Positions 1-64,000 of a DNA stretch of 64,000 nucleotides are shown here, one piece after another. The stretch is from an uncultured virus (IMG/VR IMGVR_UViG_3300025653_000029). Taxonomy: Duplodnaviria; Heunggongvirae; Uroviricota; Caudoviricetes. The notes beneath the pieces were generated by a model. That model had not been told where the DNA came from, did not search any database, and saw only the letters and a program-made list of their open reading frames with translations. Each line of letters starts with the position of its first letter. The first letter of the stretch is position 1. The stretch lies in the IMG/VR virus record IMGVR_UViG_3300025653_000029; one strand, 5' to 3'. A program made the position numbers and the translations under genes.

Positions 1-759
1 GCTGTAGGGCCAAACAGTGCTAACGTTATTTATTCTACTGATGGAGTATCTTGGCAGTTAAGTAATGACGTAGATAATAGGTTAATAAACACTTATTCTG
101 ATAAGTACATGGCTTTTAACGGATCTGATAAATACCTTATTGCTTCAAGCCAACAAAGTCAAGGAGCACTGTCAACTGACGGCATTACCTGGACGTATTT
201 GGCTACACCAGTGGGCACTTATTCAGTAGGATATGGTCACGATAGATTTGTAATTGTAAATAAAGATAATAATAGTAGCCAAGTACGTTATTCTACTAAT
301 GGATCATCCTGGAGTAGTGTAACTCCAGTGAGTGGTCTTTATTATCATATTCATGGGTTTGCTTTTGATTCATCTGCAAATATTATGGTTGGAGTAGGAA
401 AGCGAGCTTCTAATTATGGAAGCCTACTATTGTCTACTGATGGCACAACATGGACAACAGGAACTATGCCAGCTTTAGGAGATATAACAAATATTACATA
501 TAATTCTGTAGCATTTGGAAATGGCAATTTTGTTGCTGTAGGAACATCTGGGACTTCTGCGTATTCGACAGATGGTACTACTTGGACTAGCGTTACTATG
601 CCATCTTATGGATCATGGACTGGAATTACATATACTGATAATAAGTTTATTGCTATATCTACTGACACATCAGATGCAGCAACATCAACAGACGGGTCTA
701 CCTGGACGATCAGGTCTTTGCCGACTAGTAGCAACTGGAACTTTATTATTGGCAAATAA
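1..759 (+). CDS. 5'-truncated Asp-box/BNR-repeat beta-propeller protein, probably virion or tail-fibre associated
   Basis: Frame 1 is open from base 1 (AVGPNSANVIYSTDGVSW...). Six S-T-[DN]-G-x-[ST]-W repeats. Confidence 0.65.
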   Translation, partial: AVGPNSANVIYSTDGVSWQLSNDVDNRLINTYSDKYMAFNGSDKYLIASSQQSQGALSTDGITWTYLATPVGTYSVGYGHDRFVIVNKDNNSSQVRYSTNGSSWSSVTPVSGLYYHIHGFAFDSSANIMVGVGKRASNYGSLLLSTDGTTWTTGTMPALGDITNITYNSVAFGNGNFVAVGTSGTSAYSTDGTTWTSVTMPSYGSWTGITYTDNKFIAISTDTSDAATSTDGSTWTIRSLPTSSNWNFIIGK

Positions 760-810
760 AGTATGTGGTAAAATATATGTTAGCAATAGACACTATAAAA
801 AGGAAAAAAA

Positions 811-1470
811 ATGGAACATTATAATGTTTTAATCGCTACCCCAGGATCAATGATGGAAGCAGACTATGTAAAAAGTCTAGTTAATACTTTAGAAGAATGT
901 TCTAATAGAGGAATAACCTATAAATTTTTAAATTCATATGCCTCTCTAGTTTATAATGCTAGAGAACTAACTATGACAGGATATGATTCTAGACAATTGG
1001 ACCCAAACGATAAGGGTCCATTAAAAGACAGGGTATCTTATGATAAAATATTTTGGATTGATTCAGATATCTCATGGGAGCCTTGGCAATTTTTTAGACT
1101 ATACGAATCAGAACATGATGTTATAACTGGTGCATATCTATTGGCAGATTGCATTACTACAAGTGTACATGGTTGGGGAACAGCAACACATATTCCTAAA
1201 TCAGAAATTATGCAAATGTCGGGAGAAACGACTGTTCAAAGTGCTGGATTTGGTTTCATAACAATGAAATCTGGAGTATTTGAAAAAATAAATCGGCCAT
1301 GGTTTAAGCATTATACTCAAACTTTAAAAAAAGAAGATGGCTCAGAGCTAGAAATGGTTTTAGGAGAAGATATATCTTGGTGTATTGATGCATATAAGCT
1401 AGGTATAAAGATATATTTCGACCCAGAAGTTTTAGTAAAACACACTAAAAAAATACCAATTACATGGTAA
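811..1470 (+). CDS. GT-A fold glycosyltransferase-like protein
   Basis: N-terminal VLIATP strand, 'SLVYNARE', DxD motif 'WIDSDISW', 'GEDISWC' and C-terminal 'VKH'. AAGGA RBS upstream. Confidence 0.65.
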   Translation: MEHYNVLIATPGSMMEADYVKSLVNTLEECSNRGITYKFLNSYASLVYNARELTMTGYDSRQLDPNDKGPLKDRVSYDKIFWIDSDISWEPWQFFRLYESEHDVITGAYLLADCITTSVHGWGTATHIPKSEIMQMSGETTVQSAGFGFITMKSGVFEKINRPWFKHYTQTLKKEDGSELEMVLGEDISWCIDAYKLGIKIYFDPEVLVKHTKKIPITW

Positions 1471-1490
1471 AATATTAAAAGGAGGAAATA

Positions 1491-1802
1491 ATGACAAACA
1501 CATATACAATTCAACCAGAGGAACCATACACTGTTGAGGTTTTTTATAATGGATCTGATGTTCCAGGACTAAGACAACCGCATTGGCCAAATGGTGAGCC
1601 TTGGGCAAGTGCACAAGAAGCCGAAGAATGGACTCTTCAATTTATTGAAGCATTAGAAGATATCGAAGCTCCATTTGCACCTAGTGGTCCAGGTGAGCCA
1701 AGACTTCCTAAGCCTGAGCCTGCACCCGAACTTGATCCTGAGCTTGAACTTGACCCAGCTCTTGAACTTGATCCTGCAATTGAACCCGATATCCAGCCAT
1801 AA
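1491..1802 (+). CDS. hypothetical protein with Pro/Glu-rich repeated tail
   Basis: AGGAGG RBS; QPHWPNGEPW motif; ELDPxL x3 at the C-terminus. Confidence 0.6.
   Translation: MTNTYTIQPEEPYTVEVFYNGSDVPGLRQPHWPNGEPWASAQEAEEWTLQFIEALEDIEAPFAPSGPGEPRLPKPEPAPELDPELELDPALELDPAIEPDIQP
1728..1781 (+). repeat. 18-bp in-frame tandem repeat x3 (GAACTTGAYCCNG...)
   Basis: gaacttgatcctgagctt / gaacttgacccagctctt / gaacttgatcctgcaatt. Confidence 0.8.
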
Positions 1803-1848
1803 TATATAAAAAAATTTTTTTTTTATAAGAAATAAAAATTGGAGCATT

Positions 1849-2790
1849 ATGACAGAAGATTTCTTTGCTTGGAATAATAGTTATATAGGAGGAACAGAAG
1901 TTGCATTAAAATGGTTTCATAAAAATGTATTGCCAGAAATGAAAAATTTAAAAAACTATAGATGCATATCTGTTCCTGGAAAGCCTACTATACTAGAAAA
2001 TGTTTTAGATAATAGTAAAAAAAATATTTTATGGCTTCATCTAACACCAAATCAAGTAGACGATAATGGAATGAATGTTTTACAAATGACTGATTTTAAA
2101 AAAACACTTCATAAAGTTATTGCTATTTCTAATTTTCATAAAAAAAGAATAGTGTCAGAAATGTCATTAGATCCAAAAATGGTTGAAGTTATTGAATATC
2201 CAATTGATGAAGATATAACATTTGATTTTTCAAAGTTTGACAATGTAAAGAAGCCAAAAATCATTCATGCATCACAATCAATAAGAGGGCTAGAAATTCT
2301 TTTAAGAGTATTTGAAACTTTAGACGAGGACATTGAGCTAAACATATATAATGATTTTTACCCTGAACAAAATTATAGTCCAGCACTTGATAAAATAATG
2401 AAAGATGAAAGAATTACATTCTACGGAAAAACTCCAAGAGTTACTTTTTTAAAGGAGCTATCTAAGTCACATATACATGCATATCCTTCAATTTTTGATG
2501 AAACGAGCTGTCTTGTTCAAGCAGAAGCAATGCTTTCAGGAAATCTATGCGTTTATAGTAATTATGGGTCGCTCCCAGAAACTTCTCTTGGTCATGGAAT
2601 AGTCTCTGACTTTTTATCTATGTTAACAATAGATGAAATAGCTGAAGACTATAAAGAAAAACTAATTGAATCTATTAATATAATTAAAAACGGTAAATTC
2701 GATCCATCCCAGCAAGTAAGCGATATAAGAGAAAAAAGAAATAAGGAAAAAATTATGCAAAAATGGCTTGATTTTGATAAAGAGTTATAA
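1849..2790 (+). CDS. GT-B fold (GT4-like) glycosyltransferase
   Basis: 'GGTE' at the N-terminus, 'ISNFHK', 'RGLEILL', 'YPSIFDETSCLVQAEAM', 'GSLPET'. Confidence 0.8.
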   Translation: MTEDFFAWNNSYIGGTEVALKWFHKNVLPEMKNLKNYRCISVPGKPTILENVLDNSKKNILWLHLTPNQVDDNGMNVLQMTDFKKTLHKVIAISNFHKKRIVSEMSLDPKMVEVIEYPIDEDITFDFSKFDNVKKPKIIHASQSIRGLEILLRVFETLDEDIELNIYNDFYPEQNYSPALDKIMKDERITFYGKTPRVTFLKELSKSHIHAYPSIFDETSCLVQAEAMLSGNLCVYSNYGSLPETSLGHGIVSDFLSMLTIDEIAEDYKEKLIESINIIKNGKFDPSQQVSDIREKRNKEKIMQKWLDFDKEL

Positions 2791-2822
2791 ATATTGCCAT
2801 GTCATGATAAAATTGTATTAGG

Positions 2823-5800
2823 ATGATTACCAATTCTAATCTATATGCTGAAAGAGTTTTTGCTGAGCACCCCCTTTCTCTATGGCCTCTAGATGATAAT
2901 ATATCTTTTTTACAACTATTTTCAGATGCACAACAAAATTTATCAGACAATACATACTGGTCAACTTCTAATTTAGCACAACAAGATCCAAGAGAGTATT
3001 CTGAAACTCCTATTCCTGGTAGTACATCTTCTCGTTTTACACTTAATTCGTCAAATTCATATGTTGCTGAAATAACAAGCAACTTTACATTAAATAGTAC
3101 AGACGACTTTGATATATCTAAAAATAGTGGATGTTTTTCTGCACACGTTTACCAGGAGTCTATTTTTATTGACTCCTTTGAAATTGGCGTATCATATGGG
3201 TCTGTAGAGGACACCAGCAGCTTTTCTTTCGATACTGATGTTGGTTGGCACAGTATTCTTCATACCTTTGATTTGCCTGAAAATGAAGAACTAACTTTTT
3301 TTATTAGAATTACATTTTCTGATTCAGGATATGTTTCAGATTTTGTTACACAAATAAATGGCGTATCTTTAGGCCAATGGTCAGAACAATATATTGTTAG
3401 TTCAATTGGAATTAATTCAATAGATTTACCTTATGAAGTTGAAAACCTTATAACTTCTGGATCTGCATATAATGCAATAACAGTTGATGCTTATGGACTA
3501 GATACAGAAATAAATGGCTACTACTTAGTTAAAGACAATAAAATTTATGCTCAGAATTTTGGAATACCCCTTGTTTTTGGTTCAAACCATACAACAAAAA
3601 TATTTGAAGCACCAGACAACAACCCATCAATTATAATGCCAGGTCTTGGATTCTTAAACGACTCTGGAAAATATAATAACTATACCCTTGAGGCATGGGT
3701 AAGAATGGAAAATGTTGGTGCAAATCCAATTAAAATTATTGGTGCGGTAAAATCAAGTGACGGAGTTTATGTTGAAGAAGGATTCATAACTTTAAGAATA
3801 GGACCATATTTTAAATCATATTATGTTGGCAAATGGTATAGACCAATGTTGTTGCACTTTAAATACTCTCAGTCTGAAGCTACTTTATTGATCAATGGAG
3901 AACAAGTAATAACAATGCCAATTGATATAAGCAACATTGTTTTTGCAACACAAGAAGATGAAATAGGCAATAATCAAGACTGGATAGGAATATATGGTAG
4001 CGATTTTATTCAGCCCTTTGAAATTGATTGCGTTTCTATTTATCCGTATTTAGTACCAATAGAGATGGCAAAAAAAAGGTTTGTATATGGTCAAGGAGTT
4101 AAAGAGGTAAATTTATCAAACGATATTTATTCTACAAATTCATATGTTTTTGACTATTCATTTGCAAACTATGCAGCGAATTCTTTATACCCAGATATTA
4201 GTCCATGGAGAAGTGGTTTCGCTAATAATTTAGATGCAACATCTACTCATTTAACAACTCCAAATTATCAGCTACCAGAAGTTCAGCTAAAAAGAAATTC
4301 ACGCTTCCTTGATGTGTTTGAGTGGTATGCAGAAAATAAAACTGCTAATGATATAGACAGTGATCAATATACATACATAACAATGAAGCCACTATATGAA
4401 AGAGAAAGATTCTTAAGGTGGTCAGAAGTTTATAATAATGGAACTGTTGATTGGTCAAGCATAACAAACGATAATTGGTATAATGCAACAAATGAATTCT
4501 TTGTAAATGAAAATATTTTATACTCAGATGTTAGTATCTATTACGATAATATAAATATACTTGATCAAAACTTAGAGTCTGTATCGGGGGTATTTAGATC
4601 GCCAGATTCTGCCATTATTTTGCAGCCTCTTTTATATTTTAGAAATAAAGTAACAAATGAAGCAATATCTATTGAGCTAGATTTAAATTGGCTAAAATAT
4701 ATTTATATTTCTTCTGCTGGAGATCAAACAGTCTTACATATTGAAAAAATAGAAGATGCAGAATATTTTGTTGCTGGAATAAATATAAAAAAGTTACAAA
4801 TAGATAAATATTCAATTATTGGAAGCTTCTTTTCTTCATTAAATAATATATCATTAAATATCGGTGGATATTTAGATAGGTCATTTGGTGGAAGAATTTA
4901 TGCTATTCACTTTAATAATGAATTCTTTTTTGAAAAAGATATCTCGAAATATTTTATTGGATCATTTATAGCACAGAGAACTGAAACAGAAAATGTCTCA
5001 GGATCACTTATAGAGTATACAGCAAATTACTCATTGATTCCAAGCGAGAAAGACTATATAGTTGATTTAGATATTGGTGTGACAGGATACTGGGAAGACT
5101 TTCAGCCTCTGTCTTTTTTTGGTAAATATGTCACTAATGAATTAAACGAGACATATTATGATTTAGATATGATTCAATTTAATTTTGATATACCTAAAAA
5201 AGCTGAAGTAAACGAATATTTAAAGGGATATTTAAGTTATGCATCAATAGATCTTTTATATTCATCATATTCTCAACTTCATTTTTCTGGACTTACTTAT
5301 GCAGACTTTTCTAACATACTTGTTTCTGGATATACCAGATATCAAGAACTAAAAGATGCTTCATCTTCATTAGAATCAAGTACTTCATACGATACATCTG
5401 TAAACGCCTATCTTTCTTTTCAAACTAAGTCTGAGGTTGGAAATAAGCCATACTCAGACTTTATAAATACAGAAGCTGTGTCTTATAACAACGTGGTAGA
5501 GTTTGATAGATCTGCTTATACAAACACTAAGTATGAAATATTAGATAATAGTGTTATTTTACCGCCAAAAACACCAGACTTTAAAGATTATTATTTAGGA
5601 ATACACCTAGAAATAAAAGTAAGAGGAATACTTTATAAGAATTTACTACTAAGAAGAATGGAATTATCGTCAATAGCATTTGACAACTCATCTGGGTACC
5701 CTGTTGGAACAAAATACTCAAATGATGTTTACCCTTTTACAAGAGAAAACTATTTATTTAATTATAAAAAACAAAATCCATTTACAATATACAAGGATAC

Positions 5801-6581
5801 TTCTCCATACTTATACCTAACAGAATATTCTGGAATATTTGTAAAACCTTTTAATTCAGAATATGAGCGTGGAATATTGGTTCCTATTAATAAAGAAAAA
5901 CAATCAGATTATAAAGTTGGCGGAATTCAGTTTTGGACAAGGTACCCAATAACAGAGTTTCCAGACATTCCATTTAAAGTTGCAAAAATTAAAAGTGACA
6001 ATGTAGACATAGACCTTTATTTAAATCCAGAATCAAGTGGTAAAAGAGCAAAACTTATTGCTTATGATTATAAAACTGGAAAAGAATATAATAACTTTAT
6101 ATTCTTCCAAGATTCTGAAATAGTTAACAATCCAATTATTTATCCGCGTCAATGGACTGCAATAAATATTGCTTTCCCCGATCCAATAGAATTTGACAAT
6201 ATAACTGGAAGAATAGAGCTATATTCTGGTATGGTATTCAATAACATTGGTGAATATAAATATTCACAACCGCCAAATCAAGAATCAAAAGCTTACCTTA
6301 AAAAATGGTGGCAGCTAATTTCTAATGCAGGAAATAATTTTATTAATAATTGGCAAGACTTTGTTAGGCCAAGCGGAGCAGAACAAGATTTAACATGGGA
6401 GGACGCATCAATTATTTTTGTTCCAAATCAATACATAATAAATGGATCAAACGAGTACAATAATCAAGTTGGTCTTTCTATTTCTGTAACAGAAGATATT
6501 TCTTCTATATCGGTCTACTCTAATGGAGTAGATACATTTACCGATGTTCAATGGGAAATTGTTGAGGGATCTCCAATATAG
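2823..6581 (+). CDS. large virion structural protein with LamG/concanavalin-like domains
   Basis: 1252 aa, beta-rich. 'YAERVFAEHPLSLWPLDD' start and 'YTLEAWVR...LLINGEQV' LamG-like signature. Confidence 0.55.
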   Translation: MITNSNLYAERVFAEHPLSLWPLDDNISFLQLFSDAQQNLSDNTYWSTSNLAQQDPREYSETPIPGSTSSRFTLNSSNSYVAEITSNFTLNSTDDFDISKNSGCFSAHVYQESIFIDSFEIGVSYGSVEDTSSFSFDTDVGWHSILHTFDLPENEELTFFIRITFSDSGYVSDFVTQINGVSLGQWSEQYIVSSIGINSIDLPYEVENLITSGSAYNAITVDAYGLDTEINGYYLVKDNKIYAQNFGIPLVFGSNHTTKIFEAPDNNPSIIMPGLGFLNDSGKYNNYTLEAWVRMENVGANPIKIIGAVKSSDGVYVEEGFITLRIGPYFKSYYVGKWYRPMLLHFKYSQSEATLLINGEQVITMPIDISNIVFATQEDEIGNNQDWIGIYGSDFIQPFEIDCVSIYPYLVPIEMAKKRFVYGQGVKEVNLSNDIYSTNSYVFDYSFANYAANSLYPDISPWRSGFANNLDATSTHLTTPNYQLPEVQLKRNSRFLDVFEWYAENKTANDIDSDQYTYITMKPLYERERFLRWSEVYNNGTVDWSSITNDNWYNATNEFFVNENILYSDVSIYYDNINILDQNLESVSGVFRSPDSAIILQPLLYFRNKVTNEAISIELDLNWLKYIYISSAGDQTVLHIEKIEDAEYFVAGINIKKLQIDKYSIIGSFFSSLNNISLNIGGYLDRSFGGRIYAIHFNNEFFFEKDISKYFIGSFIAQRTETENVSGSLIEYTANYSLIPSEKDYIVDLDIGVTGYWEDFQPLSFFGKYVTNELNETYYDLDMIQFNFDIPKKAEVNEYLKGYLSYASIDLLYSSYSQLHFSGLTYADFSNILVSGYTRYQELKDASSSLESSTSYDTSVNAYLSFQTKSEVGNKPYSDFINTEAVSYNNVVEFDRSAYTNTKYEILDNSVILPPKTPDFKDYYLGIHLEIKVRGILYKNLLLRRMELSSIAFDNSSGYPVGTKYSNDVYPFTRENYLFNYKKQNPFTIYKDTSPYLYLTEYSGIFVKPFNSEYERGILVPINKEKQSDYKVGGIQFWTRYPITEFPDIPFKVAKIKSDNVDIDLYLNPESSGKRAKLIAYDYKTGKEYNNFIFFQDSEIVNNPIIYPRQWTAINIAFPDPIEFDNITGRIELYSGMVFNNIGEYKYSQPPNQESKAYLKKWWQLISNAGNNFINNWQDFVRPSGAEQDLTWEDASIIFVPNQYIINGSNEYNNQVGLSISVTEDISSISVYSNGVDTFTDVQWEIVEGSPI

Positions 6582-6607
6582 ACATTTTTATTTTTTTGTA
6601 GTAGAAT
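6579..6607 (+). promoter_or_regulatory. sigma70/SigA-type promoter
   Basis: TAGACA-17 bp-TAGAAT upstream of the ORF at 6629. Confidence 0.6.
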
Positions 6608-6628
6608 ACCTATGACGAATAGGAAATT

Positions 6629-7720
6629 ATGGCAAAACCAACAGTATCTTTTTTAACATATGACTTTACTTTAGGCAGTAATCCAGTAGAACCAAATGGG
6701 TGCGCCTGGTACAGATGCTACCTTCCAATGAAAGAGCTTGAAAAAAATGGATGGGATGTAGGAATTGGATTCCCTGGATGGAATGAAGACCATGGATTTG
6801 GATTATTGGTTCCAGACAACAAGGCTATTCATGGTTGGGATGTTATTGTATTAAAACTAATTATGCTTGAGTCTATTGCTAGCAAAATAAATGAGGCAAA
6901 AAAACTAGGACAAAAAATAGCGGTGGATATTGATGACTGGTTTGAAGGATTATCAAAATCAAACCTTGCTCATAAAATGACAGACCCAGAAGTAAATCCT
7001 CGTAATAATCGTGAGCATTATATGTATATCATTGAAAATGCAGATGCAATTATTACCTCTACCCCATTCCTATATGATTTTTATAAGAATGAAAAAGGAT
7101 ATAAAAACGTATACATGGTTCGTAATGGTATAGATTTGGATAGATGGACGCAAAGAAAAGACCACTCACGATGGCTGCCGCAATTTGGTTGGGTTGGTGC
7201 AACTCCATGGAGATCTAATGACCTTGAACAATTATCTCCGTGGTTTGGAAATTTCTTAGAAAAAAATCATTTAACATTTCATCATTCTGGAGCAATTAAA
7301 AATGCAAAAGAGGCTAGGGACCAACTAGGAATTCCAAAAGCTGTTAAGTCAACAAAACAGGCTATGGAAAAAATTAGTAAGTATCCAAGTCTTTTTAGAA
7401 AAATTGATGTTGGCTTAGTTCCACTAAATGATGTTGGATTTAATCATGCAAAGTCTTCTATTAAAGGTTTGGAATATGCTGCTGCTGGTGTGCCTTTTAT
7501 AGCGTCCTGGAGTCCAGAGTACGAGCTTTTAGAGCAGCAAGGGGTAGGAAGGGTAGCAAGAAATCAAGAGGAATGGTTGCAACACTCTGAAGAACTTTTA
7601 AATCCCAATACAAGAAAAGAAGATGTAGAAAGAAATCTTGAGGGCATTAAAAAATACCAAACAATGGAAGTTCGTAGATCTGAATGGGATGAAGTAATTC
7701 ATCAAATTAAAGAGCAATAG
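6629..7720 (+). CDS. GT-B fold glycosyltransferase
   Basis: 'GCAWYRC', 'VDIDD', 'RNGID', 'GWVGA', 'DVGLVPL...FNHAKSSIKGLEYAAAGVPFIAS'. Confidence 0.8.
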   Translation: MAKPTVSFLTYDFTLGSNPVEPNGCAWYRCYLPMKELEKNGWDVGIGFPGWNEDHGFGLLVPDNKAIHGWDVIVLKLIMLESIASKINEAKKLGQKIAVDIDDWFEGLSKSNLAHKMTDPEVNPRNNREHYMYIIENADAIITSTPFLYDFYKNEKGYKNVYMVRNGIDLDRWTQRKDHSRWLPQFGWVGATPWRSNDLEQLSPWFGNFLEKNHLTFHHSGAIKNAKEARDQLGIPKAVKSTKQAMEKISKYPSLFRKIDVGLVPLNDVGFNHAKSSIKGLEYAAAGVPFIASWSPEYELLEQQGVGRVARNQEEWLQHSEELLNPNTRKEDVERNLEGIKKYQTMEVRRSEWDEVIHQIKEQ

Positions 7721-7723
7721 AAA

Positions 7724-7771
7724 AGCAGGGCAGAATGTTGCCACCTTTTGAATTAGGTTTTCTGCCCCGCT
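7724..7771. terminator. hairpin between convergent genes, probably a bidirectional terminator
   Basis: AGCAGGGCAGAA ... TTCTGCCCCGCT inverted repeat in the 7720/7779 gap. Confidence 0.65.
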
Positions 7772-7778
7772 AATCTAT

Positions 7779-8300
7779 TTAGTAACAGTTATGACCAGGA
7801 TAATACCAATGCTTCTTGCCACTACCATCTTGCCAAGCGGTGTAAAAAGCACGGTCTTGATAATACCTTGACCATTTATGAATTGGTTTATCAAATAAAG
7901 TCTTAATTTCAGCTGACAAACCATCTTTTGTTTTCTTGGATTCCTTTAACATCATCCAAACAAGCCCATCTCTCCATTGAGAGTCCAAGAATTGATAGGC
8001 TCCTCTTGCCGAGGATGACTTATTGGCGGCCCGATAAGAAAAACGGGATTCACGCTTCATAATACATTTACGAGAATTTTCCCATTTAGAATCGAACCAT
8101 TTACCGCGATACAAAGATGGCTCATAGCCCTTCATATCCTGTGCGGTATCAGACCTAGCATACTTATGCTCTTGGCTGATATACACGACTTTCGCCGTCG
8201 CGGTTATTGCAGATTTAGCATCGACCGCATCAGAGGCGTAGGCAGGGGTTGCAAATAACATCATCATTCCTACCAAACCTCCTATCAGTTTTGTTATCAT
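7779..8300 (-). CDS. secreted lysozyme-fold lytic transglycosylase (Rpf/SLT-like)
   Basis: Signal peptide ending 'PAYA'. Catalytic motif 'CIMKRES...AAN..SSARGAYQFLDSQW', then 'QDRAF...G.KHW'. AGGAGG RBS. Confidence 0.75.
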   Translation of the reverse strand: MITKLIGGLVGMMMLFATPAYASDAVDAKSAITATAKVVYISQEHKYARSDTAQDMKGYEPSLYRGKWFDSKWENSRKCIMKRESRFSYRAANKSSSARGAYQFLDSQWRDGLVWMMLKESKKTKDGLSAEIKTLFDKPIHKWSRYYQDRAFYTAWQDGSGKKHWYYPGHNCY

Positions 8301-8332
8301 CTGTTTCCTCCTGACGGTGACAACAGTTCATC

Positions 8333-8362
8333 TAGCATACATAATAAAAAAATGTATGTCAA
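8333..8362 (-). promoter_or_regulatory. near-consensus promoter for the transglycosylase gene, overlapped by an inverted repeat
   Basis: The minus strand reads TTGACA-17 bp-TATGCT. CATACAT-N9-ATGTATG palindrome spans the spacer. Confidence 0.7.
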
Positions 8363-8392
8363 ATGAAATAACAGAATTTATGAATGGAATGT

Positions 8393-8441
8393 GATCTATA
8401 TTATATATATTTATATATTATTAATATTTATATATTAGATC
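8393..8441. other. almost pure A/T imperfect palindrome (candidate DNA-unwinding element or origin)
   Basis: GATCTA-tattatatatatttatatattattaatatttatatat-TAGATC, intergenic. Confidence 0.4.
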
Positions 8442-8477
8442 TATTCCCTCCCTGACCACCCATCCATGGTATCTTGA

Positions 8478-8708
8478 TTACTTTATTTTGTCAATAGCTT
8501 TCTTGATTTTTTCTATTGTGTTTATTCCTGGGTAGACATTAACGCCCGACGCAAGATCATGAAAGTATACACGATCATCTTCATCTAGTCTAGGTATCAC
8601 CAGCCCCCCAAATTCACTTGTGTCACAGCCAGGTAGATCAAGTGGTTCGGCCTCACCTTTGTTTATCAAATCGTTATAAGTATGTACCTCTTGAATTGTT
8701 AGTTCCAT
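8478..8708 (-). CDS. hypothetical protein (76 aa, MELTIQEVHTY...)
   Basis: AAGGAGAG RBS before the ATG at 8708. The longer track ORF overlaps nrdJ antisense. Confidence 0.65.
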   Translation of the reverse strand: MELTIQEVHTYNDLINKGEAEPLDLPGCDTSEFGGLVIPRLDEDDRVYFHDLASGVNVYPGINTIEKIKKAIDKIK

Positions 8709-8709
8709 G

Positions 8710-8737
8710 TTGACTCTCCTTAAAATTCTGATAGAAT
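8710..8737 (+). promoter_or_regulatory. promoter for the ribonucleotide reductase gene
   Basis: TTGACT-16 bp-TAGAAT with an extended TG. Confidence 0.5.
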
Positions 8738-8777
8738 TATATCTTACTAATAAATCTATCAAAGGAAGTGTTTTTAA

Positions 8778-10736
8778 TTGTCTCTCATTAATAATAACGG
8801 TTCGATAAAGGATCACTACAGAAATTTCATCCACATCAGCAGATACGCCAGGTGGATGGAGGAAGAAAATAGGCGAGAGACATGGGTGGAAACAGTAGAT
8901 AGACTTATGAACTTTATGAAGAGTCATCTTGTCAACAACTACGAATATAAAGATAGTGCACCAATTTTTGATGAAGTTCGTGATGCCATTATTAATCATA
9001 AGATCATGCCTTCTATGCGTGCTATGATGACGGCAGGCCCAGCACTTGAGCGTGATAACATTGCTGCCTACAACTGCTCATTTATTGCGGTTGATAGCCC
9101 AAGAGCATTCGATGAGGCTATGTATATTTTGATGAATGGTACAGGAGTTGGATTTAGTGTTGAGCAAAAATATACAGACCAACTACCCGTTGTAGCAGAA
9201 CAAATGTTTCCAACAGGAACAACCATCGTTGTTGAGGACTCTAAGCTTGGTTGGGCTAAAGCATACAAAGAACTTATTGCACTTCTTTATCAGGGGCAGA
9301 TCCCTAATTGGGATATGACAAAGGTTCGTCCAGCAGGAGCAAGGCTTAAGACTTTTGGTGGTCGTGCATCAGGCCCAGAGCCACTACATGCACTATTCCA
9401 GTTTACTGTCGATGTATTTAGAAATGCAGCGGGACGCAGACTTAAGCCTATTGAAGCACACGATATTATGTGTAAAATAGGAGAGGTAGTTGTTGTAGGT
9501 GGCGTTCGTCGCTCTGCACTTATCTCGTTGTCCAACCTTGATGACTTTGAAATGGCAAAGGCAAAGAGTGGAAACTGGTGGGAGAATGAAGGCCAGCGTG
9601 CTCTAGCAAATAACTCTGCTGTTTACAACATGAAGCCAAATACAGCGCAGTTTCTGCGTGAGTGGAGAAACCTTTATGAGTCAAAATCAGGGGAAAGAGG
9701 AATTTATAACCTTGATAGCGTTCGCAAGCACATTGATAGTTTCGGTCGTCGTGATTCTTCTAAGGTAGCAGGAACCAACCCATGTGGCGAAATTCTTCTA
9801 CGACCCAATGAATTTTGTAATCTAACAGAGGTAATTATTGAAGCTTCTGATACAGAAGAAGATCTTAAGAAGAAGGTAGAACTCGCCTCCATCTTTGGAA
9901 CCTGGCAATCTACTCTTACAAACTTTAAGTATATTCGTAAGTCATGGAAAGATAACTGCGAGGAGGAAAGACTACTTGGGGTATCACTCACAGGTATTTA
10001 TGGAAATAAGCTAACATCAAATAATAATTCTAATCTATCTTCTCTATTAGATAATCTCCGTGAATCAGCAGTAGAAACAAATAAGAAGGAAGCTGAAAGA
10101 CTTGGAATTAATCAGTCCATGTCTGTTACTTGTGTTAAGCCTTCTGGAACAGTATCGCAGTTAACTGGTGTATCAAGTGGCATTCATCCATGGTATTCAG
10201 AATATTACATTCGTTCTGTTCGTGGAGATAATAAAGATCCACTAACACGATTCCTTATTGATTGTGGTATTCCAAATGAGCCAGATGTTATGAAGCCAAA
10301 TGATACTACCGTTTTCTACTTCCCCGTAAAGGCTCCAAAGAACGCGGTAGTTACAGAAGATATTTCAGCCATTGATCATCTAGAACTATGGAAAACCTAT
10401 CGTAATCATTGGACAGAGCATAACCCATCTGTCACCATTAATGTTCATGAAGATGAATGGATGAGCGTAGGGGCATGGGTCTATGACAACTTTGATCAAA
10501 TCGGTGGCGTTTCATTCTTGCCAGCAGTTGAGCATTCTTACAAGCAAGCACCCTACCAGTCTTGCACAAAGGAAGAATATGAGGAAGCACTAAAGAATAT
10601 GCCCACAAATATTCCATGGGAGATGCTTACTGTTTATGAGACAGAAGACGGAACTACTGGATCACAAGAGCTAAGTTGTGTTGCAGGATCTTGCGAGATA
10701 GTTGATATTGGTGACCTAGCTAGTGTCAAAAACTAG
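8778..10736 (+). CDS. nrdJ: class II (adenosylcobalamin-dependent) ribonucleotide reductase
   Basis: 'YNCSF', 'GGVRRSALISL', catalytic 'TNPCGEI', 'VKPSGTVSQL', C-terminal 'CVAGSCEI'. No beta-subunit gene nearby. Confidence 0.92.
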   Translation: MSLINNNGSIKDHYRNFIHISRYARWMEEENRRETWVETVDRLMNFMKSHLVNNYEYKDSAPIFDEVRDAIINHKIMPSMRAMMTAGPALERDNIAAYNCSFIAVDSPRAFDEAMYILMNGTGVGFSVEQKYTDQLPVVAEQMFPTGTTIVVEDSKLGWAKAYKELIALLYQGQIPNWDMTKVRPAGARLKTFGGRASGPEPLHALFQFTVDVFRNAAGRRLKPIEAHDIMCKIGEVVVVGGVRRSALISLSNLDDFEMAKAKSGNWWENEGQRALANNSAVYNMKPNTAQFLREWRNLYESKSGERGIYNLDSVRKHIDSFGRRDSSKVAGTNPCGEILLRPNEFCNLTEVIIEASDTEEDLKKKVELASIFGTWQSTLTNFKYIRKSWKDNCEEERLLGVSLTGIYGNKLTSNNNSNLSSLLDNLRESAVETNKKEAERLGINQSMSVTCVKPSGTVSQLTGVSSGIHPWYSEYYIRSVRGDNKDPLTRFLIDCGIPNEPDVMKPNDTTVFYFPVKAPKNAVVTEDISAIDHLELWKTYRNHWTEHNPSVTINVHEDEWMSVGAWVYDNFDQIGGVSFLPAVEHSYKQAPYQSCTKEEYEEALKNMPTNIPWEMLTVYETEDGTTGSQELSCVAGSCEIVDIGDLASVKN

Positions 10737-10769
10737 CTGAGTCATGCTAATTATGGTACAATTGTTGAC

Positions 10770-11114
10770 ATGGCATCCTCTAATCCAAAGCTAACTGTAA
10801 TAGAAAAGCAAGGTGACGATGGCATCTATGTTTGGAAGCTTCCTAATGGAAAGTTGGCTGGTGATGGCAATGGTAACATCATGAATATTCCTGCTCGTAA
10901 TGGTGATATTCAGGCAATGGCTAAAATTACCAAGGCGGCAGCTTATTATGGATTTCCAGATGGTAAGCCAGAGTTTAAAGCAGGCGTAAGAAGAATTACT
11001 GATGAAGAACATTCGGAACAGATTGACAGAATGAGCCAGGGGTATATTCCTAGCGAAACAGATCTGGGTGCATGGTATGACGCAGCAAAGGGACTAAGAG
11101 CGCATGGAGAATGA
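10770..11114 (+). CDS. hypothetical protein upstream of portal
   Basis: TGgTACAAT 7 nt before the ATG (leaderless). Overlaps the portal start. Confidence 0.7.
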   Translation: MASSNPKLTVIEKQGDDGIYVWKLPNGKLAGDGNGNIMNIPARNGDIQAMAKITKAAAYYGFPDGKPEFKAGVRRITDEEHSEQIDRMSQGYIPSETDLGAWYDAAKGLRAHGE

Positions 11115-12660
11115 CGACTACGAGGGTAGAGCAAGAATTGATAATCCTCAATCAAACAAGATATCAAAATTTGATCCATTCAATGCTGGTGTAGAAACAG
11201 TAAAATCATATACTGGACTTAATCCTAATTTTAAGCGTCGTATTTCTAGACTAAATAAGGTTTGGACAGGACAAGACGGGGCAAAGTCAAAGCAGCTAAT
11301 TCCAGATATGGATATTACAACTGCCTATGGACTTTTTGATGTTATTGTTCCACCATACAACCTTGACGAGCTTGCTAATTTTTATGAAACAAATTTTGCT
11401 AACCATGCAGCGGTAAATGCCAAGGTATCAAACATTGTTGGCCTTGGATATCATCTAGAACCAACTCCCAATCTTATGGACAGGATTGAAGATGCTGGCA
11501 ATGATGATCAGAGAATGCGTGCACAAAGAAAAGCTGACAGAGCAAAGGCTATGGTTATGGAATGGCTTGAAGATCTTAATGATGAAGATACTCTGACTCA
11601 CGTTCTTGAAAAAGCCTTTACTGATTATGAGGCAACTGGAAATGGATATATTGAGGTAGGTAGAACAACTTCTGGAGAAATTGGATATATCGGTCATATT
11701 CCTGCAACAACTATTCGCGTTAGAAGAGAACGCGATGGATACATTCAGGTAGTTAATCAAAGAACAGTATTCTTCAGAAATTTCCAAGATGTAAAAACAC
11801 CCAACAATGTAACAACAGATCCGCGACCAAACGAGCTAATTCATATTAAGAAATATACCCCTCGTAATAGCTATTATGGTGTTCCAGATATCTTGGCTGC
11901 TTCTACATCACTAGTTGGTGACACACTTGCTGGTCGCTACAACATTGACTATTTTGAGAATAAGGCAGTGCCACGATACATCGTTACTCTTAAGGGTGCA
12001 AAGCTAAGTACAGATGCAGAAGATAAGCTGTTTAGATTTTTGCAGTCTGGACTCAAAGGACAAAGCCACAGAACACTCTACATCCCTCTTCCTGGAGATA
12101 CAGGAGATAACAAGGTAGAGTTTAATATGGAGCCAATTGAAAATGGCGTACAAGAAGGCTCTTTTGAAAAGTACCGCAAGTCTAATCGTGAAGATATTCT
12201 TATGGCTCATCAAACACCAATATCAAAGGTTGGTGGCGGTCAGGGCATGTCTATTGCCGCTGCACTAGCATCGGATCGTACATTTAAGGAACAGGTTGCA
12301 CGACCAGCACAAAGAACTTTAGAAAAGGTAATAAATAAAATAGTAAAAGAAAAAACAGATATGTTTAACTTTAGACTAAATGAATTTACATTAACAGATG
12401 AAAATACACAAAGTCAGATTGATGAAAGATATCTCAAGACTCAGGTTATTGTTCCAAATGAAGTAAGACAAAGAATGGGAATGCCTGTACGAGATGGCGG
12501 TCAATCACCAGTTGAACTAACAGCACAACAAAGAGCGGAATCAAGGGCACAAATTACAGGTAACAGACAAAGAGATACAGAACGACAAAATAACGCTACT
12601 GACTCCTCCGCAACAGAAACTGGAAGAAATCCAGGAGGAGAAGGCAGAACAACTGCATAA
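11104..12660 (+). CDS. portal protein
   Basis: 'DYEATGNGYIEV', 'ELIHIKKY...YYGVP', 'YFENKAVP', 'PNEVRQRMG'. Sits before the protease and capsid genes. Confidence 0.9.
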   Translation: MENDDYEGRARIDNPQSNKISKFDPFNAGVETVKSYTGLNPNFKRRISRLNKVWTGQDGAKSKQLIPDMDITTAYGLFDVIVPPYNLDELANFYETNFANHAAVNAKVSNIVGLGYHLEPTPNLMDRIEDAGNDDQRMRAQRKADRAKAMVMEWLEDLNDEDTLTHVLEKAFTDYEATGNGYIEVGRTTSGEIGYIGHIPATTIRVRRERDGYIQVVNQRTVFFRNFQDVKTPNNVTTDPRPNELIHIKKYTPRNSYYGVPDILAASTSLVGDTLAGRYNIDYFENKAVPRYIVTLKGAKLSTDAEDKLFRFLQSGLKGQSHRTLYIPLPGDTGDNKVEFNMEPIENGVQEGSFEKYRKSNREDILMAHQTPISKVGGGQGMSIAAALASDRTFKEQVARPAQRTLEKVINKIVKEKTDMFNFRLNEFTLTDENTQSQIDERYLKTQVIVPNEVRQRMGMPVRDGGQSPVELTAQQRAESRAQITGNRQRDTERQNNATDSSATETGRNPGGEGRTTA

Positions 12661-12712
12661 ATTTATAAAATTGTGATAAAATACTATAAATATAGTATAT
12701 AATGGGTTTGAA

Positions 12713-14113
12713 ATGACTATTTTTGAAAAAGCTTATTGGAGCACAGACGGGAATAACATTTCCGTTAGAATGCCCATTCAAAAAGTAGACAAAGAAAGAA
12801 GAATTGTTTCAGGCTGGGCTACAACAGATAGCATTGATAAGCAGGGCGACATTGTAAATGCTGACGCATCAGCAAAAGCTTTTGATGCATTCCGTGGAAA
12901 CGTTCGTGAGCAGCATACCCCACTTGCCGTAGGCAAGGTCGTTTCATTTAAGCAGGATAAATATTTTGACAAAAATACTGATCAGTTTTACAACGGTATT
13001 TATGTAGATGTTTATGTTTCAAAAGGCGCAGAAGATACCTGGCATAAAATTAATGAAGGCATTCTTACTGGATTCTCAATTGGTGGAAGCATCAATGACT
13101 CAGAAGAAATGTACAACAAGCAAATTGATAAGCCCGTTCGGGTAATTAAAGATTATGATCTTTATGAGCTTTCCCTTGTTGATAATCCAGCAAATCCAGA
13201 CTCTAATATTATTTCTGTACAAAAGTTTAATGCTACAGAAGAAAAGGTAGAAAAGAACTACCTTGAAAACGTATACTGGTGTCCAACTAGTGACAATGTT
13301 ATCTTAAGTGATAAGTCAGATTACAGTTGCCCAGAGTGCAGCAAGCACATGACTAATATTGGTTTTGTAGAGAGTAACGATGTAAATAAATCCGAAGTTG
13401 TAAAATCTTTGATTACATCATTTGAAAAGGTTTCAGATTCACAATCTGATAAAAATGAGGCGATTGACGAAGACATAGCCAAGTCAATTGCTGACGAAAA
13501 TATTGAAAAGGAGGGAAATAACGTGGGAATTCTAAATAGAAAGTCTTCAGAAGAGGCTGCTCCAATTGAGAAGTCAGAGGACGCTGCAGTAGAAGCAGAG
13601 ACTGTTGAAGAACCTGCTGAAGAGACAACAGAAGAAGTTGCAAAGGCAGATGACGCTGCAGAAGATGCTGAGACTGTAGAGAAGTCAGAGGACGCTGTTG
13701 AGGACTCTGCCGAAGAAACAGTAGAAAAGGCAGAAGAGACAGAGGAAGCCACAACTGAAGAGGTAGTCGAAAAGTCCACAACTCCTAATGAAGAAGGCAG
13801 CACAGATGACTTGGCAAAGGCTGTTAGCGAGATCAAGGATTCTGTTGCAGATTCACTAGGAGATCTAGCTGCAGTAGTTAAGGGCATTGCAGAGCAGGTC
13901 GCAGAGATGAAGAAGTCTCTAGACGGCGTACAAGAGGAAGTAACAACTGTAAAAGGCAATGTAGCAGAGTTTGAAGGGCGTGTTGATGCTGTAGAAGCTG
14001 ACACAGCCGTTCGCAAGTCTGGCGATCTTGGCGGGATCGTGCAGGAAGAAAATACAACTGAAAAGTCGATGTGGGGCGGTCGTTTCCTCAAAGCCGCTGA
14101 CTTATATCGGTAA
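12713..14113 (+). CDS. HK97-type prohead protease fused to a Zn-ribbon and an acidic scaffold
   Basis: 'VREQH', 'GFSIGG', 'ELSLVDNPAN'. CxxS...CPEC. Glu-rich EKS/EKA repeats and a coiled-coil C-terminus. Confidence 0.88.
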   Translation: MTIFEKAYWSTDGNNISVRMPIQKVDKERRIVSGWATTDSIDKQGDIVNADASAKAFDAFRGNVREQHTPLAVGKVVSFKQDKYFDKNTDQFYNGIYVDVYVSKGAEDTWHKINEGILTGFSIGGSINDSEEMYNKQIDKPVRVIKDYDLYELSLVDNPANPDSNIISVQKFNATEEKVEKNYLENVYWCPTSDNVILSDKSDYSCPECSKHMTNIGFVESNDVNKSEVVKSLITSFEKVSDSQSDKNEAIDEDIAKSIADENIEKEGNNVGILNRKSSEEAAPIEKSEDAAVEAETVEEPAEETTEEVAKADDAAEDAETVEKSEDAVEDSAEETVEKAEETEEATTEEVVEKSTTPNEEGSTDDLAKAVSEIKDSVADSLGDLAAVVKGIAEQVAEMKKSLDGVQEEVTTVKGNVAEFEGRVDAVEADTAVRKSGDLGGIVQEENTTEKSMWGGRFLKAADLYR

Positions 14114-14135
14114 ATAAATAGGAGGTGAAATAAAA

Positions 14136-15137
14136 ATGTCAGACGAAATCCTAGAGAAGGCAGCTGCAACAGGCGCAGTAGTTTCTGGTGGTATTGGGGG
14201 TGTAACAAACCCAGCCGCTGGTGACCTCGGTGTTGTTGGCAGCACAACCGATGATGGCGGTATTCTCAATCCTGAGCAGTCTCGCCAGTTCATCGAATAC
14301 ATTTGGGAGCAGCAGGTACTAGCACAAGATGGTCGCAGAGTAACAATGCGTTCCAACACCGCAGAGCTAGAGAAGCTAAACGTTGGCGAGCGTGTAATCC
14401 GTGCAGCAGCACAGGCTGATGCAACTTACACAAACGCTGATGTTGCTTTCACTAAGGTTGAGGTTACCACCAAGAAGATCCGTTTGGATTGGGAGGTTTC
14501 AACTGAAGCTCTAGAGGATAACATCGAAGGTGCAGGTCTAGAGGACCACTTGGTTCGCACAATGACCCGTGCATTCGCTAACGATCTAGAGGATCTAGCT
14601 ATCAACGGAACAGGCTCTGGAACAAATGCGTTCCTTAGCATCATGGAGGGCTTCCACGCAAAGGAGACAGCTGGTGGCAATCAGGCCGCTGCTGTAACCT
14701 CAAGTGGTAGCACATGGACAGTACAGGATCTACAGGATATTATTCTTGCAATGCCAAGAAAGTACCGTGGTTCACGTTCAGCCATGAAGTTCTATGCTGG
14801 TTCACCAACACTTTCCAGCCTACTCAATCAGCTCGCTCAGACAGGCAACTTCTCTTCAGAGAGAATTGTTGAGCGCATTGTTGATGGTAGTGTTCCACAG
14901 ATTGTTGGTGCTCCACTACAGTACCGCGTTCTCGGGCTTCCAATCGTTGAGGTTCCATACCTCCCCGATGATTATGTCTCACTCACATTCCCAGAGAATC
15001 GTATCTGGGGATTCCAGAGAGATGTTACAGTCCACCGCGAGTTCAAGCCAAAGAAGGACACAGTAGAGTACACAGTATTCGTTCGCTTTGGTGTTCAGAT
15101 CGAAGAGACAGACGCAGTTGCCTACGGCAGCAAGTAA
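14136..15137 (+). CDS. major capsid protein (HK97 fold)
   Basis: GGAGGTG RBS, strongly biased codons, 'GGILNPEQSRQFI', 'EALEDNIEG', 'DLEDLAING'. Followed by a terminator. Confidence 0.9.
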   Translation: MSDEILEKAAATGAVVSGGIGGVTNPAAGDLGVVGSTTDDGGILNPEQSRQFIEYIWEQQVLAQDGRRVTMRSNTAELEKLNVGERVIRAAAQADATYTNADVAFTKVEVTTKKIRLDWEVSTEALEDNIEGAGLEDHLVRTMTRAFANDLEDLAINGTGSGTNAFLSIMEGFHAKETAGGNQAAAVTSSGSTWTVQDLQDIILAMPRKYRGSRSAMKFYAGSPTLSSLLNQLAQTGNFSSERIVERIVDGSVPQIVGAPLQYRVLGLPIVEVPYLPDDYVSLTFPENRIWGFQRDVTVHREFKPKKDTVEYTVFVRFGVQIEETDAVAYGSK

Positions 15138-15154
15138 TCTCTTTGTCAAGTAGT

Positions 15155-15188
15155 TTGGAGGGGAGTCTGAAATATGGCTCCCCTTCAA
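15155..15188 (+). terminator. terminator hairpin after the capsid gene
   Basis: TTGGAGGGGAGTC-N8-GGCTCCCCTTCAA. Confidence 0.75.
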
Positions 15189-15226
15189 CACTTTTATAGA
15201 TGATATAATAACAAAGGAGGATTATA

Positions 15227-15559
15227 ATGAGCGATAATATTATTAGAAGTTCTTATGACAAAGCATATGTTTCTAAATCACTTCAAGATAAAAAAGAAGT
15301 AGAGGTAGAAGATAAGCCAAAGTCAACAAAGAAGACAACTTCTAAAACAATCACTTCTAAGACTGCTCCAAAAAAGGAAGATCCTAAGCCACAACCAACC
15401 GCTGTTTATTCAGAGGGCAAACTAGTTCACCCAGCTCTAGGAAGGCTAGACAAGGGATATAACATTGTTACGCCAGATCAGGCCGATGAATGGATGAAAA
15501 TTTCTACAAAGGTAAGAATGGCTACACCAGAAGAAGTGGCAATTGCCTACGGGGTATAG
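15227..15559 (+). CDS. head-associated hypothetical protein
   Basis: TATAAT and AAGGAGG upstream. Lys/Thr-rich linker, C-terminal 'VRMATPEEVA'. Confidence 0.6.
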   Translation: MSDNIIRSSYDKAYVSKSLQDKKEVEVEDKPKSTKKTTSKTITSKTAPKKEDPKPQPTAVYSEGKLVHPALGRLDKGYNIVTPDQADEWMKISTKVRMATPEEVAIAYGV

Positions 15560-15562
15560 TGA

Positions 15563-16432
15563 ATGGAAACTCTTAGACTTCCAGAAACAACAACCGTAGA
15601 GGTTTCATTTAGCGTACCAGACGCATCAACACTCTATATTTTGTCATATGATGATTTGACAACTGGAAGCACCTATTCAACTAGTGCCACATCTAATTCT
15701 TCTAAAATTGTAACCTTTGGACTTGATGATCGTTACCTTACCTATACTGGAAGTCTTAAAGCAACAGTTTATACTGCTGCTAGTGCATTAGTAATAACCG
15801 ATGGAATTGATGTTGTTAAACCATATTGCGATATTACAAGCGTAAAAAATAAATTAGGAATTACAACAGCACAGGCAATTCAAGTTGAGAAGGTAGCCAG
15901 AAAAATTATTGAGTCTGAAGCAGGAAAGTTTGATTTTCAAAGAAAACAAAAAGAAATATATGGAATGGGACTTGATTACCTACCATTAGATGAAAAAATT
16001 CAAAAACTATATTATCTATATGAAAATGGTGTAAAAATTTATGACTATGAAGATGAAGATCTTCAAGAATATAAGATAAGTGTAGATGGAACATCTATTG
16101 TTACTTCCGTAACACAAGTAAATAAGATGGAGTATAAATATGTTTGGCGAGATAGATATCTTGACACAGACTTTTTTAGTGGATACGATTATCTTGTAGA
16201 TGGAGATTTTGGATACATTGTTGTACCAGAAGACATTCAAGAAGCTTGTGAGCTTATTATGCAAGATATTACAAATGACAACATGAGATATATCAACAGA
16301 TATATCGAAGAGTTTGACAACAATGAGTTTAAGGTTAAGTTTGGCAAGGGAATAACCACGGGTACAGGAAATCTTATTGCAGACAAAATTCTATCGGGAT
16401 ATAAGAATAGAATAATTCCTGGGGTGATTTAA
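15563..16432 (+). CDS. head-to-tail adaptor
   Basis: Synteny, and a 'VPEDIQEACELIMQD' gp6/gp15-like motif. Confidence 0.65.
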   Translation: METLRLPETTTVEVSFSVPDASTLYILSYDDLTTGSTYSTSATSNSSKIVTFGLDDRYLTYTGSLKATVYTAASALVITDGIDVVKPYCDITSVKNKLGITTAQAIQVEKVARKIIESEAGKFDFQRKQKEIYGMGLDYLPLDEKIQKLYYLYENGVKIYDYEDEDLQEYKISVDGTSIVTSVTQVNKMEYKYVWRDRYLDTDFFSGYDYLVDGDFGYIVVPEDIQEACELIMQDITNDNMRYINRYIEEFDNNEFKVKFGKGITTGTGNLIADKILSGYKNRIIPGVI

Positions 16433-16875
16433 TGCTACCCCAAGGCAATCTTAATGGTCTTTTCTACCCCATGACTGCAGATATTTATTATGCTACAAAA
16501 AGCCAGAACGATTTTGGAGAACTTCAAAGATCATGGACAATGGATAGAAGCATTAATTGTTCAGCAATTAAAGAAAACCCACAATCTCAAATGAGAACTC
16601 AATTAACATCAGAAAAGTTTCTTGAGTATGATGTAAAAATAAATATGCGTACCAATGAAAATATTTATAAGTCTTTAGATGGTACACATTATAGGCCAAC
16701 AGATATCTTGGTTCGTAATATCAAAGATCCTTTCGGATCAATTGCCTGGACAGAAACTGACACAGAGCCAACAAATTTTGAAATAGATACAATTGAGCCA
16801 ATGTTTGATGCAGTTCATAATATTATGGGATATAGAATATTGCTACGCAGATCAGATTTGCAGGTGGCTCTATAA
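16432..16875 (+). CDS. head closure (stopper) protein
   Basis: Synteny, 'QNDFGELQRSW', translationally coupled. Confidence 0.55.
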   Translation: MLPQGNLNGLFYPMTADIYYATKSQNDFGELQRSWTMDRSINCSAIKENPQSQMRTQLTSEKFLEYDVKINMRTNENIYKSLDGTHYRPTDILVRNIKDPFGSIAWTETDTEPTNFEIDTIEPMFDAVHNIMGYRILLRRSDLQVAL

Positions 16876-17564
16876 TGTATACAATTAAGTTTGATGGAAA
16901 AGAAGCAATGAAAATGTTAAATAATGTTGTTTCATATTCTAATGGATTTATTAAAGAAACAAAAGCACAAGAAAAAACGGTAGCAAGTAGATTAGCAGAT
17001 ACAAGCATTGATGCATTTTATGATTACCTTGATACACTAGCAAGAACAAATCCAGGAATGCTTCATCATGTTTATGAGTGGGGCGCAGTAGGAGATCCAG
17101 ACTCAAGACTTGTGGAATTAAAGAAAAGACTTAGTGGAAAATCTGCACAAATAGATTCCGAATTTGTAACATCTTCTAGTATCCCAGAAGGTGGGTCAGA
17201 GCCATTTTATGAAAAGGCTGAGATTATGGAGGAAGGTATTCCAATTACAGTTCAGGCTGTTCAGGCAAAGGCTATGTTTATTCAATACAATGGAGATGAG
17301 TTTTTTACTGCTGGACCAATTGTAATAGAAAATCCAGGTGGCGAGGGTGTACGGGGATCATTTGTTGCAGCGTTTGAAGAATTTTATAATACTTATTTTG
17401 AACAAGTATATTTAAGAGCAATTAGATTTTATCAACATTTTGAGAATCCAAAAGGGTTTGAGTCGAATTTTGGTAGTGCAGTAAAATCTGGCAATGCCGC
17501 TGGCATAGGTAGAACAACTGCGCTAAAATGGGTTATGAATATGCCAGGTGGTGAAAATGAGTAA
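16875..17564 (+). CDS. neck/tail completion protein
   Basis: Position in the neck cluster; coupled start. Confidence 0.45.
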   Translation: MYTIKFDGKEAMKMLNNVVSYSNGFIKETKAQEKTVASRLADTSIDAFYDYLDTLARTNPGMLHHVYEWGAVGDPDSRLVELKKRLSGKSAQIDSEFVTSSSIPEGGSEPFYEKAEIMEEGIPITVQAVQAKAMFIQYNGDEFFTAGPIVIENPGGEGVRGSFVAAFEEFYNTYFEQVYLRAIRFYQHFENPKGFESNFGSAVKSGNAAGIGRTTALKWVMNMPGGENE

Positions 17565-18057
17565 TTATCCAGAACTTATAATCAATAAATATGTATGGAA
17601 GCAATTTGAATTGGCAAAGCCTGCTATATATTCTAATTACACCTCTGGCCTTATACCATTTTTTCCAATTAGCGATATAAAAGCTGGAGACACGGCATGG
17701 GGAACAAAGCCTTATATAGTTTATGATTCCTTTATGAGAGCAAGAACAACAAGAAAATATTTCTATCCAGTAAAAGCTGGTCAAATGATGTATTCCATAA
17801 AGGGTGGGGTAGGAGATATATTTGAATGGAGAGACTTTATTTCCAATGTCCTTGATAGAGAAGATGATGGGGCACGGGATATAAATGAGTATGCTGGTGA
17901 AACCCTATCAAATACTAGAATATATTTTCATTGTGTAAATACTAGCCAGGTTAATTACGTTGGAAACACCACAGAACAGCAGGGTAAAAATAAACAGTAT
18001 TCTGCCAACCTCATAATCAAATATGACTATCATATCTCAGATATTTACAATGCTTAA
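17557..18057 (+). CDS. tail terminator-like protein
   Basis: Immediately before the major tail gene; 'KPYIVYD'. GGTG RBS favours ATG 17557. Confidence 0.5.
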   Translation: MSNYPELIINKYVWKQFELAKPAIYSNYTSGLIPFFPISDIKAGDTAWGTKPYIVYDSFMRARTTRKYFYPVKAGQMMYSIKGGVGDIFEWRDFISNVLDREDDGARDINEYAGETLSNTRIYFHCVNTSQVNYVGNTTEQQGKNKQYSANLIIKYDYHISDIYNA

Positions 18058-18126
18058 AACATAGGCTATAATGTAATTGAGGAAACGCCCCACGCCAAAT
18101 TTAACTAATAAGGGGTGAAAAAATAT

Positions 18127-18810
18127 ATGGCAACTCTTGGTGATTCAACACAGATCATTGTAGGTGCAGCACAGCTTTTTGTTTCAAGAAGTGGTTCACT
18201 AAAGTTTATTGATGGTACAGATCCAGCAGAGTATTCATTCGACGGTGCCGCAGGCGACGATATTCCAGATTTTGTTTCTGGAACAGAGTTTGCTGACACA
18301 CTAGCAGGAGCTTCCGCTTCCGCTAACTGGCGCAACGTTGGTTACACAATGAATGGTCTAGAGGTTCAGTTCCAGCCAGACTTTGGTGAGGTTCAGGTAG
18401 ATCAGCTACTTGACGTTGCTCGCCTTTACAAGCAGGGTATGCAGGTTAACATGGTCACAGCTTTTGCTGAAGGTACTCTTGAGAACCTTCTTGTTGCAAC
18501 AGCAGCACAAGACGCAGACCTAACAGGCTCTGGCTCAAATGAAGAGACACTAGTTCTTCAGTCTGGCGACCTTGGTGAAGTACCACTAGAGCGTGCTATG
18601 ATCGCTGTAGGCCCAGGCTCAGGTGATCCAGCCGCAATTGGTGCTAACAAGGTAGAGCGTGTTTACGTCGCTCACCGTGCACTTTCAATTGAGAGTGTAA
18701 CTGCTTCCGCAAAGCGTGATGAGCCTACAATGTTTGAGGTTTCATTCCGTTTGCTACCAGCAGACAACGGTTCCTACGGTAAGATCGTAGACCGCGTTGT
18801 TGGTTCCTAA
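18127..18810 (+). CDS. major tail (tube) protein
   Basis: 'IIVGAAQLFV', 'NVGYTMNGLE', 'VQVDQLLD'. Highly biased codons, own promoter and terminator. Confidence 0.85.
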   Translation: MATLGDSTQIIVGAAQLFVSRSGSLKFIDGTDPAEYSFDGAAGDDIPDFVSGTEFADTLAGASASANWRNVGYTMNGLEVQFQPDFGEVQVDQLLDVARLYKQGMQVNMVTAFAEGTLENLLVATAAQDADLTGSGSNEETLVLQSGDLGEVPLERAMIAVGPGSGDPAAIGANKVERVYVAHRALSIESVTASAKRDEPTMFEVSFRLLPADNGSYGKIVDRVVGS

Positions 18811-18834
18811 TTAAATAAAAATTTAATAACACTT

Positions 18835-18860
18835 GCCCCGCCCCAAAAAGGCGGGGTTTA
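18835..18860 (+). terminator. intrinsic terminator
   Basis: GCCCCGCC-loop-GGCGGGGT followed by TT. Confidence 0.75.
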
Positions 18861-18921
18861 GTGTATTTATGATAAAATACCCCTGCTATGCTATAATTTA
18901 ATTATATTCTAGGAGGAATAA

Positions 18922-19257
18922 ATGGCAACAAGCGTCTACGAAACGGTAGAGGTTGAATTAATTGATGGGACAACAATTACTATGCGTCCCCTCAAAATCT
19001 CTCTTCTGCGTGAATTCATGAAAGAATTCCAGAAGATTGGTGATGAAGATATTGCTTCTGACAATATTAAGTCAATGGATCTACTTCTTGATTGTGCTGC
19101 TATTGCGATGAAGCAGTACAACGATGAGTATTCAGACAAAACAAAGCTAGAAGATGTTGTAGATCTACCAACGATCTACAAGATTATTGAAGTCGCAGCG
19201 GGGATCAAACTTGATGACCCAAACGCACTAGCGGCGGCTCTAGCTGGTCAGAGCTAG
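18922..19257 (+). CDS. tail assembly chaperone (gpG-like)
   Basis: Between the tail tube and tape measure genes; AGGAGG RBS; contains a slippery site. Confidence 0.85.
   Translation: MATSVYETVEVELIDGTTITMRPLKISLLREFMKEFQKIGDEDIASDNIKSMDLLLDCAAIAMKQYNDEYSDKTKLEDVVDLPTIYKIIEVAAGIKLDDPNALAAALAGQS
19218..19224 (+). other. programmed -1 frameshift slippery heptamer C CCA AAC
   Basis: In-phase X XXY YYZ. The -1 frame is open from here to the stop at 19622. Confidence 0.8.
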
Positions 19258-19622
19258 ATCTCGCCGCAATAGAATCAAAGGTATTTCTTCTGGGGCATTG
19301 GAAGGATTACCAAGAACTGGAGGATAACCTGTCAATGCCAGAACTAGTGGCTATTCTTGAAGCAAAACAAGAAGACGATTATCAGAACAAAAAATTTATG
19401 GCAGCCCTCCAGGGCGTTGATCTTGATCAGTCTAATGCTAAAAACAAGGGAAGTACCTGGGAAGAAATAAAGGCTAGAGCATTTAGCGGCGGTAAAACAA
19501 GTAATCCCAAAGATGTTATGGCACTTAAAGGTAAAAATGCCAAGATGAAGGGTTTTGGAATTGGCCTTGGCCTAGATGCCGTTTCAGTTGACGGTGACGG
19601 GCAGGTGACAAAGATTGGCTAA
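19224..19622 (+). CDS. gpT-like C-terminal part of the frameshifted chaperone (G-T fusion, about 233 aa)
   Basis: The -1 frame reads RTSGGSSWSELDLAAIESKVFLLGHWKDYQELEDNLSMPELVAIL..., continuous with track ORF 19335-19622. Confidence 0.8.
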   Translation, partial: RTSGGSSWSELDLAAIESKVFLLGHWKDYQELEDNLSMPELVAILEAKQEDDYQNKKFMAALQGVDLDQSNAKNKGSTWEEIKARAFSGGKTSNPKDVMALKGKNAKMKGFGIGLGLDAVSVDGDGQVTKIG

Positions 19623-22600
19623 TGCTAATGCTCGTATTAATGTTGATATTAATACCAGTGAGGCCGCTGCTGGCCTAAAAAGACTTCAATCACAATTAAA
19701 TGCATTTAATTCTACCCTAACAAAGGGTTCTGCTGTTCAAGCAACCGCAATGAGAAATGCAAAAGACAATCTCATGGAGCTTGTCAATGCATCTAGATTC
19801 TTTACTGCTGAAACAGTAAGAATGCAAACTGCCGCAGGCAAACTTGACAAAACATTGGCAAAAGGTCAAGGAACTCTGGGGCAGTTCTTTAGTGCTAAGT
19901 TTCTTAAAAATAGCGCAGCAGCAGCAAGCGCACTATCTTTAGCAGAAACAAGAGCAGCAGCACTTCAAACACAATTTGTTGCTACAGGGGCAGCAGCAAA
20001 TGGTATGCGAGATGCAATTGCCATTAGACCCCTTCAAGCATTTAATAATGCAGCAACAGTAAGTGCTCAAAAACTTGCAATTCATAGATCAATGCTTAAT
20101 CAAGCAACTACTTCTATGATTAATTTTGGTAAGAATACACAGTGGACTGGTCGCCAGCTTATGGTTGGTTTTACCGTTCCTCTTACAATTTTTGGTGCTG
20201 TTGCAGGAAAGACATTTAGAGAGCTAGAAAAGGAAGCCGTAAACTTTAAAAAGGTATATGGAGATGCCTTTACTCCCCCAGAAGAAATGCAGGCCAACCT
20301 TGATGCAGTTAAAGAGCTTGCTAAAGAATATACAAAGTATGGTATCGCCGTAAAAGATACTATTGGTTTGGCTGCAGAGGCAGCCGCAGCAGGCGCACAG
20401 AATCAAGAACTGATTGATGCTACAACACAGGCAACCAGACTTGCAACCCTGGGCCAAATGGAACAGAATGAGGCACTAAAGACAACCATTTCTTTGCAGA
20501 ATGCATTTAAACTTTCTGGTGACGAGCTTGCTAAATCTGTTAACTTCCTTAACATGGTTGAAAACCAAACAGTCGTAACTCTACAAGATCTTTCTGGAGC
20601 AATCCCTCGCGTTGCCCCAGTAATTAAAGGTCTTGGTGGAGATGTAGAAGATCTGGCTGCATTCCTTGCTGCAATGCAAGAAGGCGGTGTTAGTGCTGCT
20701 CAGGGTGCACAGGCACTCAAGTCTGGTCTTGCTTCATTAATTAACCCTACAGACAAGGCTAAAGAAAAGTTGCAAGGCATGGGCATTTCCTTAGATACAA
20801 TAATTCAGGCGAACAGAGGCGACCTGATGGGTACTGTACAAGCACTAGCAGATGCCTTTGACACCCTTGATCAATTCAGTAGACAGCAGGCAATTGAAGA
20901 AATCTTTGGAAAGTTCCAGTACGCAAGACTAGCAGCACTATTTGATAATATCAATAAAGAGGGAACACAGGCAGCCAGAGTTCTTGAAATGACAGGAATG
21001 AGTGCTGGTGAAATGGCGGCATCTGCAGAAAAAGAGCTTAGTGCTATTGAAGAAGCAGTAGGAACTCAGTTTACTGCAGCAATGGAAAAACTACAGTTGG
21101 CAATAGCACCTATAGGTGAAATGTTTACTAAGCTTGCTATTCCAGTTATTAATTTCTTGTCAAAGATTGCAGATGCATTTAATAACTTGCCAGATTTTGC
21201 TAAGAAGTTTATTGGATTGGCAACAGTTGTTGTTGGCCTCGTAATACCTGCAGGCACAATGTTCTTAGGTTTGTTGGTAAACCTTGTTGGAACACTTACA
21301 AAGTTTGGTGCAGTAACTGGTTCAGCATTTAGAGGATTTTTGAGCGGCGGTATTAAGGGTGCATTTGATGCAGTATCACAGTCTGTAAACTATATGTCTC
21401 TAGAACAAATTGATGCTGCAACAGCATCTCAACAATTGGCTGGATCTACAGAGGCAGTAAATGCCGCACTACTTGGTCAGGTTGGAGCAAGTGAGGGTGC
21501 TCAGGCAGCAGTTATGGAACTTGCTTATGCATATGAAATTTTGACACAACAAATGCGTGAGACAGCCGCGATGAATGAACTTGTGTTTGGTACAAGTGCT
21601 GCAGCAATGGGAGCAGCAGGTACAAGAGGTCCAAGGGTTAGAAGAAATCGCGGCGGTACAATTCCAGGTTCAGGAAATACAGACACAGTACCAGCAATGC
21701 TCACCCCTGGTGAATTTGTTGTCAATAAGCAGGCAACACAAGATAACCTACCTTTGCTTAGGCAGATAAATGAAAGTGGAAAGGTTCCAGGATACTTTGC
21801 TGGTGGAATAGTTGCTAGGCTGCTATCAATGTTTAGAAGAAAGCCTCCAATTAATAATCAGACAATTATGCCAATAGTGTCCAAGGGTAGCCCTTGGCAG
21901 CAAGCAGAAGCACGACGACAACAAGGACGGCAAAATCAACAACAAAGATTTTTAGAAAATGATTTTAATCTAAGTGACATATCAGAACCAGCAAAAAGAA
22001 GAGCCTGGTCGCTTGCTAATGAGCTTGAAATTACGACTAATGCAGATACGAGAGGTTCCGTAGGATTTCATTCAAAATATAATCAACAATTAAAAGATGG
22101 AAATGTTGATGCTAATCCAACAGCAAGACAACTACTAGATGATTTAAATGATGACACATATGATTCTTTTGTTGTATTGAGACAACAAGCACAAACATGG
22201 AATTCAAGAAATCCAAATTCTACTGTGAATACAGATACGATTATTAAAAATTTTAAAAGAAGTTTGAGCGGTTTAGAAGAAACTAAAGTTAATGATACCA
22301 GAATAAAACTTTTGTACAGGGAGGCAATAGAAGAATCAGGTGTTAATGGTAGAGACTTTCTTGATGCCATTAGAAAACCAGCAGTTATAGATGCAAAAAT
22401 GACACTTCAAGATCAAGAAATTGGTCTGAGGCAGAAGGAATACTCAGCTAGGAATGTTCAACAAGAGTTTGGCTCAGGTTTTGATAGATCTGAGAATCTA
22501 ATAAAGGCAGACTTATTGCCAGATGGAAGAATTAGAATATCAAGACATATAAGAAAATTAACCGAGAAACAGAAAAAAGATGGTATAGATACAGAACGAG

Positions 22601-25600
22601 AAGAAATGGCAATAATTAGTGTCGGTGAAAAACAATACATAAAAGATGGAAGAAATAAGGCTAATATATGGGTAAACGATGATGATGGGCCAGTAAATTT
22701 AAGGCTATTAAGAGGAGAGTTGGGTTCTGCCCCAGGAGCAGATTATAGTTATAAGAGTGTGACAGGACCTGGAATAAAAGGTGTTCAATTTGCTCATGCA
22801 AATAAAGGAGGGCATATTGTTCCTGGTGTAGGTAACAAAGATACTGTTCCTGCAATGCTTACCCCAGGGGAATTTGTTGTAAATAAAAAAGCTACCCAAT
22901 CTAACATGGCCCTTCTTAAAGCTATCAATGATGGAACCATTAGAGGTTACGCTGCAGGAGATGTTGTTGGAGATAAGAGAAACGGTTTTTATGCAGAGGG
23001 TACAAATGGAATGAAGAGTGGTCCCTTCCCAACAAGAAGAATGGCTAGAAAAGAAGCAAGACAAATAGTAAGAAATCTTGGTATTTCTCGTTCTGGTGGA
23101 ATGGGAATGATGGGTGGAAGAGCAATGGGCCTATCCATGCTTGGGGGCACGGCAATGATGGGTGGAATGATGATTCCAGGCGTTGCACAAAATCAAGTAG
23201 CATCAACTGCAATGATGGGTGGAGGAATGTTGTTGTCAATGGCTCCAATGCTTGCAGGCATGGGGCCAGTTGGACTCGCAATTGCTGGAGTAACAGCAGC
23301 GGCAACAGCGGCTGGAGTTGCACTTTATAAGTGGAGAGATGGTGTTGATACCGCTTCTCGTAAAGCTGCAGAATTTGGAGCAAATCTAGGTGCAACTGCA
23401 AATGCTTTGAACAATATGGCAGCATTAATGGGACAACAAACGCCTTCACAAAGAAGGGCACAGCTTACATTAAATAAAGAAGATAAAGAAATTCTAAATG
23501 AATATGCTCAAGAGTTTCAAAACATGTTTTCTTCAGAAAAGGGACAGGCATTTATTGAAGATCTTAAAAATTCAACCTCTGCAGAAAGATTTAAAAAACT
23601 TTCTGATAACTTAAGTTATGCAATAGCAGCGGGAATGCTAGATCAAACAACAGCTCAAGCTTTTGCAAAAGGCATTGCTATAGAAATTGGTGATGCAGTT
23701 TTAGGAACTCAAGTAGCAACAAGAATATCTGAACAAGGTCAGGGTCCAGAATCACTAATTAATTTAGCTGAAAAAAGAATATCAAAGTCTTCCGATCTTA
23801 TGTCAAATGCACTAAATGAAACTACGCTTACACATGAAGAAGCTTCTAAAACAATAGGTGCTGCAACACAAATAATTCAAGACTTTTCTAATGCAGAAGC
23901 GTTAGCTAGAGAGCAGTTCGCTGCTGGTGATATAGGGTATGAAGAACTTCAATTAATTATTGAAAAAACAACAAAGGCTCAAAGTGATTATAGCGAGGCA
24001 ATTCAATTTGCACTAGATAAAACAAATGATTTGGGCGCAACAATGCAAGCAGTTATTGAGCAAGTTTCTTCTGCTGGAATATATACAGAAGATCAGGTTA
24101 AAGAATTAGAATCAATAACTGGTCGTTTAAGAAGCGGAGAGCCAGTAACTACAGAAGAAATCCCTCAAGTTGTAGACCAGTATACTGGTCCTGGGATGGA
24201 GATGACTGCTGTAACAGTAGAAGAAGTTGGAAGAGAAACTGCAGCTAAAACTGGTCAAGCATCAACAATTGATCAAAATGAACTAATATCTGCAGCACTT
24301 GGTTTACAAGGAGAAATAAATTTTGAAGATATGAAGTCCATCTTAGAAGAAATATCTTCAGGTGCTGGCGAATTATTTGATATATATAGTGCTCAAATAG
24401 ATTTAGGAAAACTTCCTTTTGAAGCACTAAGGTCAACTGCTGCATCAGAAGCAATATCATCACTCATAACATCTGGTAATGAGTCTGATGTTAGAGATAT
24501 TGCGGTTAATTTTGAATCTTCTGGTGGAGATTTAATTTCATTATTAAGATTAATATCTTCTCTTCCAGAGGACGGGACAGTAAGATATGACTTCCTTATG
24601 AATTTTGATCTTTTAACTCCAGAACAACAAAACACAATGCTATCTGACTCAGAAAAATTAGCAAGTATATTTGGTGATAATTTTGCTAACAGTATTCGAG
24701 AAAGCAGTAAATATCAAGAAGCTTTAGAACAAGGTACAACTGAAGCAATAGTTTCAGATATGGAAGAAGCAGAAAAAGTATTTGGTAAATATGCAACCTC
24801 AATAATTAATTATGCAAATATTACTGATACACCACTTTCAAGATTAACTGGTTATGCAAAAGAAATTTCTAAAATTCCACAAGACTTGCAGTTCAAACTT
24901 GGTATAGATATTACTAACAGAGAAGACTTAAAACAATTTGGTCCACTTGCAGATGATATTGCTAATAGTGCCTCTATATTATTAAAACTACCAGAAGAAA
25001 TAAATGTTAAAGCTTTTATTGAAGCTAATACAAATAAAAATGGTGAATTAGCAAGCCCAGAAGAGTTGGCAAATGAAGTAATAAAAATAAGAAAAGCAAT
25101 GGCTGATTTAGATTCAACAAAACCAGAAATTGTTAAAAAGGCTGCAGTTCAAATAATGGTTCAAGAAGGAATGACTCAAACCGATGCTAACACAGCTTTT
25201 GGTAAATTACTTGCAAGAATGAAAGATTTTAACGATTTTAAGGTAGAAGACAAAGTTATTGTAATTCAAGCATATGTTGAACTTGAGCAAGCAATTGAAG
25301 CACTATCAGCACTTGAAGAATCTATGGCAGAATTTGGAGGCGTAGGTGGTGGAGGAGCACTTGATAGAAAAGCTAATCAATTAGCAAAAGAGAGGGTTAG
25401 GAATGCAATACAAATCTTAGAAGCTGCACAACAAACTTCTAGGATAAATCTAGCAGATAGTGGAACAAGAACAGGACCTGGCGGTAATGGACAAAAAGAA
25501 AAAACTCTTTTCCAACAACTTAAAGAACAAGCTCAAGCATCACAAAAAATGCTTGCAGGAATGTCTAAATTAGGTAATCAAAGAGGGTTTAAGAAATTCA

Positions 25601-27759
25601 TTTCTGGACCCTTTGCCCCAGAATTTCTTGAATATCTTAGATCACAAGGAGAAAAAGGTCTTAAACTAATTAGGGGCGGTCTTGATAAAGTCAAGGGGGC
25701 ATATGCTAATTTTGTAGCAGATCGGTCTGCACAACTTGCTGCAGAAGCAATGGCTCTTCCATTTACTCTCGCAAATCAGTTGCAGAATCAAAGAGAGGAT
25801 CTAGACTATAGGAAGTCTCTTGTTGCAGAGGGAAGGTCTATAGAAGAAGTAGAAATAATAGCTGAACAAACAAAGGCATATAGAGATCAAATTCAAATAA
25901 ACAAAGACATTATTAGACAAGAAAGACAAAAGAAAAAGTCAGAAAGAAATACAGGAAGAATTAAACAGCTTAGAGAAGAAAACTCTTTGTTACAAAAGGC
26001 AACTAATTCAGTTGAAAAATTTGCAAAAGAACAATTAGATTTAAATGAAGAGTCTGATCAGTTTACCAAGTTTAATACAGAGCTTGGAAGTCTGGACGAT
26101 CAAGTCAAGGCTGCTAATTATGCTTTAGAATTAATGTCTGAAGGAATTGCGCCATCAGCGGCAGTTGCTATATCTCAAATTGCTGGAGCAGCAAACTACT
26201 CAACAGAAGAATTAAGTAAGTTTGTTGGTCTATTTGAAGAATTAGAAATACTTACACTTGCTATGCAAGATCCAGCACAATTAAGACTACAGCAACTTCA
26301 AGGACAAGAAAATATTAATCGACTTAAATATGAAATTGAGCTTCTTGAAAATATAAATAAGAATGAAACAATGTCTGCCCTTTATGCTGAAGAAAAGGTA
26401 GACAACCATGAAGACCTGCTTGAGGTTTATGAAAGAGAAAACGAACTAAAATCTAGAGAAATAGAGCTAAGACAAAGGGCACTTGAGCCAATTGATGAAG
26501 AAATAACCAGGCTTGAAGAACAAAAAGAAACTATTCAAGAAACATATGATAACCAGATAGAAGCACTTGATGAAATTTTTGAAAAAGAAGAAAAGATAAT
26601 TGCTCTAAAAGAAAAGAGCCTAGACGTTGCCGATGCACTATCTAGTGGTGATATTGCTGCTGCTGCAAGAGCACAGATGCAGCTTCAATCGGAGCTTGCT
26701 GCACAAAGAAGAGAAGATCAAAGATCCATGCTTGAGTTGAAAAAACAAAAAGAGATTGAAAACATTGACGACAAGATTAATAAAGCCAAGGATAGAAGGA
26801 AGGTCATTGAAGAAGATATCAAGAGACTGCAACTTGAGCAAAGAGATATTCAAGATCAGATTTACAATACTCAGTTTTTTATTAATGAAGAGGCTGCAAG
26901 ACTTGAAGATAAATATAAGCTTGGTAATAATCAACTAGCTATGCTTAGAGCAGAGCTTGAACTTGCTGAAGTAGATCAAAGAAAATTGAATGCTGCAATT
27001 GATGAACAAAATGAAAGATTAGCAGCTGCTAACAGAATTAAACAGCAGAATGCTACGTCATATTCTGCACCAGCACCAGCACCAGCACCAGCAGCACCAG
27101 TTCCTGGAGTAACAACGCCTGGAACACTACAACAAGCTAACATTGCCGCAGGAAAACCTGTTACAGTAGCAGATACAAAGGCTCAAACATGGTATGAAAC
27201 AAAAACTCCTGCAGACTCAGTTATTCAAAGCGTTGTAAATCGTGCAGCACAAGGAGATACGTCAGGATTTAGGGCAAGAGAGTGGGCTATTATTGCTAAT
27301 AATATTGGTAGAGCAGCAACTGTTATGTATGGTGGGAAAATCAAGCAACTTATGTTTGGTGGATCTGTTAATTATAGAGGTTCTAGAGAAACACCCCCAG
27401 GATTTATGTATGGTGGAAAAATGAAGAAGTTCGCTTCTGGATCATGGGTTCCTGGAAATGGAATGCTTGATAGTGTTCCTGCCATGCTAACTCCTGGAGA
27501 ATTTGTAGTTCGTAAGCCAGTAGCAGAGACATATGGAAACTTTCTTCAATCTCTTAATGGTCAAGTATTCCCAAGAGTTAATTTTAGACAGCCAATGCCC
27601 AATGGTAGTGCATCAGAATCTGGATCAATGTATAATTATAATGTAAATGTAACACTAAATGGCTCAGATATGAATCCAGATGATGTTGCAAATGCTGTAA
27701 TGAAGAAGATTAAGATGACTGAAAATACTAGACTAAGAGGATACAATACCCGTGGCTGA
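19615..27759 (+). CDS. tape measure protein (2714 aa) with repeated VPG-GN-DTVPAMLTPGEFVV modules
   Basis: Longest ORF, directly after the chaperones. Ala-rich helical TMP core, hydrophobic segments and coiled coils. Confidence 0.92.
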   Translation: MANANARINVDINTSEAAAGLKRLQSQLNAFNSTLTKGSAVQATAMRNAKDNLMELVNASRFFTAETVRMQTAAGKLDKTLAKGQGTLGQFFSAKFLKNSAAAASALSLAETRAAALQTQFVATGAAANGMRDAIAIRPLQAFNNAATVSAQKLAIHRSMLNQATTSMINFGKNTQWTGRQLMVGFTVPLTIFGAVAGKTFRELEKEAVNFKKVYGDAFTPPEEMQANLDAVKELAKEYTKYGIAVKDTIGLAAEAAAAGAQNQELIDATTQATRLATLGQMEQNEALKTTISLQNAFKLSGDELAKSVNFLNMVENQTVVTLQDLSGAIPRVAPVIKGLGGDVEDLAAFLAAMQEGGVSAAQGAQALKSGLASLINPTDKAKEKLQGMGISLDTIIQANRGDLMGTVQALADAFDTLDQFSRQQAIEEIFGKFQYARLAALFDNINKEGTQAARVLEMTGMSAGEMAASAEKELSAIEEAVGTQFTAAMEKLQLAIAPIGEMFTKLAIPVINFLSKIADAFNNLPDFAKKFIGLATVVVGLVIPAGTMFLGLLVNLVGTLTKFGAVTGSAFRGFLSGGIKGAFDAVSQSVNYMSLEQIDAATASQQLAGSTEAVNAALLGQVGASEGAQAAVMELAYAYEILTQQMRETAAMNELVFGTSAAAMGAAGTRGPRVRRNRGGTIPGSGNTDTVPAMLTPGEFVVNKQATQDNLPLLRQINESGKVPGYFAGGIVARLLSMFRRKPPINNQTIMPIVSKGSPWQQAEARRQQGRQNQQQRFLENDFNLSDISEPAKRRAWSLANELEITTNADTRGSVGFHSKYNQQLKDGNVDANPTARQLLDDLNDDTYDSFVVLRQQAQTWNSRNPNSTVNTDTIIKNFKRSLSGLEETKVNDTRIKLLYREAIEESGVNGRDFLDAIRKPAVIDAKMTLQDQEIGLRQKEYSARNVQQEFGSGFDRSENLIKADLLPDGRIRISRHIRKLTEKQKKDGIDTEREEMAIISVGEKQYIKDGRNKANIWVNDDDGPVNLRLLRGELGSAPGADYSYKSVTGPGIKGVQFAHANKGGHIVPGVGNKDTVPAMLTPGEFVVNKKATQSNMALLKAINDGTIRGYAAGDVVGDKRNGFYAEGTNGMKSGPFPTRRMARKEARQIVRNLGISRSGGMGMMGGRAMGLSMLGGTAMMGGMMIPGVAQNQVASTAMMGGGMLLSMAPMLAGMGPVGLAIAGVTAAATAAGVALYKWRDGVDTASRKAAEFGANLGATANALNNMAALMGQQTPSQRRAQLTLNKEDKEILNEYAQEFQNMFSSEKGQAFIEDLKNSTSAERFKKLSDNLSYAIAAGMLDQTTAQAFAKGIAIEIGDAVLGTQVATRISEQGQGPESLINLAEKRISKSSDLMSNALNETTLTHEEASKTIGAATQIIQDFSNAEALAREQFAAGDIGYEELQLIIEKTTKAQSDYSEAIQFALDKTNDLGATMQAVIEQVSSAGIYTEDQVKELESITGRLRSGEPVTTEEIPQVVDQYTGPGMEMTAVTVEEVGRETAAKTGQASTIDQNELISAALGLQGEINFEDMKSILEEISSGAGELFDIYSAQIDLGKLPFEALRSTAASEAISSLITSGNESDVRDIAVNFESSGGDLISLLRLISSLPEDGTVRYDFLMNFDLLTPEQQNTMLSDSEKLASIFGDNFANSIRESSKYQEALEQGTTEAIVSDMEEAEKVFGKYATSIINYANITDTPLSRLTGYAKEISKIPQDLQFKLGIDITNREDLKQFGPLADDIANSASILLKLPEEINVKAFIEANTNKNGELASPEELANEVIKIRKAMADLDSTKPEIVKKAAVQIMVQEGMTQTDANTAFGKLLARMKDFNDFKVEDKVIVIQAYVELEQAIEALSALEESMAEFGGVGGGGALDRKANQLAKERVRNAIQILEAAQQTSRINLADSGTRTGPGGNGQKEKTLFQQLKEQAQASQKMLAGMSKLGNQRGFKKFISGPFAPEFLEYLRSQGEKGLKLIRGGLDKVKGAYANFVADRSAQLAAEAMALPFTLANQLQNQREDLDYRKSLVAEGRSIEEVEIIAEQTKAYRDQIQINKDIIRQERQKKKSERNTGRIKQLREENSLLQKATNSVEKFAKEQLDLNEESDQFTKFNTELGSLDDQVKAANYALELMSEGIAPSAAVAISQIAGAANYSTEELSKFVGLFEELEILTLAMQDPAQLRLQQLQGQENINRLKYEIELLENINKNETMSALYAEEKVDNHEDLLEVYERENELKSREIELRQRALEPIDEEITRLEEQKETIQETYDNQIEALDEIFEKEEKIIALKEKSLDVADALSSGDIAAAARAQMQLQSELAAQRREDQRSMLELKKQKEIENIDDKINKAKDRRKVIEEDIKRLQLEQRDIQDQIYNTQFFINEEAARLEDKYKLGNNQLAMLRAELELAEVDQRKLNAAIDEQNERLAAANRIKQQNATSYSAPAPAPAPAAPVPGVTTPGTLQQANIAAGKPVTVADTKAQTWYETKTPADSVIQSVVNRAAQGDTSGFRAREWAIIANNIGRAATVMYGGKIKQLMFGGSVNYRGSRETPPGFMYGGKMKKFASGSWVPGNGMLDSVPAMLTPGEFVVRKPVAETYGNFLQSLNGQVFPRVNFRQPMPNGSASESGSMYNYNVNVTLNGSDMNPDDVANAVMKKIKMTENTRLRGYNTRG
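27067..27090 (+). repeat. (GCACCA)x4 encoding an Ala-Pro linker in the tape measure
   Basis: gcaccagcaccagcaccagcacca. Confidence 0.8.
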
Positions 27760-28333
27760 TAGTGTATATATGGCTGGCAGGTCTAAATATGCAAGACCAC
27801 AAGCCATTGTCTGGGCAGATGCATATGAAACTAGCAATGCTAAATATGTACCATCTGGGACAGAATTTGATGACTTCTTAATCCTTTCCGATCATAATCG
27901 TTCTGAAATATCTATTCAAAAACAAAGAATAGAAAATAGAAGAAGAATGATTAATGGAACAATGCGCTCATATCATATTGCAGATAAGAAAACATATTCA
28001 TGGTCCTGGGAAATGTTTCCATCCCGTGCATTTTCAAATTCTCCTGTATTCTCTGCTAGTGGTCAATTGACAAATAGCGTAGAGGATTATGTTGTTGATC
28101 TTGCAGCAGGCGGGGTAGACCTAGTTGATTGGTATGAAAACCATCAAGGTTCATTCTATATGCTTCTTGCCTATGACAAATATAACGAATTTAATGTATT
28201 GCCATACCAACATCTTAATGAATATAACGAAGTTGTTCAAGTATACTTTGCCTCATGTGAAAGCTCTATAATAAAAAGAGGCGGAACAAATCACGATCTT
28301 TGGAACATATCAGTAACGCTTGAGGAGGTATAA
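27752..28333 (+). CDS. distal tail (Dit-like) minor tail protein
   Basis: First gene after the TMP; ends 'WNISVTLEEV'. Confidence 0.65.
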   Translation: MADSVYMAGRSKYARPQAIVWADAYETSNAKYVPSGTEFDDFLILSDHNRSEISIQKQRIENRRRMINGTMRSYHIADKKTYSWSWEMFPSRAFSNSPVFSASGQLTNSVEDYVVDLAAGGVDLVDWYENHQGSFYMLLAYDKYNEFNVLPYQHLNEYNEVVQVYFASCESSIIKRGGTNHDLWNISVTLEEV

Positions 28334-31300
28334 TGTTTTATGATGAAGACCTCCTAGATGCAATAGAAAATAACAACACGCTAAAAATTTCTTCTTTTAT
28401 TCTTGCAGAGTTTAATCTAAATGATCTAGAAAATATTTCTAGAATAGGGAACTATAGATACAGACCTTTTGGTAATGATGGTCAATTCTTAGAGCCAATA
28501 TCTACATATGATAAGTTTGACTTTGGAAACTACTATACAGAAGCAGACATTTCTTATAAAGAATATTCAGACACAGATGATGAAAATACATTTAAAGTTG
28601 TAGATAAAAGTAAAGACTTGTATTATTCTTTAGGAGATTGTTTTTTACCATTTAGACCAAGATCAGGAATTAATAAATTAAGATTTATCAATGGCAAGTT
28701 TTTTGATAACGTAAGGTCTGCAGAGCGTCCAAGATATTATATGCCTTCAAGGTCAGATTACTTTAAATATTGGACCTCATATAGGAATGAGGATGGTGTA
28801 GAAAGAGGAATATCTTCTCCATCACAACCAGTTATTGCGGGTTATGCTATGACAGATGCATGTCCATTTATTGTTTACAAAGAAGCAATTAACTTTAACA
28901 GGCTTGTTATCAAAATGCAAACAAATGTTGGATCGGTAAATCTTGGATCTATTAGACTTTCAAATGATACGGTTATATCTGATCCACTTTATAATTATTC
29001 AAATGCTACGGTACCAGCATCATGGAAGATACAATCTCTTGATGAAAAAAATAATTGGATTGACATTATTGAATTCAATGAAAATACGAGAAGGTCTGAC
29101 GGAAGTCCAATAGTTCCAAAAGATGGACACGTTGAAATTTTTTATGGAATAAAAGTTCCAAAAGAATATATAGGGGTTTTTAGGTTTATTGACTACTCAG
29201 TAGAAACTTTACTGCCAAATATTGGTAATATTTTCGGAGATGCATATGTTGTCAATGATGATAATTTGCCAAATGGTAAATTAAAAATTTGGAATGGTTC
29301 AGATTGGGACGACTTTTTATTAGAGTATGGATGGTCATTATATGAAGAAGATGTTATAGAAAAAAATGGAACAATATCAAAGCCAGTTAATCCATACTTT
29401 TATGAGTTGAATGGTAAAAAAACATATAGAGAGTTTGATAGAACTAATGGCATAAGAATAGTTGTAAAAACAATGAATGCCCCATCAGCACCACTTGATA
29501 TTATTGAGGTATCTCCAAGGCTGCTTGTCAATATGTCAGACTATGTGGAATCGTTTGATATAGCAAAGTCCCTCTCCGCTGATGAAAATGGCCTTCCAGT
29601 TGGATACCTAACTGTTTCAAACGGAAACGTTAACATTGTCAACTTTGACAATATATTAACTGAGTCGAATACTTTTGATGGCGAATTTGGAAGTATTGTA
29701 GCTGATTATGCAAGGCAAAATACAAAGTTTGTTTTTTATGAAACAATACTTGATGTTAATGGTTCGGATAAATATATTCCAATAAAAACTTTATATGCAG
29801 AAATTTTCCCCAGACCTTCTGGGGGAGATTCAGTAATATCTGTCCCATTAAGAGACTTATTTTTTAAACTAGAGACAACCAATGCCCCAAGCCTCCTAAG
29901 CCAAGAAACTACACTGACATATGCAGTAGCAACCGTTCTTGATTACATAGGGTTTAGTAATTACTTATTTAAAAATATTACAGAAGAAAACGATCCAATT
30001 CTTCCATTCTTTTTTATTGAGCCAAACATAAGTGTTGCTGAAATTTTACAAAGGCTAGCGCAGGCAACTCAAACAGCAATGTTTTTTGATGAATATAATA
30101 ATTTTATTGTAATGTCAAAAGAATATCTTTTCCCATCAGAGACAGATCGTGAAATAGATTTCGTTCTTTCTGGAAATAATTCACCATTAGCAAATATTGA
30201 ATCAATAGATAGTTCAGAAACAAAAATAATTAATGACGGAAGAATTGACTATACGATTAGATATATACAACGCTCAGTATCTACATTAAAATCTTCATTT
30301 TTACTAGATGAAGAAAGAACTTACAAGTATAAGCCAGTCCTTTTGTGGGAAGTAAGTGCAACAGAACAAACAAAAACTGTAAATGAAGCCTCAAAAGATT
30401 CCTCTGGTTACACTCTGGGAGCTATGGCACTAAATAATGACTTGTCTATTAATCCTCCATCTGTTGTAAATAGAGAAATGGTGAACAATGTTATTGATGT
30501 AGGAGAAAGCATTTATTGGATTCCAAGATTCCAGGGTTACCTATATGCAAATGGTGAAATAATTAGATTTGATGCTGTAGAATTTGCAGTACCTGGAACA
30601 GAAACTCCAACAGTTTGGATATCGAATAATCAAGAATATCAAAAATATTTTTCTTCTTTGCCATTTAATGGGAAAATATACCCTACTGGAAGGATAAGAA
30701 TATTCTCTGAACCATATTATGAAACAATAAATGGAACAACATTTTTAAAAAATGGAGAAGTCCGTATACACGGTCGCGGTCAGTTTGGTACAGAAATAAC
30801 AAATCATTCTGCAGGTCTTCCAGAATATTGGTCAAACAATACAAATACATATGGAGTAAGAACAGCGTCTGAATACCTTTTTACTACAACTCCCACAGAA
30901 AATATTTCATATCCAGAAATAAGCTCAACAAAAAGAGTAGAATCTGATGCTGTAAACGAAATTGCAAGAAAGTCAAAAAGAAACGGAATAATTAAAAACT
31001 TTATGTCTTCAAAAACATTTGTTGATGGCCTTGTTAACGATTTAAGAACCACAGAATCAGGAACATTACAATCCTCTGCTTTAGTATTTAAAGGCCCAGC
31101 ACCTGAACAATCAATTCCTAACCATAGGGACTTAATTTCTTACATCTATAAAGATTTATCATCTAATTTTTCATTTAGAAGTTTTGGAACAAGAATGAGA
31201 ATTATTGGGGAGCCAGATTTTAATTACGGTCAGATTGCAAATGGTTCTAGTAATTATTTTTCTATTCAATCTTTAGATATGCAAGATAGTACAAGCGTCA

Positions 31301-32631
31301 GTGGTGGATCTGGCGGTATGGGAATTATGGTAGATACTGATAGTGGTAGTGGATATTATTTTGAAATAGTTGCTCTTACAGAAAGAAATTTAGAAAAACA
31401 TTATACTTTCGATGCAGATGGAAATGAATCATCTGTTATTCATAATATATTATTTTACAAGATAAATAAAAATGCATCAAGTGAATCATCTCTAAATGGT
31501 AAAGCAATTCCAACAAAACTTTGGGGTGGTCTATCAACTATAACGGTTGATAGTGGCTTATTTGTAGGTCAGGATAGGCTTGCAATAACAGAAAATTCTA
31601 CTGTATATGATTTAAATATAGAATATGAAATTTTGAGCGGTGGAGCATTAAGATTTTACTTATATATAAATAATATTCTTATTAAGGTTGTTGACGACTC
31701 AGACCCTTTGCCAATAAAAACAAACACCTGCCTGTTTGTAAGATCAAGTTCTGAATGCATGTTTGAAAACATTTATGCAATTGATGACTTAGTTGCTAAA
31801 AATTCCAACGACAATATTATTCCAGACACTAGTATTTTTGATAACAATGGTATTAGAACAAATGAATTTTTAAAAAAGTACGCAATGTCTGGCATTATTC
31901 AGTCAACATATTTAAGCAATATAGGTCCAGACACCAATACAAAGTATCGTGCCTACTTTGAAGAGTTTGGCACAATTATGCGGGAATGTGCACACTTTAA
32001 TATTAAATATGACCAAGCTTTTCCATCTTTTTATTCAGTTATTGCAAAAACATTTATAAATGACCGTGGCTACACAGTGTCTGGATTTTATGGTGGATCT
32101 TATGAGGCAGAGTTTCTTGTATTCAATGCAGCAGACAAGGCATTAGTTCTTGATGAAACTACGGGAAATTATTTAAGAATTTTAGGAGTTACTTTTACAC
32201 AAAATACAAGTCAGAGTCTTACAGTAGACGACTACTTTAATAAAATATCAAACTTCTCTGACCCACAATATCAGGGTAATGAAATAGTTTCTCCACAAAT
32301 TAATTTAGAAAAATATAATCAAATAAAGTCTAGTAGATCTAAATATGGAAACAAAGAATTCTCATTAGACTCTATGTATATTCAATCTCAAGATTTTGCT
32401 GAAAATATTATGGGATGGATAATAGATAAAACTATGAGGCCAAGAAGAGAAGCAACTATTAGAACTTTTCCAATGCCGCACCTCCAGCTTGGAGATATTG
32501 TTACAATAGATTATACACTGCCAGACGGTGTAGAATATGTTGATTCATCAACTAGATTTTATATTAATGACATAGTTTATTCAAAAATGTTGGGAGAGAT
32601 TACACAAACACTTAAGGTGGTAGAGATATAA
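28333..32631 (+). CDS. large minor tail / baseplate hub (Tal-like) protein
   Basis: 1432 aa; 'LQRLAQATQTAMFFDEYNN' and C-terminal 'PHLQLGDIVTIDY' hub signatures. Confidence 0.7.
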   Translation: MFYDEDLLDAIENNNTLKISSFILAEFNLNDLENISRIGNYRYRPFGNDGQFLEPISTYDKFDFGNYYTEADISYKEYSDTDDENTFKVVDKSKDLYYSLGDCFLPFRPRSGINKLRFINGKFFDNVRSAERPRYYMPSRSDYFKYWTSYRNEDGVERGISSPSQPVIAGYAMTDACPFIVYKEAINFNRLVIKMQTNVGSVNLGSIRLSNDTVISDPLYNYSNATVPASWKIQSLDEKNNWIDIIEFNENTRRSDGSPIVPKDGHVEIFYGIKVPKEYIGVFRFIDYSVETLLPNIGNIFGDAYVVNDDNLPNGKLKIWNGSDWDDFLLEYGWSLYEEDVIEKNGTISKPVNPYFYELNGKKTYREFDRTNGIRIVVKTMNAPSAPLDIIEVSPRLLVNMSDYVESFDIAKSLSADENGLPVGYLTVSNGNVNIVNFDNILTESNTFDGEFGSIVADYARQNTKFVFYETILDVNGSDKYIPIKTLYAEIFPRPSGGDSVISVPLRDLFFKLETTNAPSLLSQETTLTYAVATVLDYIGFSNYLFKNITEENDPILPFFFIEPNISVAEILQRLAQATQTAMFFDEYNNFIVMSKEYLFPSETDREIDFVLSGNNSPLANIESIDSSETKIINDGRIDYTIRYIQRSVSTLKSSFLLDEERTYKYKPVLLWEVSATEQTKTVNEASKDSSGYTLGAMALNNDLSINPPSVVNREMVNNVIDVGESIYWIPRFQGYLYANGEIIRFDAVEFAVPGTETPTVWISNNQEYQKYFSSLPFNGKIYPTGRIRIFSEPYYETINGTTFLKNGEVRIHGRGQFGTEITNHSAGLPEYWSNNTNTYGVRTASEYLFTTTPTENISYPEISSTKRVESDAVNEIARKSKRNGIIKNFMSSKTFVDGLVNDLRTTESGTLQSSALVFKGPAPEQSIPNHRDLISYIYKDLSSNFSFRSFGTRMRIIGEPDFNYGQIANGSSNYFSIQSLDMQDSTSVSGGSGGMGIMVDTDSGSGYYFEIVALTERNLEKHYTFDADGNESSVIHNILFYKINKNASSESSLNGKAIPTKLWGGLSTITVDSGLFVGQDRLAITENSTVYDLNIEYEILSGGALRFYLYINNILIKVVDDSDPLPIKTNTCLFVRSSSECMFENIYAIDDLVAKNSNDNIIPDTSIFDNNGIRTNEFLKKYAMSGIIQSTYLSNIGPDTNTKYRAYFEEFGTIMRECAHFNIKYDQAFPSFYSVIAKTFINDRGYTVSGFYGGSYEAEFLVFNAADKALVLDETTGNYLRILGVTFTQNTSQSLTVDDYFNKISNFSDPQYQGNEIVSPQINLEKYNQIKSSRSKYGNKEFSLDSMYIQSQDFAENIMGWIIDKTMRPRREATIRTFPMPHLQLGDIVTIDYTLPDGVEYVDSSTRFYINDIVYSKMLGEITQTLKVVEI

Positions 32632-33095
32632 TGGCAGCTATAAAATTACCAACGAGGGATATAGTAAATATTGAGACTCAGGTATTATCTGACTTGTCTG
32701 AAATAGAAAAATATATTTTTCAGGACATTGCTGGAACACAATTAATTAATCTTGTTAGACATGACACCATCAGCGGCGTTGATGTTGTATATTCGGTAAT
32801 ATCAGATCTAACAAAGGTAAATATTGATTTTGATCCATCATTACTTCTTATAAATAAGGCACAATATCAGTCTATCTTTAATCAATATTCAATTAAACTG
32901 GTAAATAAAATTCCAGAAGAAACATATTATGATGAAAATCAAGAGCTTCCAGAAAACAACCTCTTGACCAATGCTTATTATGATGGGGAAAATTTAATTT
33001 TGGAATTTAATAATGTTAAAACCACTGAACTTGTTCAAGTAGAGGTTGAGACAGATGGTAAAATAAATAGAGTGAGAGAAAATGATTACTTCTAA
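32631..33095 (+). CDS. minor tail protein
   Basis: Coupled within the tail operon. Confidence 0.5.
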   Translation: MAAIKLPTRDIVNIETQVLSDLSEIEKYIFQDIAGTQLINLVRHDTISGVDVVYSVISDLTKVNIDFDPSLLLINKAQYQSIFNQYSIKLVNKIPEETYYDENQELPENNLLTNAYYDGENLILEFNNVKTTELVQVEVETDGKINRVRENDYF

Positions 33096-34470
33096 AGGCA
33101 ACCAAATTATAACTAAGTACCTACTTGGCGAGTCGCCAGAATATGCTGCATATATTTCTGTAGGCGTTGGAGCAAAACCTTTGTCAACAGGCGAGGTAGA
33201 CAACTCTCCAATAACTAAAAAATCTATGGATTTTGAGGCGTTTAGAATTCCTGTACTATCTCGCGGCCTTGTAAATGACAATATTGTTTTAGATATAGGT
33301 TCCTGGTCTGTAACAGACAACTCTGTAACTATAGAAACTCCATCGTTACATGGAACAAAAGTTGGAGATGAAATATTTGTAGAGTTTTCTAGTCTTTCAA
33401 ATGATTCAAAAGAGGGTAATTTTATTGTTGCTTCTACAACATCTAATACTATAACTTATGAGCAAACAATTAGTGCATCTAATTGGTATTCAAGTGCATC
33501 AGCATCAGATACAGCCACAGTTTCATATAACAGAGAAAGAATTGTTTTTAAAGCTGAACTTCCAACAGATCAAAGATATGAAATGAGTGAAATTGCCCTG
33601 TATCCCGCAGCCAATAATTCATTGGCACTTAACTATGATAGCCGTGTAGTATCTGGATTTTTGACAACAGAGGGGTGGACATATCATAATGTTTCACCAA
33701 GCTTGATTGAGAGCGATAACACTATTCCTTTTACAACAACTAGTATTGCAAGTGCGTCGGGAGTAGTTAGTTCAGCAACCTTTATTGATCCAGCAACATC
33801 TTTGTCTGCATGTGCTATGTTTGTCAATTCTGACAATGAAGCATTTACTTTCTTCGAAAGAAAAGAAAAGTATGAAAATCCAAGATTTTACAATAGATGT
33901 TTGATGATTCCTGGGGATATGACAAGCTTTCTTAATGACGACATGGAACTAGTAGGAAAACAAAAATATATATTTACAAACTCTTTGAAACTTAATTTGA
34001 GTCAAAATTCTCCAAATGACTATATCAAGTTTGCATTTAGTGTAATATCTCAAGAACTGTCTCCTTTGTCTGCTCCTAGCAAGGTGAGACTAAGAATAGA
34101 ATTTCTTGATAGCCTTAGTGCTCAAAAAGCGATAACAACTAGCCTACTTACATCTTCAGATTTCTCCGATGGAAGATATATAATTTTATCTAAACAGAAA
34201 AAAGATTTTGACCTTGGAAACAACTTTAGCTGGTCAAGAGTCGATGGTATAGTCATATATGCACAGACATTAGATGGATCTGGAAACTATGATGGATCTT
34301 ATATAGCATTTGACGGTATAAGAATTGACAATGAAAATACAGAAAATCCGTTGTACGGCATGGTTGCTTACTCTAAATTAAGAAATAATTTTGATGATGG
34401 TCAAACAATTTTAAAGGTAGAAAATTCACAAGGATACATAGAATACCGTTTTGGAGTCAATATAGCATAA
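33082..34470 (+). CDS. minor tail / baseplate protein
   Basis: 'MITSKGNQIITKYLLG...YISVGVG' start typical of tail-fibre-base proteins; 'IVFKAELP...EIALY'. Confidence 0.55.
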   Translation: MITSKGNQIITKYLLGESPEYAAYISVGVGAKPLSTGEVDNSPITKKSMDFEAFRIPVLSRGLVNDNIVLDIGSWSVTDNSVTIETPSLHGTKVGDEIFVEFSSLSNDSKEGNFIVASTTSNTITYEQTISASNWYSSASASDTATVSYNRERIVFKAELPTDQRYEMSEIALYPAANNSLALNYDSRVVSGFLTTEGWTYHNVSPSLIESDNTIPFTTTSIASASGVVSSATFIDPATSLSACAMFVNSDNEAFTFFERKEKYENPRFYNRCLMIPGDMTSFLNDDMELVGKQKYIFTNSLKLNLSQNSPNDYIKFAFSVISQELSPLSAPSKVRLRIEFLDSLSAQKAITTSLLTSSDFSDGRYIILSKQKKDFDLGNNFSWSRVDGIVIYAQTLDGSGNYDGSYIAFDGIRIDNENTENPLYGMVAYSKLRNNFDDGQTILKVENSQGYIEYRFGVNIA

Positions 34471-35255
34471 TGGCTAAAATAATTATTCCAAAGAGTGCTT
34501 TGCCAACTGTTTCTGATGAACTAACAAATAAGTTTAGATATAGAATTATTAATAAAAACAGAAACCTTTATTCTCAATGGTCTGTAATTGGAGAAATAAA
34601 AAGGGCATTAGATCAAGCAGACTTTAATACAAATACAACATCATATTCTATTGATTCAAGCATATCTAATAGAATTGATGGAACATGGTATACGGCAGAT
34701 ATTAATCAAGAATTTGATATATATGTTAGATACAAGTTGTCATACTTTAGTGTAGTATATGGAACATTTTATTTTCACGAACCATTGTCGTTTTTGGGTA
34801 GAAAAAATACAAATTATGTTTCAATAAATCCATTACCATTAAGTAATAGAATATCAATATACTCCTTTGGAAACTACTCTGCACAAATAATGGTAAAGCT
34901 ACCAGAATATCCAAGAATAGAATCTTTATCAGTAAATGTAGATCAATTTGATAGGAAAGTAAACTATTTAAGATATTGGCTTCAAAGAGATGTGCCATTT
35001 TCAGCAGGAGACTATGTAAATATTACATTAAACAACAATAACGCAGTCACCCCATTTGAAGATAATTCATTGTTTGCTGGAATTAAGAGGGTATATAGTG
35101 TAGGAGATGATGGAGATAATAGTTTTAAGGTGGAGTCTACTGGCCCTGATATATCTCTCAGGTCGGCATTAGATCTAGGAGCAGCTAATCCCAATACTGT
35201 GGCTAAAATAAATGGTCAGATACAATTTGTAACAGATGATATAGTCTTTACCTAA
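34470..35255 (+). CDS. minor tail protein
   Basis: Coupled; 'FRYRIINKNRNLYSQWS'. Confidence 0.5.
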   Translation: MAKIIIPKSALPTVSDELTNKFRYRIINKNRNLYSQWSVIGEIKRALDQADFNTNTTSYSIDSSISNRIDGTWYTADINQEFDIYVRYKLSYFSVVYGTFYFHEPLSFLGRKNTNYVSINPLPLSNRISIYSFGNYSAQIMVKLPEYPRIESLSVNVDQFDRKVNYLRYWLQRDVPFSAGDYVNITLNNNNAVTPFEDNSLFAGIKRVYSVGDDGDNSFKVESTGPDISLRSALDLGAANPNTVAKINGQIQFVTDDIVFT

Positions 35256-35280
35256 TGATATAATTTACTAAGGAGAAAAT

Positions 35281-35712
35281 ATGGGAATCTTATCTACGCC
35301 CAACAGGGGCCAGCCGCTTGACGTTGATTATATAGCTCAAATAGCTACACAAGTTAATCAGCTTACCACCCTTGTTGGTGATAGATCATCATCATTTTCT
35401 TCTGTCAACGATGTAAGTGTTAAAACATCAGACATGAAATTTTTTGCTAAGACAGTAAACGTTTTTGCTAGTACAAATAAAACTGATGGCGACGTAGTAG
35501 ACTATACTGTTTCATATCCACCATTTAATGGAAATCCAATCGTAACTGCAACGATTGTTTCTGGTGCTTCATCAACAATTGGCGACGATGCAACGGTAGT
35601 TATGAAAAATATTTCAAGCTCAAGTTGTACATTTAGGATAACTTTTAATGCTGGTGGAAACCTAGATATTTTTGTTAACATTATTGCAATAGGTTTCCCA
35701 GTTCTATCATAA
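35281..35712 (+). CDS. small tail-fibre-like protein
   Basis: TATAAT and AAGGAG upstream. C-terminal 'PPFNGNPIVTATI...VNIIAIG' resembles an H-type lectin/gp53-like domain. Confidence 0.5.
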   Translation: MGILSTPNRGQPLDVDYIAQIATQVNQLTTLVGDRSSSFSSVNDVSVKTSDMKFFAKTVNVFASTNKTDGDVVDYTVSYPPFNGNPIVTATIVSGASSTIGDDATVVMKNISSSSCTFRITFNAGGNLDIFVNIIAIGFPVLS

Positions 35713-35753
35713 TTTTTATGGTAGAATTGTCTAAATTTTAAACAAGGAATATT

Positions 35754-35942
35754 ATGTGCTGCAAAAGATGTAAAGGAAAAATGTTTGTAGATAGAGTTCA
35801 TTCTGCATATAATCATTTGGAAATTTTTTGCATAAATTGTGGTTATAGAAAAATATATCACCCCCCATCAAAGTTTGGAAATTTTGCATTATGGCTAGAA
35901 AAAAAAGAAAAAGAGACAGCCAAACAGGTGAATGGCAGGTAG
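35754..35942 (+). CDS. small Zn-ribbon protein
   Basis: CxxC...CxxC; TGgTAGAAT and AAGGA upstream. Confidence 0.65.
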   Translation: MCCKRCKGKMFVDRVHSAYNHLEIFCINCGYRKIYHPPSKFGNFALWLEKKEKETAKQVNGR

Positions 35943-36427
35943 CTCCAGCAAGAACCATCTTTTTCATAGACGGTATATTAGTAAGGTTATTAAACACAAA
36001 TAGAGGTGCGAATATCGTAAACCTGTTTGACTTGATTAATCAAAAAGAAGTATCTATGCTTTTATCAGATTTTAAAAGGCATAAAAAAAGAGCCTATACT
36101 TTGGCAGATACAGCAAGACTTTTAAATCGTGGTCCAGCACAAATATATAGATATATAAACGAGGGATTAATTGATCCGCCAACTGGAACCCAGCCAGGTG
36201 GGGAAAGGATGTTTACTAAACTATCTTATTATTCAGAGGACGACATATTTAAAATTAGAGAGGTTATGTCAACAATTCATAGGGGTAGACCAAGAAAAGA
36301 TGGGAAAATATCCAACAGCGTATTGACTGAGCAAGAATTGCGTGCTAAGATGGGTGATGCCTTGATGTTATATACAAGGACAAAGGATGGGGATTTTGTC
36401 CCTGTTTGGTCAGAACAAACATATTAG
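35891..36427 (+). CDS. helix-turn-helix (MerR/excisionase-like) DNA-binding protein
   Basis: 'YTLADTARLLNRGPAQIYRYINEGLI...YYSEDDI', plus an AT-hook-like 'RGRPRK'. Confidence 0.65.
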   Translation: MARKKRKRDSQTGEWQVAPARTIFFIDGILVRLLNTNRGANIVNLFDLINQKEVSMLLSDFKRHKKRAYTLADTARLLNRGPAQIYRYINEGLIDPPTGTQPGGERMFTKLSYYSEDDIFKIREVMSTIHRGRPRKDGKISNSVLTEQELRAKMGDALMLYTRTKDGDFVPVWSEQTY

Positions 36428-36435
36428 GAGAAAAA

Positions 36436-36636
36436 ATGTCAGAAAAAACAGAGGTTACTGTAAACCTTGGATACACGCTCAATCTTGGAAATTTTCAGAG
36501 TCTGAGGGTAGATCTCGGATGTACTGACTATGTTCGTCAAGATGAAGATGTAGATACCGCAATGAATCGCGTTTATGACTTTGTAGAGGGCAAAGTTATG
36601 AGTAGGATTGAGGAAGCTAAGCGGGAAATGGATTAA
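36436..36636 (+). CDS. hypothetical protein
   Basis: AGGAG RBS before ATG 36436; 'LGYTLNLGNFQSLRVD'. Confidence 0.65.
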   Translation: MSEKTEVTVNLGYTLNLGNFQSLRVDLGCTDYVRQDEDVDTAMNRVYDFVEGKVMSRIEEAKREMD

Positions 36637-36944
36637 TGGTTGATAAGAAGCAAAGATACTCTCTTATAAGCTATTTTAAAAAAGTAGCAAAGGAAAACAA
36701 TGCTCCCTTACAACCGATTAATATTCATTCTCAGCAATGGGCTGCAGAAGCACTTATAGAATCATATGGATATCAGGAGTGTAAGGATTTAGTAGATTAT
36801 TATTTTGTTGTCTCAGCCTCACCAGACTGGACATGGTTTGCGTACAACTCTGATAGGCTGCTACAATCTAAGACATTAGAAGATGATGATCGGATACTAA
36901 GAGAACGTTTACGAAAAGGTGCTAAGGAATGGTTGGAGACTTAA
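36636..36944 (+). CDS. hypothetical protein (possible helicase loader or partner)
   Basis: Coupled on both sides, directly upstream of the helicase. Confidence 0.55.
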   Translation: MVDKKQRYSLISYFKKVAKENNAPLQPINIHSQQWAAEALIESYGYQECKDLVDYYFVVSASPDWTWFAYNSDRLLQSKTLEDDDRILRERLRKGAKEWLET

Positions 36945-38164
36945 TGGATGACCTAGAGGCAAAAGTATTATCTGCAGTCCTTGAAGACAAGCAAATTCAT
37001 GTTTTATTGCAAGCAAATCCAGATTCATTATTCAGAACACATGGAGATGTTTGGGAATTTATCAGGACATACTATGAGAAGAATATGTCTGTTCCTCCGT
37101 CATCTATTGTTGTAGAAAAGTTTAGAGACTTTGAGCCAGTAAAAGATGTGGGTGCTACCAAGCACCATGTAGACGAACTAAGAACAAACTTCCTTGACGG
37201 TAAAATTAGGGAGTTGCTAAAAACTAGTGCATCACAGCTCCAGGAAAACAAGGTTCAAGATGCTCTTAATACCCTTATTTCTCAAAGTTCTGACCTTAAG
37301 CGTGGCTCTGCAGAGGTTCGTGATATTGACGTTGTAGATGTAGATGATGCTGTAGCATACTTCAAACACATTGAAGAACTAAATAGGCTTGGTGCTCATG
37401 GCATTAAAACAGGTCTGGCAGGATTTGATAACTACCTACCTTCTGGAATTATGCCAGGGCAGTTTGGAATTCTTCTTGCTTATCCTGCTATTGGTAAGTC
37501 GTGGCTTGCATTGTATCTTGCTGTGCAGGCATGGAAGAATGGCAAAAAGCCACTCTTTGTATCTCTAGAGATGACAGAGAGCGAGGTTCGTAATCGTGCC
37601 TATACTATTATGGCAGGGGGTCAGTTCTCTCATCGTAAGATTAGTGCTGGAGAAATTGATATTGAAGAGTTTCAGCGTTGGGGTAATAAATATTTAAATA
37701 ATATGCCCTCCTTTCAGATTGTTTCTAATGATGGATTGGGCGAGGTAACTCCAGCAGTTTTGCGGGGCAAAATAGACCAATACTCACCAGACATAGTGTT
37801 TGTTGACTATATTCAGCTTATGCAGTCTAATACGCCAACGGATAATGAGGTAGTAAAGATTAAGAACATTAGTCGTGAATTAAAAATTCTTGCTATATCG
37901 GAGCAGACTCCTATTATTGCAATTGCTTCTGCAACACCTGATGATGCAAAGAATATGAATACTGTTCCAACTTTGGGTCAGGTTTCATGGTCAAAGCAGT
38001 TGGCTTATGATGCCGATTGGGTTTTGGCACTTGGCCGTGAAGCGTCCTCTGATATTCTTGAGGCTTGCTTTAGAAAAAATAGACACGGCTACCTTGGAGA
38101 GTTTTTAGTACAGGTAGACTTTGACAAGGGCAGATTCTTATACAAAGATTTTGAGGACCAATAA
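36944..38164 (+). CDS. dnaB: replicative DnaB-like helicase
   Basis: Walker A variant 'AYPAIGKS', 'SLEM', 'VFVDYIQLM', 'YDADWVL', 'KNRHG'. Confidence 0.9.
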   Translation: MDDLEAKVLSAVLEDKQIHVLLQANPDSLFRTHGDVWEFIRTYYEKNMSVPPSSIVVEKFRDFEPVKDVGATKHHVDELRTNFLDGKIRELLKTSASQLQENKVQDALNTLISQSSDLKRGSAEVRDIDVVDVDDAVAYFKHIEELNRLGAHGIKTGLAGFDNYLPSGIMPGQFGILLAYPAIGKSWLALYLAVQAWKNGKKPLFVSLEMTESEVRNRAYTIMAGGQFSHRKISAGEIDIEEFQRWGNKYLNNMPSFQIVSNDGLGEVTPAVLRGKIDQYSPDIVFVDYIQLMQSNTPTDNEVVKIKNISRELKILAISEQTPIIAIASATPDDAKNMNTVPTLGQVSWSKQLAYDADWVLALGREASSDILEACFRKNRHGYLGEFLVQVDFDKGRFLYKDFEDQ

Positions 38165-38183
38165 AGTCCAGTATAATTATCCT

Positions 38184-38507
38184 ATGACAATTGTACACAA
38201 AGGGATTAAAAGGTTCGAACTAGAAGGACAAATCTATGATGAATCTTCTATTCCCCGAATAAAAAATGAACATATATTCATGCTAACAATGATGATGAAA
38301 ACGAAAGGTTATTTGATTAGATATGATATTGACCCTGACTTTACCATCATGTACAATGGAAAATCATTCGACTTTAAGTTATCGGTATACGGAGTATTTG
38401 TAGGAAAGAAGAGGGCGCAATGGTTCGATGGGGTGGACAAAAACAAGCTAATATCGAATTCTACTCAGAAGAGCAAGTCAGAAGAACACTCCTGGCCTGC
38501 GGCATAG
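38184..38507 (+). CDS. hypothetical protein
   Basis: TATAAT 6 nt before ATG 38184 (leaderless). Confidence 0.6.
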   Translation: MTIVHKGIKRFELEGQIYDESSIPRIKNEHIFMLTMMMKTKGYLIRYDIDPDFTIMYNGKSFDFKLSVYGVFVGKKRAQWFDGVDKNKLISNSTQKSKSEEHSWPAA

Positions 38508-39370
38508 ATATTGTCCAAGAGATTGAGTCAGACTTTATAATTTACTGCCCATATCATAACAACCATAGAACACCAGCAGCAGAAGTATCTAAAACATCAG
38601 GAGATTTCTATTGCTTTGGATGCCATGAGTCACGCGATTTAGTTCAGCTCGTAATGTTCTGCTCAAAAAGAAATTACTTTGAGGCAATGCGTCTTATTTA
38701 TTCCAAGAAAGCAGAAGACAATATAGAGGTTGACTTGCTTAAGATATTAGACAAAAAGCCAGAATATCCAGAGTTTGATGAAGGAGTCGTATTAAGGCTA
38801 AATGATGCTGCTCTTGTGTCTTATAGGGCAGCAGGTTATCTAAAGGGCAGAGGCATTACTAAAGATAGCGTAGAAAAATATAAGATAGGATATTCAGAAA
38901 AGCAGGATATGATTACCATTCCCATCTACTCGCCTGATAGTATTTGTGTAGGAATGGTAGGTAGGTCTGTAGAGGGCAAGGAGTTCAAGAATACCCCAGG
39001 ACTCCCACGATCTAAAACTATGTTCAATATCCAAAGAAACAAAGCTGCCAACAAGATATTCCTGGTAGAATCATCCTTTGATGCTATCCGCATTGAACAA
39101 GTGGGCGGTAAGGCATTGGCGACACTAGGATCAAATATTTCTAATAAGCAAAAGGACTTGCTAAAAAAGTATTTTACTAGTATAATCGTAGTGTCAGACA
39201 ACGACGACGCAGGAAGGGATATGAAAGAAAAGTTATCAATGTCCCTTGGTAGCATAGTAATACAGGGCGATCTACCTGATACTGTTAAAGACGTTTCTGA
39301 CTTGGATGACGAACAACTAAAAACATTTATAAATACATTTGATAACGAGATACATTACATATTACAATAG
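38420..39370 (+). CDS. dnaG: DNA primase (CHC2 Zn finger plus TOPRIM)
   Basis: 'CPYH...FYCFGC', 'LVESSFD', 'SDNDDAG'. Confidence 0.88.
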   Translation: MVRWGGQKQANIEFYSEEQVRRTLLACGIDIVQEIESDFIIYCPYHNNHRTPAAEVSKTSGDFYCFGCHESRDLVQLVMFCSKRNYFEAMRLIYSKKAEDNIEVDLLKILDKKPEYPEFDEGVVLRLNDAALVSYRAAGYLKGRGITKDSVEKYKIGYSEKQDMITIPIYSPDSICVGMVGRSVEGKEFKNTPGLPRSKTMFNIQRNKAANKIFLVESSFDAIRIEQVGGKALATLGSNISNKQKDLLKKYFTSIIVVSDNDDAGRDMKEKLSMSLGSIVIQGDLPDTVKDVSDLDDEQLKTFINTFDNEIHYILQ

Positions 39371-39382
39371 GAGAGATGATAT

Positions 39383-40033
39383 ATGGGAATTATTAAGGGG
39401 CTAAAGAACATTGAAGCTGTTCTAGATAAGCCAAAGACGGGCGGAACAGAAAGCAAAGTACGATGGCTAAGAATGGAAGATGGTCAAAGCACAAAGATTC
39501 GCTTTGTCAATGAGATTGATGAAGACTCTAAGTTTTATAACGAAGACCGTGGTTTAGCAATTGTTGTAAGCGAACATACTAATCCAAAGGACTATAAGCG
39601 TAAGGCTGTATGCAGTCTAGAAGATGAGGGCCGTTGCTTTGGATGCGAAATGCATCGTAAGGATATGAAGGCTGGATGGAGGCCAAGGCTACGCTTTTAT
39701 ACCAATGTTATTGTTGATGATGGAATTGAAGACCCATACGTCGCAGTATGGAGCATGGGTGTTGCAAAGTCTGCAACATTTTCTACTATTCGTGAATATG
39801 CAATGGATGCAGAGGGCATCACAAATATGACATGGAAGCTTAAAAGAAATGGTATGGGCACAGAGACAAATTATACTCTCATTCCAGGCGCACCAGACAT
39901 AGAAGAGTTTGACTGGTCTGGAATTGAGGCATATGCATTAGAGTCTGCGATTAGACAGGTTCCTTATGTTGATCAAGAGTCTTTCTACCTTGGATTTGAC
40001 AATCCAGCAACATCAACTACGGTTGATTGGTAA
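39383..40033 (+). CDS. phage single-stranded DNA-binding protein (gp32-like)
   Basis: Between primase and polymerase. H/C Zn ligands (EH...C...CFGC), 'KLKRNGMGTETNY', acidic/aromatic C-terminus. Confidence 0.65.
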   Translation: MGIIKGLKNIEAVLDKPKTGGTESKVRWLRMEDGQSTKIRFVNEIDEDSKFYNEDRGLAIVVSEHTNPKDYKRKAVCSLEDEGRCFGCEMHRKDMKAGWRPRLRFYTNVIVDDGIEDPYVAVWSMGVAKSATFSTIREYAMDAEGITNMTWKLKRNGMGTETNYTLIPGAPDIEEFDWSGIEAYALESAIRQVPYVDQESFYLGFDNPATSTTVDW

Positions 40034-40036
40034 GCC

Positions 40037-43000
40037 TTGAATTACGCACCACTTCACGTTCATTCGCATTATAGTCTTATGGACGGGGTTGCAACCCCAG
40101 AGGAGTATGCTAAGCGTGCTGCTTCTCTGGGGATGCCAGCCCTAGCCATTACAGACCACGGTGTTCTTTCTGGTCATAGGCCAATGTACAGGGCTGCAAA
40201 AGAGCAGGGAGTCAAGCCCATTCTTGGTGTAGAGGGATACATTACTGCTGATCGTTTTGATAAGCGTGATAAGACAGAAAGAACAACACCACTAGACCTT
40301 ATTTACAATCACATCGTAATCCTTGCTAAAGATCCACAGGGACTACAGAATCTTAATACTCTCAATGAGATTGGTTGGACAGAGGGATTTTACAAGAAGC
40401 CACGAATTGATTTTGAGGTTCTTGATAAGTATGGTGACGGTCTTATTGTTTCCTCTGCCTGCATGTCAGGCCTTATCAATAAGGCTATTGAAGTAGATGA
40501 TTATGCTGTTGCCAAGAATCATATCAAGTGGTTTATGGATCGCTTTGGCGATGACTTTTATGTAGAACTTATGCCACACAACGTTGCTGGTATGAACACA
40601 GAGCTTTATAATCTTGCTAATGAAATGGGTGCTAAGTGCATCGTTACCCCTGACTGTCATCATTGTACGACAGATCAAAAGGTAATTCAAGAAATTATGC
40701 TTGCACTCAACACACATGCCAAGATACAAAAAGACGTTAGTTATGAGAAGTCTGCCAAGATACCTGACTTGATGAAGCGTCTTGACTATCTTTATGGTGA
40801 AGATCGTCCTATGTCATTCCGTAGTTTTGATATCCATCTCCTTTCATATGAAGAGATGCGAGAGGGTATGGAGAAAGAGCAGAAGTTTGATGATAGCATT
40901 TATTCTAACACCCTTGAGATTGCAGAGAAGGTTGAAGACTATAAGCTAAAGAGTAACCTTAATCTTCTTCCAATCAAGGTAAAGAATCCAGAAGATGAGT
41001 TGAGAAATCTTGTCATAGATGGCCTTAAGTCTAGGGGGCTAGACAAAGATGAAGAATATCTAGCCAGGGTAGACGAAGAACTATCTATCATTAATGACAA
41101 AGAGTTTGCACCCTACTTCCTTGTTGTTAGCAATATGATCTCATGGTCTAAGGAACAAGGTATTATGGTTGGGCCAGGACGAGGATCTGCTGCAGGCTCT
41201 CTCGTCTGTTATGCACTAGGTATTACAGAAGTAGACCCAATTAAGTATGGACTTTTGTTCTTCCGATTTATTAATCCTGAGCGAAATGACTTTCCAGATA
41301 TTGATACTGATATCCAGGATAGCCGTCGTGAAGAGGTTAAGGAATACCTAGAGAAAGAATACAAGAATGTAGCCTCTATTACTACCTTCCTGATGTTTAA
41401 GGACAAGGGCGTTGTGCGTGACGTTGCTAGGGCACTTCATGTTCCTTTGCCAGATGTGAATAAGGCACTCAAGCTTGTTGACACATGGGAAGATTTTATT
41501 AGTTCTAATTCAACAGAATGGTTTAGAGAAAAGTATCCAGATGTTCAGATATACGCAGAGCAATTGCGTGGTCGTATTCGTGGTACAGGGGTCCATGCTG
41601 CAGGAGTTGTAACTGCAAAGGATGCTATTCATAAGTACGCTCCAATGGAAACTAGAACTGTAACGGGTACTAAGACTCGTATTCCTGTTGTTGCTGTAGA
41701 TATGGATGAAGCAGCAGACATTGGCCTGATTAAGATTGATGCCCTTGGGCTAAAGACTCTTACTGTTATTCAAGATACTCTAAGGACTATCAAGGAAAGA
41801 AACGGTATAGACATTGATCTTAATACTATTGATCTAAAAGATAGAGAAGTATATCGAATGCTTTCTGAGGGAAATACCAAGGGAGTGTTTCAATGTGAAG
41901 CAACTCCATATACTAACCTTCTTATAAAGATGGGTGTTAAGAACTTTGATGAACTAGTGGCTTCTAACGCCCTTGTTCGCCCAGGAGCCATGAATACTAT
42001 TGGAAAGGAATACATTGCTAGAAAGAGTGGTAAAAATATTGTTGAGTATCCCCATTCAGTAATGAGGCCATTCCTAGAAGATACTTATGGTCAGATTCTT
42101 TATCAGGAGCAGGTTATGCAGGCGTGTACCACAGTCGGAGGCATGACATTCGCAGAGGCTGACAAGGTTCGCAAGATTATTGGTAAGAAGAAAGACGCTA
42201 AAGAGCTTGATGTATTCAAGGATAAGTTTATTAGAAATGCATCGGCATACATTAGTCCATTCCAGGCAGATAATATGTGGCACGACTTTGAGGCACATGC
42301 AGGGTACTCATTTAATAAGTCTCACGCCGTTGCATACTCAATGCTTTCTTACTGGACAGCTTGGCTCAAGTTCTACTACCCTATTGAGTTTATGTATTCT
42401 GTCCTTAGCAATGAAAAGGATAAGGACTCAAGGACAGAGTATCTTATTGAGGCCAAGCGTATGGGAATTCCACTAAGGCTTCCCCATGTCAATGAATCAG
42501 AGATTGATTTCTCTATTGAGGGTAAAGCAATTAGGTTTGGACTATCTTCTATCAAGTGGCTATCTGATAAAGTTTCGTCAAACATTATTGCTGCTAGGCC
42601 ATTTAATTCTTACCAAGAAGTTCGTGATGCCGCATTTAAGAAGGGTAGCGGGATCAATAGTCGTGCAATAGAGGCCATGAATGCCGTTGGTGCATTGACC
42701 TTTGACGATAATCCACGGGATGAAAAGAGGGTAAGAGAAAACCTTTACGAATATCTTAACCTGCCAGAATTCAACATAAATGTTCCTAATCACTATTATG
42801 CGTATATTGACAACTCTGAAGATTATGAAGAAGACGGGTCACACATTCTTCTAGGCGTTGTCAAAAATATAAAGCGTGGTAAGGGCTGGTCGCGTGTTGA
42901 ACTACTAGACAAGACGGGATCAGTAGGAATATTTGCGCCTGAGGACACTACGATAGAAACGGGAAAGACGTACCTAATTCTTGCATCAGCCAATAGGGTT

Positions 43001-43312
43001 GCGGAGGCAATTCCAATTGATGAACTTGATAGTTACAAGACAAGTCCCATGATTAGGTTCCTCAACTATAAGCAAATACCCTTTGGACAAGACGAGGTTT
43101 TTGTGCTATCGTTTAATCCTAGAATAACAAAGGCGGGTAAGAAAATGGCTAACATGACAATAGCAACCGCTGATCGTGAAATGATTGCTGTAACAGTTTT
43201 CCCATCACAATTTGCACAAGCATATATGAAGTGTGAAGAAGGTACAGTCGTTAAGATTGAGCTATCAAAAACAAAAGAAGGAACTACCATTTTGAAGGAA
43301 GTAATATCATGA
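40037..43312 (+). CDS. dnaE: DNA polymerase III alpha subunit (family C)
   Basis: PHP 'HVHSHYSLMDG...TDHG', 'GPGRGSAAGS', 'FPDIDTD', 'KIDALGL', 'YSFNKSHAVAY'. No intein seen. Confidence 0.95.
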   Translation: MNYAPLHVHSHYSLMDGVATPEEYAKRAASLGMPALAITDHGVLSGHRPMYRAAKEQGVKPILGVEGYITADRFDKRDKTERTTPLDLIYNHIVILAKDPQGLQNLNTLNEIGWTEGFYKKPRIDFEVLDKYGDGLIVSSACMSGLINKAIEVDDYAVAKNHIKWFMDRFGDDFYVELMPHNVAGMNTELYNLANEMGAKCIVTPDCHHCTTDQKVIQEIMLALNTHAKIQKDVSYEKSAKIPDLMKRLDYLYGEDRPMSFRSFDIHLLSYEEMREGMEKEQKFDDSIYSNTLEIAEKVEDYKLKSNLNLLPIKVKNPEDELRNLVIDGLKSRGLDKDEEYLARVDEELSIINDKEFAPYFLVVSNMISWSKEQGIMVGPGRGSAAGSLVCYALGITEVDPIKYGLLFFRFINPERNDFPDIDTDIQDSRREEVKEYLEKEYKNVASITTFLMFKDKGVVRDVARALHVPLPDVNKALKLVDTWEDFISSNSTEWFREKYPDVQIYAEQLRGRIRGTGVHAAGVVTAKDAIHKYAPMETRTVTGTKTRIPVVAVDMDEAADIGLIKIDALGLKTLTVIQDTLRTIKERNGIDIDLNTIDLKDREVYRMLSEGNTKGVFQCEATPYTNLLIKMGVKNFDELVASNALVRPGAMNTIGKEYIARKSGKNIVEYPHSVMRPFLEDTYGQILYQEQVMQACTTVGGMTFAEADKVRKIIGKKKDAKELDVFKDKFIRNASAYISPFQADNMWHDFEAHAGYSFNKSHAVAYSMLSYWTAWLKFYYPIEFMYSVLSNEKDKDSRTEYLIEAKRMGIPLRLPHVNESEIDFSIEGKAIRFGLSSIKWLSDKVSSNIIAARPFNSYQEVRDAAFKKGSGINSRAIEAMNAVGALTFDDNPRDEKRVRENLYEYLNLPEFNINVPNHYYAYIDNSEDYEEDGSHILLGVVKNIKRGKGWSRVELLDKTGSVGIFAPEDTTIETGKTYLILASANRVAEAIPIDELDSYKTSPMIRFLNYKQIPFGQDEVFVLSFNPRITKAGKKMANMTIATADREMIAVTVFPSQFAQAYMKCEEGTVVKIELSKTKEGTTILKEVIS

Positions 43313-43659
43313 GTTATTTAAAAGATATGGATGATCTAGCCTTTACTCTGCACTCAGGAGCAGTAAAGAAGGGGTTCTATGAGCCATACTTACACATGGA
43401 TGAGGCAGACAGGATAGTGTTTTATTTAAAGCAACTGGCTATGATTCATAGTGAGGTATCAGAAGTTTTAGAGGCTATGAGGAAAGAGAAGGGCGACGAT
43501 GTTGTTGTTGAAGAGTTGGCTGACATTATCATTCGTGTCCTAGACTTTTGGGCATTTCTTTCTATGACACAGTATACAAATAAGTCTTTAGCAAAGGCCG
43601 TTGTAAACAAGATGGAAAAGAACAAGGAGCGTCCAGCGATGCATGGAGTATTAGCGTGA
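43309..43659 (+). CDS. MazG-like nucleotide pyrophosphohydrolase
   Basis: 'IHSEVSEVLEA...VEELADIIIR...KMEKNKERP'. Confidence 0.8.
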   Translation: MSYLKDMDDLAFTLHSGAVKKGFYEPYLHMDEADRIVFYLKQLAMIHSEVSEVLEAMRKEKGDDVVVEELADIIIRVLDFWAFLSMTQYTNKSLAKAVVNKMEKNKERPAMHGVLA

Positions 43660-44663
43660 TTAGTGAGGCAATGGAAGAAGTTCTTTCACAAATAGATCCA
43701 AAGCTTAGAAAGAAAGTGTCTGCTGCCTCAGATATTGAGGTCATAATGCAAAAGACACCCAGCGTTGGGCTAAATAAGCAACTAAATGGTGGCCTCGCTT
43801 ATGGCAGGCAGGTTCTTATTTGGGGCAATAAGTCTGCTGGCAAGTCGTCGTTTTGCTTGCAAATGATTGGTCAGGCACAGAAAGAAGGAAAGATATGTGC
43901 GTGGATTGACTCAGAGCAATCATATGATCCTAAGTGGGCACAGAGGCTAGGAGTAGACTCAGAGAGCCTTATATATTCTCCTGCCAGGACAATCAACGAC
44001 ATGGTTGATGTTGCCACACAACTTATGTCTGCTGGCGTAGATATTATTGTTGTTGATTCTATCTCTGCCCTGCTTCCTGCTATCTACTTTGAGAAAGACT
44101 CTGATGAACTAAAACAGTTAGAGAATACTAAGCAAATCGGTGCAGAGGCACGGGATATGACAAACGCTGTCAAGATGCTTAACTATGCAAACAATCAGAC
44201 TAAGCAAACATTGCTAGTTCTTATATCTCAGCAACGTAATAATATTGGTCAGATGTTTGTAAGCCACCAGCCCACAGGGGGTCATGCTGTTAAGTTTTTT
44301 TCTAGCACAGTCGTCAAGCTTTGGTCAAGTGAGTCAGAAAAGAATGCTATCCAGGGCAAGATAGAAGTAGGAGATAAAGTCATACAAAGCAAGATAGGTC
44401 GCCAAGTCACCTGGACTATTGACTACAACAAGACAGGAAAAGCCTTTGAGAGTGGCATGTACGACTTCTATTTCTCTGGTGACTTTGTTGGCGTAGATAA
44501 CATTGCAGAAGTTGTAGACGTTGCAGAGCAATTAGGACACATAGAAAAGGGTGGCGCATGGTACACAGTTCTTGGAGAAAGGTTCCAGGGTAGAGCAAAG
44601 GTGGTCGAATGGCTACGACAAAATCCAGATAAGGCGGCAGAACTTGTCCAAATCATCGAATAA
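43656..44663 (+). CDS. recA: RecA/UvsX-like recombinase
   Basis: 'GNKSAGKS', 'IDSEQ', 'IVVDSISAL', 'TGGHAVKFFSS', 'GAWY'. Confidence 0.9.
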   Translation: MISEAMEEVLSQIDPKLRKKVSAASDIEVIMQKTPSVGLNKQLNGGLAYGRQVLIWGNKSAGKSSFCLQMIGQAQKEGKICAWIDSEQSYDPKWAQRLGVDSESLIYSPARTINDMVDVATQLMSAGVDIIVVDSISALLPAIYFEKDSDELKQLENTKQIGAEARDMTNAVKMLNYANNQTKQTLLVLISQQRNNIGQMFVSHQPTGGHAVKFFSSTVVKLWSSESEKNAIQGKIEVGDKVIQSKIGRQVTWTIDYNKTGKAFESGMYDFYFSGDFVGVDNIAEVVDVAEQLGHIEKGGAWYTVLGERFQGRAKVVEWLRQNPDKAAELVQIIE

Positions 44664-44817
44664 GTATCAGGTAATACATGGAATATTTCTATGCCAGGGC
44701 TGCTCTTCAGAGGCAAACTCGTCTAGATTTTACCCATCTACTTTAGATATTACCTGGAAGTGTAAATATTGCGAGCAAATATCCACTGTAAATATAGAAA
44801 AAGAAAGAGGATATTGA
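44644..44817 (+). CDS. small Zn-ribbon protein
   Basis: CQGC...CKYC. TTG start overlaps the recA end; stop overlaps the next start. Confidence 0.5.
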   Translation: MSKSSNKYQVIHGIFLCQGCSSEANSSRFYPSTLDITWKCKYCEQISTVNIEKERGY

Positions 44818-45128
44818 TGAGTGAGCATGGCGAGTTAAAGCGTATTGGTGCAAAGCCACATAAAAATTCTGGTCGTGGAATGGTAAAAGGCGACGGTAGC
44901 TTAGACAGATATGTTGTAGATGTAAAAGAGTATAGCAAATCATTTTCTGTTAATAAGGATGTATGGGGTAAAATAGTTACAGACACTTTAAGAGTAGATC
45001 CAAATAAATCTCCCGTAATAATGTTAGTTCTTGGAGAGACAAAGAAGACAAGGCTTGCTATAATTGAGTGGAATGAGTTTGAAGAGTTACGAGAGATAAG
45101 AGAGAATAATGAGCGAAAACACGATTGA
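44817..45128 (+). CDS. PD-(D/E)xK nuclease / Holliday-junction-resolvase-like protein
   Basis: 'NSGRGMVKGDG...VVDVKEY'. Confidence 0.6.
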   Translation: MSEHGELKRIGAKPHKNSGRGMVKGDGSLDRYVVDVKEYSKSFSVNKDVWGKIVTDTLRVDPNKSPVIMLVLGETKKTRLAIIEWNEFEELREIRENNERKHD

Positions 45129-45429
45129 TATTATAAATCAAATTAATGACTTTAATGATTTATCAGAATATATGCAAGATGAAGAAATAACTCAAGCACT
45201 TATCGCAATTGCTAAACTAATTGCTAAGCCAGATATTCCTCCAGACAAGGCTGCTAGGCTTATCATTCAGATTCAGGCCTACTCTGCTAAATTTGCAATG
45301 CTAGCTTCATGGTATGCCAATGTAAAAAAAGATGATCGTGCTAAAAAAAATATTTACTATTCAGCAAGAGAGGCACTTGATAAGTTATCGGATGCCCTTA
45401 AATACACAATTAGGAGCTACCATGGCTAA
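45109..45429 (+). CDS. hypothetical helical protein
   Basis: Overlapping ORF within the operon. Confidence 0.6.
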   Translation: MSENTIDIINQINDFNDLSEYMQDEEITQALIAIAKLIAKPDIPPDKAARLIIQIQAYSAKFAMLASWYANVKKDDRAKKNIYYSAREALDKLSDALKYTIRSYHG

Positions 45430-46252
45430 AAATATAATATCTAAGATTGTCAAGGGTAAATCAAAAGAGGCTGTAGAAGAAGTAGAATGGCAAACACAAA
45501 TGCCTGACAATGTAGAGGATGAATTTGCAGACCTTGTTGATGCTATTCACAAGGGGTATGTTGCTAGCAATGAACCTAAGTATATGAAGAAGAAGACCTT
45601 TTCTCCTTCCACCATTGTTTTTGGTCACGGCAAGTGTCCACGGTATTGGTATCTAGCATTTGAGGGTAACACTTTTTATGAAGAGCGTGAGGGCAAGTCT
45701 CAGGCTAACATGGATAGTGGCACAGACAGACACAAAAGAATTCAAGATGCCATTTCTAGTGCAGGACTAATGCTTGTCAACGAAGAGAAGGTAGTGTTTG
45801 ATGACCCACCCATCTTTGGTTTTTTGGATAGTATTATTAAGTGGAAAGATTCAGAATATTTAGTTGAGATTAAGACAGCAAACCATGATGCATTTGAGCG
45901 TCATAAGAAGAGTATGACAGCAAGTACATACCACATTGTTCAGCTTCTTATTTACATGAAAATATTTAAAAAGAAAAATGGCATAGTAATGTATGAGAAC
46001 AAAAATACTCATGATCTACTTGCTATCCCTGTAAATATTACACAGAGACATGTAGACTTTGTTGACTACCTCTTTGATTGGATGAAAGAGGTGTATGGTG
46101 CATGGAAGGATCAGAAGCTCCCAGAGGTTCCGTATAAGAATAATAAAGTAAAGGTTCCGTGTGGTAGTTGCCCTGTGCAAAAGGCCTGTCAGGAGGCCCC
46201 TAAGGGAGATATTAAGATATCTAGAAGAAAGGAAGAAAAGGGAGATTTCTAA
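45422..46252 (+). CDS. Cas4-like / RecB-family exonuclease
   Basis: 'CPRYW', 'GTDRH', 'D...VEIKT', 'QLLIY', C-terminal CxxC-x5-C (Fe-S). Confidence 0.8.
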   Translation: MAKNIISKIVKGKSKEAVEEVEWQTQMPDNVEDEFADLVDAIHKGYVASNEPKYMKKKTFSPSTIVFGHGKCPRYWYLAFEGNTFYEEREGKSQANMDSGTDRHKRIQDAISSAGLMLVNEEKVVFDDPPIFGFLDSIIKWKDSEYLVEIKTANHDAFERHKKSMTASTYHIVQLLIYMKIFKKKNGIVMYENKNTHDLLAIPVNITQRHVDFVDYLFDWMKEVYGAWKDQKLPEVPYKNNKVKVPCGSCPVQKACQEAPKGDIKISRRKEEKGDF

Positions 46253-46542
46253 TGTCTTTCTGCTCATGGTGCGACAAAGAGTTTTTTCCAAACTCAGCAA
46301 AACAAATTTATTGCTCTGCTGAGTGTAGGCAGGAGTCAAGTAAAGAAAAAATTCTTCAAAGATACGAAATAGAAAAAAGAAGAAAAAGAGTTGGAAGAGA
46401 TAAAAAATGTGCTGGTGATTGTGGAACATATCTAAGCATTTATAATGATGTTGGAATGTGTGACAATTGCCTTATTAACAAAAAAAAGTTTAATAATTTT
46501 ATAAAGGAGTTGAAAGGATATTTTGAGTACCAACAAGAGTAG
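46252..46542 (+). CDS. Cys-rich Zn-binding hypothetical protein
   Basis: Multiple CxxC / CxxxC motifs. Confidence 0.6.
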   Translation: MSFCSWCDKEFFPNSAKQIYCSAECRQESSKEKILQRYEIEKRRKRVGRDKKCAGDCGTYLSIYNDVGMCDNCLINKKKFNNFIKELKGYFEYQQE

Positions 46543-47110
46543 GGGTTTAGCAAGTCTATCAAAACCAAGGACTATAATAGCAGTAGATGCCTCTACAAAT
46601 TCAATGGCATTTTCAATATTTGAGGAAGGAAGGCTGATCAAATATGGAAAGGTTCGATTTGTTGGCACAGATGCTCTTTATAAAGCAGGAGATGCCTGTA
46701 GAAAAGCTATCCCGTTTTTTAAAGCTTTTCGATCAGACGCTATTATTCTTGAATCGGCTATCTATAGCAACTCTCCAAAAACCGCTATGCAACTGTCGTT
46801 GGTGCAAGGAGCAATTATTGCAGCAGCGCAAGTTGCTGGAATTAAAACGGTAAAGAATGTAGCACCTATGGCTTGGCAAAATTATATTGGGACCAAGCTT
46901 TTGAGTGCAGCAGAAAAGCAAGCAATTGTAAAAAAGACACCAGGAAAATCTAATTCATGGTATAAAGGAAAGGAAAGAGAATTAAGAAAACAAAAGACTA
47001 TTGACTATGTTAATAATAGATACAAAATTAAAGTTGATGACGATGATGTGGCAGACTCAATTGGCATAGGGTCTTATGTAAGCGACAAGTGGGGTGCCAT
47101 TTTTGAATAA
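46523..47110 (+). CDS. ruvC: RuvC-like Holliday junction resolvase
   Basis: 'IIAVDAST', 'IILES', 'DDVADSIGIG'. Confidence 0.75.
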   Translation: MSTNKSRGLASLSKPRTIIAVDASTNSMAFSIFEEGRLIKYGKVRFVGTDALYKAGDACRKAIPFFKAFRSDAIILESAIYSNSPKTAMQLSLVQGAIIAAAQVAGIKTVKNVAPMAWQNYIGTKLLSAAEKQAIVKKTPGKSNSWYKGKERELRKQKTIDYVNNRYKIKVDDDDVADSIGIGSYVSDKWGAIFE

Positions 47111-47270
47111 AAAAGATTTTTACAAAAATAAAAGCTGGCTTCACAAACGTTATGTACAAGACAAGAAAACTCCAGAAGAAATAGCAAAAGAATGTGGTTG
47201 CACAGTACAAACAATTTATCTATACTTGAACAAGTTCGGATTAAAGATGGGAAGAAAGGGTAGAAGATGA
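47103..47270 (+). CDS. 55-aa HTH protein (not in the ORF track)
   Basis: MNKKDFYKNKSWLHKRYVQDKKTPEEIAKECGCTVQTIYLYLNKFGL...; overlaps both neighbours. Confidence 0.7.
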   Translation: MNKKDFYKNKSWLHKRYVQDKKTPEEIAKECGCTVQTIYLYLNKFGLKMGRKGRR

Positions 47271-47482
47271 ATGACGAAGTAAATCATCCCAAGCATTACA
47301 CAATACATCCTAGTGGTATTGAAACAATAGAGCTTACAGAACACATGAATTTCTGTCTTGGCAATGTTATAAAGTATGTTATGCGTGCCCCATACAAGGG
47401 TAAACAAATTCAGGACTTGGAAAAAGCAGCCTGGTATTTGAATCGTGAAATAAATAGACTTAAAACTATTGACAAAGAATAG
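47267..47482 (+). CDS. DUF3310 (SaV-like) protein
   Basis: 'VNHPKHY...GIETIE...FCLGNVIKYVMRA..K....DLEKAAWYL'. Confidence 0.85.
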   Translation: MNDEVNHPKHYTIHPSGIETIELTEHMNFCLGNVIKYVMRAPYKGKQIQDLEKAAWYLNREINRLKTIDKE

Positions 47483-47497
47483 ACACCATGGTAGAAT
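47469..47497 (+). promoter_or_regulatory. promoter for the terminase operon
   Basis: TTGACA-17 bp-TAGAAT with TG at the extended position. Confidence 0.75.
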
Positions 47498-47524
47498 TGT
47501 CCTACCTACCACAAAGGAGTAAAA

Positions 47525-47818
47525 ATGGGACGACGCAAAAAGGTGCAAATAAACGACCCCTTTATTAGAGAGGGTAGTTTTACTACACAAGAAGGCAAGG
47601 TAGTAAATCAGGGGGACATTATTAAGATAAAAGGTATTTGGGGTACTAAGTTTAAGTTTCACCAACATGTTACTAATCCAGAGAATAATAGGTCTTGGAT
47701 TGATTGCGTAGAATTAGAAAAGGGTGTTAGTTGTGGTATGCGTTCTTTTTATGAAGATCGTGTAAGGGTAATGCCTAAGAAGCGAGGAAAGCGTGTCAAA
47801 AGAAATAGACCTAGTTAA
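47525..47818 (+). CDS. hypothetical protein (SH3-like, basic)
   Basis: AAGGAG RBS. Confidence 0.6.
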   Translation: MGRRKKVQINDPFIREGSFTTQEGKVVNQGDIIKIKGIWGTKFKFHQHVTNPENNRSWIDCVELEKGVSCGMRSFYEDRVRVMPKKRGKRVKRNRPS

Positions 47819-48314
47819 GCATCTTGATGAAGTAAACAAGGTTGCATCAGAATATTTAAAGGGAACTGATACAGCACAGATAGCACGGGAGTTAGACATA
47901 CCCCGTACCCGTGTAATGTCATTGCTCAATGACTGGCGTAAAATGGCAGCAAATAATGAAGCCATTCATGCGAGAGCAAGAGAGGCATTGGCTGGTGCAG
48001 ATCAACATTATTCCAGCTTAATTAAAAAGGCATATGAGGTCATTGACACAGCAGATCAAACAGCAAATCTTAATGCTAAGACAACATCAATCAAACTTAT
48101 TGCTGATATTGAAGCAAAAAGACTTGACATGCTTCATCGTGCAGGTCTTTTAGATAATAAAGAGGTAGCAGAAGAACTTGCTCGTATGGAAGAAAAGCAT
48201 CAAATTCTTATAAATATTCTTAAAGATGTTGCTACAAAATATCCAGAAATTCGTAATGAAATTATGTCAAAGCTTTCTGAAGCAACTGACGGAGTGATCA
48301 TAGTTGACAATTGA
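47793..48314 (+). CDS. probable terminase small subunit
   Basis: N-terminal HTH 'TAQIARELDIPRTRV', helical body, overlaps the terL start. Confidence 0.55.
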   Translation: MSKEIDLVKHLDEVNKVASEYLKGTDTAQIARELDIPRTRVMSLLNDWRKMAANNEAIHARAREALAGADQHYSSLIKKAYEVIDTADQTANLNAKTTSIKLIADIEAKRLDMLHRAGLLDNKEVAEELARMEEKHQILINILKDVATKYPEIRNEIMSKLSEATDGVIIVDN

Positions 48315-50085
48315 TTTATCTGATTTCATGGAGGCTCTTGATGATAATCCATTTCAGGAAGAACCAGTAGATGTAGAAACCTTTGTAAAGTCCCCAGACT
48401 TTTTAGGGCAGCCAGAACTGTCTCACTATCAGTATGTTCTCGTAGAGTGCATGAGTCAGATATACAAAGAAAAAGATTTGCAAAGATTTATGGGAAAGGA
48501 AGAGGGTAGTGAACACTATAAGAAATATACTAAGTCAGAAGTTATATTGCAACTTGGCAAAGGATCAGGTAAGGATCACACTTCTACTGTGGGTTGTGCT
48601 TATCTTGTTTATAAGCTTCTTTGCTTAAAAGATCCTGCTGCATATTTTGGTAAGCCCCCTGGTGATGCTATTGACATTATCAATATTGCTGTAAACGCAC
48701 AGCAAGCAAAGAATGTTTTCTTTAAAGGATTCAAAAACAAGATTGATAAATCTCCATGGTTTGCTGGAAAGTATGATGCTAAAGTAGACAATGTTGAGTT
48801 CGATAAGGCTGTCACAGTATATTCTGGTCACTCAGAAAGAGAGAGCCATGAGGGTCTAAACCTTATGCTTGCTGTCCTTGATGAGATTTCTGGTTTTGCC
48901 CAAGAGTCAAGTAGTGGCAATGAAAATGCAAAAACAGGAGAAGCAATCTATAAAGCATTCCGTGGCTCAGTTGATTCACGATTTCCCGACTATGGAAAGG
49001 TAGTTCTTCTTTCATTCCCACGTTACAAGGGTGACTTTATCTCTAAAAGATATGATGACGTTGTTGCTGAAAAAGAAACTGAATTTAAAAAGCATACCTT
49101 TGTTCTTAATCCTGCCTTGCCAGAAGATGATCCAGGAAACACCTTTGATATTGAATGGGAAGAAGACAGAATAGAGTCTTATAAGTTCCCTGGAGTTTAT
49201 GCGCTTAAAAGACCTACATGGGAAGTAAACCCAACAAGAAGCATTGAAGACTTTAAGCTTGCATTTTATACAGATCCAGCAGATGCAATGATGCGCTTTG
49301 CCTGTATGCCTACTGTATCTTCAGATGCATTTTTTAAATCGCGGGATAAGATAGAAAAGTCATTAAGTATTCGTAATCCGCTTGATACTTTTAGAAGAAT
49401 AGATCCTAGTTTTAAACCAAACCCAGATACAACTTATTTTGTACATGCTGACCTAGCACAAAAACATGACAAGTGTGCAGTAGCATTAAGCCATGTTGAA
49501 AAATGGGTAGAGGTGCAAACATTTAATGACTACACTCAAGTAGTGCCATTTGTTGTTGTAGATATGATTGCTTGGTGGGAGCCTCGTAGAGAAGGCCCAG
49601 TAGACTTATCTGAAGTAAAAAACTGGATTATTGATCTTAGAAGAAATGGATTTAATCTTGGTCTAGTTACATTTGACCGCTGGCAGTCATTTGATATTCA
49701 GCGGGATCTAAAGAGTGTTGGTATTAATACAGAGACTCTTTCAGTAGCAAAGAAACACTATGAAGATCTTGCCATGCTTTTTTATGAAGAGCGGGTTGTT
49801 GCACCACATATTGAAATACTCTTAGAAGAGCTTTTGGAACTTAGAATCGTGTCAAATAACAAGGTCGATCACCCAAGAAAGAAGTCAAAGGACTTGGCTG
49901 ATGCAATGTGTGGATCTGTTTATAATGCAATCTCTCACTCCAAGAAAAATACTTTTGGAGAAATAGAGGTACACACATGGTCCTCATTTAAAGCAGATAG
50001 AAATAGAGAATTAATAGAAGAAAAAGAAAAACCACAAATGACAGATGATATAAAAAATTATCTTTCTAACTACAAACTAATATAG
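48304..50085 (+). CDS. terL: terminase large subunit
   Basis: Walker A 'GKGSGKD', Walker B 'AVLDEISG', nuclease 'HADLA', 'TFDRWQS', 'SKDLADA'. Confidence 0.88.
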   Translation: MTIDLSDFMEALDDNPFQEEPVDVETFVKSPDFLGQPELSHYQYVLVECMSQIYKEKDLQRFMGKEEGSEHYKKYTKSEVILQLGKGSGKDHTSTVGCAYLVYKLLCLKDPAAYFGKPPGDAIDIINIAVNAQQAKNVFFKGFKNKIDKSPWFAGKYDAKVDNVEFDKAVTVYSGHSERESHEGLNLMLAVLDEISGFAQESSSGNENAKTGEAIYKAFRGSVDSRFPDYGKVVLLSFPRYKGDFISKRYDDVVAEKETEFKKHTFVLNPALPEDDPGNTFDIEWEEDRIESYKFPGVYALKRPTWEVNPTRSIEDFKLAFYTDPADAMMRFACMPTVSSDAFFKSRDKIEKSLSIRNPLDTFRRIDPSFKPNPDTTYFVHADLAQKHDKCAVALSHVEKWVEVQTFNDYTQVVPFVVVDMIAWWEPRREGPVDLSEVKNWIIDLRRNGFNLGLVTFDRWQSFDIQRDLKSVGINTETLSVAKKHYEDLAMLFYEERVVAPHIEILLEELLELRIVSNNKVDHPRKKSKDLADAMCGSVYNAISHSKKNTFGEIEVHTWSSFKADRNRELIEEKEKPQMTDDIKNYLSNYKLI

Positions 50086-50093
50086 GAGACAAA

Positions 50094-51122
50094 ATGTTAA
50101 AAGTAGGCAAAGCAATGTGTTTTGATGATATTCTTCTTGTTCCACAAAAAAGCTCAATATCTTCAAGACACGAAGTTAATTTGTCAATGAGTATAGGTTA
50201 TAAAAAAAAGAAAATTAATCTAGAATTGCCTGTTATAGCAGCACCTATGGATACAGTTTGTGACACTGAAATGTGTATTGCTATGCATAATGCTGGCGGT
50301 ATAGGAATCCTTCATAGATATATGTCTTATCAAGAACAAATATTAAAGTCTCAAAACCTTTTAGAAAAAGAAATAAGATTTGGTGTTGCCCTTGCATCTA
50401 ATAATGGATATCTTGCTCAGGCAGATCATTTATATAATGTTGGAGTAAGAGTTTTTCTTGTTGATACTGCAAACGGTCATAGTACTTATGCTACTAAGGC
50501 AGTAGCACAACTTAGAAACGCATTTAAAGATGCACATATTATGGCTGGAAATGTTTCTACAAAAGACGGATTTTTAAGGTTGGCAGAAGCAGGAGCAGAC
50601 TCTGTTCGCGTAGGAATTGGTGGAGGGAGTGCCTGCACTACAAGAATGGTTAGTGGCCATGGAGTTCCAACATTACAATCAATTATGGATTGTGCAGAAA
50701 CATTTCAAGAATGTTCCATCATTGCTGATGGAGGAATAAGAACAAGTGGAGACATGGTTAAGTCTTTTGCTGCTGGTGCTGATGCAGTAATGATTGGATC
50801 AATGCTTGCTGGGACAGATGAGTCCCCAGGAGAAATACTAACAGATGCTGATGGTAGAGAGGTAAAAGCTTTCCGTGGCATGGCGAGTGCTTCTGCACAA
50901 AAAGATGCCACAGGAAAGGTTTCGGTAGCAGAAGGTATATCTACTACTGTTCCATACAAGGGTTCTGTTGCACACATTCTTAATCAAATTCGTGGTGGAC
51001 TAGGTAGTGGATGCTCTTATAGCGGAGCAGAGAATCTTTCATGCCTTGAAGAATATTCAGAATATGTAACGGTATCAGCATTAAGTATAAATGAATCAAT
51101 TCCACATGCAAAAATAGGATAG
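50094..51122 (+). CDS. guaB: IMP dehydrogenase / GMP reductase family, no CBS domains
   Basis: 'FDDILLVP', 'AAPMDTV', 'DTANGH', catalytic '[11 protein letters not shown]', 'IADGGI', 'FRGMAS', 'AEG'. Confidence 0.88.
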
Positions 51123-51131
51123 AATATATAC

Positions 51132-51500
51132 ATGTCAAATTATGATAAAGAAGCGCAAGACCTGATAGAATTCCTTATTAAAATGGGAATACTAAAGCCC
51201 TTAGGATATGATGAAAGTATTGGTGACGAAATGTATCTTGTGTCACAAGAAACACAAAATCTTATGCCAGAGCTTGCAAAAATGCAACAACAAGAGCTAA
51301 ATGCCACAGTGTTTGATCTATGGAGTATAGACATGATTGATGTTACTTTTGGTGAAGATGGCGAGCCTATGATTGGACTTAATAAAAATAGTACAGATAT
51401 AAACAAAATAGAGGCAATAGAGGATGAAAAGTTAAGAAATCAAATGTATTTTATAGTTTCTATTTTTTCTAAATATTTTGATGAAAATGAGAAACAATGA
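51132..51500 (+). CDS. hypothetical protein
   Basis: 122-aa ORF in the operon. Confidence 0.6.
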   Translation: MSNYDKEAQDLIEFLIKMGILKPLGYDESIGDEMYLVSQETQNLMPELAKMQQQELNATVFDLWSIDMIDVTFGEDGEPMIGLNKNSTDINKIEAIEDEKLRNQMYFIVSIFSKYFDENEKQ

Positions 51501-51512
51501 TATAATTGTCCT

Positions 51513-52691
51513 ATGCCATGGGAAATTAGGCGCAATTATGGTGGCTGTTCTGGATACGCAGTAGTAAAGCTACCAGACGGCTCAGTTTCTGGTTGTCATA
51601 CAACTAGAGCGTCTGCAAGGGCACAGTTAGCAGCATTATATGCATCTGAGCCAGAGGCTGCTCAAAAAGATGTTATAACAAATGAAACTACCCCCAATAA
51701 ATACCCACAATACATTGGACCTAAAAAGAAAAAGAAAAGGGAATTTATGGATACAACAAAATCAATGCATGAAGAAGAGCGTCTTTATGACATGCTCACT
51801 CCAGAAGAGAAAGCATATCACGATGCACTCGTTGGTATTGCAGAAGATTTTGGTCCCTTTGATCAGGGCGCATCAAGTATATGGGTTGGATATGAATCTG
51901 CTGCAGAAAATGAAGATGCAGCGATAGGAGTAAAGTGTGGCAATTGTTCATTTCATGTTGAACAAGAAAACGGAACTATCGCTTGTAAGCTCGTATCATT
52001 TCTCGTAGAGGAAGAGGCAAAGTGCAGACTTGCTGCAATTCCAGATGGACTAGTAAATACAGGAATGGAAACACCAACTATGAACAGAGATCAAATGCAG
52101 GAATTTGTTGATGACATGATGGAAAGAATTGGCAAGGCAGAAGGCGTAAGAGTCGGAGACATGGTTTCCTGGAATTCTAGTGGCGGTAGGGCAAGTGGCA
52201 AGGTAACCAGAGTTATTCGTAATGGAAAATACAATGTTCCAAATTCAGACTTTACCATTACTGGAACTCCAGATGATCCAGCAGTAGCAATCAGAGTTTA
52301 CAGAAATGGAGAACCAACAGACACCGTGGTTGGTCATAAAATGAGTACTTTAAGGAGGGTAGGTAAATCAATGAACCAAGATATTAATGATGCAATGGAA
52401 ATTCTAAAGTCCATTAACAAAGCTCATCATGACATGAAAGAAGAGGCCAAGGCACATAGCATGAAAGAAGAAGAGAAGTCAATGCATGATGATGAGGAAG
52501 ACGAAGAGATGCAGCAAAAGGGATACAAGGATAAGGAGAACAAGTCAATTGATTCAGATTCTGCTCACAAGACAGATGTACCAGCAGATCTTTCTTCCAT
52601 CTTTGCCAATCCTCCAAAGCAGGCTAGGAGAGCAACAACAGGTGGAAAGTCTCCAATATCTCTTAATCTTTTTAGAGGAGAAGAAAAATAA
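51513..52691 (+). CDS. multidomain protein: N-terminal MPW...CH motif, Cys-cluster domain, DUF2945/Tudor-like domain, acidic tail
   Basis: 'VRVGDMVSWNSSGGRASGKVTRV...TVVGHKMSTL' and 'CGNCSF...C...C'. Leaderless TATAAT-6-ATG. Confidence 0.6.
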   Translation: MPWEIRRNYGGCSGYAVVKLPDGSVSGCHTTRASARAQLAALYASEPEAAQKDVITNETTPNKYPQYIGPKKKKKREFMDTTKSMHEEERLYDMLTPEEKAYHDALVGIAEDFGPFDQGASSIWVGYESAAENEDAAIGVKCGNCSFHVEQENGTIACKLVSFLVEEEAKCRLAAIPDGLVNTGMETPTMNRDQMQEFVDDMMERIGKAEGVRVGDMVSWNSSGGRASGKVTRVIRNGKYNVPNSDFTITGTPDDPAVAIRVYRNGEPTDTVVGHKMSTLRRVGKSMNQDINDAMEILKSINKAHHDMKEEAKAHSMKEEEKSMHDDEEDEEMQQKGYKDKENKSIDSDSAHKTDVPADLSSIFANPPKQARRATTGGKSPISLNLFRGEEK

Positions 52692-52693
52692 CA

Positions 52694-53086
52694 ATGGACT
52701 TCTATAAAGAAGAAACATACACACCAACTTCTGGAATGAAGGCTGCCGCAAGGCGTGCTTTAAAATGGAAAGAGCAAGGTAAAGCAACGGGAGCGGGAAC
52801 ACCAGTAGGCTGGGGTAGAGCAAGCGATATTGTCGCAGGAAGATCAATGTCTTTGTCTACAGTAAAAAGAATGTACTCTTTCTTTTCACGACATGAAGTT
52901 GATAAGAAAGGTAAGGATTTTTACAATACTTCCAACCCATCTAACGGTCGTATCATGTGGGATGCCTGGGGCGGGGATGCAGGATTTTCTTGGTCTAGGA
53001 AGATTGTAGAGAGAGCCAAGGCCAAGAAAGATGTTTGGCAAGACTCTGCGTTTTCCTTTACCAAAAAACTTGACAACGAACAATAA
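52694..53086 (+). CDS. conserved phage protein (TPT...ARRAL...GTPVGWGRA...AWGG motif)
   Basis: A motif I recognise from phage head-associated proteins; function unknown. Confidence 0.55.
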   Translation: MDFYKEETYTPTSGMKAAARRALKWKEQGKATGAGTPVGWGRASDIVAGRSMSLSTVKRMYSFFSRHEVDKKGKDFYNTSNPSNGRIMWDAWGGDAGFSWSRKIVERAKAKKDVWQDSAFSFTKKLDNEQ

Positions 53087-53098
53087 CCAATGTATTCT
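53070..53098 (+). promoter_or_regulatory. promoter
   Basis: TTGACA-17 bp-TATTCT. Confidence 0.65.
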
Positions 53099-53121
53099 TT
53101 ACTTCTAAAGAAGGAGAGATA

Positions 53122-53280
53122 ATGAATGAGAATGAACAAATTCTACAGGCTATGGTTGAGTATTATCGTAACAAATGTAGTAAACTTGAGCATGATTTTC
53201 TTGTCTATAAAATCAACTCTCAAAGAATCATTCAAACACTCAACGAAAATAAATCAGATGAGTCGTCTTCAGCAGAATGA
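53122..53280 (+). CDS. 52-aa coiled-coil protein (not in the ORF track)
   Basis: AAGGAG RBS; MNENEQILQAMVEYYRNKCSKLEHDF... Confidence 0.6.
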   Translation: MNENEQILQAMVEYYRNKCSKLEHDFLVYKINSQRIIQTLNENKSDESSSAE

Positions 53281-53494
53281 CATGCAGACTCAATCTCAAA
53301 AACTAAGAAAGAAGTATGTCGTGACTGTTGCTATTGTAGGAGAAAAGGCTTATTGGGTTCATCAAAACATTTTCTATGAAACAGAAATAGTTGATGGAGA
53401 AATTGATAAAGATTCTGCACGACCAATTGACGCTCATAACTTGTCAAAGAAACAGTTTAACGAACTGCTTGACATACTAGACAGTATTTCATAA
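53258..53494 (+). CDS. hypothetical protein, paralog of the next gene
   Basis: Restart at MSRLQQ...; shares a YW...Y...IDK.SA..ID motif with 53499-53801. Confidence 0.55.
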   Translation: MSRLQQNDMQTQSQKLRKKYVVTVAIVGEKAYWVHQNIFYETEIVDGEIDKDSARPIDAHNLSKKQFNELLDILDSIS

Positions 53495-53498
53495 TATC

Positions 53499-53801
53499 AT
53501 GAACGATTACATGTTTTTTGTTTGGGTTATTATTGCTATTGTTCAGGTAGTTTTATTTTCATTTTACCTTGGAAAAATATCAAAGAATGATCAAAAAATA
53601 TTTGAAGAATCTATTGACATAATTCCGATTTGTAACTATAATGGATATAATTATTGGCTAGAAGAAACTGGCTTATATAGATTGCAAGAAAACAACAAAA
53701 TAGATAAAAAATCTGCTGAAAGAATAGATCAGGTGAATACAAAAGATCTGTCTCCAGTAGAAGTTATCTACATAGTAGAAACAATAAGGGAGCAAAGATG
53801 A
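53499..53801 (+). CDS. membrane-anchored hypothetical protein
   Basis: N-terminal TM helix plus the paralogous domain. Confidence 0.6.
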   Translation: MNDYMFFVWVIIAIVQVVLFSFYLGKISKNDQKIFEESIDIIPICNYNGYNYWLEETGLYRLQENNKIDKKSAERIDQVNTKDLSPVEVIYIVETIREQR

Positions 53802-54145
53802 TTATTGCAGTTCAGGGTACAAAAAGATTTCAAGACTATGATACCTTTATGCGTGCCATGGGAGTAGCATTGTCTCAGCCAAATAATGAAAGCATAATTG
53901 AGGTCTGGTCTGCTGGCCCACACAAAATAAATTCATTTACTGCTGCCTTTTGCAACTCTGCAGAAAACTATTTGAAGCAAAAAGGTTTTAAGGTTGTCTT
54001 TAAGAAGCTCCCAGAGAATTATATTGAAGAGAACATTGACTATGTTTCTTATCTTGCCTTCTTTAGTAAAAAGAATGAGAATCAATCTAAGCTTGTGAGC
54101 ATTGCAGAACTGGCAGACATTGAAGTTGGCATTTACAGGGATTAA
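53798..54145 (+). CDS. YspA/SLOG-like protein
   Basis: 'MIIAVQGTKRFQDYDTF' matches the SLOG GxRxFxDY-type start. Confidence 0.5.
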   Translation: MIIAVQGTKRFQDYDTFMRAMGVALSQPNNESIIEVWSAGPHKINSFTAAFCNSAENYLKQKGFKVVFKKLPENYIEENIDYVSYLAFFSKKNENQSKLVSIAELADIEVGIYRD

Positions 54146-54146
54146 T

Positions 54147-54515
54147 ATGTTGAGCAATAAAGATGTTTCTTATCTTAATCTTGCACGATCCTTGGCAGAA
54201 AGATCTGAGGAAAATAAAAGGCATGGTGCTGTCGTAATCAAATCTGGAAGAGTCGTTGGCTATGGTTTTAACAAGTTTAAAAATCATACAGACCTGTTTC
54301 CAGAGGAACTAATTAAGGTTCATTGTTCACGACATGCAGAAGAAGTTGCAATTAAAACCGCTGGACAAAATGCAAAGGGAGCGATTCTTTATGTTGCAAG
54401 AGTAAATAGGCAAGGTATAGATAGAAATAGTAAGCCATGCAAGATATGTGCAGACCTTATTAAAAACTCTGGAATTAAAAAGGTTATTTATACCATGGAG
54501 GAAACATGTCACTAA
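54147..54515 (+). CDS. Zn-dependent cytidine/dCMP deaminase family protein
   Basis: 'HGAVVIK', 'HAEE', 'PCKIC'. Confidence 0.85.
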   Translation: MLSNKDVSYLNLARSLAERSEENKRHGAVVIKSGRVVGYGFNKFKNHTDLFPEELIKVHCSRHAEEVAIKTAGQNAKGAILYVARVNRQGIDRNSKPCKICADLIKNSGIKKVIYTMEETCH

Positions 54516-54781
54516 CTTCCTGGTCATTAGTATTCTTTGGTAGTCAGGCTTTGCTGTATTTAAGTATTTACTTTGCTATGTTTAGTTCACCGCCAGCACT
54601 ATCAAAATTTATTATCGCTGGACTGCTTTGGTTTGTTCAACTATTTGTAACTCTAATATATGGAATGTCAACAGGGCAGATAGGCTTTGTAATGATGTTC
54701 TTTTTAGAAATAGCGATGATAATGTTCGTATACATCGTAACAGGAAAGATGAAATACAATGAGGATAAAGAGCTTAACTGA
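54506..54781 (+). CDS. small membrane protein with 3 TM segments (holin candidate)
   Basis: Three hydrophobic segments and a charged C-terminus. Confidence 0.45.
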   Translation: MSLTSWSLVFFGSQALLYLSIYFAMFSSPPALSKFIIAGLLWFVQLFVTLIYGMSTGQIGFVMMFFLEIAMIMFVYIVTGKMKYNEDKELN

Positions 54782-54974
54782 AGTAGAAATAATAGTAGAA
54801 AACAATCCCAACCTTTCCTGGGATGGATGGGATGTAATATATGTTGTTCAAGATGACTATGCAGAATTTCTACACATAGGATTTTTTGATAAAGAGTCTG
54901 GGAAATGGTATAAAAAGTTCATATTTTCCTGTGATTCTGAAGGCTGGGATATTCCAGATTCGGTGATAATATGA
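54759..54974 (+). CDS. hypothetical protein
   Basis: 'LSWDGWDV'; coupled. Confidence 0.6.
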   Translation: MRIKSLTEVEIIVENNPNLSWDGWDVIYVVQDDYAEFLHIGFFDKESGKWYKKFIFSCDSEGWDIPDSVII

Positions 54975-55255
54975 GTAAAGAGTGGCAACAAAAAGCTAGA
55001 TGCCTTGACATGAATACCAATTACTTTTTTGATAAATACGAAGAAGATGTAGACTTTCGTAGTGGAATAGACTCTTTATGTAAATCTTGCCCCGTACAAA
55101 GAGAATGCCTAGCTTCTGGAGTAAGCAGACAAGAGTGGGGTGTTTGGGGTGGAGTTTATTTTGAAAAAGGAAAAATATCAAGGGAATTCAATAATCATAA
55201 AAAAAAGGAAGAGTGGTTTGATATCTGGAAGTTCTTGACAATGGAGGTCCAATGA
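54971..55255 (+). CDS. whiB: WhiB-family Fe-S transcription factor
   Basis: W...A.C...FF...CxxCPV..EC...GVWGG, with four conserved Cys. Confidence 0.88.
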   Translation: MSKEWQQKARCLDMNTNYFFDKYEEDVDFRSGIDSLCKSCPVQRECLASGVSRQEWGVWGGVYFEKGKISREFNNHKKKEEWFDIWKFLTMEVQ

Positions 55256-55545
55256 TATATACTTCAAAAATGAAGTCAGCAGTAAAGTCAATTAAACCAC
55301 CACACGACTTTATAGTAGATATTGTAGAGTATGACATGAAGGGTCATGAATTCATTGGCATTAGGTTTTATGAAAGCCAATGGGAGTATTATAATGAGAA
55401 GGAAAGGCTTGATTGCATATTGTATTTAGATAAGATTAAGTCTATAATAGAGAGATTCGGTGTCAGGACTACACTAGATCCTGTCATTGATACGGGTAAC
55501 AACCTGCCCACTAATAAAAAGATACGAGGAAAAGGAATAATATAA
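55252..55545 (+). CDS. hypothetical protein
   Basis: ATGA overlap with whiB; GGAGG RBS. Confidence 0.6.
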   Translation: MIYTSKMKSAVKSIKPPHDFIVDIVEYDMKGHEFIGIRFYESQWEYYNEKERLDCILYLDKIKSIIERFGVRTTLDPVIDTGNNLPTNKKIRGKGII

Positions 55546-55913
55546 TGAGTATGATTACGGTAGTTGGAAATTTGGTTGCCGATCCAGAATTAAAAACAGT
55601 TGCTGGACACAAGCTATCTAAGTTGCGTGTTGCAAGTAATGAGCGCATCAAGGATAGCAATGGTCAATGGAAGGATGGAGACACCACCTACATTGATGTT
55701 ACCTGCTGGCGTAGGCTTGCAGAGGGTTCTGAGTCACTTAAAAAGGGACAAAAAATTATTGTTCATGGAAAGCTAAAGGGCCGTTCTTTTGAGCGTAGTG
55801 ATGGATCTAAGGGCTATGCATATCAGATTGAGGCAACAGACATTGGAGCCTCTGTTATGGCAAAGAGCACCTCTACAAATGTAGAACCAGATCTAGACAG
55901 TCCATGGGAATAA
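55545..55913 (+). CDS. ssb: bacterial-type single-stranded DNA-binding protein
   Basis: 'ITVVGNLVADPEL', 'WKDGDTTYIDVTCWRRLAE', 'LKKGQKIIVHGKL', acidic tail. Confidence 0.88.
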   Translation: MSMITVVGNLVADPELKTVAGHKLSKLRVASNERIKDSNGQWKDGDTTYIDVTCWRRLAEGSESLKKGQKIIVHGKLKGRSFERSDGSKGYAYQIEATDIGASVMAKSTSTNVEPDLDSPWE

Positions 55914-55914
55914 T

Positions 55915-56193
55915 ATGGACACTGAAACCAAATGTTTAATTCTTGAAGAGCTTTCTAAAGCTTTTACTTTTGGGGAATTGGACAGGGAGTTTTTTTCAGA
56001 ATTCATAATATATAATGATCTAGGTCTTCCACTAGCGCAAATGGTTGCCTACGATCTTGGAACTTTAAATAATGATGGGAAAAAAATAATAGATGAAACA
56101 TGGCTATCATTGTGTAATCTATTAAATTTAGACCCAACAGAAGAGTTTCAAAATATTGATGATATGCTAGATGAGTATGAGTCAGATGATTAA
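55915..56193 (+). CDS. hypothetical protein
   Basis: 'FIIYNDLGLPLA...IDETW' motif. Confidence 0.6.
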   Translation: MDTETKCLILEELSKAFTFGELDREFFSEFIIYNDLGLPLAQMVAYDLGTLNNDGKKIIDETWLSLCNLLNLDPTEEFQNIDDMLDEYESDD

Positions 56194-56918
56194 TTTACTG
56201 TTGCTAGGAAATTACCCTGATCATCTAGTCTAGAAATATTGTATCCAAAATCTCTTAACAGAGATTCAGATGTTGGAGGGGTTTGAATTCCAAGATCTGC
56301 CAATGTAGACTTTGAAATAGTTTTATGATTATGTTCAAATACTATTGTTGGCATACATTCTTTTATGGTTTTTTGTGCACCTAAAAGAACTAAGGGTTCA
56401 AATCCCTCCACATCTATTTTCATAAAATCAACATTCGATAGATCTAGCGAATCAATCGTAATGATATTGGTAGCCTCTCCACCCTTGCCCATTTGTAGTC
56501 CACCAAGATTATATCTTTTTTCTGTTCCATAACCTATTTCTCTATTTGCATTCTCACCATCAATAGATGAATTACTCATTGTAAATATTCTATTTTCATG
56601 TCCAACGGCACAGTTATATATGTGAACATTGTCAAAATTATTTTGCTCTACATTATGGGTAAGCAAGTCTGACATTTTTCTTTGTGGCTCAAAGGCAAAT
56701 ATCTCAGAACTTGGATTTAGATATTTATACAATATTGTATGAGATCCAGCATGTGCACCTATGTCAAGAATAGTTTTACTACTCTTTATATATGGTGCAA
56801 GTTTATTTAATACTAAGCCTTGCTCATATATCTTTCCATTATTTAATGTATCAGCAAATACCTGATCATTTTTATAATAGGCTATGTATCCGTAATCAGT
56901 TTTCTTTTCTATAATCAC
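56190..56918 (-). CDS. FkbM-family SAM methyltransferase
   Basis: 'ILDIGAHAGSH', 'AFEP', 'FMKIDVEGFE..VLLGA', 'PTIVFE'. Confidence 0.88.
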   Translation of the reverse strand: MIIEKKTDYGYIAYYKNDQVFADTLNNGKIYEQGLVLNKLAPYIKSSKTILDIGAHAGSHTILYKYLNPSSEIFAFEPQRKMSDLLTHNVEQNNFDNVHIYNCAVGHENRIFTMSNSSIDGENANREIGYGTEKRYNLGGLQMGKGGEATNIITIDSLDLSNVDFMKIDVEGFEPLVLLGAQKTIKECMPTIVFEHNHKTISKSTLADLGIQTPPTSESLLRDFGYNISRLDDQGNFLATVN

Positions 56919-56948
56919 AAGAAAATTGTATCATGCTATAATTTTTGC
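56919..56948. promoter_or_regulatory. back-to-back extended -10 leaderless promoters
   Basis: Plus strand: TGcTATAAT-6 nt-ATG(56949). Minus strand: TGaTACAAT-6 nt-GTG(56918). Confidence 0.7.
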
Positions 56949-57737
56949 ATGTTTAAACCCATACAATATGACAAGCATTTTGTTATCGGAACCCCCCTTG
57001 TTGGATGGAAAGTAGACAGAGGTGAGCATATGTACTGGTTACAGAATGCAAATAAGATTAGAGAAAAATTTCCCAACGCTGTTTACTTTGCTGCATTAGA
57101 GCTTGATCACAGAGGAATAGAGCCATTTAAGCCAATGATAGAAGTATTAGAATCTGTTGGCGGTAATTACTGGACATACACTATTGATGATAGGCAGGAG
57201 ACAGTAACATCTGGCAATCGCTGGATAAGAATTGAAACTGGTCGTAATCTTATTCGTGAGTTTGCACAAAGAAAAAGAGTAATGTCTGGAAATAATTGGG
57301 GAGAAGAAACAAAACAGTCAGTTGTAAATTTTGATGCGATTCTTTATATAGACTCAGACAATATTGTTACAACGGAAATTATAGAAAAAATGTTTGAAAT
57401 TGATAGACCACTTGTTGGTGTAGATGTTCCAGCATATGGGTTGAAGGGCGAAGTTGTAAATCAAAGACCAAGAATTGAGGAGCATTGGACAACTGCTGGA
57501 ATGCTGCTTGTTAATGCTCCAGCCTATTACGACCTACCCTGGTTTCATAATGCATACTTAAATCTTAGCGATGACCCAACATTCCAATCAGTTGCGAATA
57601 GACTAAAAAGGCGGGTAGGACAAGAAACATTTGAAGATACATATGGAATGACATGGGTAAGAAAAGATATCAAGTCTGAGCATAAGGGTCAATTAATTTC
57701 TGTAGAGAAAAGAAATATACCTAATAGAATTATTTAG
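56949..57737 (+). CDS. GT-A-like glycosyltransferase
   Basis: 'FVIGTPL', 'GRNL', DxD 'ILYIDSD', 'SDDP', C-terminal His. Confidence 0.55.
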   Translation: MFKPIQYDKHFVIGTPLVGWKVDRGEHMYWLQNANKIREKFPNAVYFAALELDHRGIEPFKPMIEVLESVGGNYWTYTIDDRQETVTSGNRWIRIETGRNLIREFAQRKRVMSGNNWGEETKQSVVNFDAILYIDSDNIVTTEIIEKMFEIDRPLVGVDVPAYGLKGEVVNQRPRIEEHWTTAGMLLVNAPAYYDLPWFHNAYLNLSDDPTFQSVANRLKRRVGQETFEDTYGMTWVRKDIKSEHKGQLISVEKRNIPNRII

Positions 57738-58257
57738 TTCTCTTGCCATTCTTTTTAATGCCAAGTAGCCTTTGTACTTCCTTAACATCTTTAAAGGTAG
57801 TATTTCTTTTAGCACCACGATCCCATGACTGAGAAAGTTCTGTGTGCATACCGTCTGGCTTTCTCCACCATTCACCATTTGCAAAAATTCTGTGACCATC
57901 CTTTGTCTTGTAACGATCAAGAATGCGGTTGAGGATCTTCATTTCTGATTGATTCATGTGTGGCTTACCGTCTGGCTTAAGAACATCGTATCTAAGGTCT
58001 ACGGCTGTTCCAGATGCGTGGTTTGAATAGTTTTTGGTATATCTAGAGTATCTGTAATTCCACCCGTCTACTGGACCTTTGTTTAGATTGAGTCTTTCTG
58101 GCATTTCAGCGTGCCAGTCTGCAAGAAATGCAGCAAAAACTGGAGCGATGCCACGACGAACACGAACGGTTCGATTAGTTCCTGGAATTTTAACAGCCTT
58201 AAGTCTTGGATCTGCCCATTTTGTAATTACGGGCCAGTTGTTTAATGATTTAGCCAT
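57730..58257 (-). CDS. peptidase M15 family cell-wall hydrolase (endolysin candidate)
   Basis: 'GWNYR...SNHASGTAVDL...DGMHTE' Zn ligands. Leaderless start at MAKSL. Confidence 0.8.
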   Translation of the reverse strand: MAKSLNNWPVITKWADPRLKAVKIPGTNRTVRVRRGIAPVFAAFLADWHAEMPERLNLNKGPVDGWNYRYSRYTKNYSNHASGTAVDLRYDVLKPDGKPHMNQSEMKILNRILDRYKTKDGHRIFANGEWWRKPDGMHTELSQSWDRGAKRNTTFKDVKEVQRLLGIKKNGKRTK

Positions 58258-58279
58258 ACAAATATTATACACTATACCT
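58258..58279. promoter_or_regulatory. overlapping divergent leaderless -10 elements
   Basis: Minus strand: TATAAT(58269-58264)-6 nt-ATG(58257). Plus strand: TACACT(58268-58273)-6 nt-ATG(58280). Confidence 0.6.
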
Positions 58280-59158
58280 ATGAATTACGAAGAATTCTTA
58301 AAGTTCTGGCTAGAAGAAAGCCAAGGGTTTAATAAATTTACAGATATTCAGAGACTGTCTTCTGGAATATCATCTAATGTTTGTAGAATAGGTAATGCTA
58401 GTGGTGACACACTAATATTAAAATATGCTATATCAGATGACTTTGTGACCAAAAAAAGAATATTCAATCAGTATCAAATACAAAAAACTCTTTATGGTAG
58501 CTTTCCTGTTGCCGAGCCTCTTTACTATAATATTTCTCCATCAATTTTTGAATTTCCTTTTTACATAATGGAAGATATTGAAGGAAGGCCAAGTTACAAT
58601 AGTGAATCAATAATTAATTCGTTTGATATGCTGCATAAGTTACACAGCATGGATCTTGATAAATTTTTAACATCGAAAACCAAGGGTAAAAATAACATAG
58701 GATATAACATACAAAAAATAAACAAACAATGTATTGATAGGTCAGAGTTAGTTCCCATAAATGTAGATCACATACATAAGTGGCTCATGAAAAATTATCC
58801 AGAAGAAAACAAAAATTCAATAGTTCATAATGATTGGAAAATGGACAATATTTTATTTCATAATAATCAGATATCCGCAATACTAGATTGGGAGCTTTTT
58901 GATGTAGGAGATCCTAGAATGGATTTTGGCATAGCAATGTCTTACTGGTCGGATGAGTATTTATGTCCCAAGGAGAAGGTGCTTGATTTATTTATTGATA
59001 AGTATTTTGTAAGTGAAAAAGAGTGGAAATTCTTTGAGGTTTTAGGAATGTTTAGGCTAATTCCCATAGCACAATTAGCACAGATACGATATAATAATAT
59101 GACTATCCAAGATAAAATAAATACGATAGTAGAAAGATGCGAAGGAGCAATAAGATAA
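58280..59158 (+). CDS. APH / ACAD10-11-like phosphotransferase
   Basis: 'LSSGISS' loop, 'LILK', 'FYIMEDIEG', Brenner motif 'VHNDWKMDNILF', 'ILDWE...GDPRMDFG'. Confidence 0.85.
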   Translation: MNYEEFLKFWLEESQGFNKFTDIQRLSSGISSNVCRIGNASGDTLILKYAISDDFVTKKRIFNQYQIQKTLYGSFPVAEPLYYNISPSIFEFPFYIMEDIEGRPSYNSESIINSFDMLHKLHSMDLDKFLTSKTKGKNNIGYNIQKINKQCIDRSELVPINVDHIHKWLMKNYPEENKNSIVHNDWKMDNILFHNNQISAILDWELFDVGDPRMDFGIAMSYWSDEYLCPKEKVLDLFIDKYFVSEKEWKFFEVLGMFRLIPIAQLAQIRYNNMTIQDKINTIVERCEGAIR

Positions 59159-59770
59159 ATGTCAAGGGTTTTATATCAGCCAGTATTAAATCAGGCCATT
59201 AATGATAACTCAGCAATACTTAGGGGCTGCCAAGATAGGCTAGATGCTATGGTTGCCTTTTGTGAAAACAAGTTTGGCTCCTCTCTTTCAGAAAAGTCAT
59301 TTTTAGATATTGGATCTTGTTACGGATTTTTTGTAAATGCATTTAATGGTTTATGCTCAATTGTTACTGGTATTGAGAATGGAAACAAACAATTTAATAT
59401 GACCAGAATATTTTATCCAGACATTTCTTCTCAAATAAACAAAGAAGATTTTACAGAGACAATAGACGGCTACCAAAATTATGACATTGTTTCTCTTTTA
59501 AGCGTATTGCATAGCATAATAATTTCAGATGGTGCCGATCATGCCGCAGAAATTCTAAGAAAAATTGATGCAAAAACAAATGATGTTTTATTTATTGATA
59601 TGGGCCAAGAAAATGAATTAATTTATAACAGCAGTATGAGTGGATGGAATAAAGATTCTATTGCCCAATGGGTACTGAATGAGACAAGTTTTGATGTTTG
59701 TGAACCATTGATTGAAGACTCTGACCCAAGATTTGGAAGAACCCTTTTTGCCTGTTATAGAAATAAGTAA
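59159..59770 (+). CDS. class I SAM-dependent methyltransferase
   Basis: Motif I 'FLDIGSCYGFF', 'GIE', 'YDIVSLLSVLH'. Confidence 0.8.
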   Translation: MSRVLYQPVLNQAINDNSAILRGCQDRLDAMVAFCENKFGSSLSEKSFLDIGSCYGFFVNAFNGLCSIVTGIENGNKQFNMTRIFYPDISSQINKEDFTETIDGYQNYDIVSLLSVLHSIIISDGADHAAEILRKIDAKTNDVLFIDMGQENELIYNSSMSGWNKDSIAQWVLNETSFDVCEPLIEDSDPRFGRTLFACYRNK

Positions 59771-60942
59771 TGAAGCAAGTAATTGGCGGGGAAGACTTAA
59801 TAAATAGTTTTATTTCTCTTAGAGACTCCTGTGATAATGGATATTTTCATTATAGCTATGGCAAAAGAGATGCACTATTAATATTTTCTCCAGAAATTGT
59901 TAATGAGGTCTTAGTAAATAAACAAAACAGTTTTTCTAGAGGGATAGTTTTTCTTAAAATGAAAAACTTTTTTGGCAATGGCTTGATAGTATCAGAAGAT
60001 CCAGAGCACATAACAAACAAAAGAATGCTGCAGGGTAGTTTTAGCAAAAAGATAGTTGATGATTATCAAACAATAATTAATAATGAATGCAATGCAAGCT
60101 TTGAAAACTTAGAAGAAAAAGGCTTCTCGTTGTCAAATTTAGCAGACAAGGTAGCATTTGATTGCGTTGCTAAATGTTTTATTGGAGAAGATGTTCCATC
60201 TGAATATATTTCTGCATACCATGATATATCTTATAAGATATCTAACATTCCTAGACTTGTATTTTCTACTGAAGAAACAATTAATTTTTCGCCTGTTAGA
60301 AACTTTATAAAAGATATTATTTTACAGAGCAATGTACAAGATAACTTACTTTGGTCAATGATTAATTCTGACATGAATACTGATCAAATAACTGATGAAA
60401 TAATAACCATATTAGGTGCTGGATTTGAAACAACAAGTGCTTTGATATCTTGGACACTTATTAATTTGTATAACAATGATGACGTTCTACAAAAATGTAG
60501 AGAAGATGACTCAATGATAGATAAAGCTATTAAAGAAACATTGAGAACAAATCCTCCTGCTTACTTTACAACTAGGACGGCATCAAATGATATAGATTTA
60601 TCTGGCGTAACAATAAAGCAAGGAACAAATATTTTTATATCGCAATATGTTACTCATAGGGATAAAAAATACTATTCAGATCCAGATAATTGGAACCCTG
60701 AAAGATGGAGTAAACAATTTGAAAAAAGCTTGCCCCGTGGAGCATACTTCCCTTTTGGAATGGGGTCTAAAAAATGTATTGGCGAATATTTTTCTATAAT
60801 GGTTGCAAAAACCTTTATTTCATTATTCATTAATAGATATCATTTTGAAATAATTGACAAAAATATTAAACCAAAGTACCTTGTTTCCATGATTCCAGAT
60901 AGCCCTGTGACTACAATCACTAGTAGTTTGTTCGACAAATAA
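59770..60942 (+). CDS. cytochrome P450
   Basis: I-helix 'GAGFETTS', K-helix 'ETLR', meander 'PERW', heme motif 'YFPFGMGSKKCIG'. 390 aa, no frameshifts. Confidence 0.92.
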   Translation: MKQVIGGEDLINSFISLRDSCDNGYFHYSYGKRDALLIFSPEIVNEVLVNKQNSFSRGIVFLKMKNFFGNGLIVSEDPEHITNKRMLQGSFSKKIVDDYQTIINNECNASFENLEEKGFSLSNLADKVAFDCVAKCFIGEDVPSEYISAYHDISYKISNIPRLVFSTEETINFSPVRNFIKDIILQSNVQDNLLWSMINSDMNTDQITDEIITILGAGFETTSALISWTLINLYNNDDVLQKCREDDSMIDKAIKETLRTNPPAYFTTRTASNDIDLSGVTIKQGTNIFISQYVTHRDKKYYSDPDNWNPERWSKQFEKSLPRGAYFPFGMGSKKCIGEYFSIMVAKTFISLFINRYHFEIIDKNIKPKYLVSMIPDSPVTTITSSLFDK

Positions 60943-60960
60943 ACAAAGTCTTGATATAAT
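60932..60960 (+). promoter_or_regulatory. promoter
   Basis: TCGACA-17 bp-TATAAT with TG. Confidence 0.65.
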
Positions 60961-60996
60961 TGAGATATCCCAACAATCCCAAAAGGAGGAATTTAC

Positions 60997-61170
60997 ATGA
61001 AAACACTCATGCGTAAAATTGAGAATCTTTTCACAAACGCCACAAGCGAAGAAGAAAAGTCTCGTCGTGCAATGCACCGTGCATGGATGGTCGAAAGAGA
61101 AAGGGCCGCTAGATATGGCCCCCATCATGTCCAAGAGATTGACGCAATCTTTACTCGCGCAGGACTCTAA
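60997..61170 (+). CDS. 57-aa protein (not in the ORF track) ending EIDAIFTRAGL
   Basis: Own promoter, AAGGAGG RBS, higher GC, followed by a hairpin. Confidence 0.75.
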   Translation: MKTLMRKIENLFTNATSEEEKSRRAMHRAWMVERERAARYGPHHVQEIDAIFTRAGL

Positions 61171-61173
61171 TTA

Positions 61174-61221
61174 TTGACATTTGTCCACACTTCCTGTAAT
61201 ATTGGAGGTGTGGATAAGTCA
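61174..61221 (+). promoter_or_regulatory. promoter/hairpin containing two inverted DnaA-box matches
   Basis: TTGACA-17-TAATAT. TTGTCCACA (61181-61189) and TGTGGATAA (61209-61217) form the arms of a long inverted repeat. Confidence 0.6.
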
Positions 61222-61237
61222 TATTTAGGGAGATTAT

Positions 61238-61420
61238 ATGCTTGACTGCAGAGGCATTCCTACGAGGGAATGCATAAATTGTGGATCAAATCTTTTTACT
61301 GTACAAGTACAATTTGATGAAGCATATGAAATTACCTCGTATCTACTTGACTGCGAGTGTGCTTACTGTCATACTAAGCTAACTGCTCCAACACCGTTGG
61401 ACCTTATAGAAATGGATTAA
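61238..61420 (+). CDS. small Zn-ribbon protein
   Basis: CINCGS...CAYC; GGGAG RBS. Confidence 0.65.
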   Translation: MLDCRGIPTRECINCGSNLFTVQVQFDEAYEITSYLLDCECAYCHTKLTAPTPLDLIEMD

Positions 61421-61421
61421 T

Positions 61422-61913
61422 ATGCAAACCTTTGTTCCGTATGTAGACATGTATGAGTCTGCTTCTGTATTGGATAACAAGCGACTTAATAAACAACTGC
61501 TAGAAGGTCGTCAAATTTATAGCATCCTATCCTCTGGACGTACTAGGGGTGGGTGGGTACGGCATCCAGCGGTACTTATGTGGAAAGGTTATGACAACGC
61601 ACTCTTTGAATATCTCATTGCTATTAAGTATGAATGTGATGAACGCGGCATTAGTACAGAAAAGAATTGGGATGCTATTCAAGAAATGTATGACTGGAAT
61701 TGGGATCGTGGCGACAATATCGTAATGCCTCCGTGGTGGGGAGATGAAAGGATACACGAATCTCATCGCAATAACCTATACATAAAAGACCCAGAATATT
61801 ATGCAGAGTTTCGTAATGCTAATCGTGTAGCATGTTGTGACAAGTGCAATTACTTCTGGCCCACACATACGCTATACTACAATCTAGAAATGGAGCAATT
61901 AATTGAAGCCTAA
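61422..61913 (+). CDS. pyrimidine-dimer DNA glycosylase / endonuclease V-like (MSMEG_6728-like) protein
   Basis: 'MQTFVPY...LDNKRLNKQLLE...HPAVLMWKGY...PPWWG...HESHRNNL..KDPEYY'. Confidence 0.8.
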   Translation: MQTFVPYVDMYESASVLDNKRLNKQLLEGRQIYSILSSGRTRGGWVRHPAVLMWKGYDNALFEYLIAIKYECDERGISTEKNWDAIQEMYDWNWDRGDNIVMPPWWGDERIHESHRNNLYIKDPEYYAEFRNANRVACCDKCNYFWPTHTLYYNLEMEQLIEA

Positions 61914-62100
61914 GAGTGAATACACAGACGAAGACGAGCGTGCCCTGCGTGACCTAGAGAAGGCAATGGATGCCATTCGTAAAGGTGCTGGTGGAAAGGC
62001 TGGAGAGTCTTTAGAGTCAAAGTATGCAGAAGCATACAATAAATGCTATCGAATGGGATTAAAGCAATACAAGCTTGAATGGTGTAAAACCACAAGGTAG
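61903..62100 (+). CDS. hypothetical protein
   Basis: GGAG RBS, overlapping start. Confidence 0.55.
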   Translation: MKPKSEYTDEDERALRDLEKAMDAIRKGAGGKAGESLESKYAEAYNKCYRMGLKQYKLEWCKTTR

Positions 62101-62102
62101 TT

Positions 62103-62561
62103 ATGGATATCTATCAGGAAGTTCTATTCCCTGCGCCAACAGAAAGATACTGTTATGTGTGCAAAAGAATTCTCCCTGAAGAAAACTTTGCTAAAAATGT
62201 TACTAAAACAGACGAGGTAAGGCCTGAATGCCGCGAGTGTGATAATAAACAAAGACGGGAAAGAAAGCAAAGAGAAAAAGAAAGAGATCCAGATGCCTGG
62301 AGAGATAAATACTTGAAGAAAAAGTATGGAATATCTCTTGAAGATTATAACAAAATGGTAACGGAACAAGACGGTCTTTGCTGGATATGTGAGAAAGAAT
62401 CTGATTTGGTTGTAGATCACGATCACGATACAGGAAAAGTCAGGGGACTTTTATGTAGCCTTTGCAATACTTCTCTTGGCGGATTTAAAGACAGTACAGA
62501 TTCATTGTATAAAGCCATTGACTATCTTATTACTCATAATAAAGGCATACAATATTATTAG
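62103..62561 (+). CDS. endonuclease VII-type (His-Me) endonuclease, probably homing-type
   Basis: 'KYGISLEDY...QDGLCWIC...VVDHDHDTGKVRGLLCSLCN..LG.FKD'. Confidence 0.88.
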   Translation: MDIYQEVLFPAPTERYCYVCKRILPEENFAKNVTKTDEVRPECRECDNKQRRERKQREKERDPDAWRDKYLKKKYGISLEDYNKMVTEQDGLCWICEKESDLVVDHDHDTGKVRGLLCSLCNTSLGGFKDSTDSLYKAIDYLITHNKGIQYY

Positions 62562-62562
62562 A

Positions 62563-62778
62563 ATGTTAAAGCCCTGTACAGTATGTGACAAATATATTGC
62601 AATGGCCCCAGAAGAGGACTATGATCTGTGTAGAGAATGCCGTATAAACGAATATAAATGGCGACACAAAATAGCAAAAGAATTGGAAAAAGCTCTTGAC
62701 TCATCGACGCTTTTCGATTATACTTTTACTCGTAAGCAAACAATACTAGACATTGTTAGGAGATACAATGGAATTTGA
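62563..62778 (+). CDS. hypothetical Zn-finger protein
   Basis: MLKPCTVC...CREC. Confidence 0.5.
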   Translation: MLKPCTVCDKYIAMAPEEDYDLCRECRINEYKWRHKIAKELEKALDSSTLFDYTFTRKQTILDIVRRYNGI

Positions 62779-62849
62779 TGTGAAGGACTACACCGACAGT
62801 ATTGACGATTACTTTGAGCAAAAGTTTCAGGACTTGAAGTGACTTTGGC

Positions 62850-62987
62850 ATGAGCGTAATAGTACAAAATAATGAAGAAAAGGCTGCACACTTTGCTTCC
62901 ATAGGATTTATGGACCATGCAAATTATTATGCTACCATGGTACTGATCGAAGAGATCAAAAATCTTAGAAAATCCTTGGAGAAATAA
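62850..62987 (+). CDS. 45-aa hypothetical protein (not in the ORF track)
   Basis: MSVIVQNNEEKAAHF...LRKSLEK. Confidence 0.4.
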   Translation: MSVIVQNNEEKAAHFASIGFMDHANYYATMVLIEEIKNLRKSLEK

Positions 62988-63087
62988 TGTATTGTGGTGC
63001 ATGTCGGGTCTATCATATGGGTATGTGTCGATGAGCGAATGTAAGCATGAGTACGCTATCTGGCGTGGTCGTTATATTTGTGCTGAG

Positions 63088-63118
63088 TGTGGACAAGAAA
63101 AGAATTATGGTGTAGAAT
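63088..63118 (+). promoter_or_regulatory. promoter whose -35 lies within a DnaA-box match
   Basis: TGGACA-17-TAGAAT. TGTGGACAA (reverse complement TTGTCCACA) at 63088-63096. Confidence 0.55.
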
Positions 63119-63154
63119 AGCGCATACGGAAACTGGCGCAAGGAGATACGGGAA

Positions 63155-63436
63155 ATGGCATATTGTAGATTTATAGACGCTGATGCCTATATATATGACG
63201 ATATTTATTATGGCATTATTTGTTGTGCCTGCTCTATGGGAGTAGATGGCAATTTTATTGCAGGCTATGACTACGATCTAATGCTGGCTCACATACAAGA
63301 GCATAGGGAACAAAAAGATTTTATTCCTTTAGATGTAGATGAAAGACTCAAACTTGAAAGAGACTGTACACATGAAAGTGAAGAAACGAAATATGGACAA
63401 GTATGTAAGAAATGTTGGAGGTCTTTAGATGTATGA
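63155..63436 (+). CDS. hypothetical Cys/His-rich protein
   Basis: 'MAYCRF...DAYIY...CCAC...LAHIQEH'; AAGGAG RBS. Confidence 0.6.
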   Translation: MAYCRFIDADAYIYDDIYYGIICCACSMGVDGNFIAGYDYDLMLAHIQEHREQKDFIPLDVDERLKLERDCTHESEETKYGQVCKKCWRSLDV

Positions 63437-63554
63437 CGATCCTATCCCATATGATCAATGTCCCGTCTGCCTTGACCCCATGGACTATTGCCAGGGTCAT
63501 GGAGAAATTGGGGACTACGAGGGCTTTGTTATTTTACAAGAAGAGGATCTATGA
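63429..63554 (+). CDS. 41-aa hypothetical protein (not in the ORF track)
   Basis: MYDDPIPYDQCPVCLDPMDYCQGHG...; GGAGG RBS, overlaps both neighbours. Confidence 0.5.
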   Translation: MYDDPIPYDQCPVCLDPMDYCQGHGEIGDYEGFVILQEEDL

Positions 63555-63799
63555 TCGCTTGGTATTGGTCATGGATTCTTATGTCTGTCAATCTTGCCGC
63601 CATGATTTTGGCAGGTAGAAAGTTGTGGTGGGCTTGGCTAGTAGGTGTTTCTGCTGAGTGCATGTGGCTAATTTATGGTTGGCAAACACAACAATGGGGC
63701 TTTAGTTTTTTTGCTTTTATATTTGGTGCTGTATATTTGAGAAATGCATATAAATGGAAATCAATTCATAAACAACACGATGGAAGAGTAGTAATATAA
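63551..63799 (+). CDS. small membrane protein, half-PnuC/SemiSWEET-like
   Basis: Three TM helices; 'GRKLWWAWLVG...WLIYG...Y..W'. Confidence 0.5.
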   Translation: MIAWYWSWILMSVNLAAMILAGRKLWWAWLVGVSAECMWLIYGWQTQQWGFSFFAFIFGAVYLRNAYKWKSIHKQHDGRVVI

Positions 63800-63966
63800 T
63801 GTCTTTTGAATCGTCGGAAATTTCGGCGGCGGGTGAAAATAGTATACCCATTGGAATAAACGGACATGACATACATTGTAAGGCAAGATATCCACAATTA
63901 ATAAATGTGGAACTATGCCTATGGTGTAATGTTATCCGTACTGTAAGGAATGAATATGAGGCTTAA
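63799..63966 (+). CDS. 55-aa hypothetical protein (not in the ORF track)
   Basis: Coupled TAATG start; H..HC...CxxC. Confidence 0.4.
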   Translation: MSFESSEISAAGENSIPIGINGHDIHCKARYPQLINVELCLWCNVIRTVRNEYEA

Positions 63967-64000
63967 TATCTTTCGTAATTGTACTATAGATGCACAGGTA

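Follow-up and report, generated by a model that had tools for sequence, protein, structure and literature searches.

To our knowledge, cytochromes P450 are almost unheard of in bacteriophages, and none has an established role. P450s are encoded by giant viruses, Ranid herpesvirus 3 and Mycobacterium phage Adler, and viral P450s are described in PMC9405906 as coming without a viral redox partner, implying that host partners are used. WbdD of Escherichia coli O9a, which combines a methyltransferase and a kinase in one protein and terminates the polymannose O antigen, phosphorylates and then methylates that phosphate, a methylation for which residues Y16, H132, H133 and R203 are reported to be essential (PMC3482155). 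The kinase domains of ACAD10/ACAD11 and bacterial LvaA, all 4-hydroxyacyl-CoA kinases, are in turn described as phosphorylating the hydroxyl of a lipid-like acyl chain (PMC12440821, PMC11342911). We analyzed 64 kb (the window) of a 96.9-kb viral contig, in which genes for an ACAD10/11-like kinase, a WbdD-like methyltransferase and a P450 follow each other (Table 1). In contrast to the viral P450s described earlier, the present one belongs to a conserved cassette that also encodes a kinase and a methyltransferase, and it has a family of metagenomic relatives; a literature search found no earlier report of it.

A three-gene cassette in a siphovirus-like genome

The window (36.8% GC) carries genes for portal, major capsid protein, tape measure, DnaB, primase, polymerase, RNR and WhiB, and the phage genome is siphovirus-like and lytic-looking. 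The initial annotation had placed the three genes against a background of Streptomyces and its aminoglycoside defense. This framing is not supported: the genome, with 36.8% GC and a WhiB gene, indicates a host other than Streptomyces, and the nearest cellular relatives of the P450 occur in "Ca. Nanopelagicus" and Actinomycetota MAGs. The host is probably a low-GC freshwater or brackish actinobacterium of Nanopelagicales-like type.

The three ORFs are intact and arranged as first annotated, the TAA of the kinase gene (59156-59158) abutting the ATG of the methyltransferase gene at 59159 and the latter gene sharing a TAATG overlap with the P450 gene (59768-59772). The block is indeed AT-rich, with a GC content of 31.2% that falls in the lowest 5% of equal-sized windows, and it thus has the deviant base composition by which morons are recognized. 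Related phages carry about 35 nt in its place at the insertion site, between the endolysin-like M15 gene and orf57. At L116, L117, L118, L119, L120 and L122, the trio is absent and the M15 gene lies about 100 to 130 nt from orf57 or orf60. Among the eight IMG/VR M15 loci whose upstream side is visible, six join M15 directly to orf57 or orf60, one carries the trio and one, L125, has neither. An independent run (X10) yielded one contig that joins 58276 straight to 60976, skipping the cassette, while two other studies each provided a contig that runs through the cassette, from 57790 to 61036 in one case and from 57790 to 60972 in the other (about 37 differences). The linkage of the trio to the phage is thus borne out by independent assemblies, and the genes are phage encoded. 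Between variants with a dS of 0.43 to 0.66, dN/dS was 0.13 for the kinase, 0.19 for the methyltransferase and 0.14 to 0.16 for the P450 (0.07 to 0.12 for the flanking genes). These ratios are not near 1, thus indicating that the cassette genes are under purifying selection. The cassette is an accessory ("moron"-type) block that some phages have and others lack at one fixed site flanked by conserved genes, and it is mobile as one unit.

Table 1. Features of the cassette and its surroundings (positions in the window)
Feature	Position	Strand	Basis or remark
FkbM-type methyltransferase	56190..56918	-	Pfam PF05050 E 3.8e-16, PHROG methyltransferase 2.7e-27
orf262, probable GT-A-type glycosyltransferase	56949..57737	+	ESM Atlas lead
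M15-type peptidase, endolysin-like, left flank	57730..58257	-	Divergent; Pfam Peptidase_M15_4, PHROG endolysin
Candidate -10 TACACT (TANNNT-type)	58268..58273	+	-12 to -7 of kinase ATG, read by eye
Inserted accessory cassette	58274..60929 (about)	+	2.66 kb, DNA alignment with L116-L118
APH-family kinase, 292 aa, soluble	58280..59158	+	Pfam PF01636, ACAD10/11-like branch
Class I SAM methyltransferase, 203 aa, WbdD-methyltransferase-like	59159..59770	+	PDB profile, AF2, Foldseek
Compact soluble cytochrome P450, 390 aa	59770..60942	+	Pfam PF00067, invariant motifs, AF2
Promoter-like site of orf57	60932..60960	+	TCGACA-17-TATAAT, TG before; scan 11/12 matches
orf57, right flank	60997..61170	+	tblastn; conserved in relatives with and without cassette

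On its left side, the cassette is bordered by the M15 gene (Peptidase_M15_4, E = 3.1e-4, under the cut-off; PHROG endolysin, 9.4e-13), which has a TATAAT, read by eye from 58269 down to 58264, 6 nt ahead of its ATG. The candidate TACACT hexamer, which might belong to the single leaderless promoter of the initial annotation, spans the left insertion junction; a scan for consensus promoters detected nothing at this position. No Shine-Dalgarno sequence was found ahead of the kinase ATG, and a scan of the plus strand found no terminator for the cassette. On the right side, the promoter-like site of orf57 has its -35 element inside the last P450 codons, and the alignment showed it to be kept in cassette-less relatives.

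The cassette adjoins a glycosylation island. orf262 had no Pfam match, but its nearest ESM Atlas clusters are viral and comprise the Anp1, GT2 and GT25 families, a lead only, and the gene is conserved at 59 to 71% in relatives, whose equivalent island harbors a GT2-like gene, a HAD-nucleotidyltransferase fusion and methyltransferases. The divergent endolysin-like gene stands between the cassette and the glycosyltransferase genes, so that co-regulation with the island would be conjectural. Just beyond the end of the window, the same phage carries a 2OG oxygenase gene and a weak sulfotransferase-like gene adjoining each other.

Affinities of the three enzymes

The P450 matched PF00067 with an E value of 6.4e-53 (180.6 bits, against a Pfam gathering threshold of 22.8). 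Its motifs, first annotated as intact, turned out to be invariant in 13/13 clade members, namely, G218-F-E-T-T222, E256/R259, R312-W313 and F329/G330/G332/C336/G338. The AF2 model (pLDDT 86.4, pTM 0.90) aligned to solved P450s with Foldseek TM-scores on the query of 0.78 to 0.86, the top matches being CYP97A3, CYP184A1, CYP97C1 and BM3 (0.82 to 0.86), while the nearest PDB entry by sequence was 7wzl (CYP184A1, 2.4e-30) and CYP175A1 gave a full-length alignment. CYP184A1 of Streptomyces avermitilis, CYP97A3/C1, CYP102 (BM3) and CYP175A1 have the heme-thiolate, ExxR, PERW and I-helix motifs in common with the phage P450, although the latter is just 18 to 21% identical to them and about 60 to 80 residues shorter than most. 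The nearest solved relatives (CYP184A1, CYP97 and BM3) hydroxylate lipids or carotenoids; CYP184A1 was solved with oleic acid, and one CYP97 structure (CYP97A3/C1) was solved with retinal. In the tree, the phage P450 belongs to a deep, long-branched, phage-associated clade of its own, apart from the 471-amino-acid cellular P450s. In line with the rarity that had been claimed for phage P450s, only 4 of 50,697 INPHARED records gave matches, one of them being Adler, where the match covered 41% of the protein at 25% identity. Since the scan of the window ORFs revealed neither a ferredoxin or flavodoxin nor a reductase, in agreement with the initial annotation, P450 activity would rely on host partners.

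The kinase was assigned to the APH family (PF01636; E = 1.8e-24, 87.2 bits against a cut-off of 23.2), and its catalytic HxDxxxxN (H183/D185/N190) and DWE (D203-W204-E205, with the Mg-binding D) motifs were invariant in 16/16 clade members. With the single sequence, the best solved match was ACAD11 (2.3e-19). The clade profile ranked the unnamed APH-like protein 9o56 first (9.2e-55), followed by ACAD11 (1.5e-46) and 3dxp (3.5e-38), whereas APH(2'') reached about 1e-12. On these comparisons, the kinase is nearer to ACAD10/11-type kinases than to drug kinases, which agrees with the branch first proposed for it. ACAD10/11 likewise harbor both motifs but are fused to an acyl-CoA dehydrogenase, whereas the phage kinase, about 25 to 30% identical, is a stand-alone protein with no CoA-handling genes nearby; no acyl-CoA dehydrogenase domain was found in the kinase, which has a single Pfam domain, or among the window ORFs scanned. 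Moreover, the ACAD10/11-LvaA systems have an eliminating dehydrogenase as partner, while the phage kinase is paired with a methyltransferase. LvaA, a 4-hydroxyacyl-CoA kinase, is likened to the phage kinase by description and not by sequence. The kinase has no hydrophobic 19-residue window. WbdD chains were absent from the best 60 of the 83 PDB matches to the kinase profile, and the phage enzyme does not appear to be homologous to the eukaryotic-type kinase domain of WbdD.

The methyltransferase matched Pfam Methyltransf_11 only at an E value of 0.0036 (18.3 bits, under the cut-off of 21.2); its predicted fold was confirmed by a PDB profile search, the AF2 model (pLDDT 76) and Foldseek, and motif I (D50, G52 and G56) was invariant in 7/7 sequences. 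All four PDB matches obtained by sequence were WbdD (E = 1e-4 with the single sequence), the profile retrieved WbdD at 4.2e-7 with the next match at 0.0049, and WbdD occupied Foldseek ranks 1 to 5, with ChlM, NodS and ToxA close behind. WbdD is thus the closest solved relative of the phage methyltransferase, by sequence and by fold, although the similarity is weak (18% identity) and class I methyltransferase folds are generic. Among the residues essential for phosphate methylation in WbdD, Y16 aligned with Y6, kept in 7/7 sequences, and H132 aligned with H118, kept in 6/7. The counterpart of H133 is a variable position (S, G, E or H), and R203 lies beyond the alignment, the invariant R194 being a candidate for its equivalent.

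Recurrence of the kinase-methyltransferase pair

Across lineages, the kinase-methyltransferase pair is the conserved core of the cassette. Four to five phage lineages carry it, with either gene coming first, and two of these lineages are without the P450. The adjacent genes of the L004/L005 variant are 83 to 89% identical to those of the window. In G002, the adjacent kinase and methyltransferase (36 and 44% identity) are accompanied by a P450 and then a 2OG oxygenase. G003 also has the two genes side by side (28 and 44% identity), with a PF11397 glycosyltransferase gene abutting the kinase gene, but no P450 anywhere within its 34.7 kb. In L112/L113, the pair is adjacent in reversed order (32 and 38% identity), and no P450 was detected within 12.7 kb; directly upstream of the pair, L112 harbors four 2OG-Fe(II) oxygenases and an SDR. 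Among bacterial MAGs, a methyltransferase gene adjoins an APH-domain gene in a Verrucomicrobiia genome, and a Saccharibacteria genome (L095) encodes, next to Wzm/Wzt, a relative of the methyltransferase that forms a fusion with glycosyltransferases and a Pkinase domain.

The trio is not indivisible, because the P450 is missing from two lineages that retain the pair. The comparison nevertheless lends support to the oxidation, phosphorylation and methylation logic of the initial annotation, in that kinase and methyltransferase always occur together and are repeatedly flanked by oxygenases.

Proposed chemistry and possible acceptors

We infer a reaction order, a phosphate methylation, a substrate class and a biological role as follows. 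In the reading that we favor, with slightly less than even confidence, a hydroxyl group would be converted to a phosphate and then to a methyl phosphate on an envelope lipid or lipid-linked glycan. The P450, as an add-on hydroxylase served by redox partners of the host, would make or prepare a hydroxyl on a hydrophobic part of the acceptor, the ACAD10/11-like kinase would phosphorylate a hydroxyl group, and the WbdD-like enzyme would most likely methylate that phosphate, or a neighboring oxygen, so that a capped methyl-phosphate ester results. Among the other lineages, the role of the P450 would fall to 2OG-Fe(II) oxygenases, or no oxygenase would take part. The acceptor would most likely be an amphipathic envelope molecule, that is, a lipid, or a lipid-linked glycan or glycolipid that the glycosylation island next to the cassette synthesizes or decorates, and the outcome would be an altered surface of the infected cell or an altered virion-associated glycoconjugate. 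The homologies diverge on the acceptor, kinase and P450 pointing to a lipid and the methyltransferase to a phospho-sugar.

A remodeling of lipids or isoprenoids that involves no glycan is a possible but doubtful explanation, in which the P450 would hydroxylate the chain of a carotenoid, menaquinone or fatty acyl group, the kinase would phosphorylate the new hydroxyl in the manner of ACAD10/11 or LvaA and the methyltransferase would cap it or methylate a carboxylate; in one version, a carotenoid hydroxylase would serve as an auxiliary gene tuning the host rhodopsin antenna. The carotenoid hydroxylases CYP97A3/C1, the oleic acid-bound CYP184A1, BM3 and CYP175A1 as relatives of the P450, and ACAD11 as that of the kinase, fit such a role, as do the ChlM and BioC-type carboxyl methyltransferases among the Foldseek matches and the fact that a related P450 stands alone in small Nanopelagicus-type genomes. 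Fold neighbors of a P450 do not fix its substrates, however, and the only solved relative of the methyltransferase at the sequence level is WbdD. In addition, the P450-less pair occurs beside glycosyltransferases, and neither crt genes nor genes for an acyl-CoA dehydrogenase or CoA ligase were found with the cassette.

Counter-defense, in which the kinase would inactivate an antibiotic-like small molecule of the host or community, like the phosphotransferases that act on aminoglycosides or macrolides, and the two other enzymes would add detoxifying steps, is unlikely. Although the APH family includes drug kinases, the matches of the phage kinase to PDB drug kinases and to NCBIfam APH(3'), APH(2''), Mph and hygromycin kinases were weak, all 10 NCBIfam resistance models listed scoring far under their curated cut-offs (at best 37.9 against 205 bits, for APH(3')), and its profile is nearest to ACAD11-type kinases. 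The oxygenases and SDR of L112 do resemble a small-molecule tailoring cluster; the neighborhood of the cassette, in contrast, is a glycosylation island. PADLOC gave no matches, and the phage probably infects streamlined planktonic actinobacteria of low GC content. The aminoglycoside framing of the initial annotation is not supported, and the WbdD affinity of the methyltransferase and the nearby island suggest a lipid or lipid-linked glycan capped with phosphate rather than a free drug.

We consider it quite improbable that the enzymes tailor a virion or host protein, whose side chains would be hydroxylated and then phosphorylated, methylated or glycosylated. In L112, G002 and G003, the genes beside the pair encode prolyl hydroxylase-type 2OG oxygenases (PF13640) and GlcNAc-transferases of PF11397, and members of these two families act together on the hydroxyproline of Skp1. 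The kinase lies within a small-molecule kinase branch, however, and the NCBIfam models for LxmK, a class V lanthipeptide kinase (E = 1e-4), and for a RiPP P450 were matched only weakly, far under the cut-offs; nor does a precursor-peptide gene accompany the cassette, orf57 being present in trio-less relatives as well. Finally, it is very unlikely that the trio was captured recently and rides along as a passenger that plays no part in infection: most relatives lack the cassette at this site and its GC content is under the genome average, but the low dN/dS at considerable dS, the invariance of catalytic residues over deep clades, the age and diversity of the phage-type P450 clade, the recurrence of the gene set across several lineages and, weakly, the coverage of the genes by contigs from RNA libraries all argue against it.

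If the favored methyl-phosphate reading is extended beyond this phage, the cassette might tentatively represent a new class of phage "hydroxyl-capping" modules, in which a kinase-methyltransferase pair would write a methyl-phosphate mark with interchangeable hydroxylases (2OG-Fe(II) oxygenases or a dedicated P450 clade of long viral standing) and thereby alter a lipid or glycolipid of the host envelope in the course of infection, a generalization that we regard as speculative. Such modules could, for instance, mask a receptor against superinfection or tune a carotenoid, quinone or other lipid-bound cofactor. They would give a bacteriophage P450 its first functional context and be the first example of a lipid or glycan modified with methyl phosphate by a virus. 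The cassette is compact, selectable and naturally present or absent, and its core partners are defined by comparison, so that with its two partner enzymes the function of a viral P450 becomes directly testable. Our data also suggest that phages of freshwater Actinobacteria carry sizeable envelope or glycan tailoring islands, which bear on receptor masking, host range and microdiversity of Nanopelagicales-type hosts.

Compared with WbdD, the phage likewise pairs a kinase with a class I methyltransferase, and the methyltransferase-then-kinase order of wbdD is also found in L112/L113. WbdD, however, is one protein with a eukaryotic-type kinase and a coiled-coil tail, whereas the phage has two separate genes, an APH-type (ACAD10/11-type) kinase, no coiled coil and an attached P450, and its host is Gram positive; a Wzm/Wzt ABC transporter is absent from the window ORFs and occurs only beside the distant Saccharibacteria relative. 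The two-step chemistry of WbdD, phosphorylation followed by methylation of the phosphate, would thereby be extended to phages of abundant freshwater Actinobacteria. In mycobacteria, the P450-plus-sulfotransferase pair CYP128/Stf3 makes sulfomenaquinone. By logic, rather than by homology, the phage cassette would resemble this pair, a P450 hydroxylating a lipid and a transferase adding an anionic group, which is sulfate in CYP128/Stf3 and would be phosphate, with an extra methylation, in the phage.

Layout and borders of a three-gene insertion

The window is a densely coded, strand-biased phage segment of 36.8% GC, in which PHROG and Pfam searches recognized structural genes (portal, protease/scaffold, major capsid protein, a 2,714-aa tape measure and tail proteins) and genes for replication and other functions (DnaB, primase, a PolIII-alpha-like polymerase, a UvsX-like recombinase, RNR, SSB and WhiB); among its accessory genes are several for nucleotide metabolism and repair. 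WhiB is an actinophage marker, and PMC10914622 takes it as its search criterion. Three co-oriented genes, encoding an APH-family kinase, a methyltransferase and a cytochrome P450 (the trio), were found just as the initial annotation had described them, with abutting or overlapping junctions (TAA/ATG at 59158/59159 and a TAATG overlap at 59768-59772). None of the three proteins contains a hydrophobic 19-residue stretch, and they thus look soluble. Neither the kinase nor the P450 belongs to a PHROG family, PADLOC gave no match to the trio, and blastn of the 3.2-kb region against INPHARED gave no DNA match. The nearest record, G001, stops at window position 54416 and is therefore uninformative on the trio.

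Features of the window and of related loci
Feature	Coordinates	Strand	Remarks
Kinase	58280-59158	+	PF01636, E 1.8e-24
Methyltransferase	59159-59770	+	203 aa; Methyltransf_11 sub-threshold only, E 0.0036, 18.3 bits vs cut-off 21.2
P450	59770-60942	+	390 aa; PF00067, E 6.4e-53
orf57 promoter-like site	60932-60960		TCGACA-17-TATAAT
orf57	60997-61170		right flank
orf60	61238-61420		60 aa, Cys-rich
TATAAT site of M15	58255-58269	-	
orf262	56949-57737		glycosyltransferase-like
GT1-type block	1849-7720		29-36% GC
MazG	43309-43659		
GMP reductase/IMPDH-like	50094-51122		
dCMP deaminase	54102-54515		
Pyrimidine-dimer glycosylase	61422-61913		
Endonuclease VII	62103-62561		
Genes ahead of G002 set	L105:5260-10790		
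Heme oxygenase, G003	L084:10999-11634		PF01126, E 1.5e-32
RNR	L112:9336-12242		968-aa ORF
2OG-Fe(II) oxygenase and sulfotransferase-like gene	L006:12581-13949	-	PF13640, E 2.2e-13; PF00685, E 4.6e-5 (weak)

A search with M15, the divergent endolysin-like peptidase gene left of the trio, returned 11 IMG/VR loci. The trio comes after M15 in L115, which belongs to the window lineage, and is missing from L116 to L120 and L122, where the M15 start lies ~100-130 nt from orf57 (from orf60 in L122); L119 and L120 look like one and the same phage. The trio is likewise absent within 5 kb in L125, and L121, L123 and L124 end too near M15 to be informative. DNA alignment placed the borders near 58274 on the left and near 60929 on the right, with ~35 unrelated bases in place of the cassette in the trio-less relatives. 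The cassette is a discrete insertion, and its GC content of 31.2% corresponds to the 5th percentile of equal-sized windows. The commoner contig of sequencing run X10 (depth 83 versus 15) joins 58276 to 60976 (90% likeness, with a 48-nt side), a hint of agreement with the trio-less IMG/VR loci.

The leaderless promoter suggested earlier for the trio is at most a plausible candidate from the bases around the kinase start: the ATG at 58280 has no Shine-Dalgarno sequence and, by eye, a TACACT at -12 to -7 straddles the insertion junction. As a rule, mycobacterial leaderless starts have a TANNNT box ~7 nt ahead. A perfect TATAAT of leaderless-type look also stands on the minus strand 6 nt before the M15 ATG at 58257, so that part of the promoter-like signal in this stretch is that of M15, whose GTG start at 58272 in the ORF list is probably too far upstream. 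A promoter scan gave 23 sites where 18.0 ± 4.5 would be expected, and the kinase start had none of them. The orf57 site scored 11/12 matches, with TG before it; its -35 element sits within the last P450 codons and is kept in trio-less relatives.

The P450 and the kinase

Matches to the P450 occur in only 4 of 50,697 INPHARED records (Pseudomonas phage Y1, Mycobacterium phage Adler twice, and Mollyvirus), in agreement with the claim that P450s are rare in phages. According to PMC9405906, viral P450s had been described in giant viruses, in Ranid herpesvirus 3 and in phage Adler, without a viral redox partner. Nor was a redox partner visible among the ~70 of 72 window ORFs scanned, as had been noted at first sight.

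The P450's own cluster comprises 10 sequences on 18 contigs, and thirteen further clusters (395-410 aa) show 38-68% identity. The next tier consists of 471-aa proteins with 26-33% identity, some of which carry the name Ca. Nanopelagicus or Actinomycetota MAG. A quick LG+G4 tree with 49 rows places the 15 phage-type rows, with phage context shown for 3 and assumed for the others, beyond one long branch (SH-aLRT 100), with deep branches among them; since the tree has no outgroup, no donor can be named. The cellular 471-aa P450s stand alone amid housekeeping genes (recA/recX/TetR; leuA/glnA), and these loci contain neither kinase nor methyltransferase and offer no clue to function.

Freshwater Actinomycetota with small genomes keep this host-type P450 as a gene on its own (L015, L053 and other loci); its nearest solved relative is CYP184A1 (E 4.3e-57). 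The small gene orf60 is common to phage and host: homologues 52-56% identical to it lie in cellular Nanopelagicus-type loci (L014, L053, L055, L063) between Fur and uppS, ~3.8 kb upstream of the host-type P450.

By sequence, the nearest solved relative of the phage P450 is 7wzl (2.4e-30), which the Foldseek listing gives as CYP184A1 of Streptomyces avermitilis and for which an oleic acid structure exists too, followed by CYP97A3 and CYP3A; CYP175A1 (389 aa) aligns over the full length. The AF2 model (pLDDT 86.4) matched CYP97A3, CYP184A1, CYP97C1, BM3 and CYP3A4 with TM-scores on the query of 0.78-0.86. Fatty acids, carotenoids or steroids are the substrates of these solved relatives, but likeness in fold does not settle what a P450 acts on. 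The foremost rival reading is a target that is lipid or isoprenoid alone, with an auxiliary role as carotenoid hydroxylase included, and we consider it unlikely. The kinase and the P450 lean to lipids, the methyltransferase and the genomic island to glycans.

When 1.84 billion representatives were searched exhaustively, kinase homologues numbered 9 at E ≤ 1e-30, 120 at ≤ 1e-10 and 2,890 at ≤ 0.001; just 3 of the 50,697 INPHARED records matched. The alignment of 16 clade members shows no variation at H183, D185, N190 and D203-W204-E205. Against the PDB, the single sequence had 7 matches, with ACAD11 best (2.3e-19), while the clade profile ranked 9o56 (9.2e-55), deposited as "aminoglycoside phosphotransferase," ahead of ACAD11 (1.5e-46) and 3dxp (3.5e-38), true drug kinases following at ~1e-12 or worse. 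All NCBIfam resistance models were far under their cut-offs (best, 37.9 bits versus 205). Because of the PDB ranking and these sub-cut-off scores, we kept the proposed assignment to the ACAD10/11 branch, which both the sequence and the profile searches uphold, and dropped the idea of an aminoglycoside substrate. Antibiotic detoxification by the trio is improbable, and protein tailoring slightly more so. The kinase domains of ACAD10/11 phosphorylate 4-hydroxyacyl-CoAs (PMC12440821 and PMC11342911).

Gene sets, linkage and selection in related phages

All carriers are related phages, with 45-83% identity in the core genes that they share, among them those for WhiB, SSB, a 593-aa protein and the polymerase. 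The order kinase-methyltransferase-P450 is that of the window lineage and of an 85% variant. Record G002 (L003/L105) has kinase (36%), methyltransferase (44%), P450 (43%) and a 2OG-Fe(II) oxygenase at another site, where the genes ahead of it encode PstS, a SLOG protein, dCMP deaminase and a purine/cytosine permease; L110 has the same left side. At the window's site, G003 (L084) carries a PF11397 GlcNAc-type glycosyltransferase, with kinase (28%) and methyltransferase (44%) next in order and no P450 anywhere in 34.7 kb. In L112/L113, four PF13640 2OG-Fe(II) oxygenases, DUF6065 and an SDR precede methyltransferase (38%) and kinase (32%) in a set adjoining RNR, with no P450 in the 12.7 kb seen. 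Across these lineages, the kinase-methyltransferase pair is thus constant, while its companion may be a P450 or a 2OG oxygenase, or there is no oxygenase at all.

Some side observations concern the same loci. Between conserved genes and the set, G002 carries PstS-like phosphate-binding proteins, YspA/SLOG, dCMP deaminase and the cytosine/purine permease. The P450-less G003 has a heme oxygenase gene a few genes from its pair. In the L112 RNR ORF, a gap of ~950 nt interrupts the similarity to the 652-aa RNR of the window, likely an intein or another insertion.

The trio arrangement recurs at 100% identity on IMGVR_UViG_3300008012_000103 and on a 96,865-bp metagenome contig (L001, L006), and a variant with 83-89% protein identity and the same flanks is found on two more contigs (L004, L005). 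Chimeric assembly is excluded, since Logan contigs from two other studies, X10 (2025; 57790-61036, 37 differences) and X14 (2020; 57790-60972, 36 differences), independently bridge the M15 gene, all three genes and the downstream spacer. Cluster members of the P450, methyltransferase and kinase each lie on Logan contigs of 3052 nt, and P450 and methyltransferase members likewise on equal contigs of 6569 nt and 3848 nt; equal size is no proof, and these hint at three more co-located sets. Contigs from RNA libraries X15 (59117-59431, 59643-59892 and 60480-60660) and X16 (59629-59779) matched without differences, and two of them cross gene junctions. Since RNA libraries may contain DNA, this is a weak sign of transcription; the data being contigs, uncovered stretches are uninterpretable.

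When the window was compared with its 85% variant by the Nei-Gojobori method, dN/dS was 0.13 for the kinase, 0.19 for the methyltransferase and 0.14-0.16 for the P450 (dS 0.43-0.66), compared with 0.07-0.12 for five flanking genes and 0.01 for WhiB. The trio genes are real, linked and under selection, and that they are mere passengers is very improbable.

The methyltransferase, neighbouring glycan genes and WbdD

Motif I residues D50, G52 and G56 and 57 other columns are invariant among seven methyltransferase relatives. All four PDB sequence matches were to WbdD, the E. coli O9a methyltransferase-kinase (E 1.1e-4 to 2.4e-4), and a profile gave WbdD at 4.2e-7 to 6.3e-7, the next match being at 0.0049. 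With the AF2 model (pLDDT 76.1, pTM 0.79), Foldseek ranks 1-5 were WbdD (E 2.2e-8 to 1e-6; TM-score on the query, 0.55-0.63), followed by ChlM and, lower, amid many generic class I methyltransferases, by two other phosphate-methylating enzymes, MePCE and BCDIN3D. The ESM Atlas returned generic class I methyltransferase clusters only.

Cellular relatives of the methyltransferase (23-33% identity) were surveyed at 15 loci, with one genome per GTDB species. In Saccharibacteria, the methyltransferase is fused to protein-kinase and GT2/GT1 domains beside Wzm and a Wzt that has its carbohydrate-binding domain, a layout like that of WbdD/WbdA. A verrucomicrobial (Verrucomicrobiia) methyltransferase is followed by an APH-domain gene, and alphaproteobacterial loci hold an ABC transporter, an asparagine-synthase-like gene and glycosyltransferases.

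A variable glycosylation island abuts the cassette. In the window it consists of an FkbM methyltransferase and orf262, whose ESM Atlas neighbours, viral clusters of GT-A type, are a lead only. The same stretch in relatives holds a GT2-like gene, an HAD-nucleotidyltransferase fusion and an FkbM or class I methyltransferase, and G003 has four PF11397 glycosyltransferases, one GT2 and further methyltransferases.

Elsewhere in the window, two GT1-type glycosyltransferases flank a 1,252-aa protein without Pfam or PHROG family in an AT-rich block, which could represent another glycan-related island or else a glycosylated fibre. On contig L006 of the same phage, ~0.4-1.7 kb past the window end, a 2OG-Fe(II) oxygenase gene adjoins a weakly sulfotransferase-like one; together, the two would form another pairing of a hydroxylase with an anionic-group transferase.

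As the best-supported reading, we tentatively propose that the cassette tailors a lipid-linked glycan or glycolipid of the envelope, because such an acceptor reconciles the lipid and the glycan leanings. We infer the order of the reactions, their methyl-phosphate product, the acceptor and the part played in infection. The component families are known; in the open-access literature searched, at the level of titles and main texts, the combination, the phage-specific P450 clade and the cassette's behaviour are new. That search found no description of the cassette or of a phage-borne WbdD-like pair, and "P450" is absent from the main text of PMC6802176 and PMC10914622.

The core pair would write a phosphate on a hydroxyl group, which would probably be capped by methylation as in WbdD, while the P450 would be an optional hydroxylase working on a hydrophobic portion of this acceptor. 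In WbdD, phosphorylation of the terminal mannose of the O9a O antigen comes first; methylation of the phosphate follows and requires Y16, H132, H133 and R203 (PMC3482155). In a HMMER alignment, the position of H133 is variable among the methyltransferase relatives and R203 lies beyond the aligned part, whereas Y16 pairs with Y6 (conserved in 7/7 relatives) and H132 with H118 (6/7).
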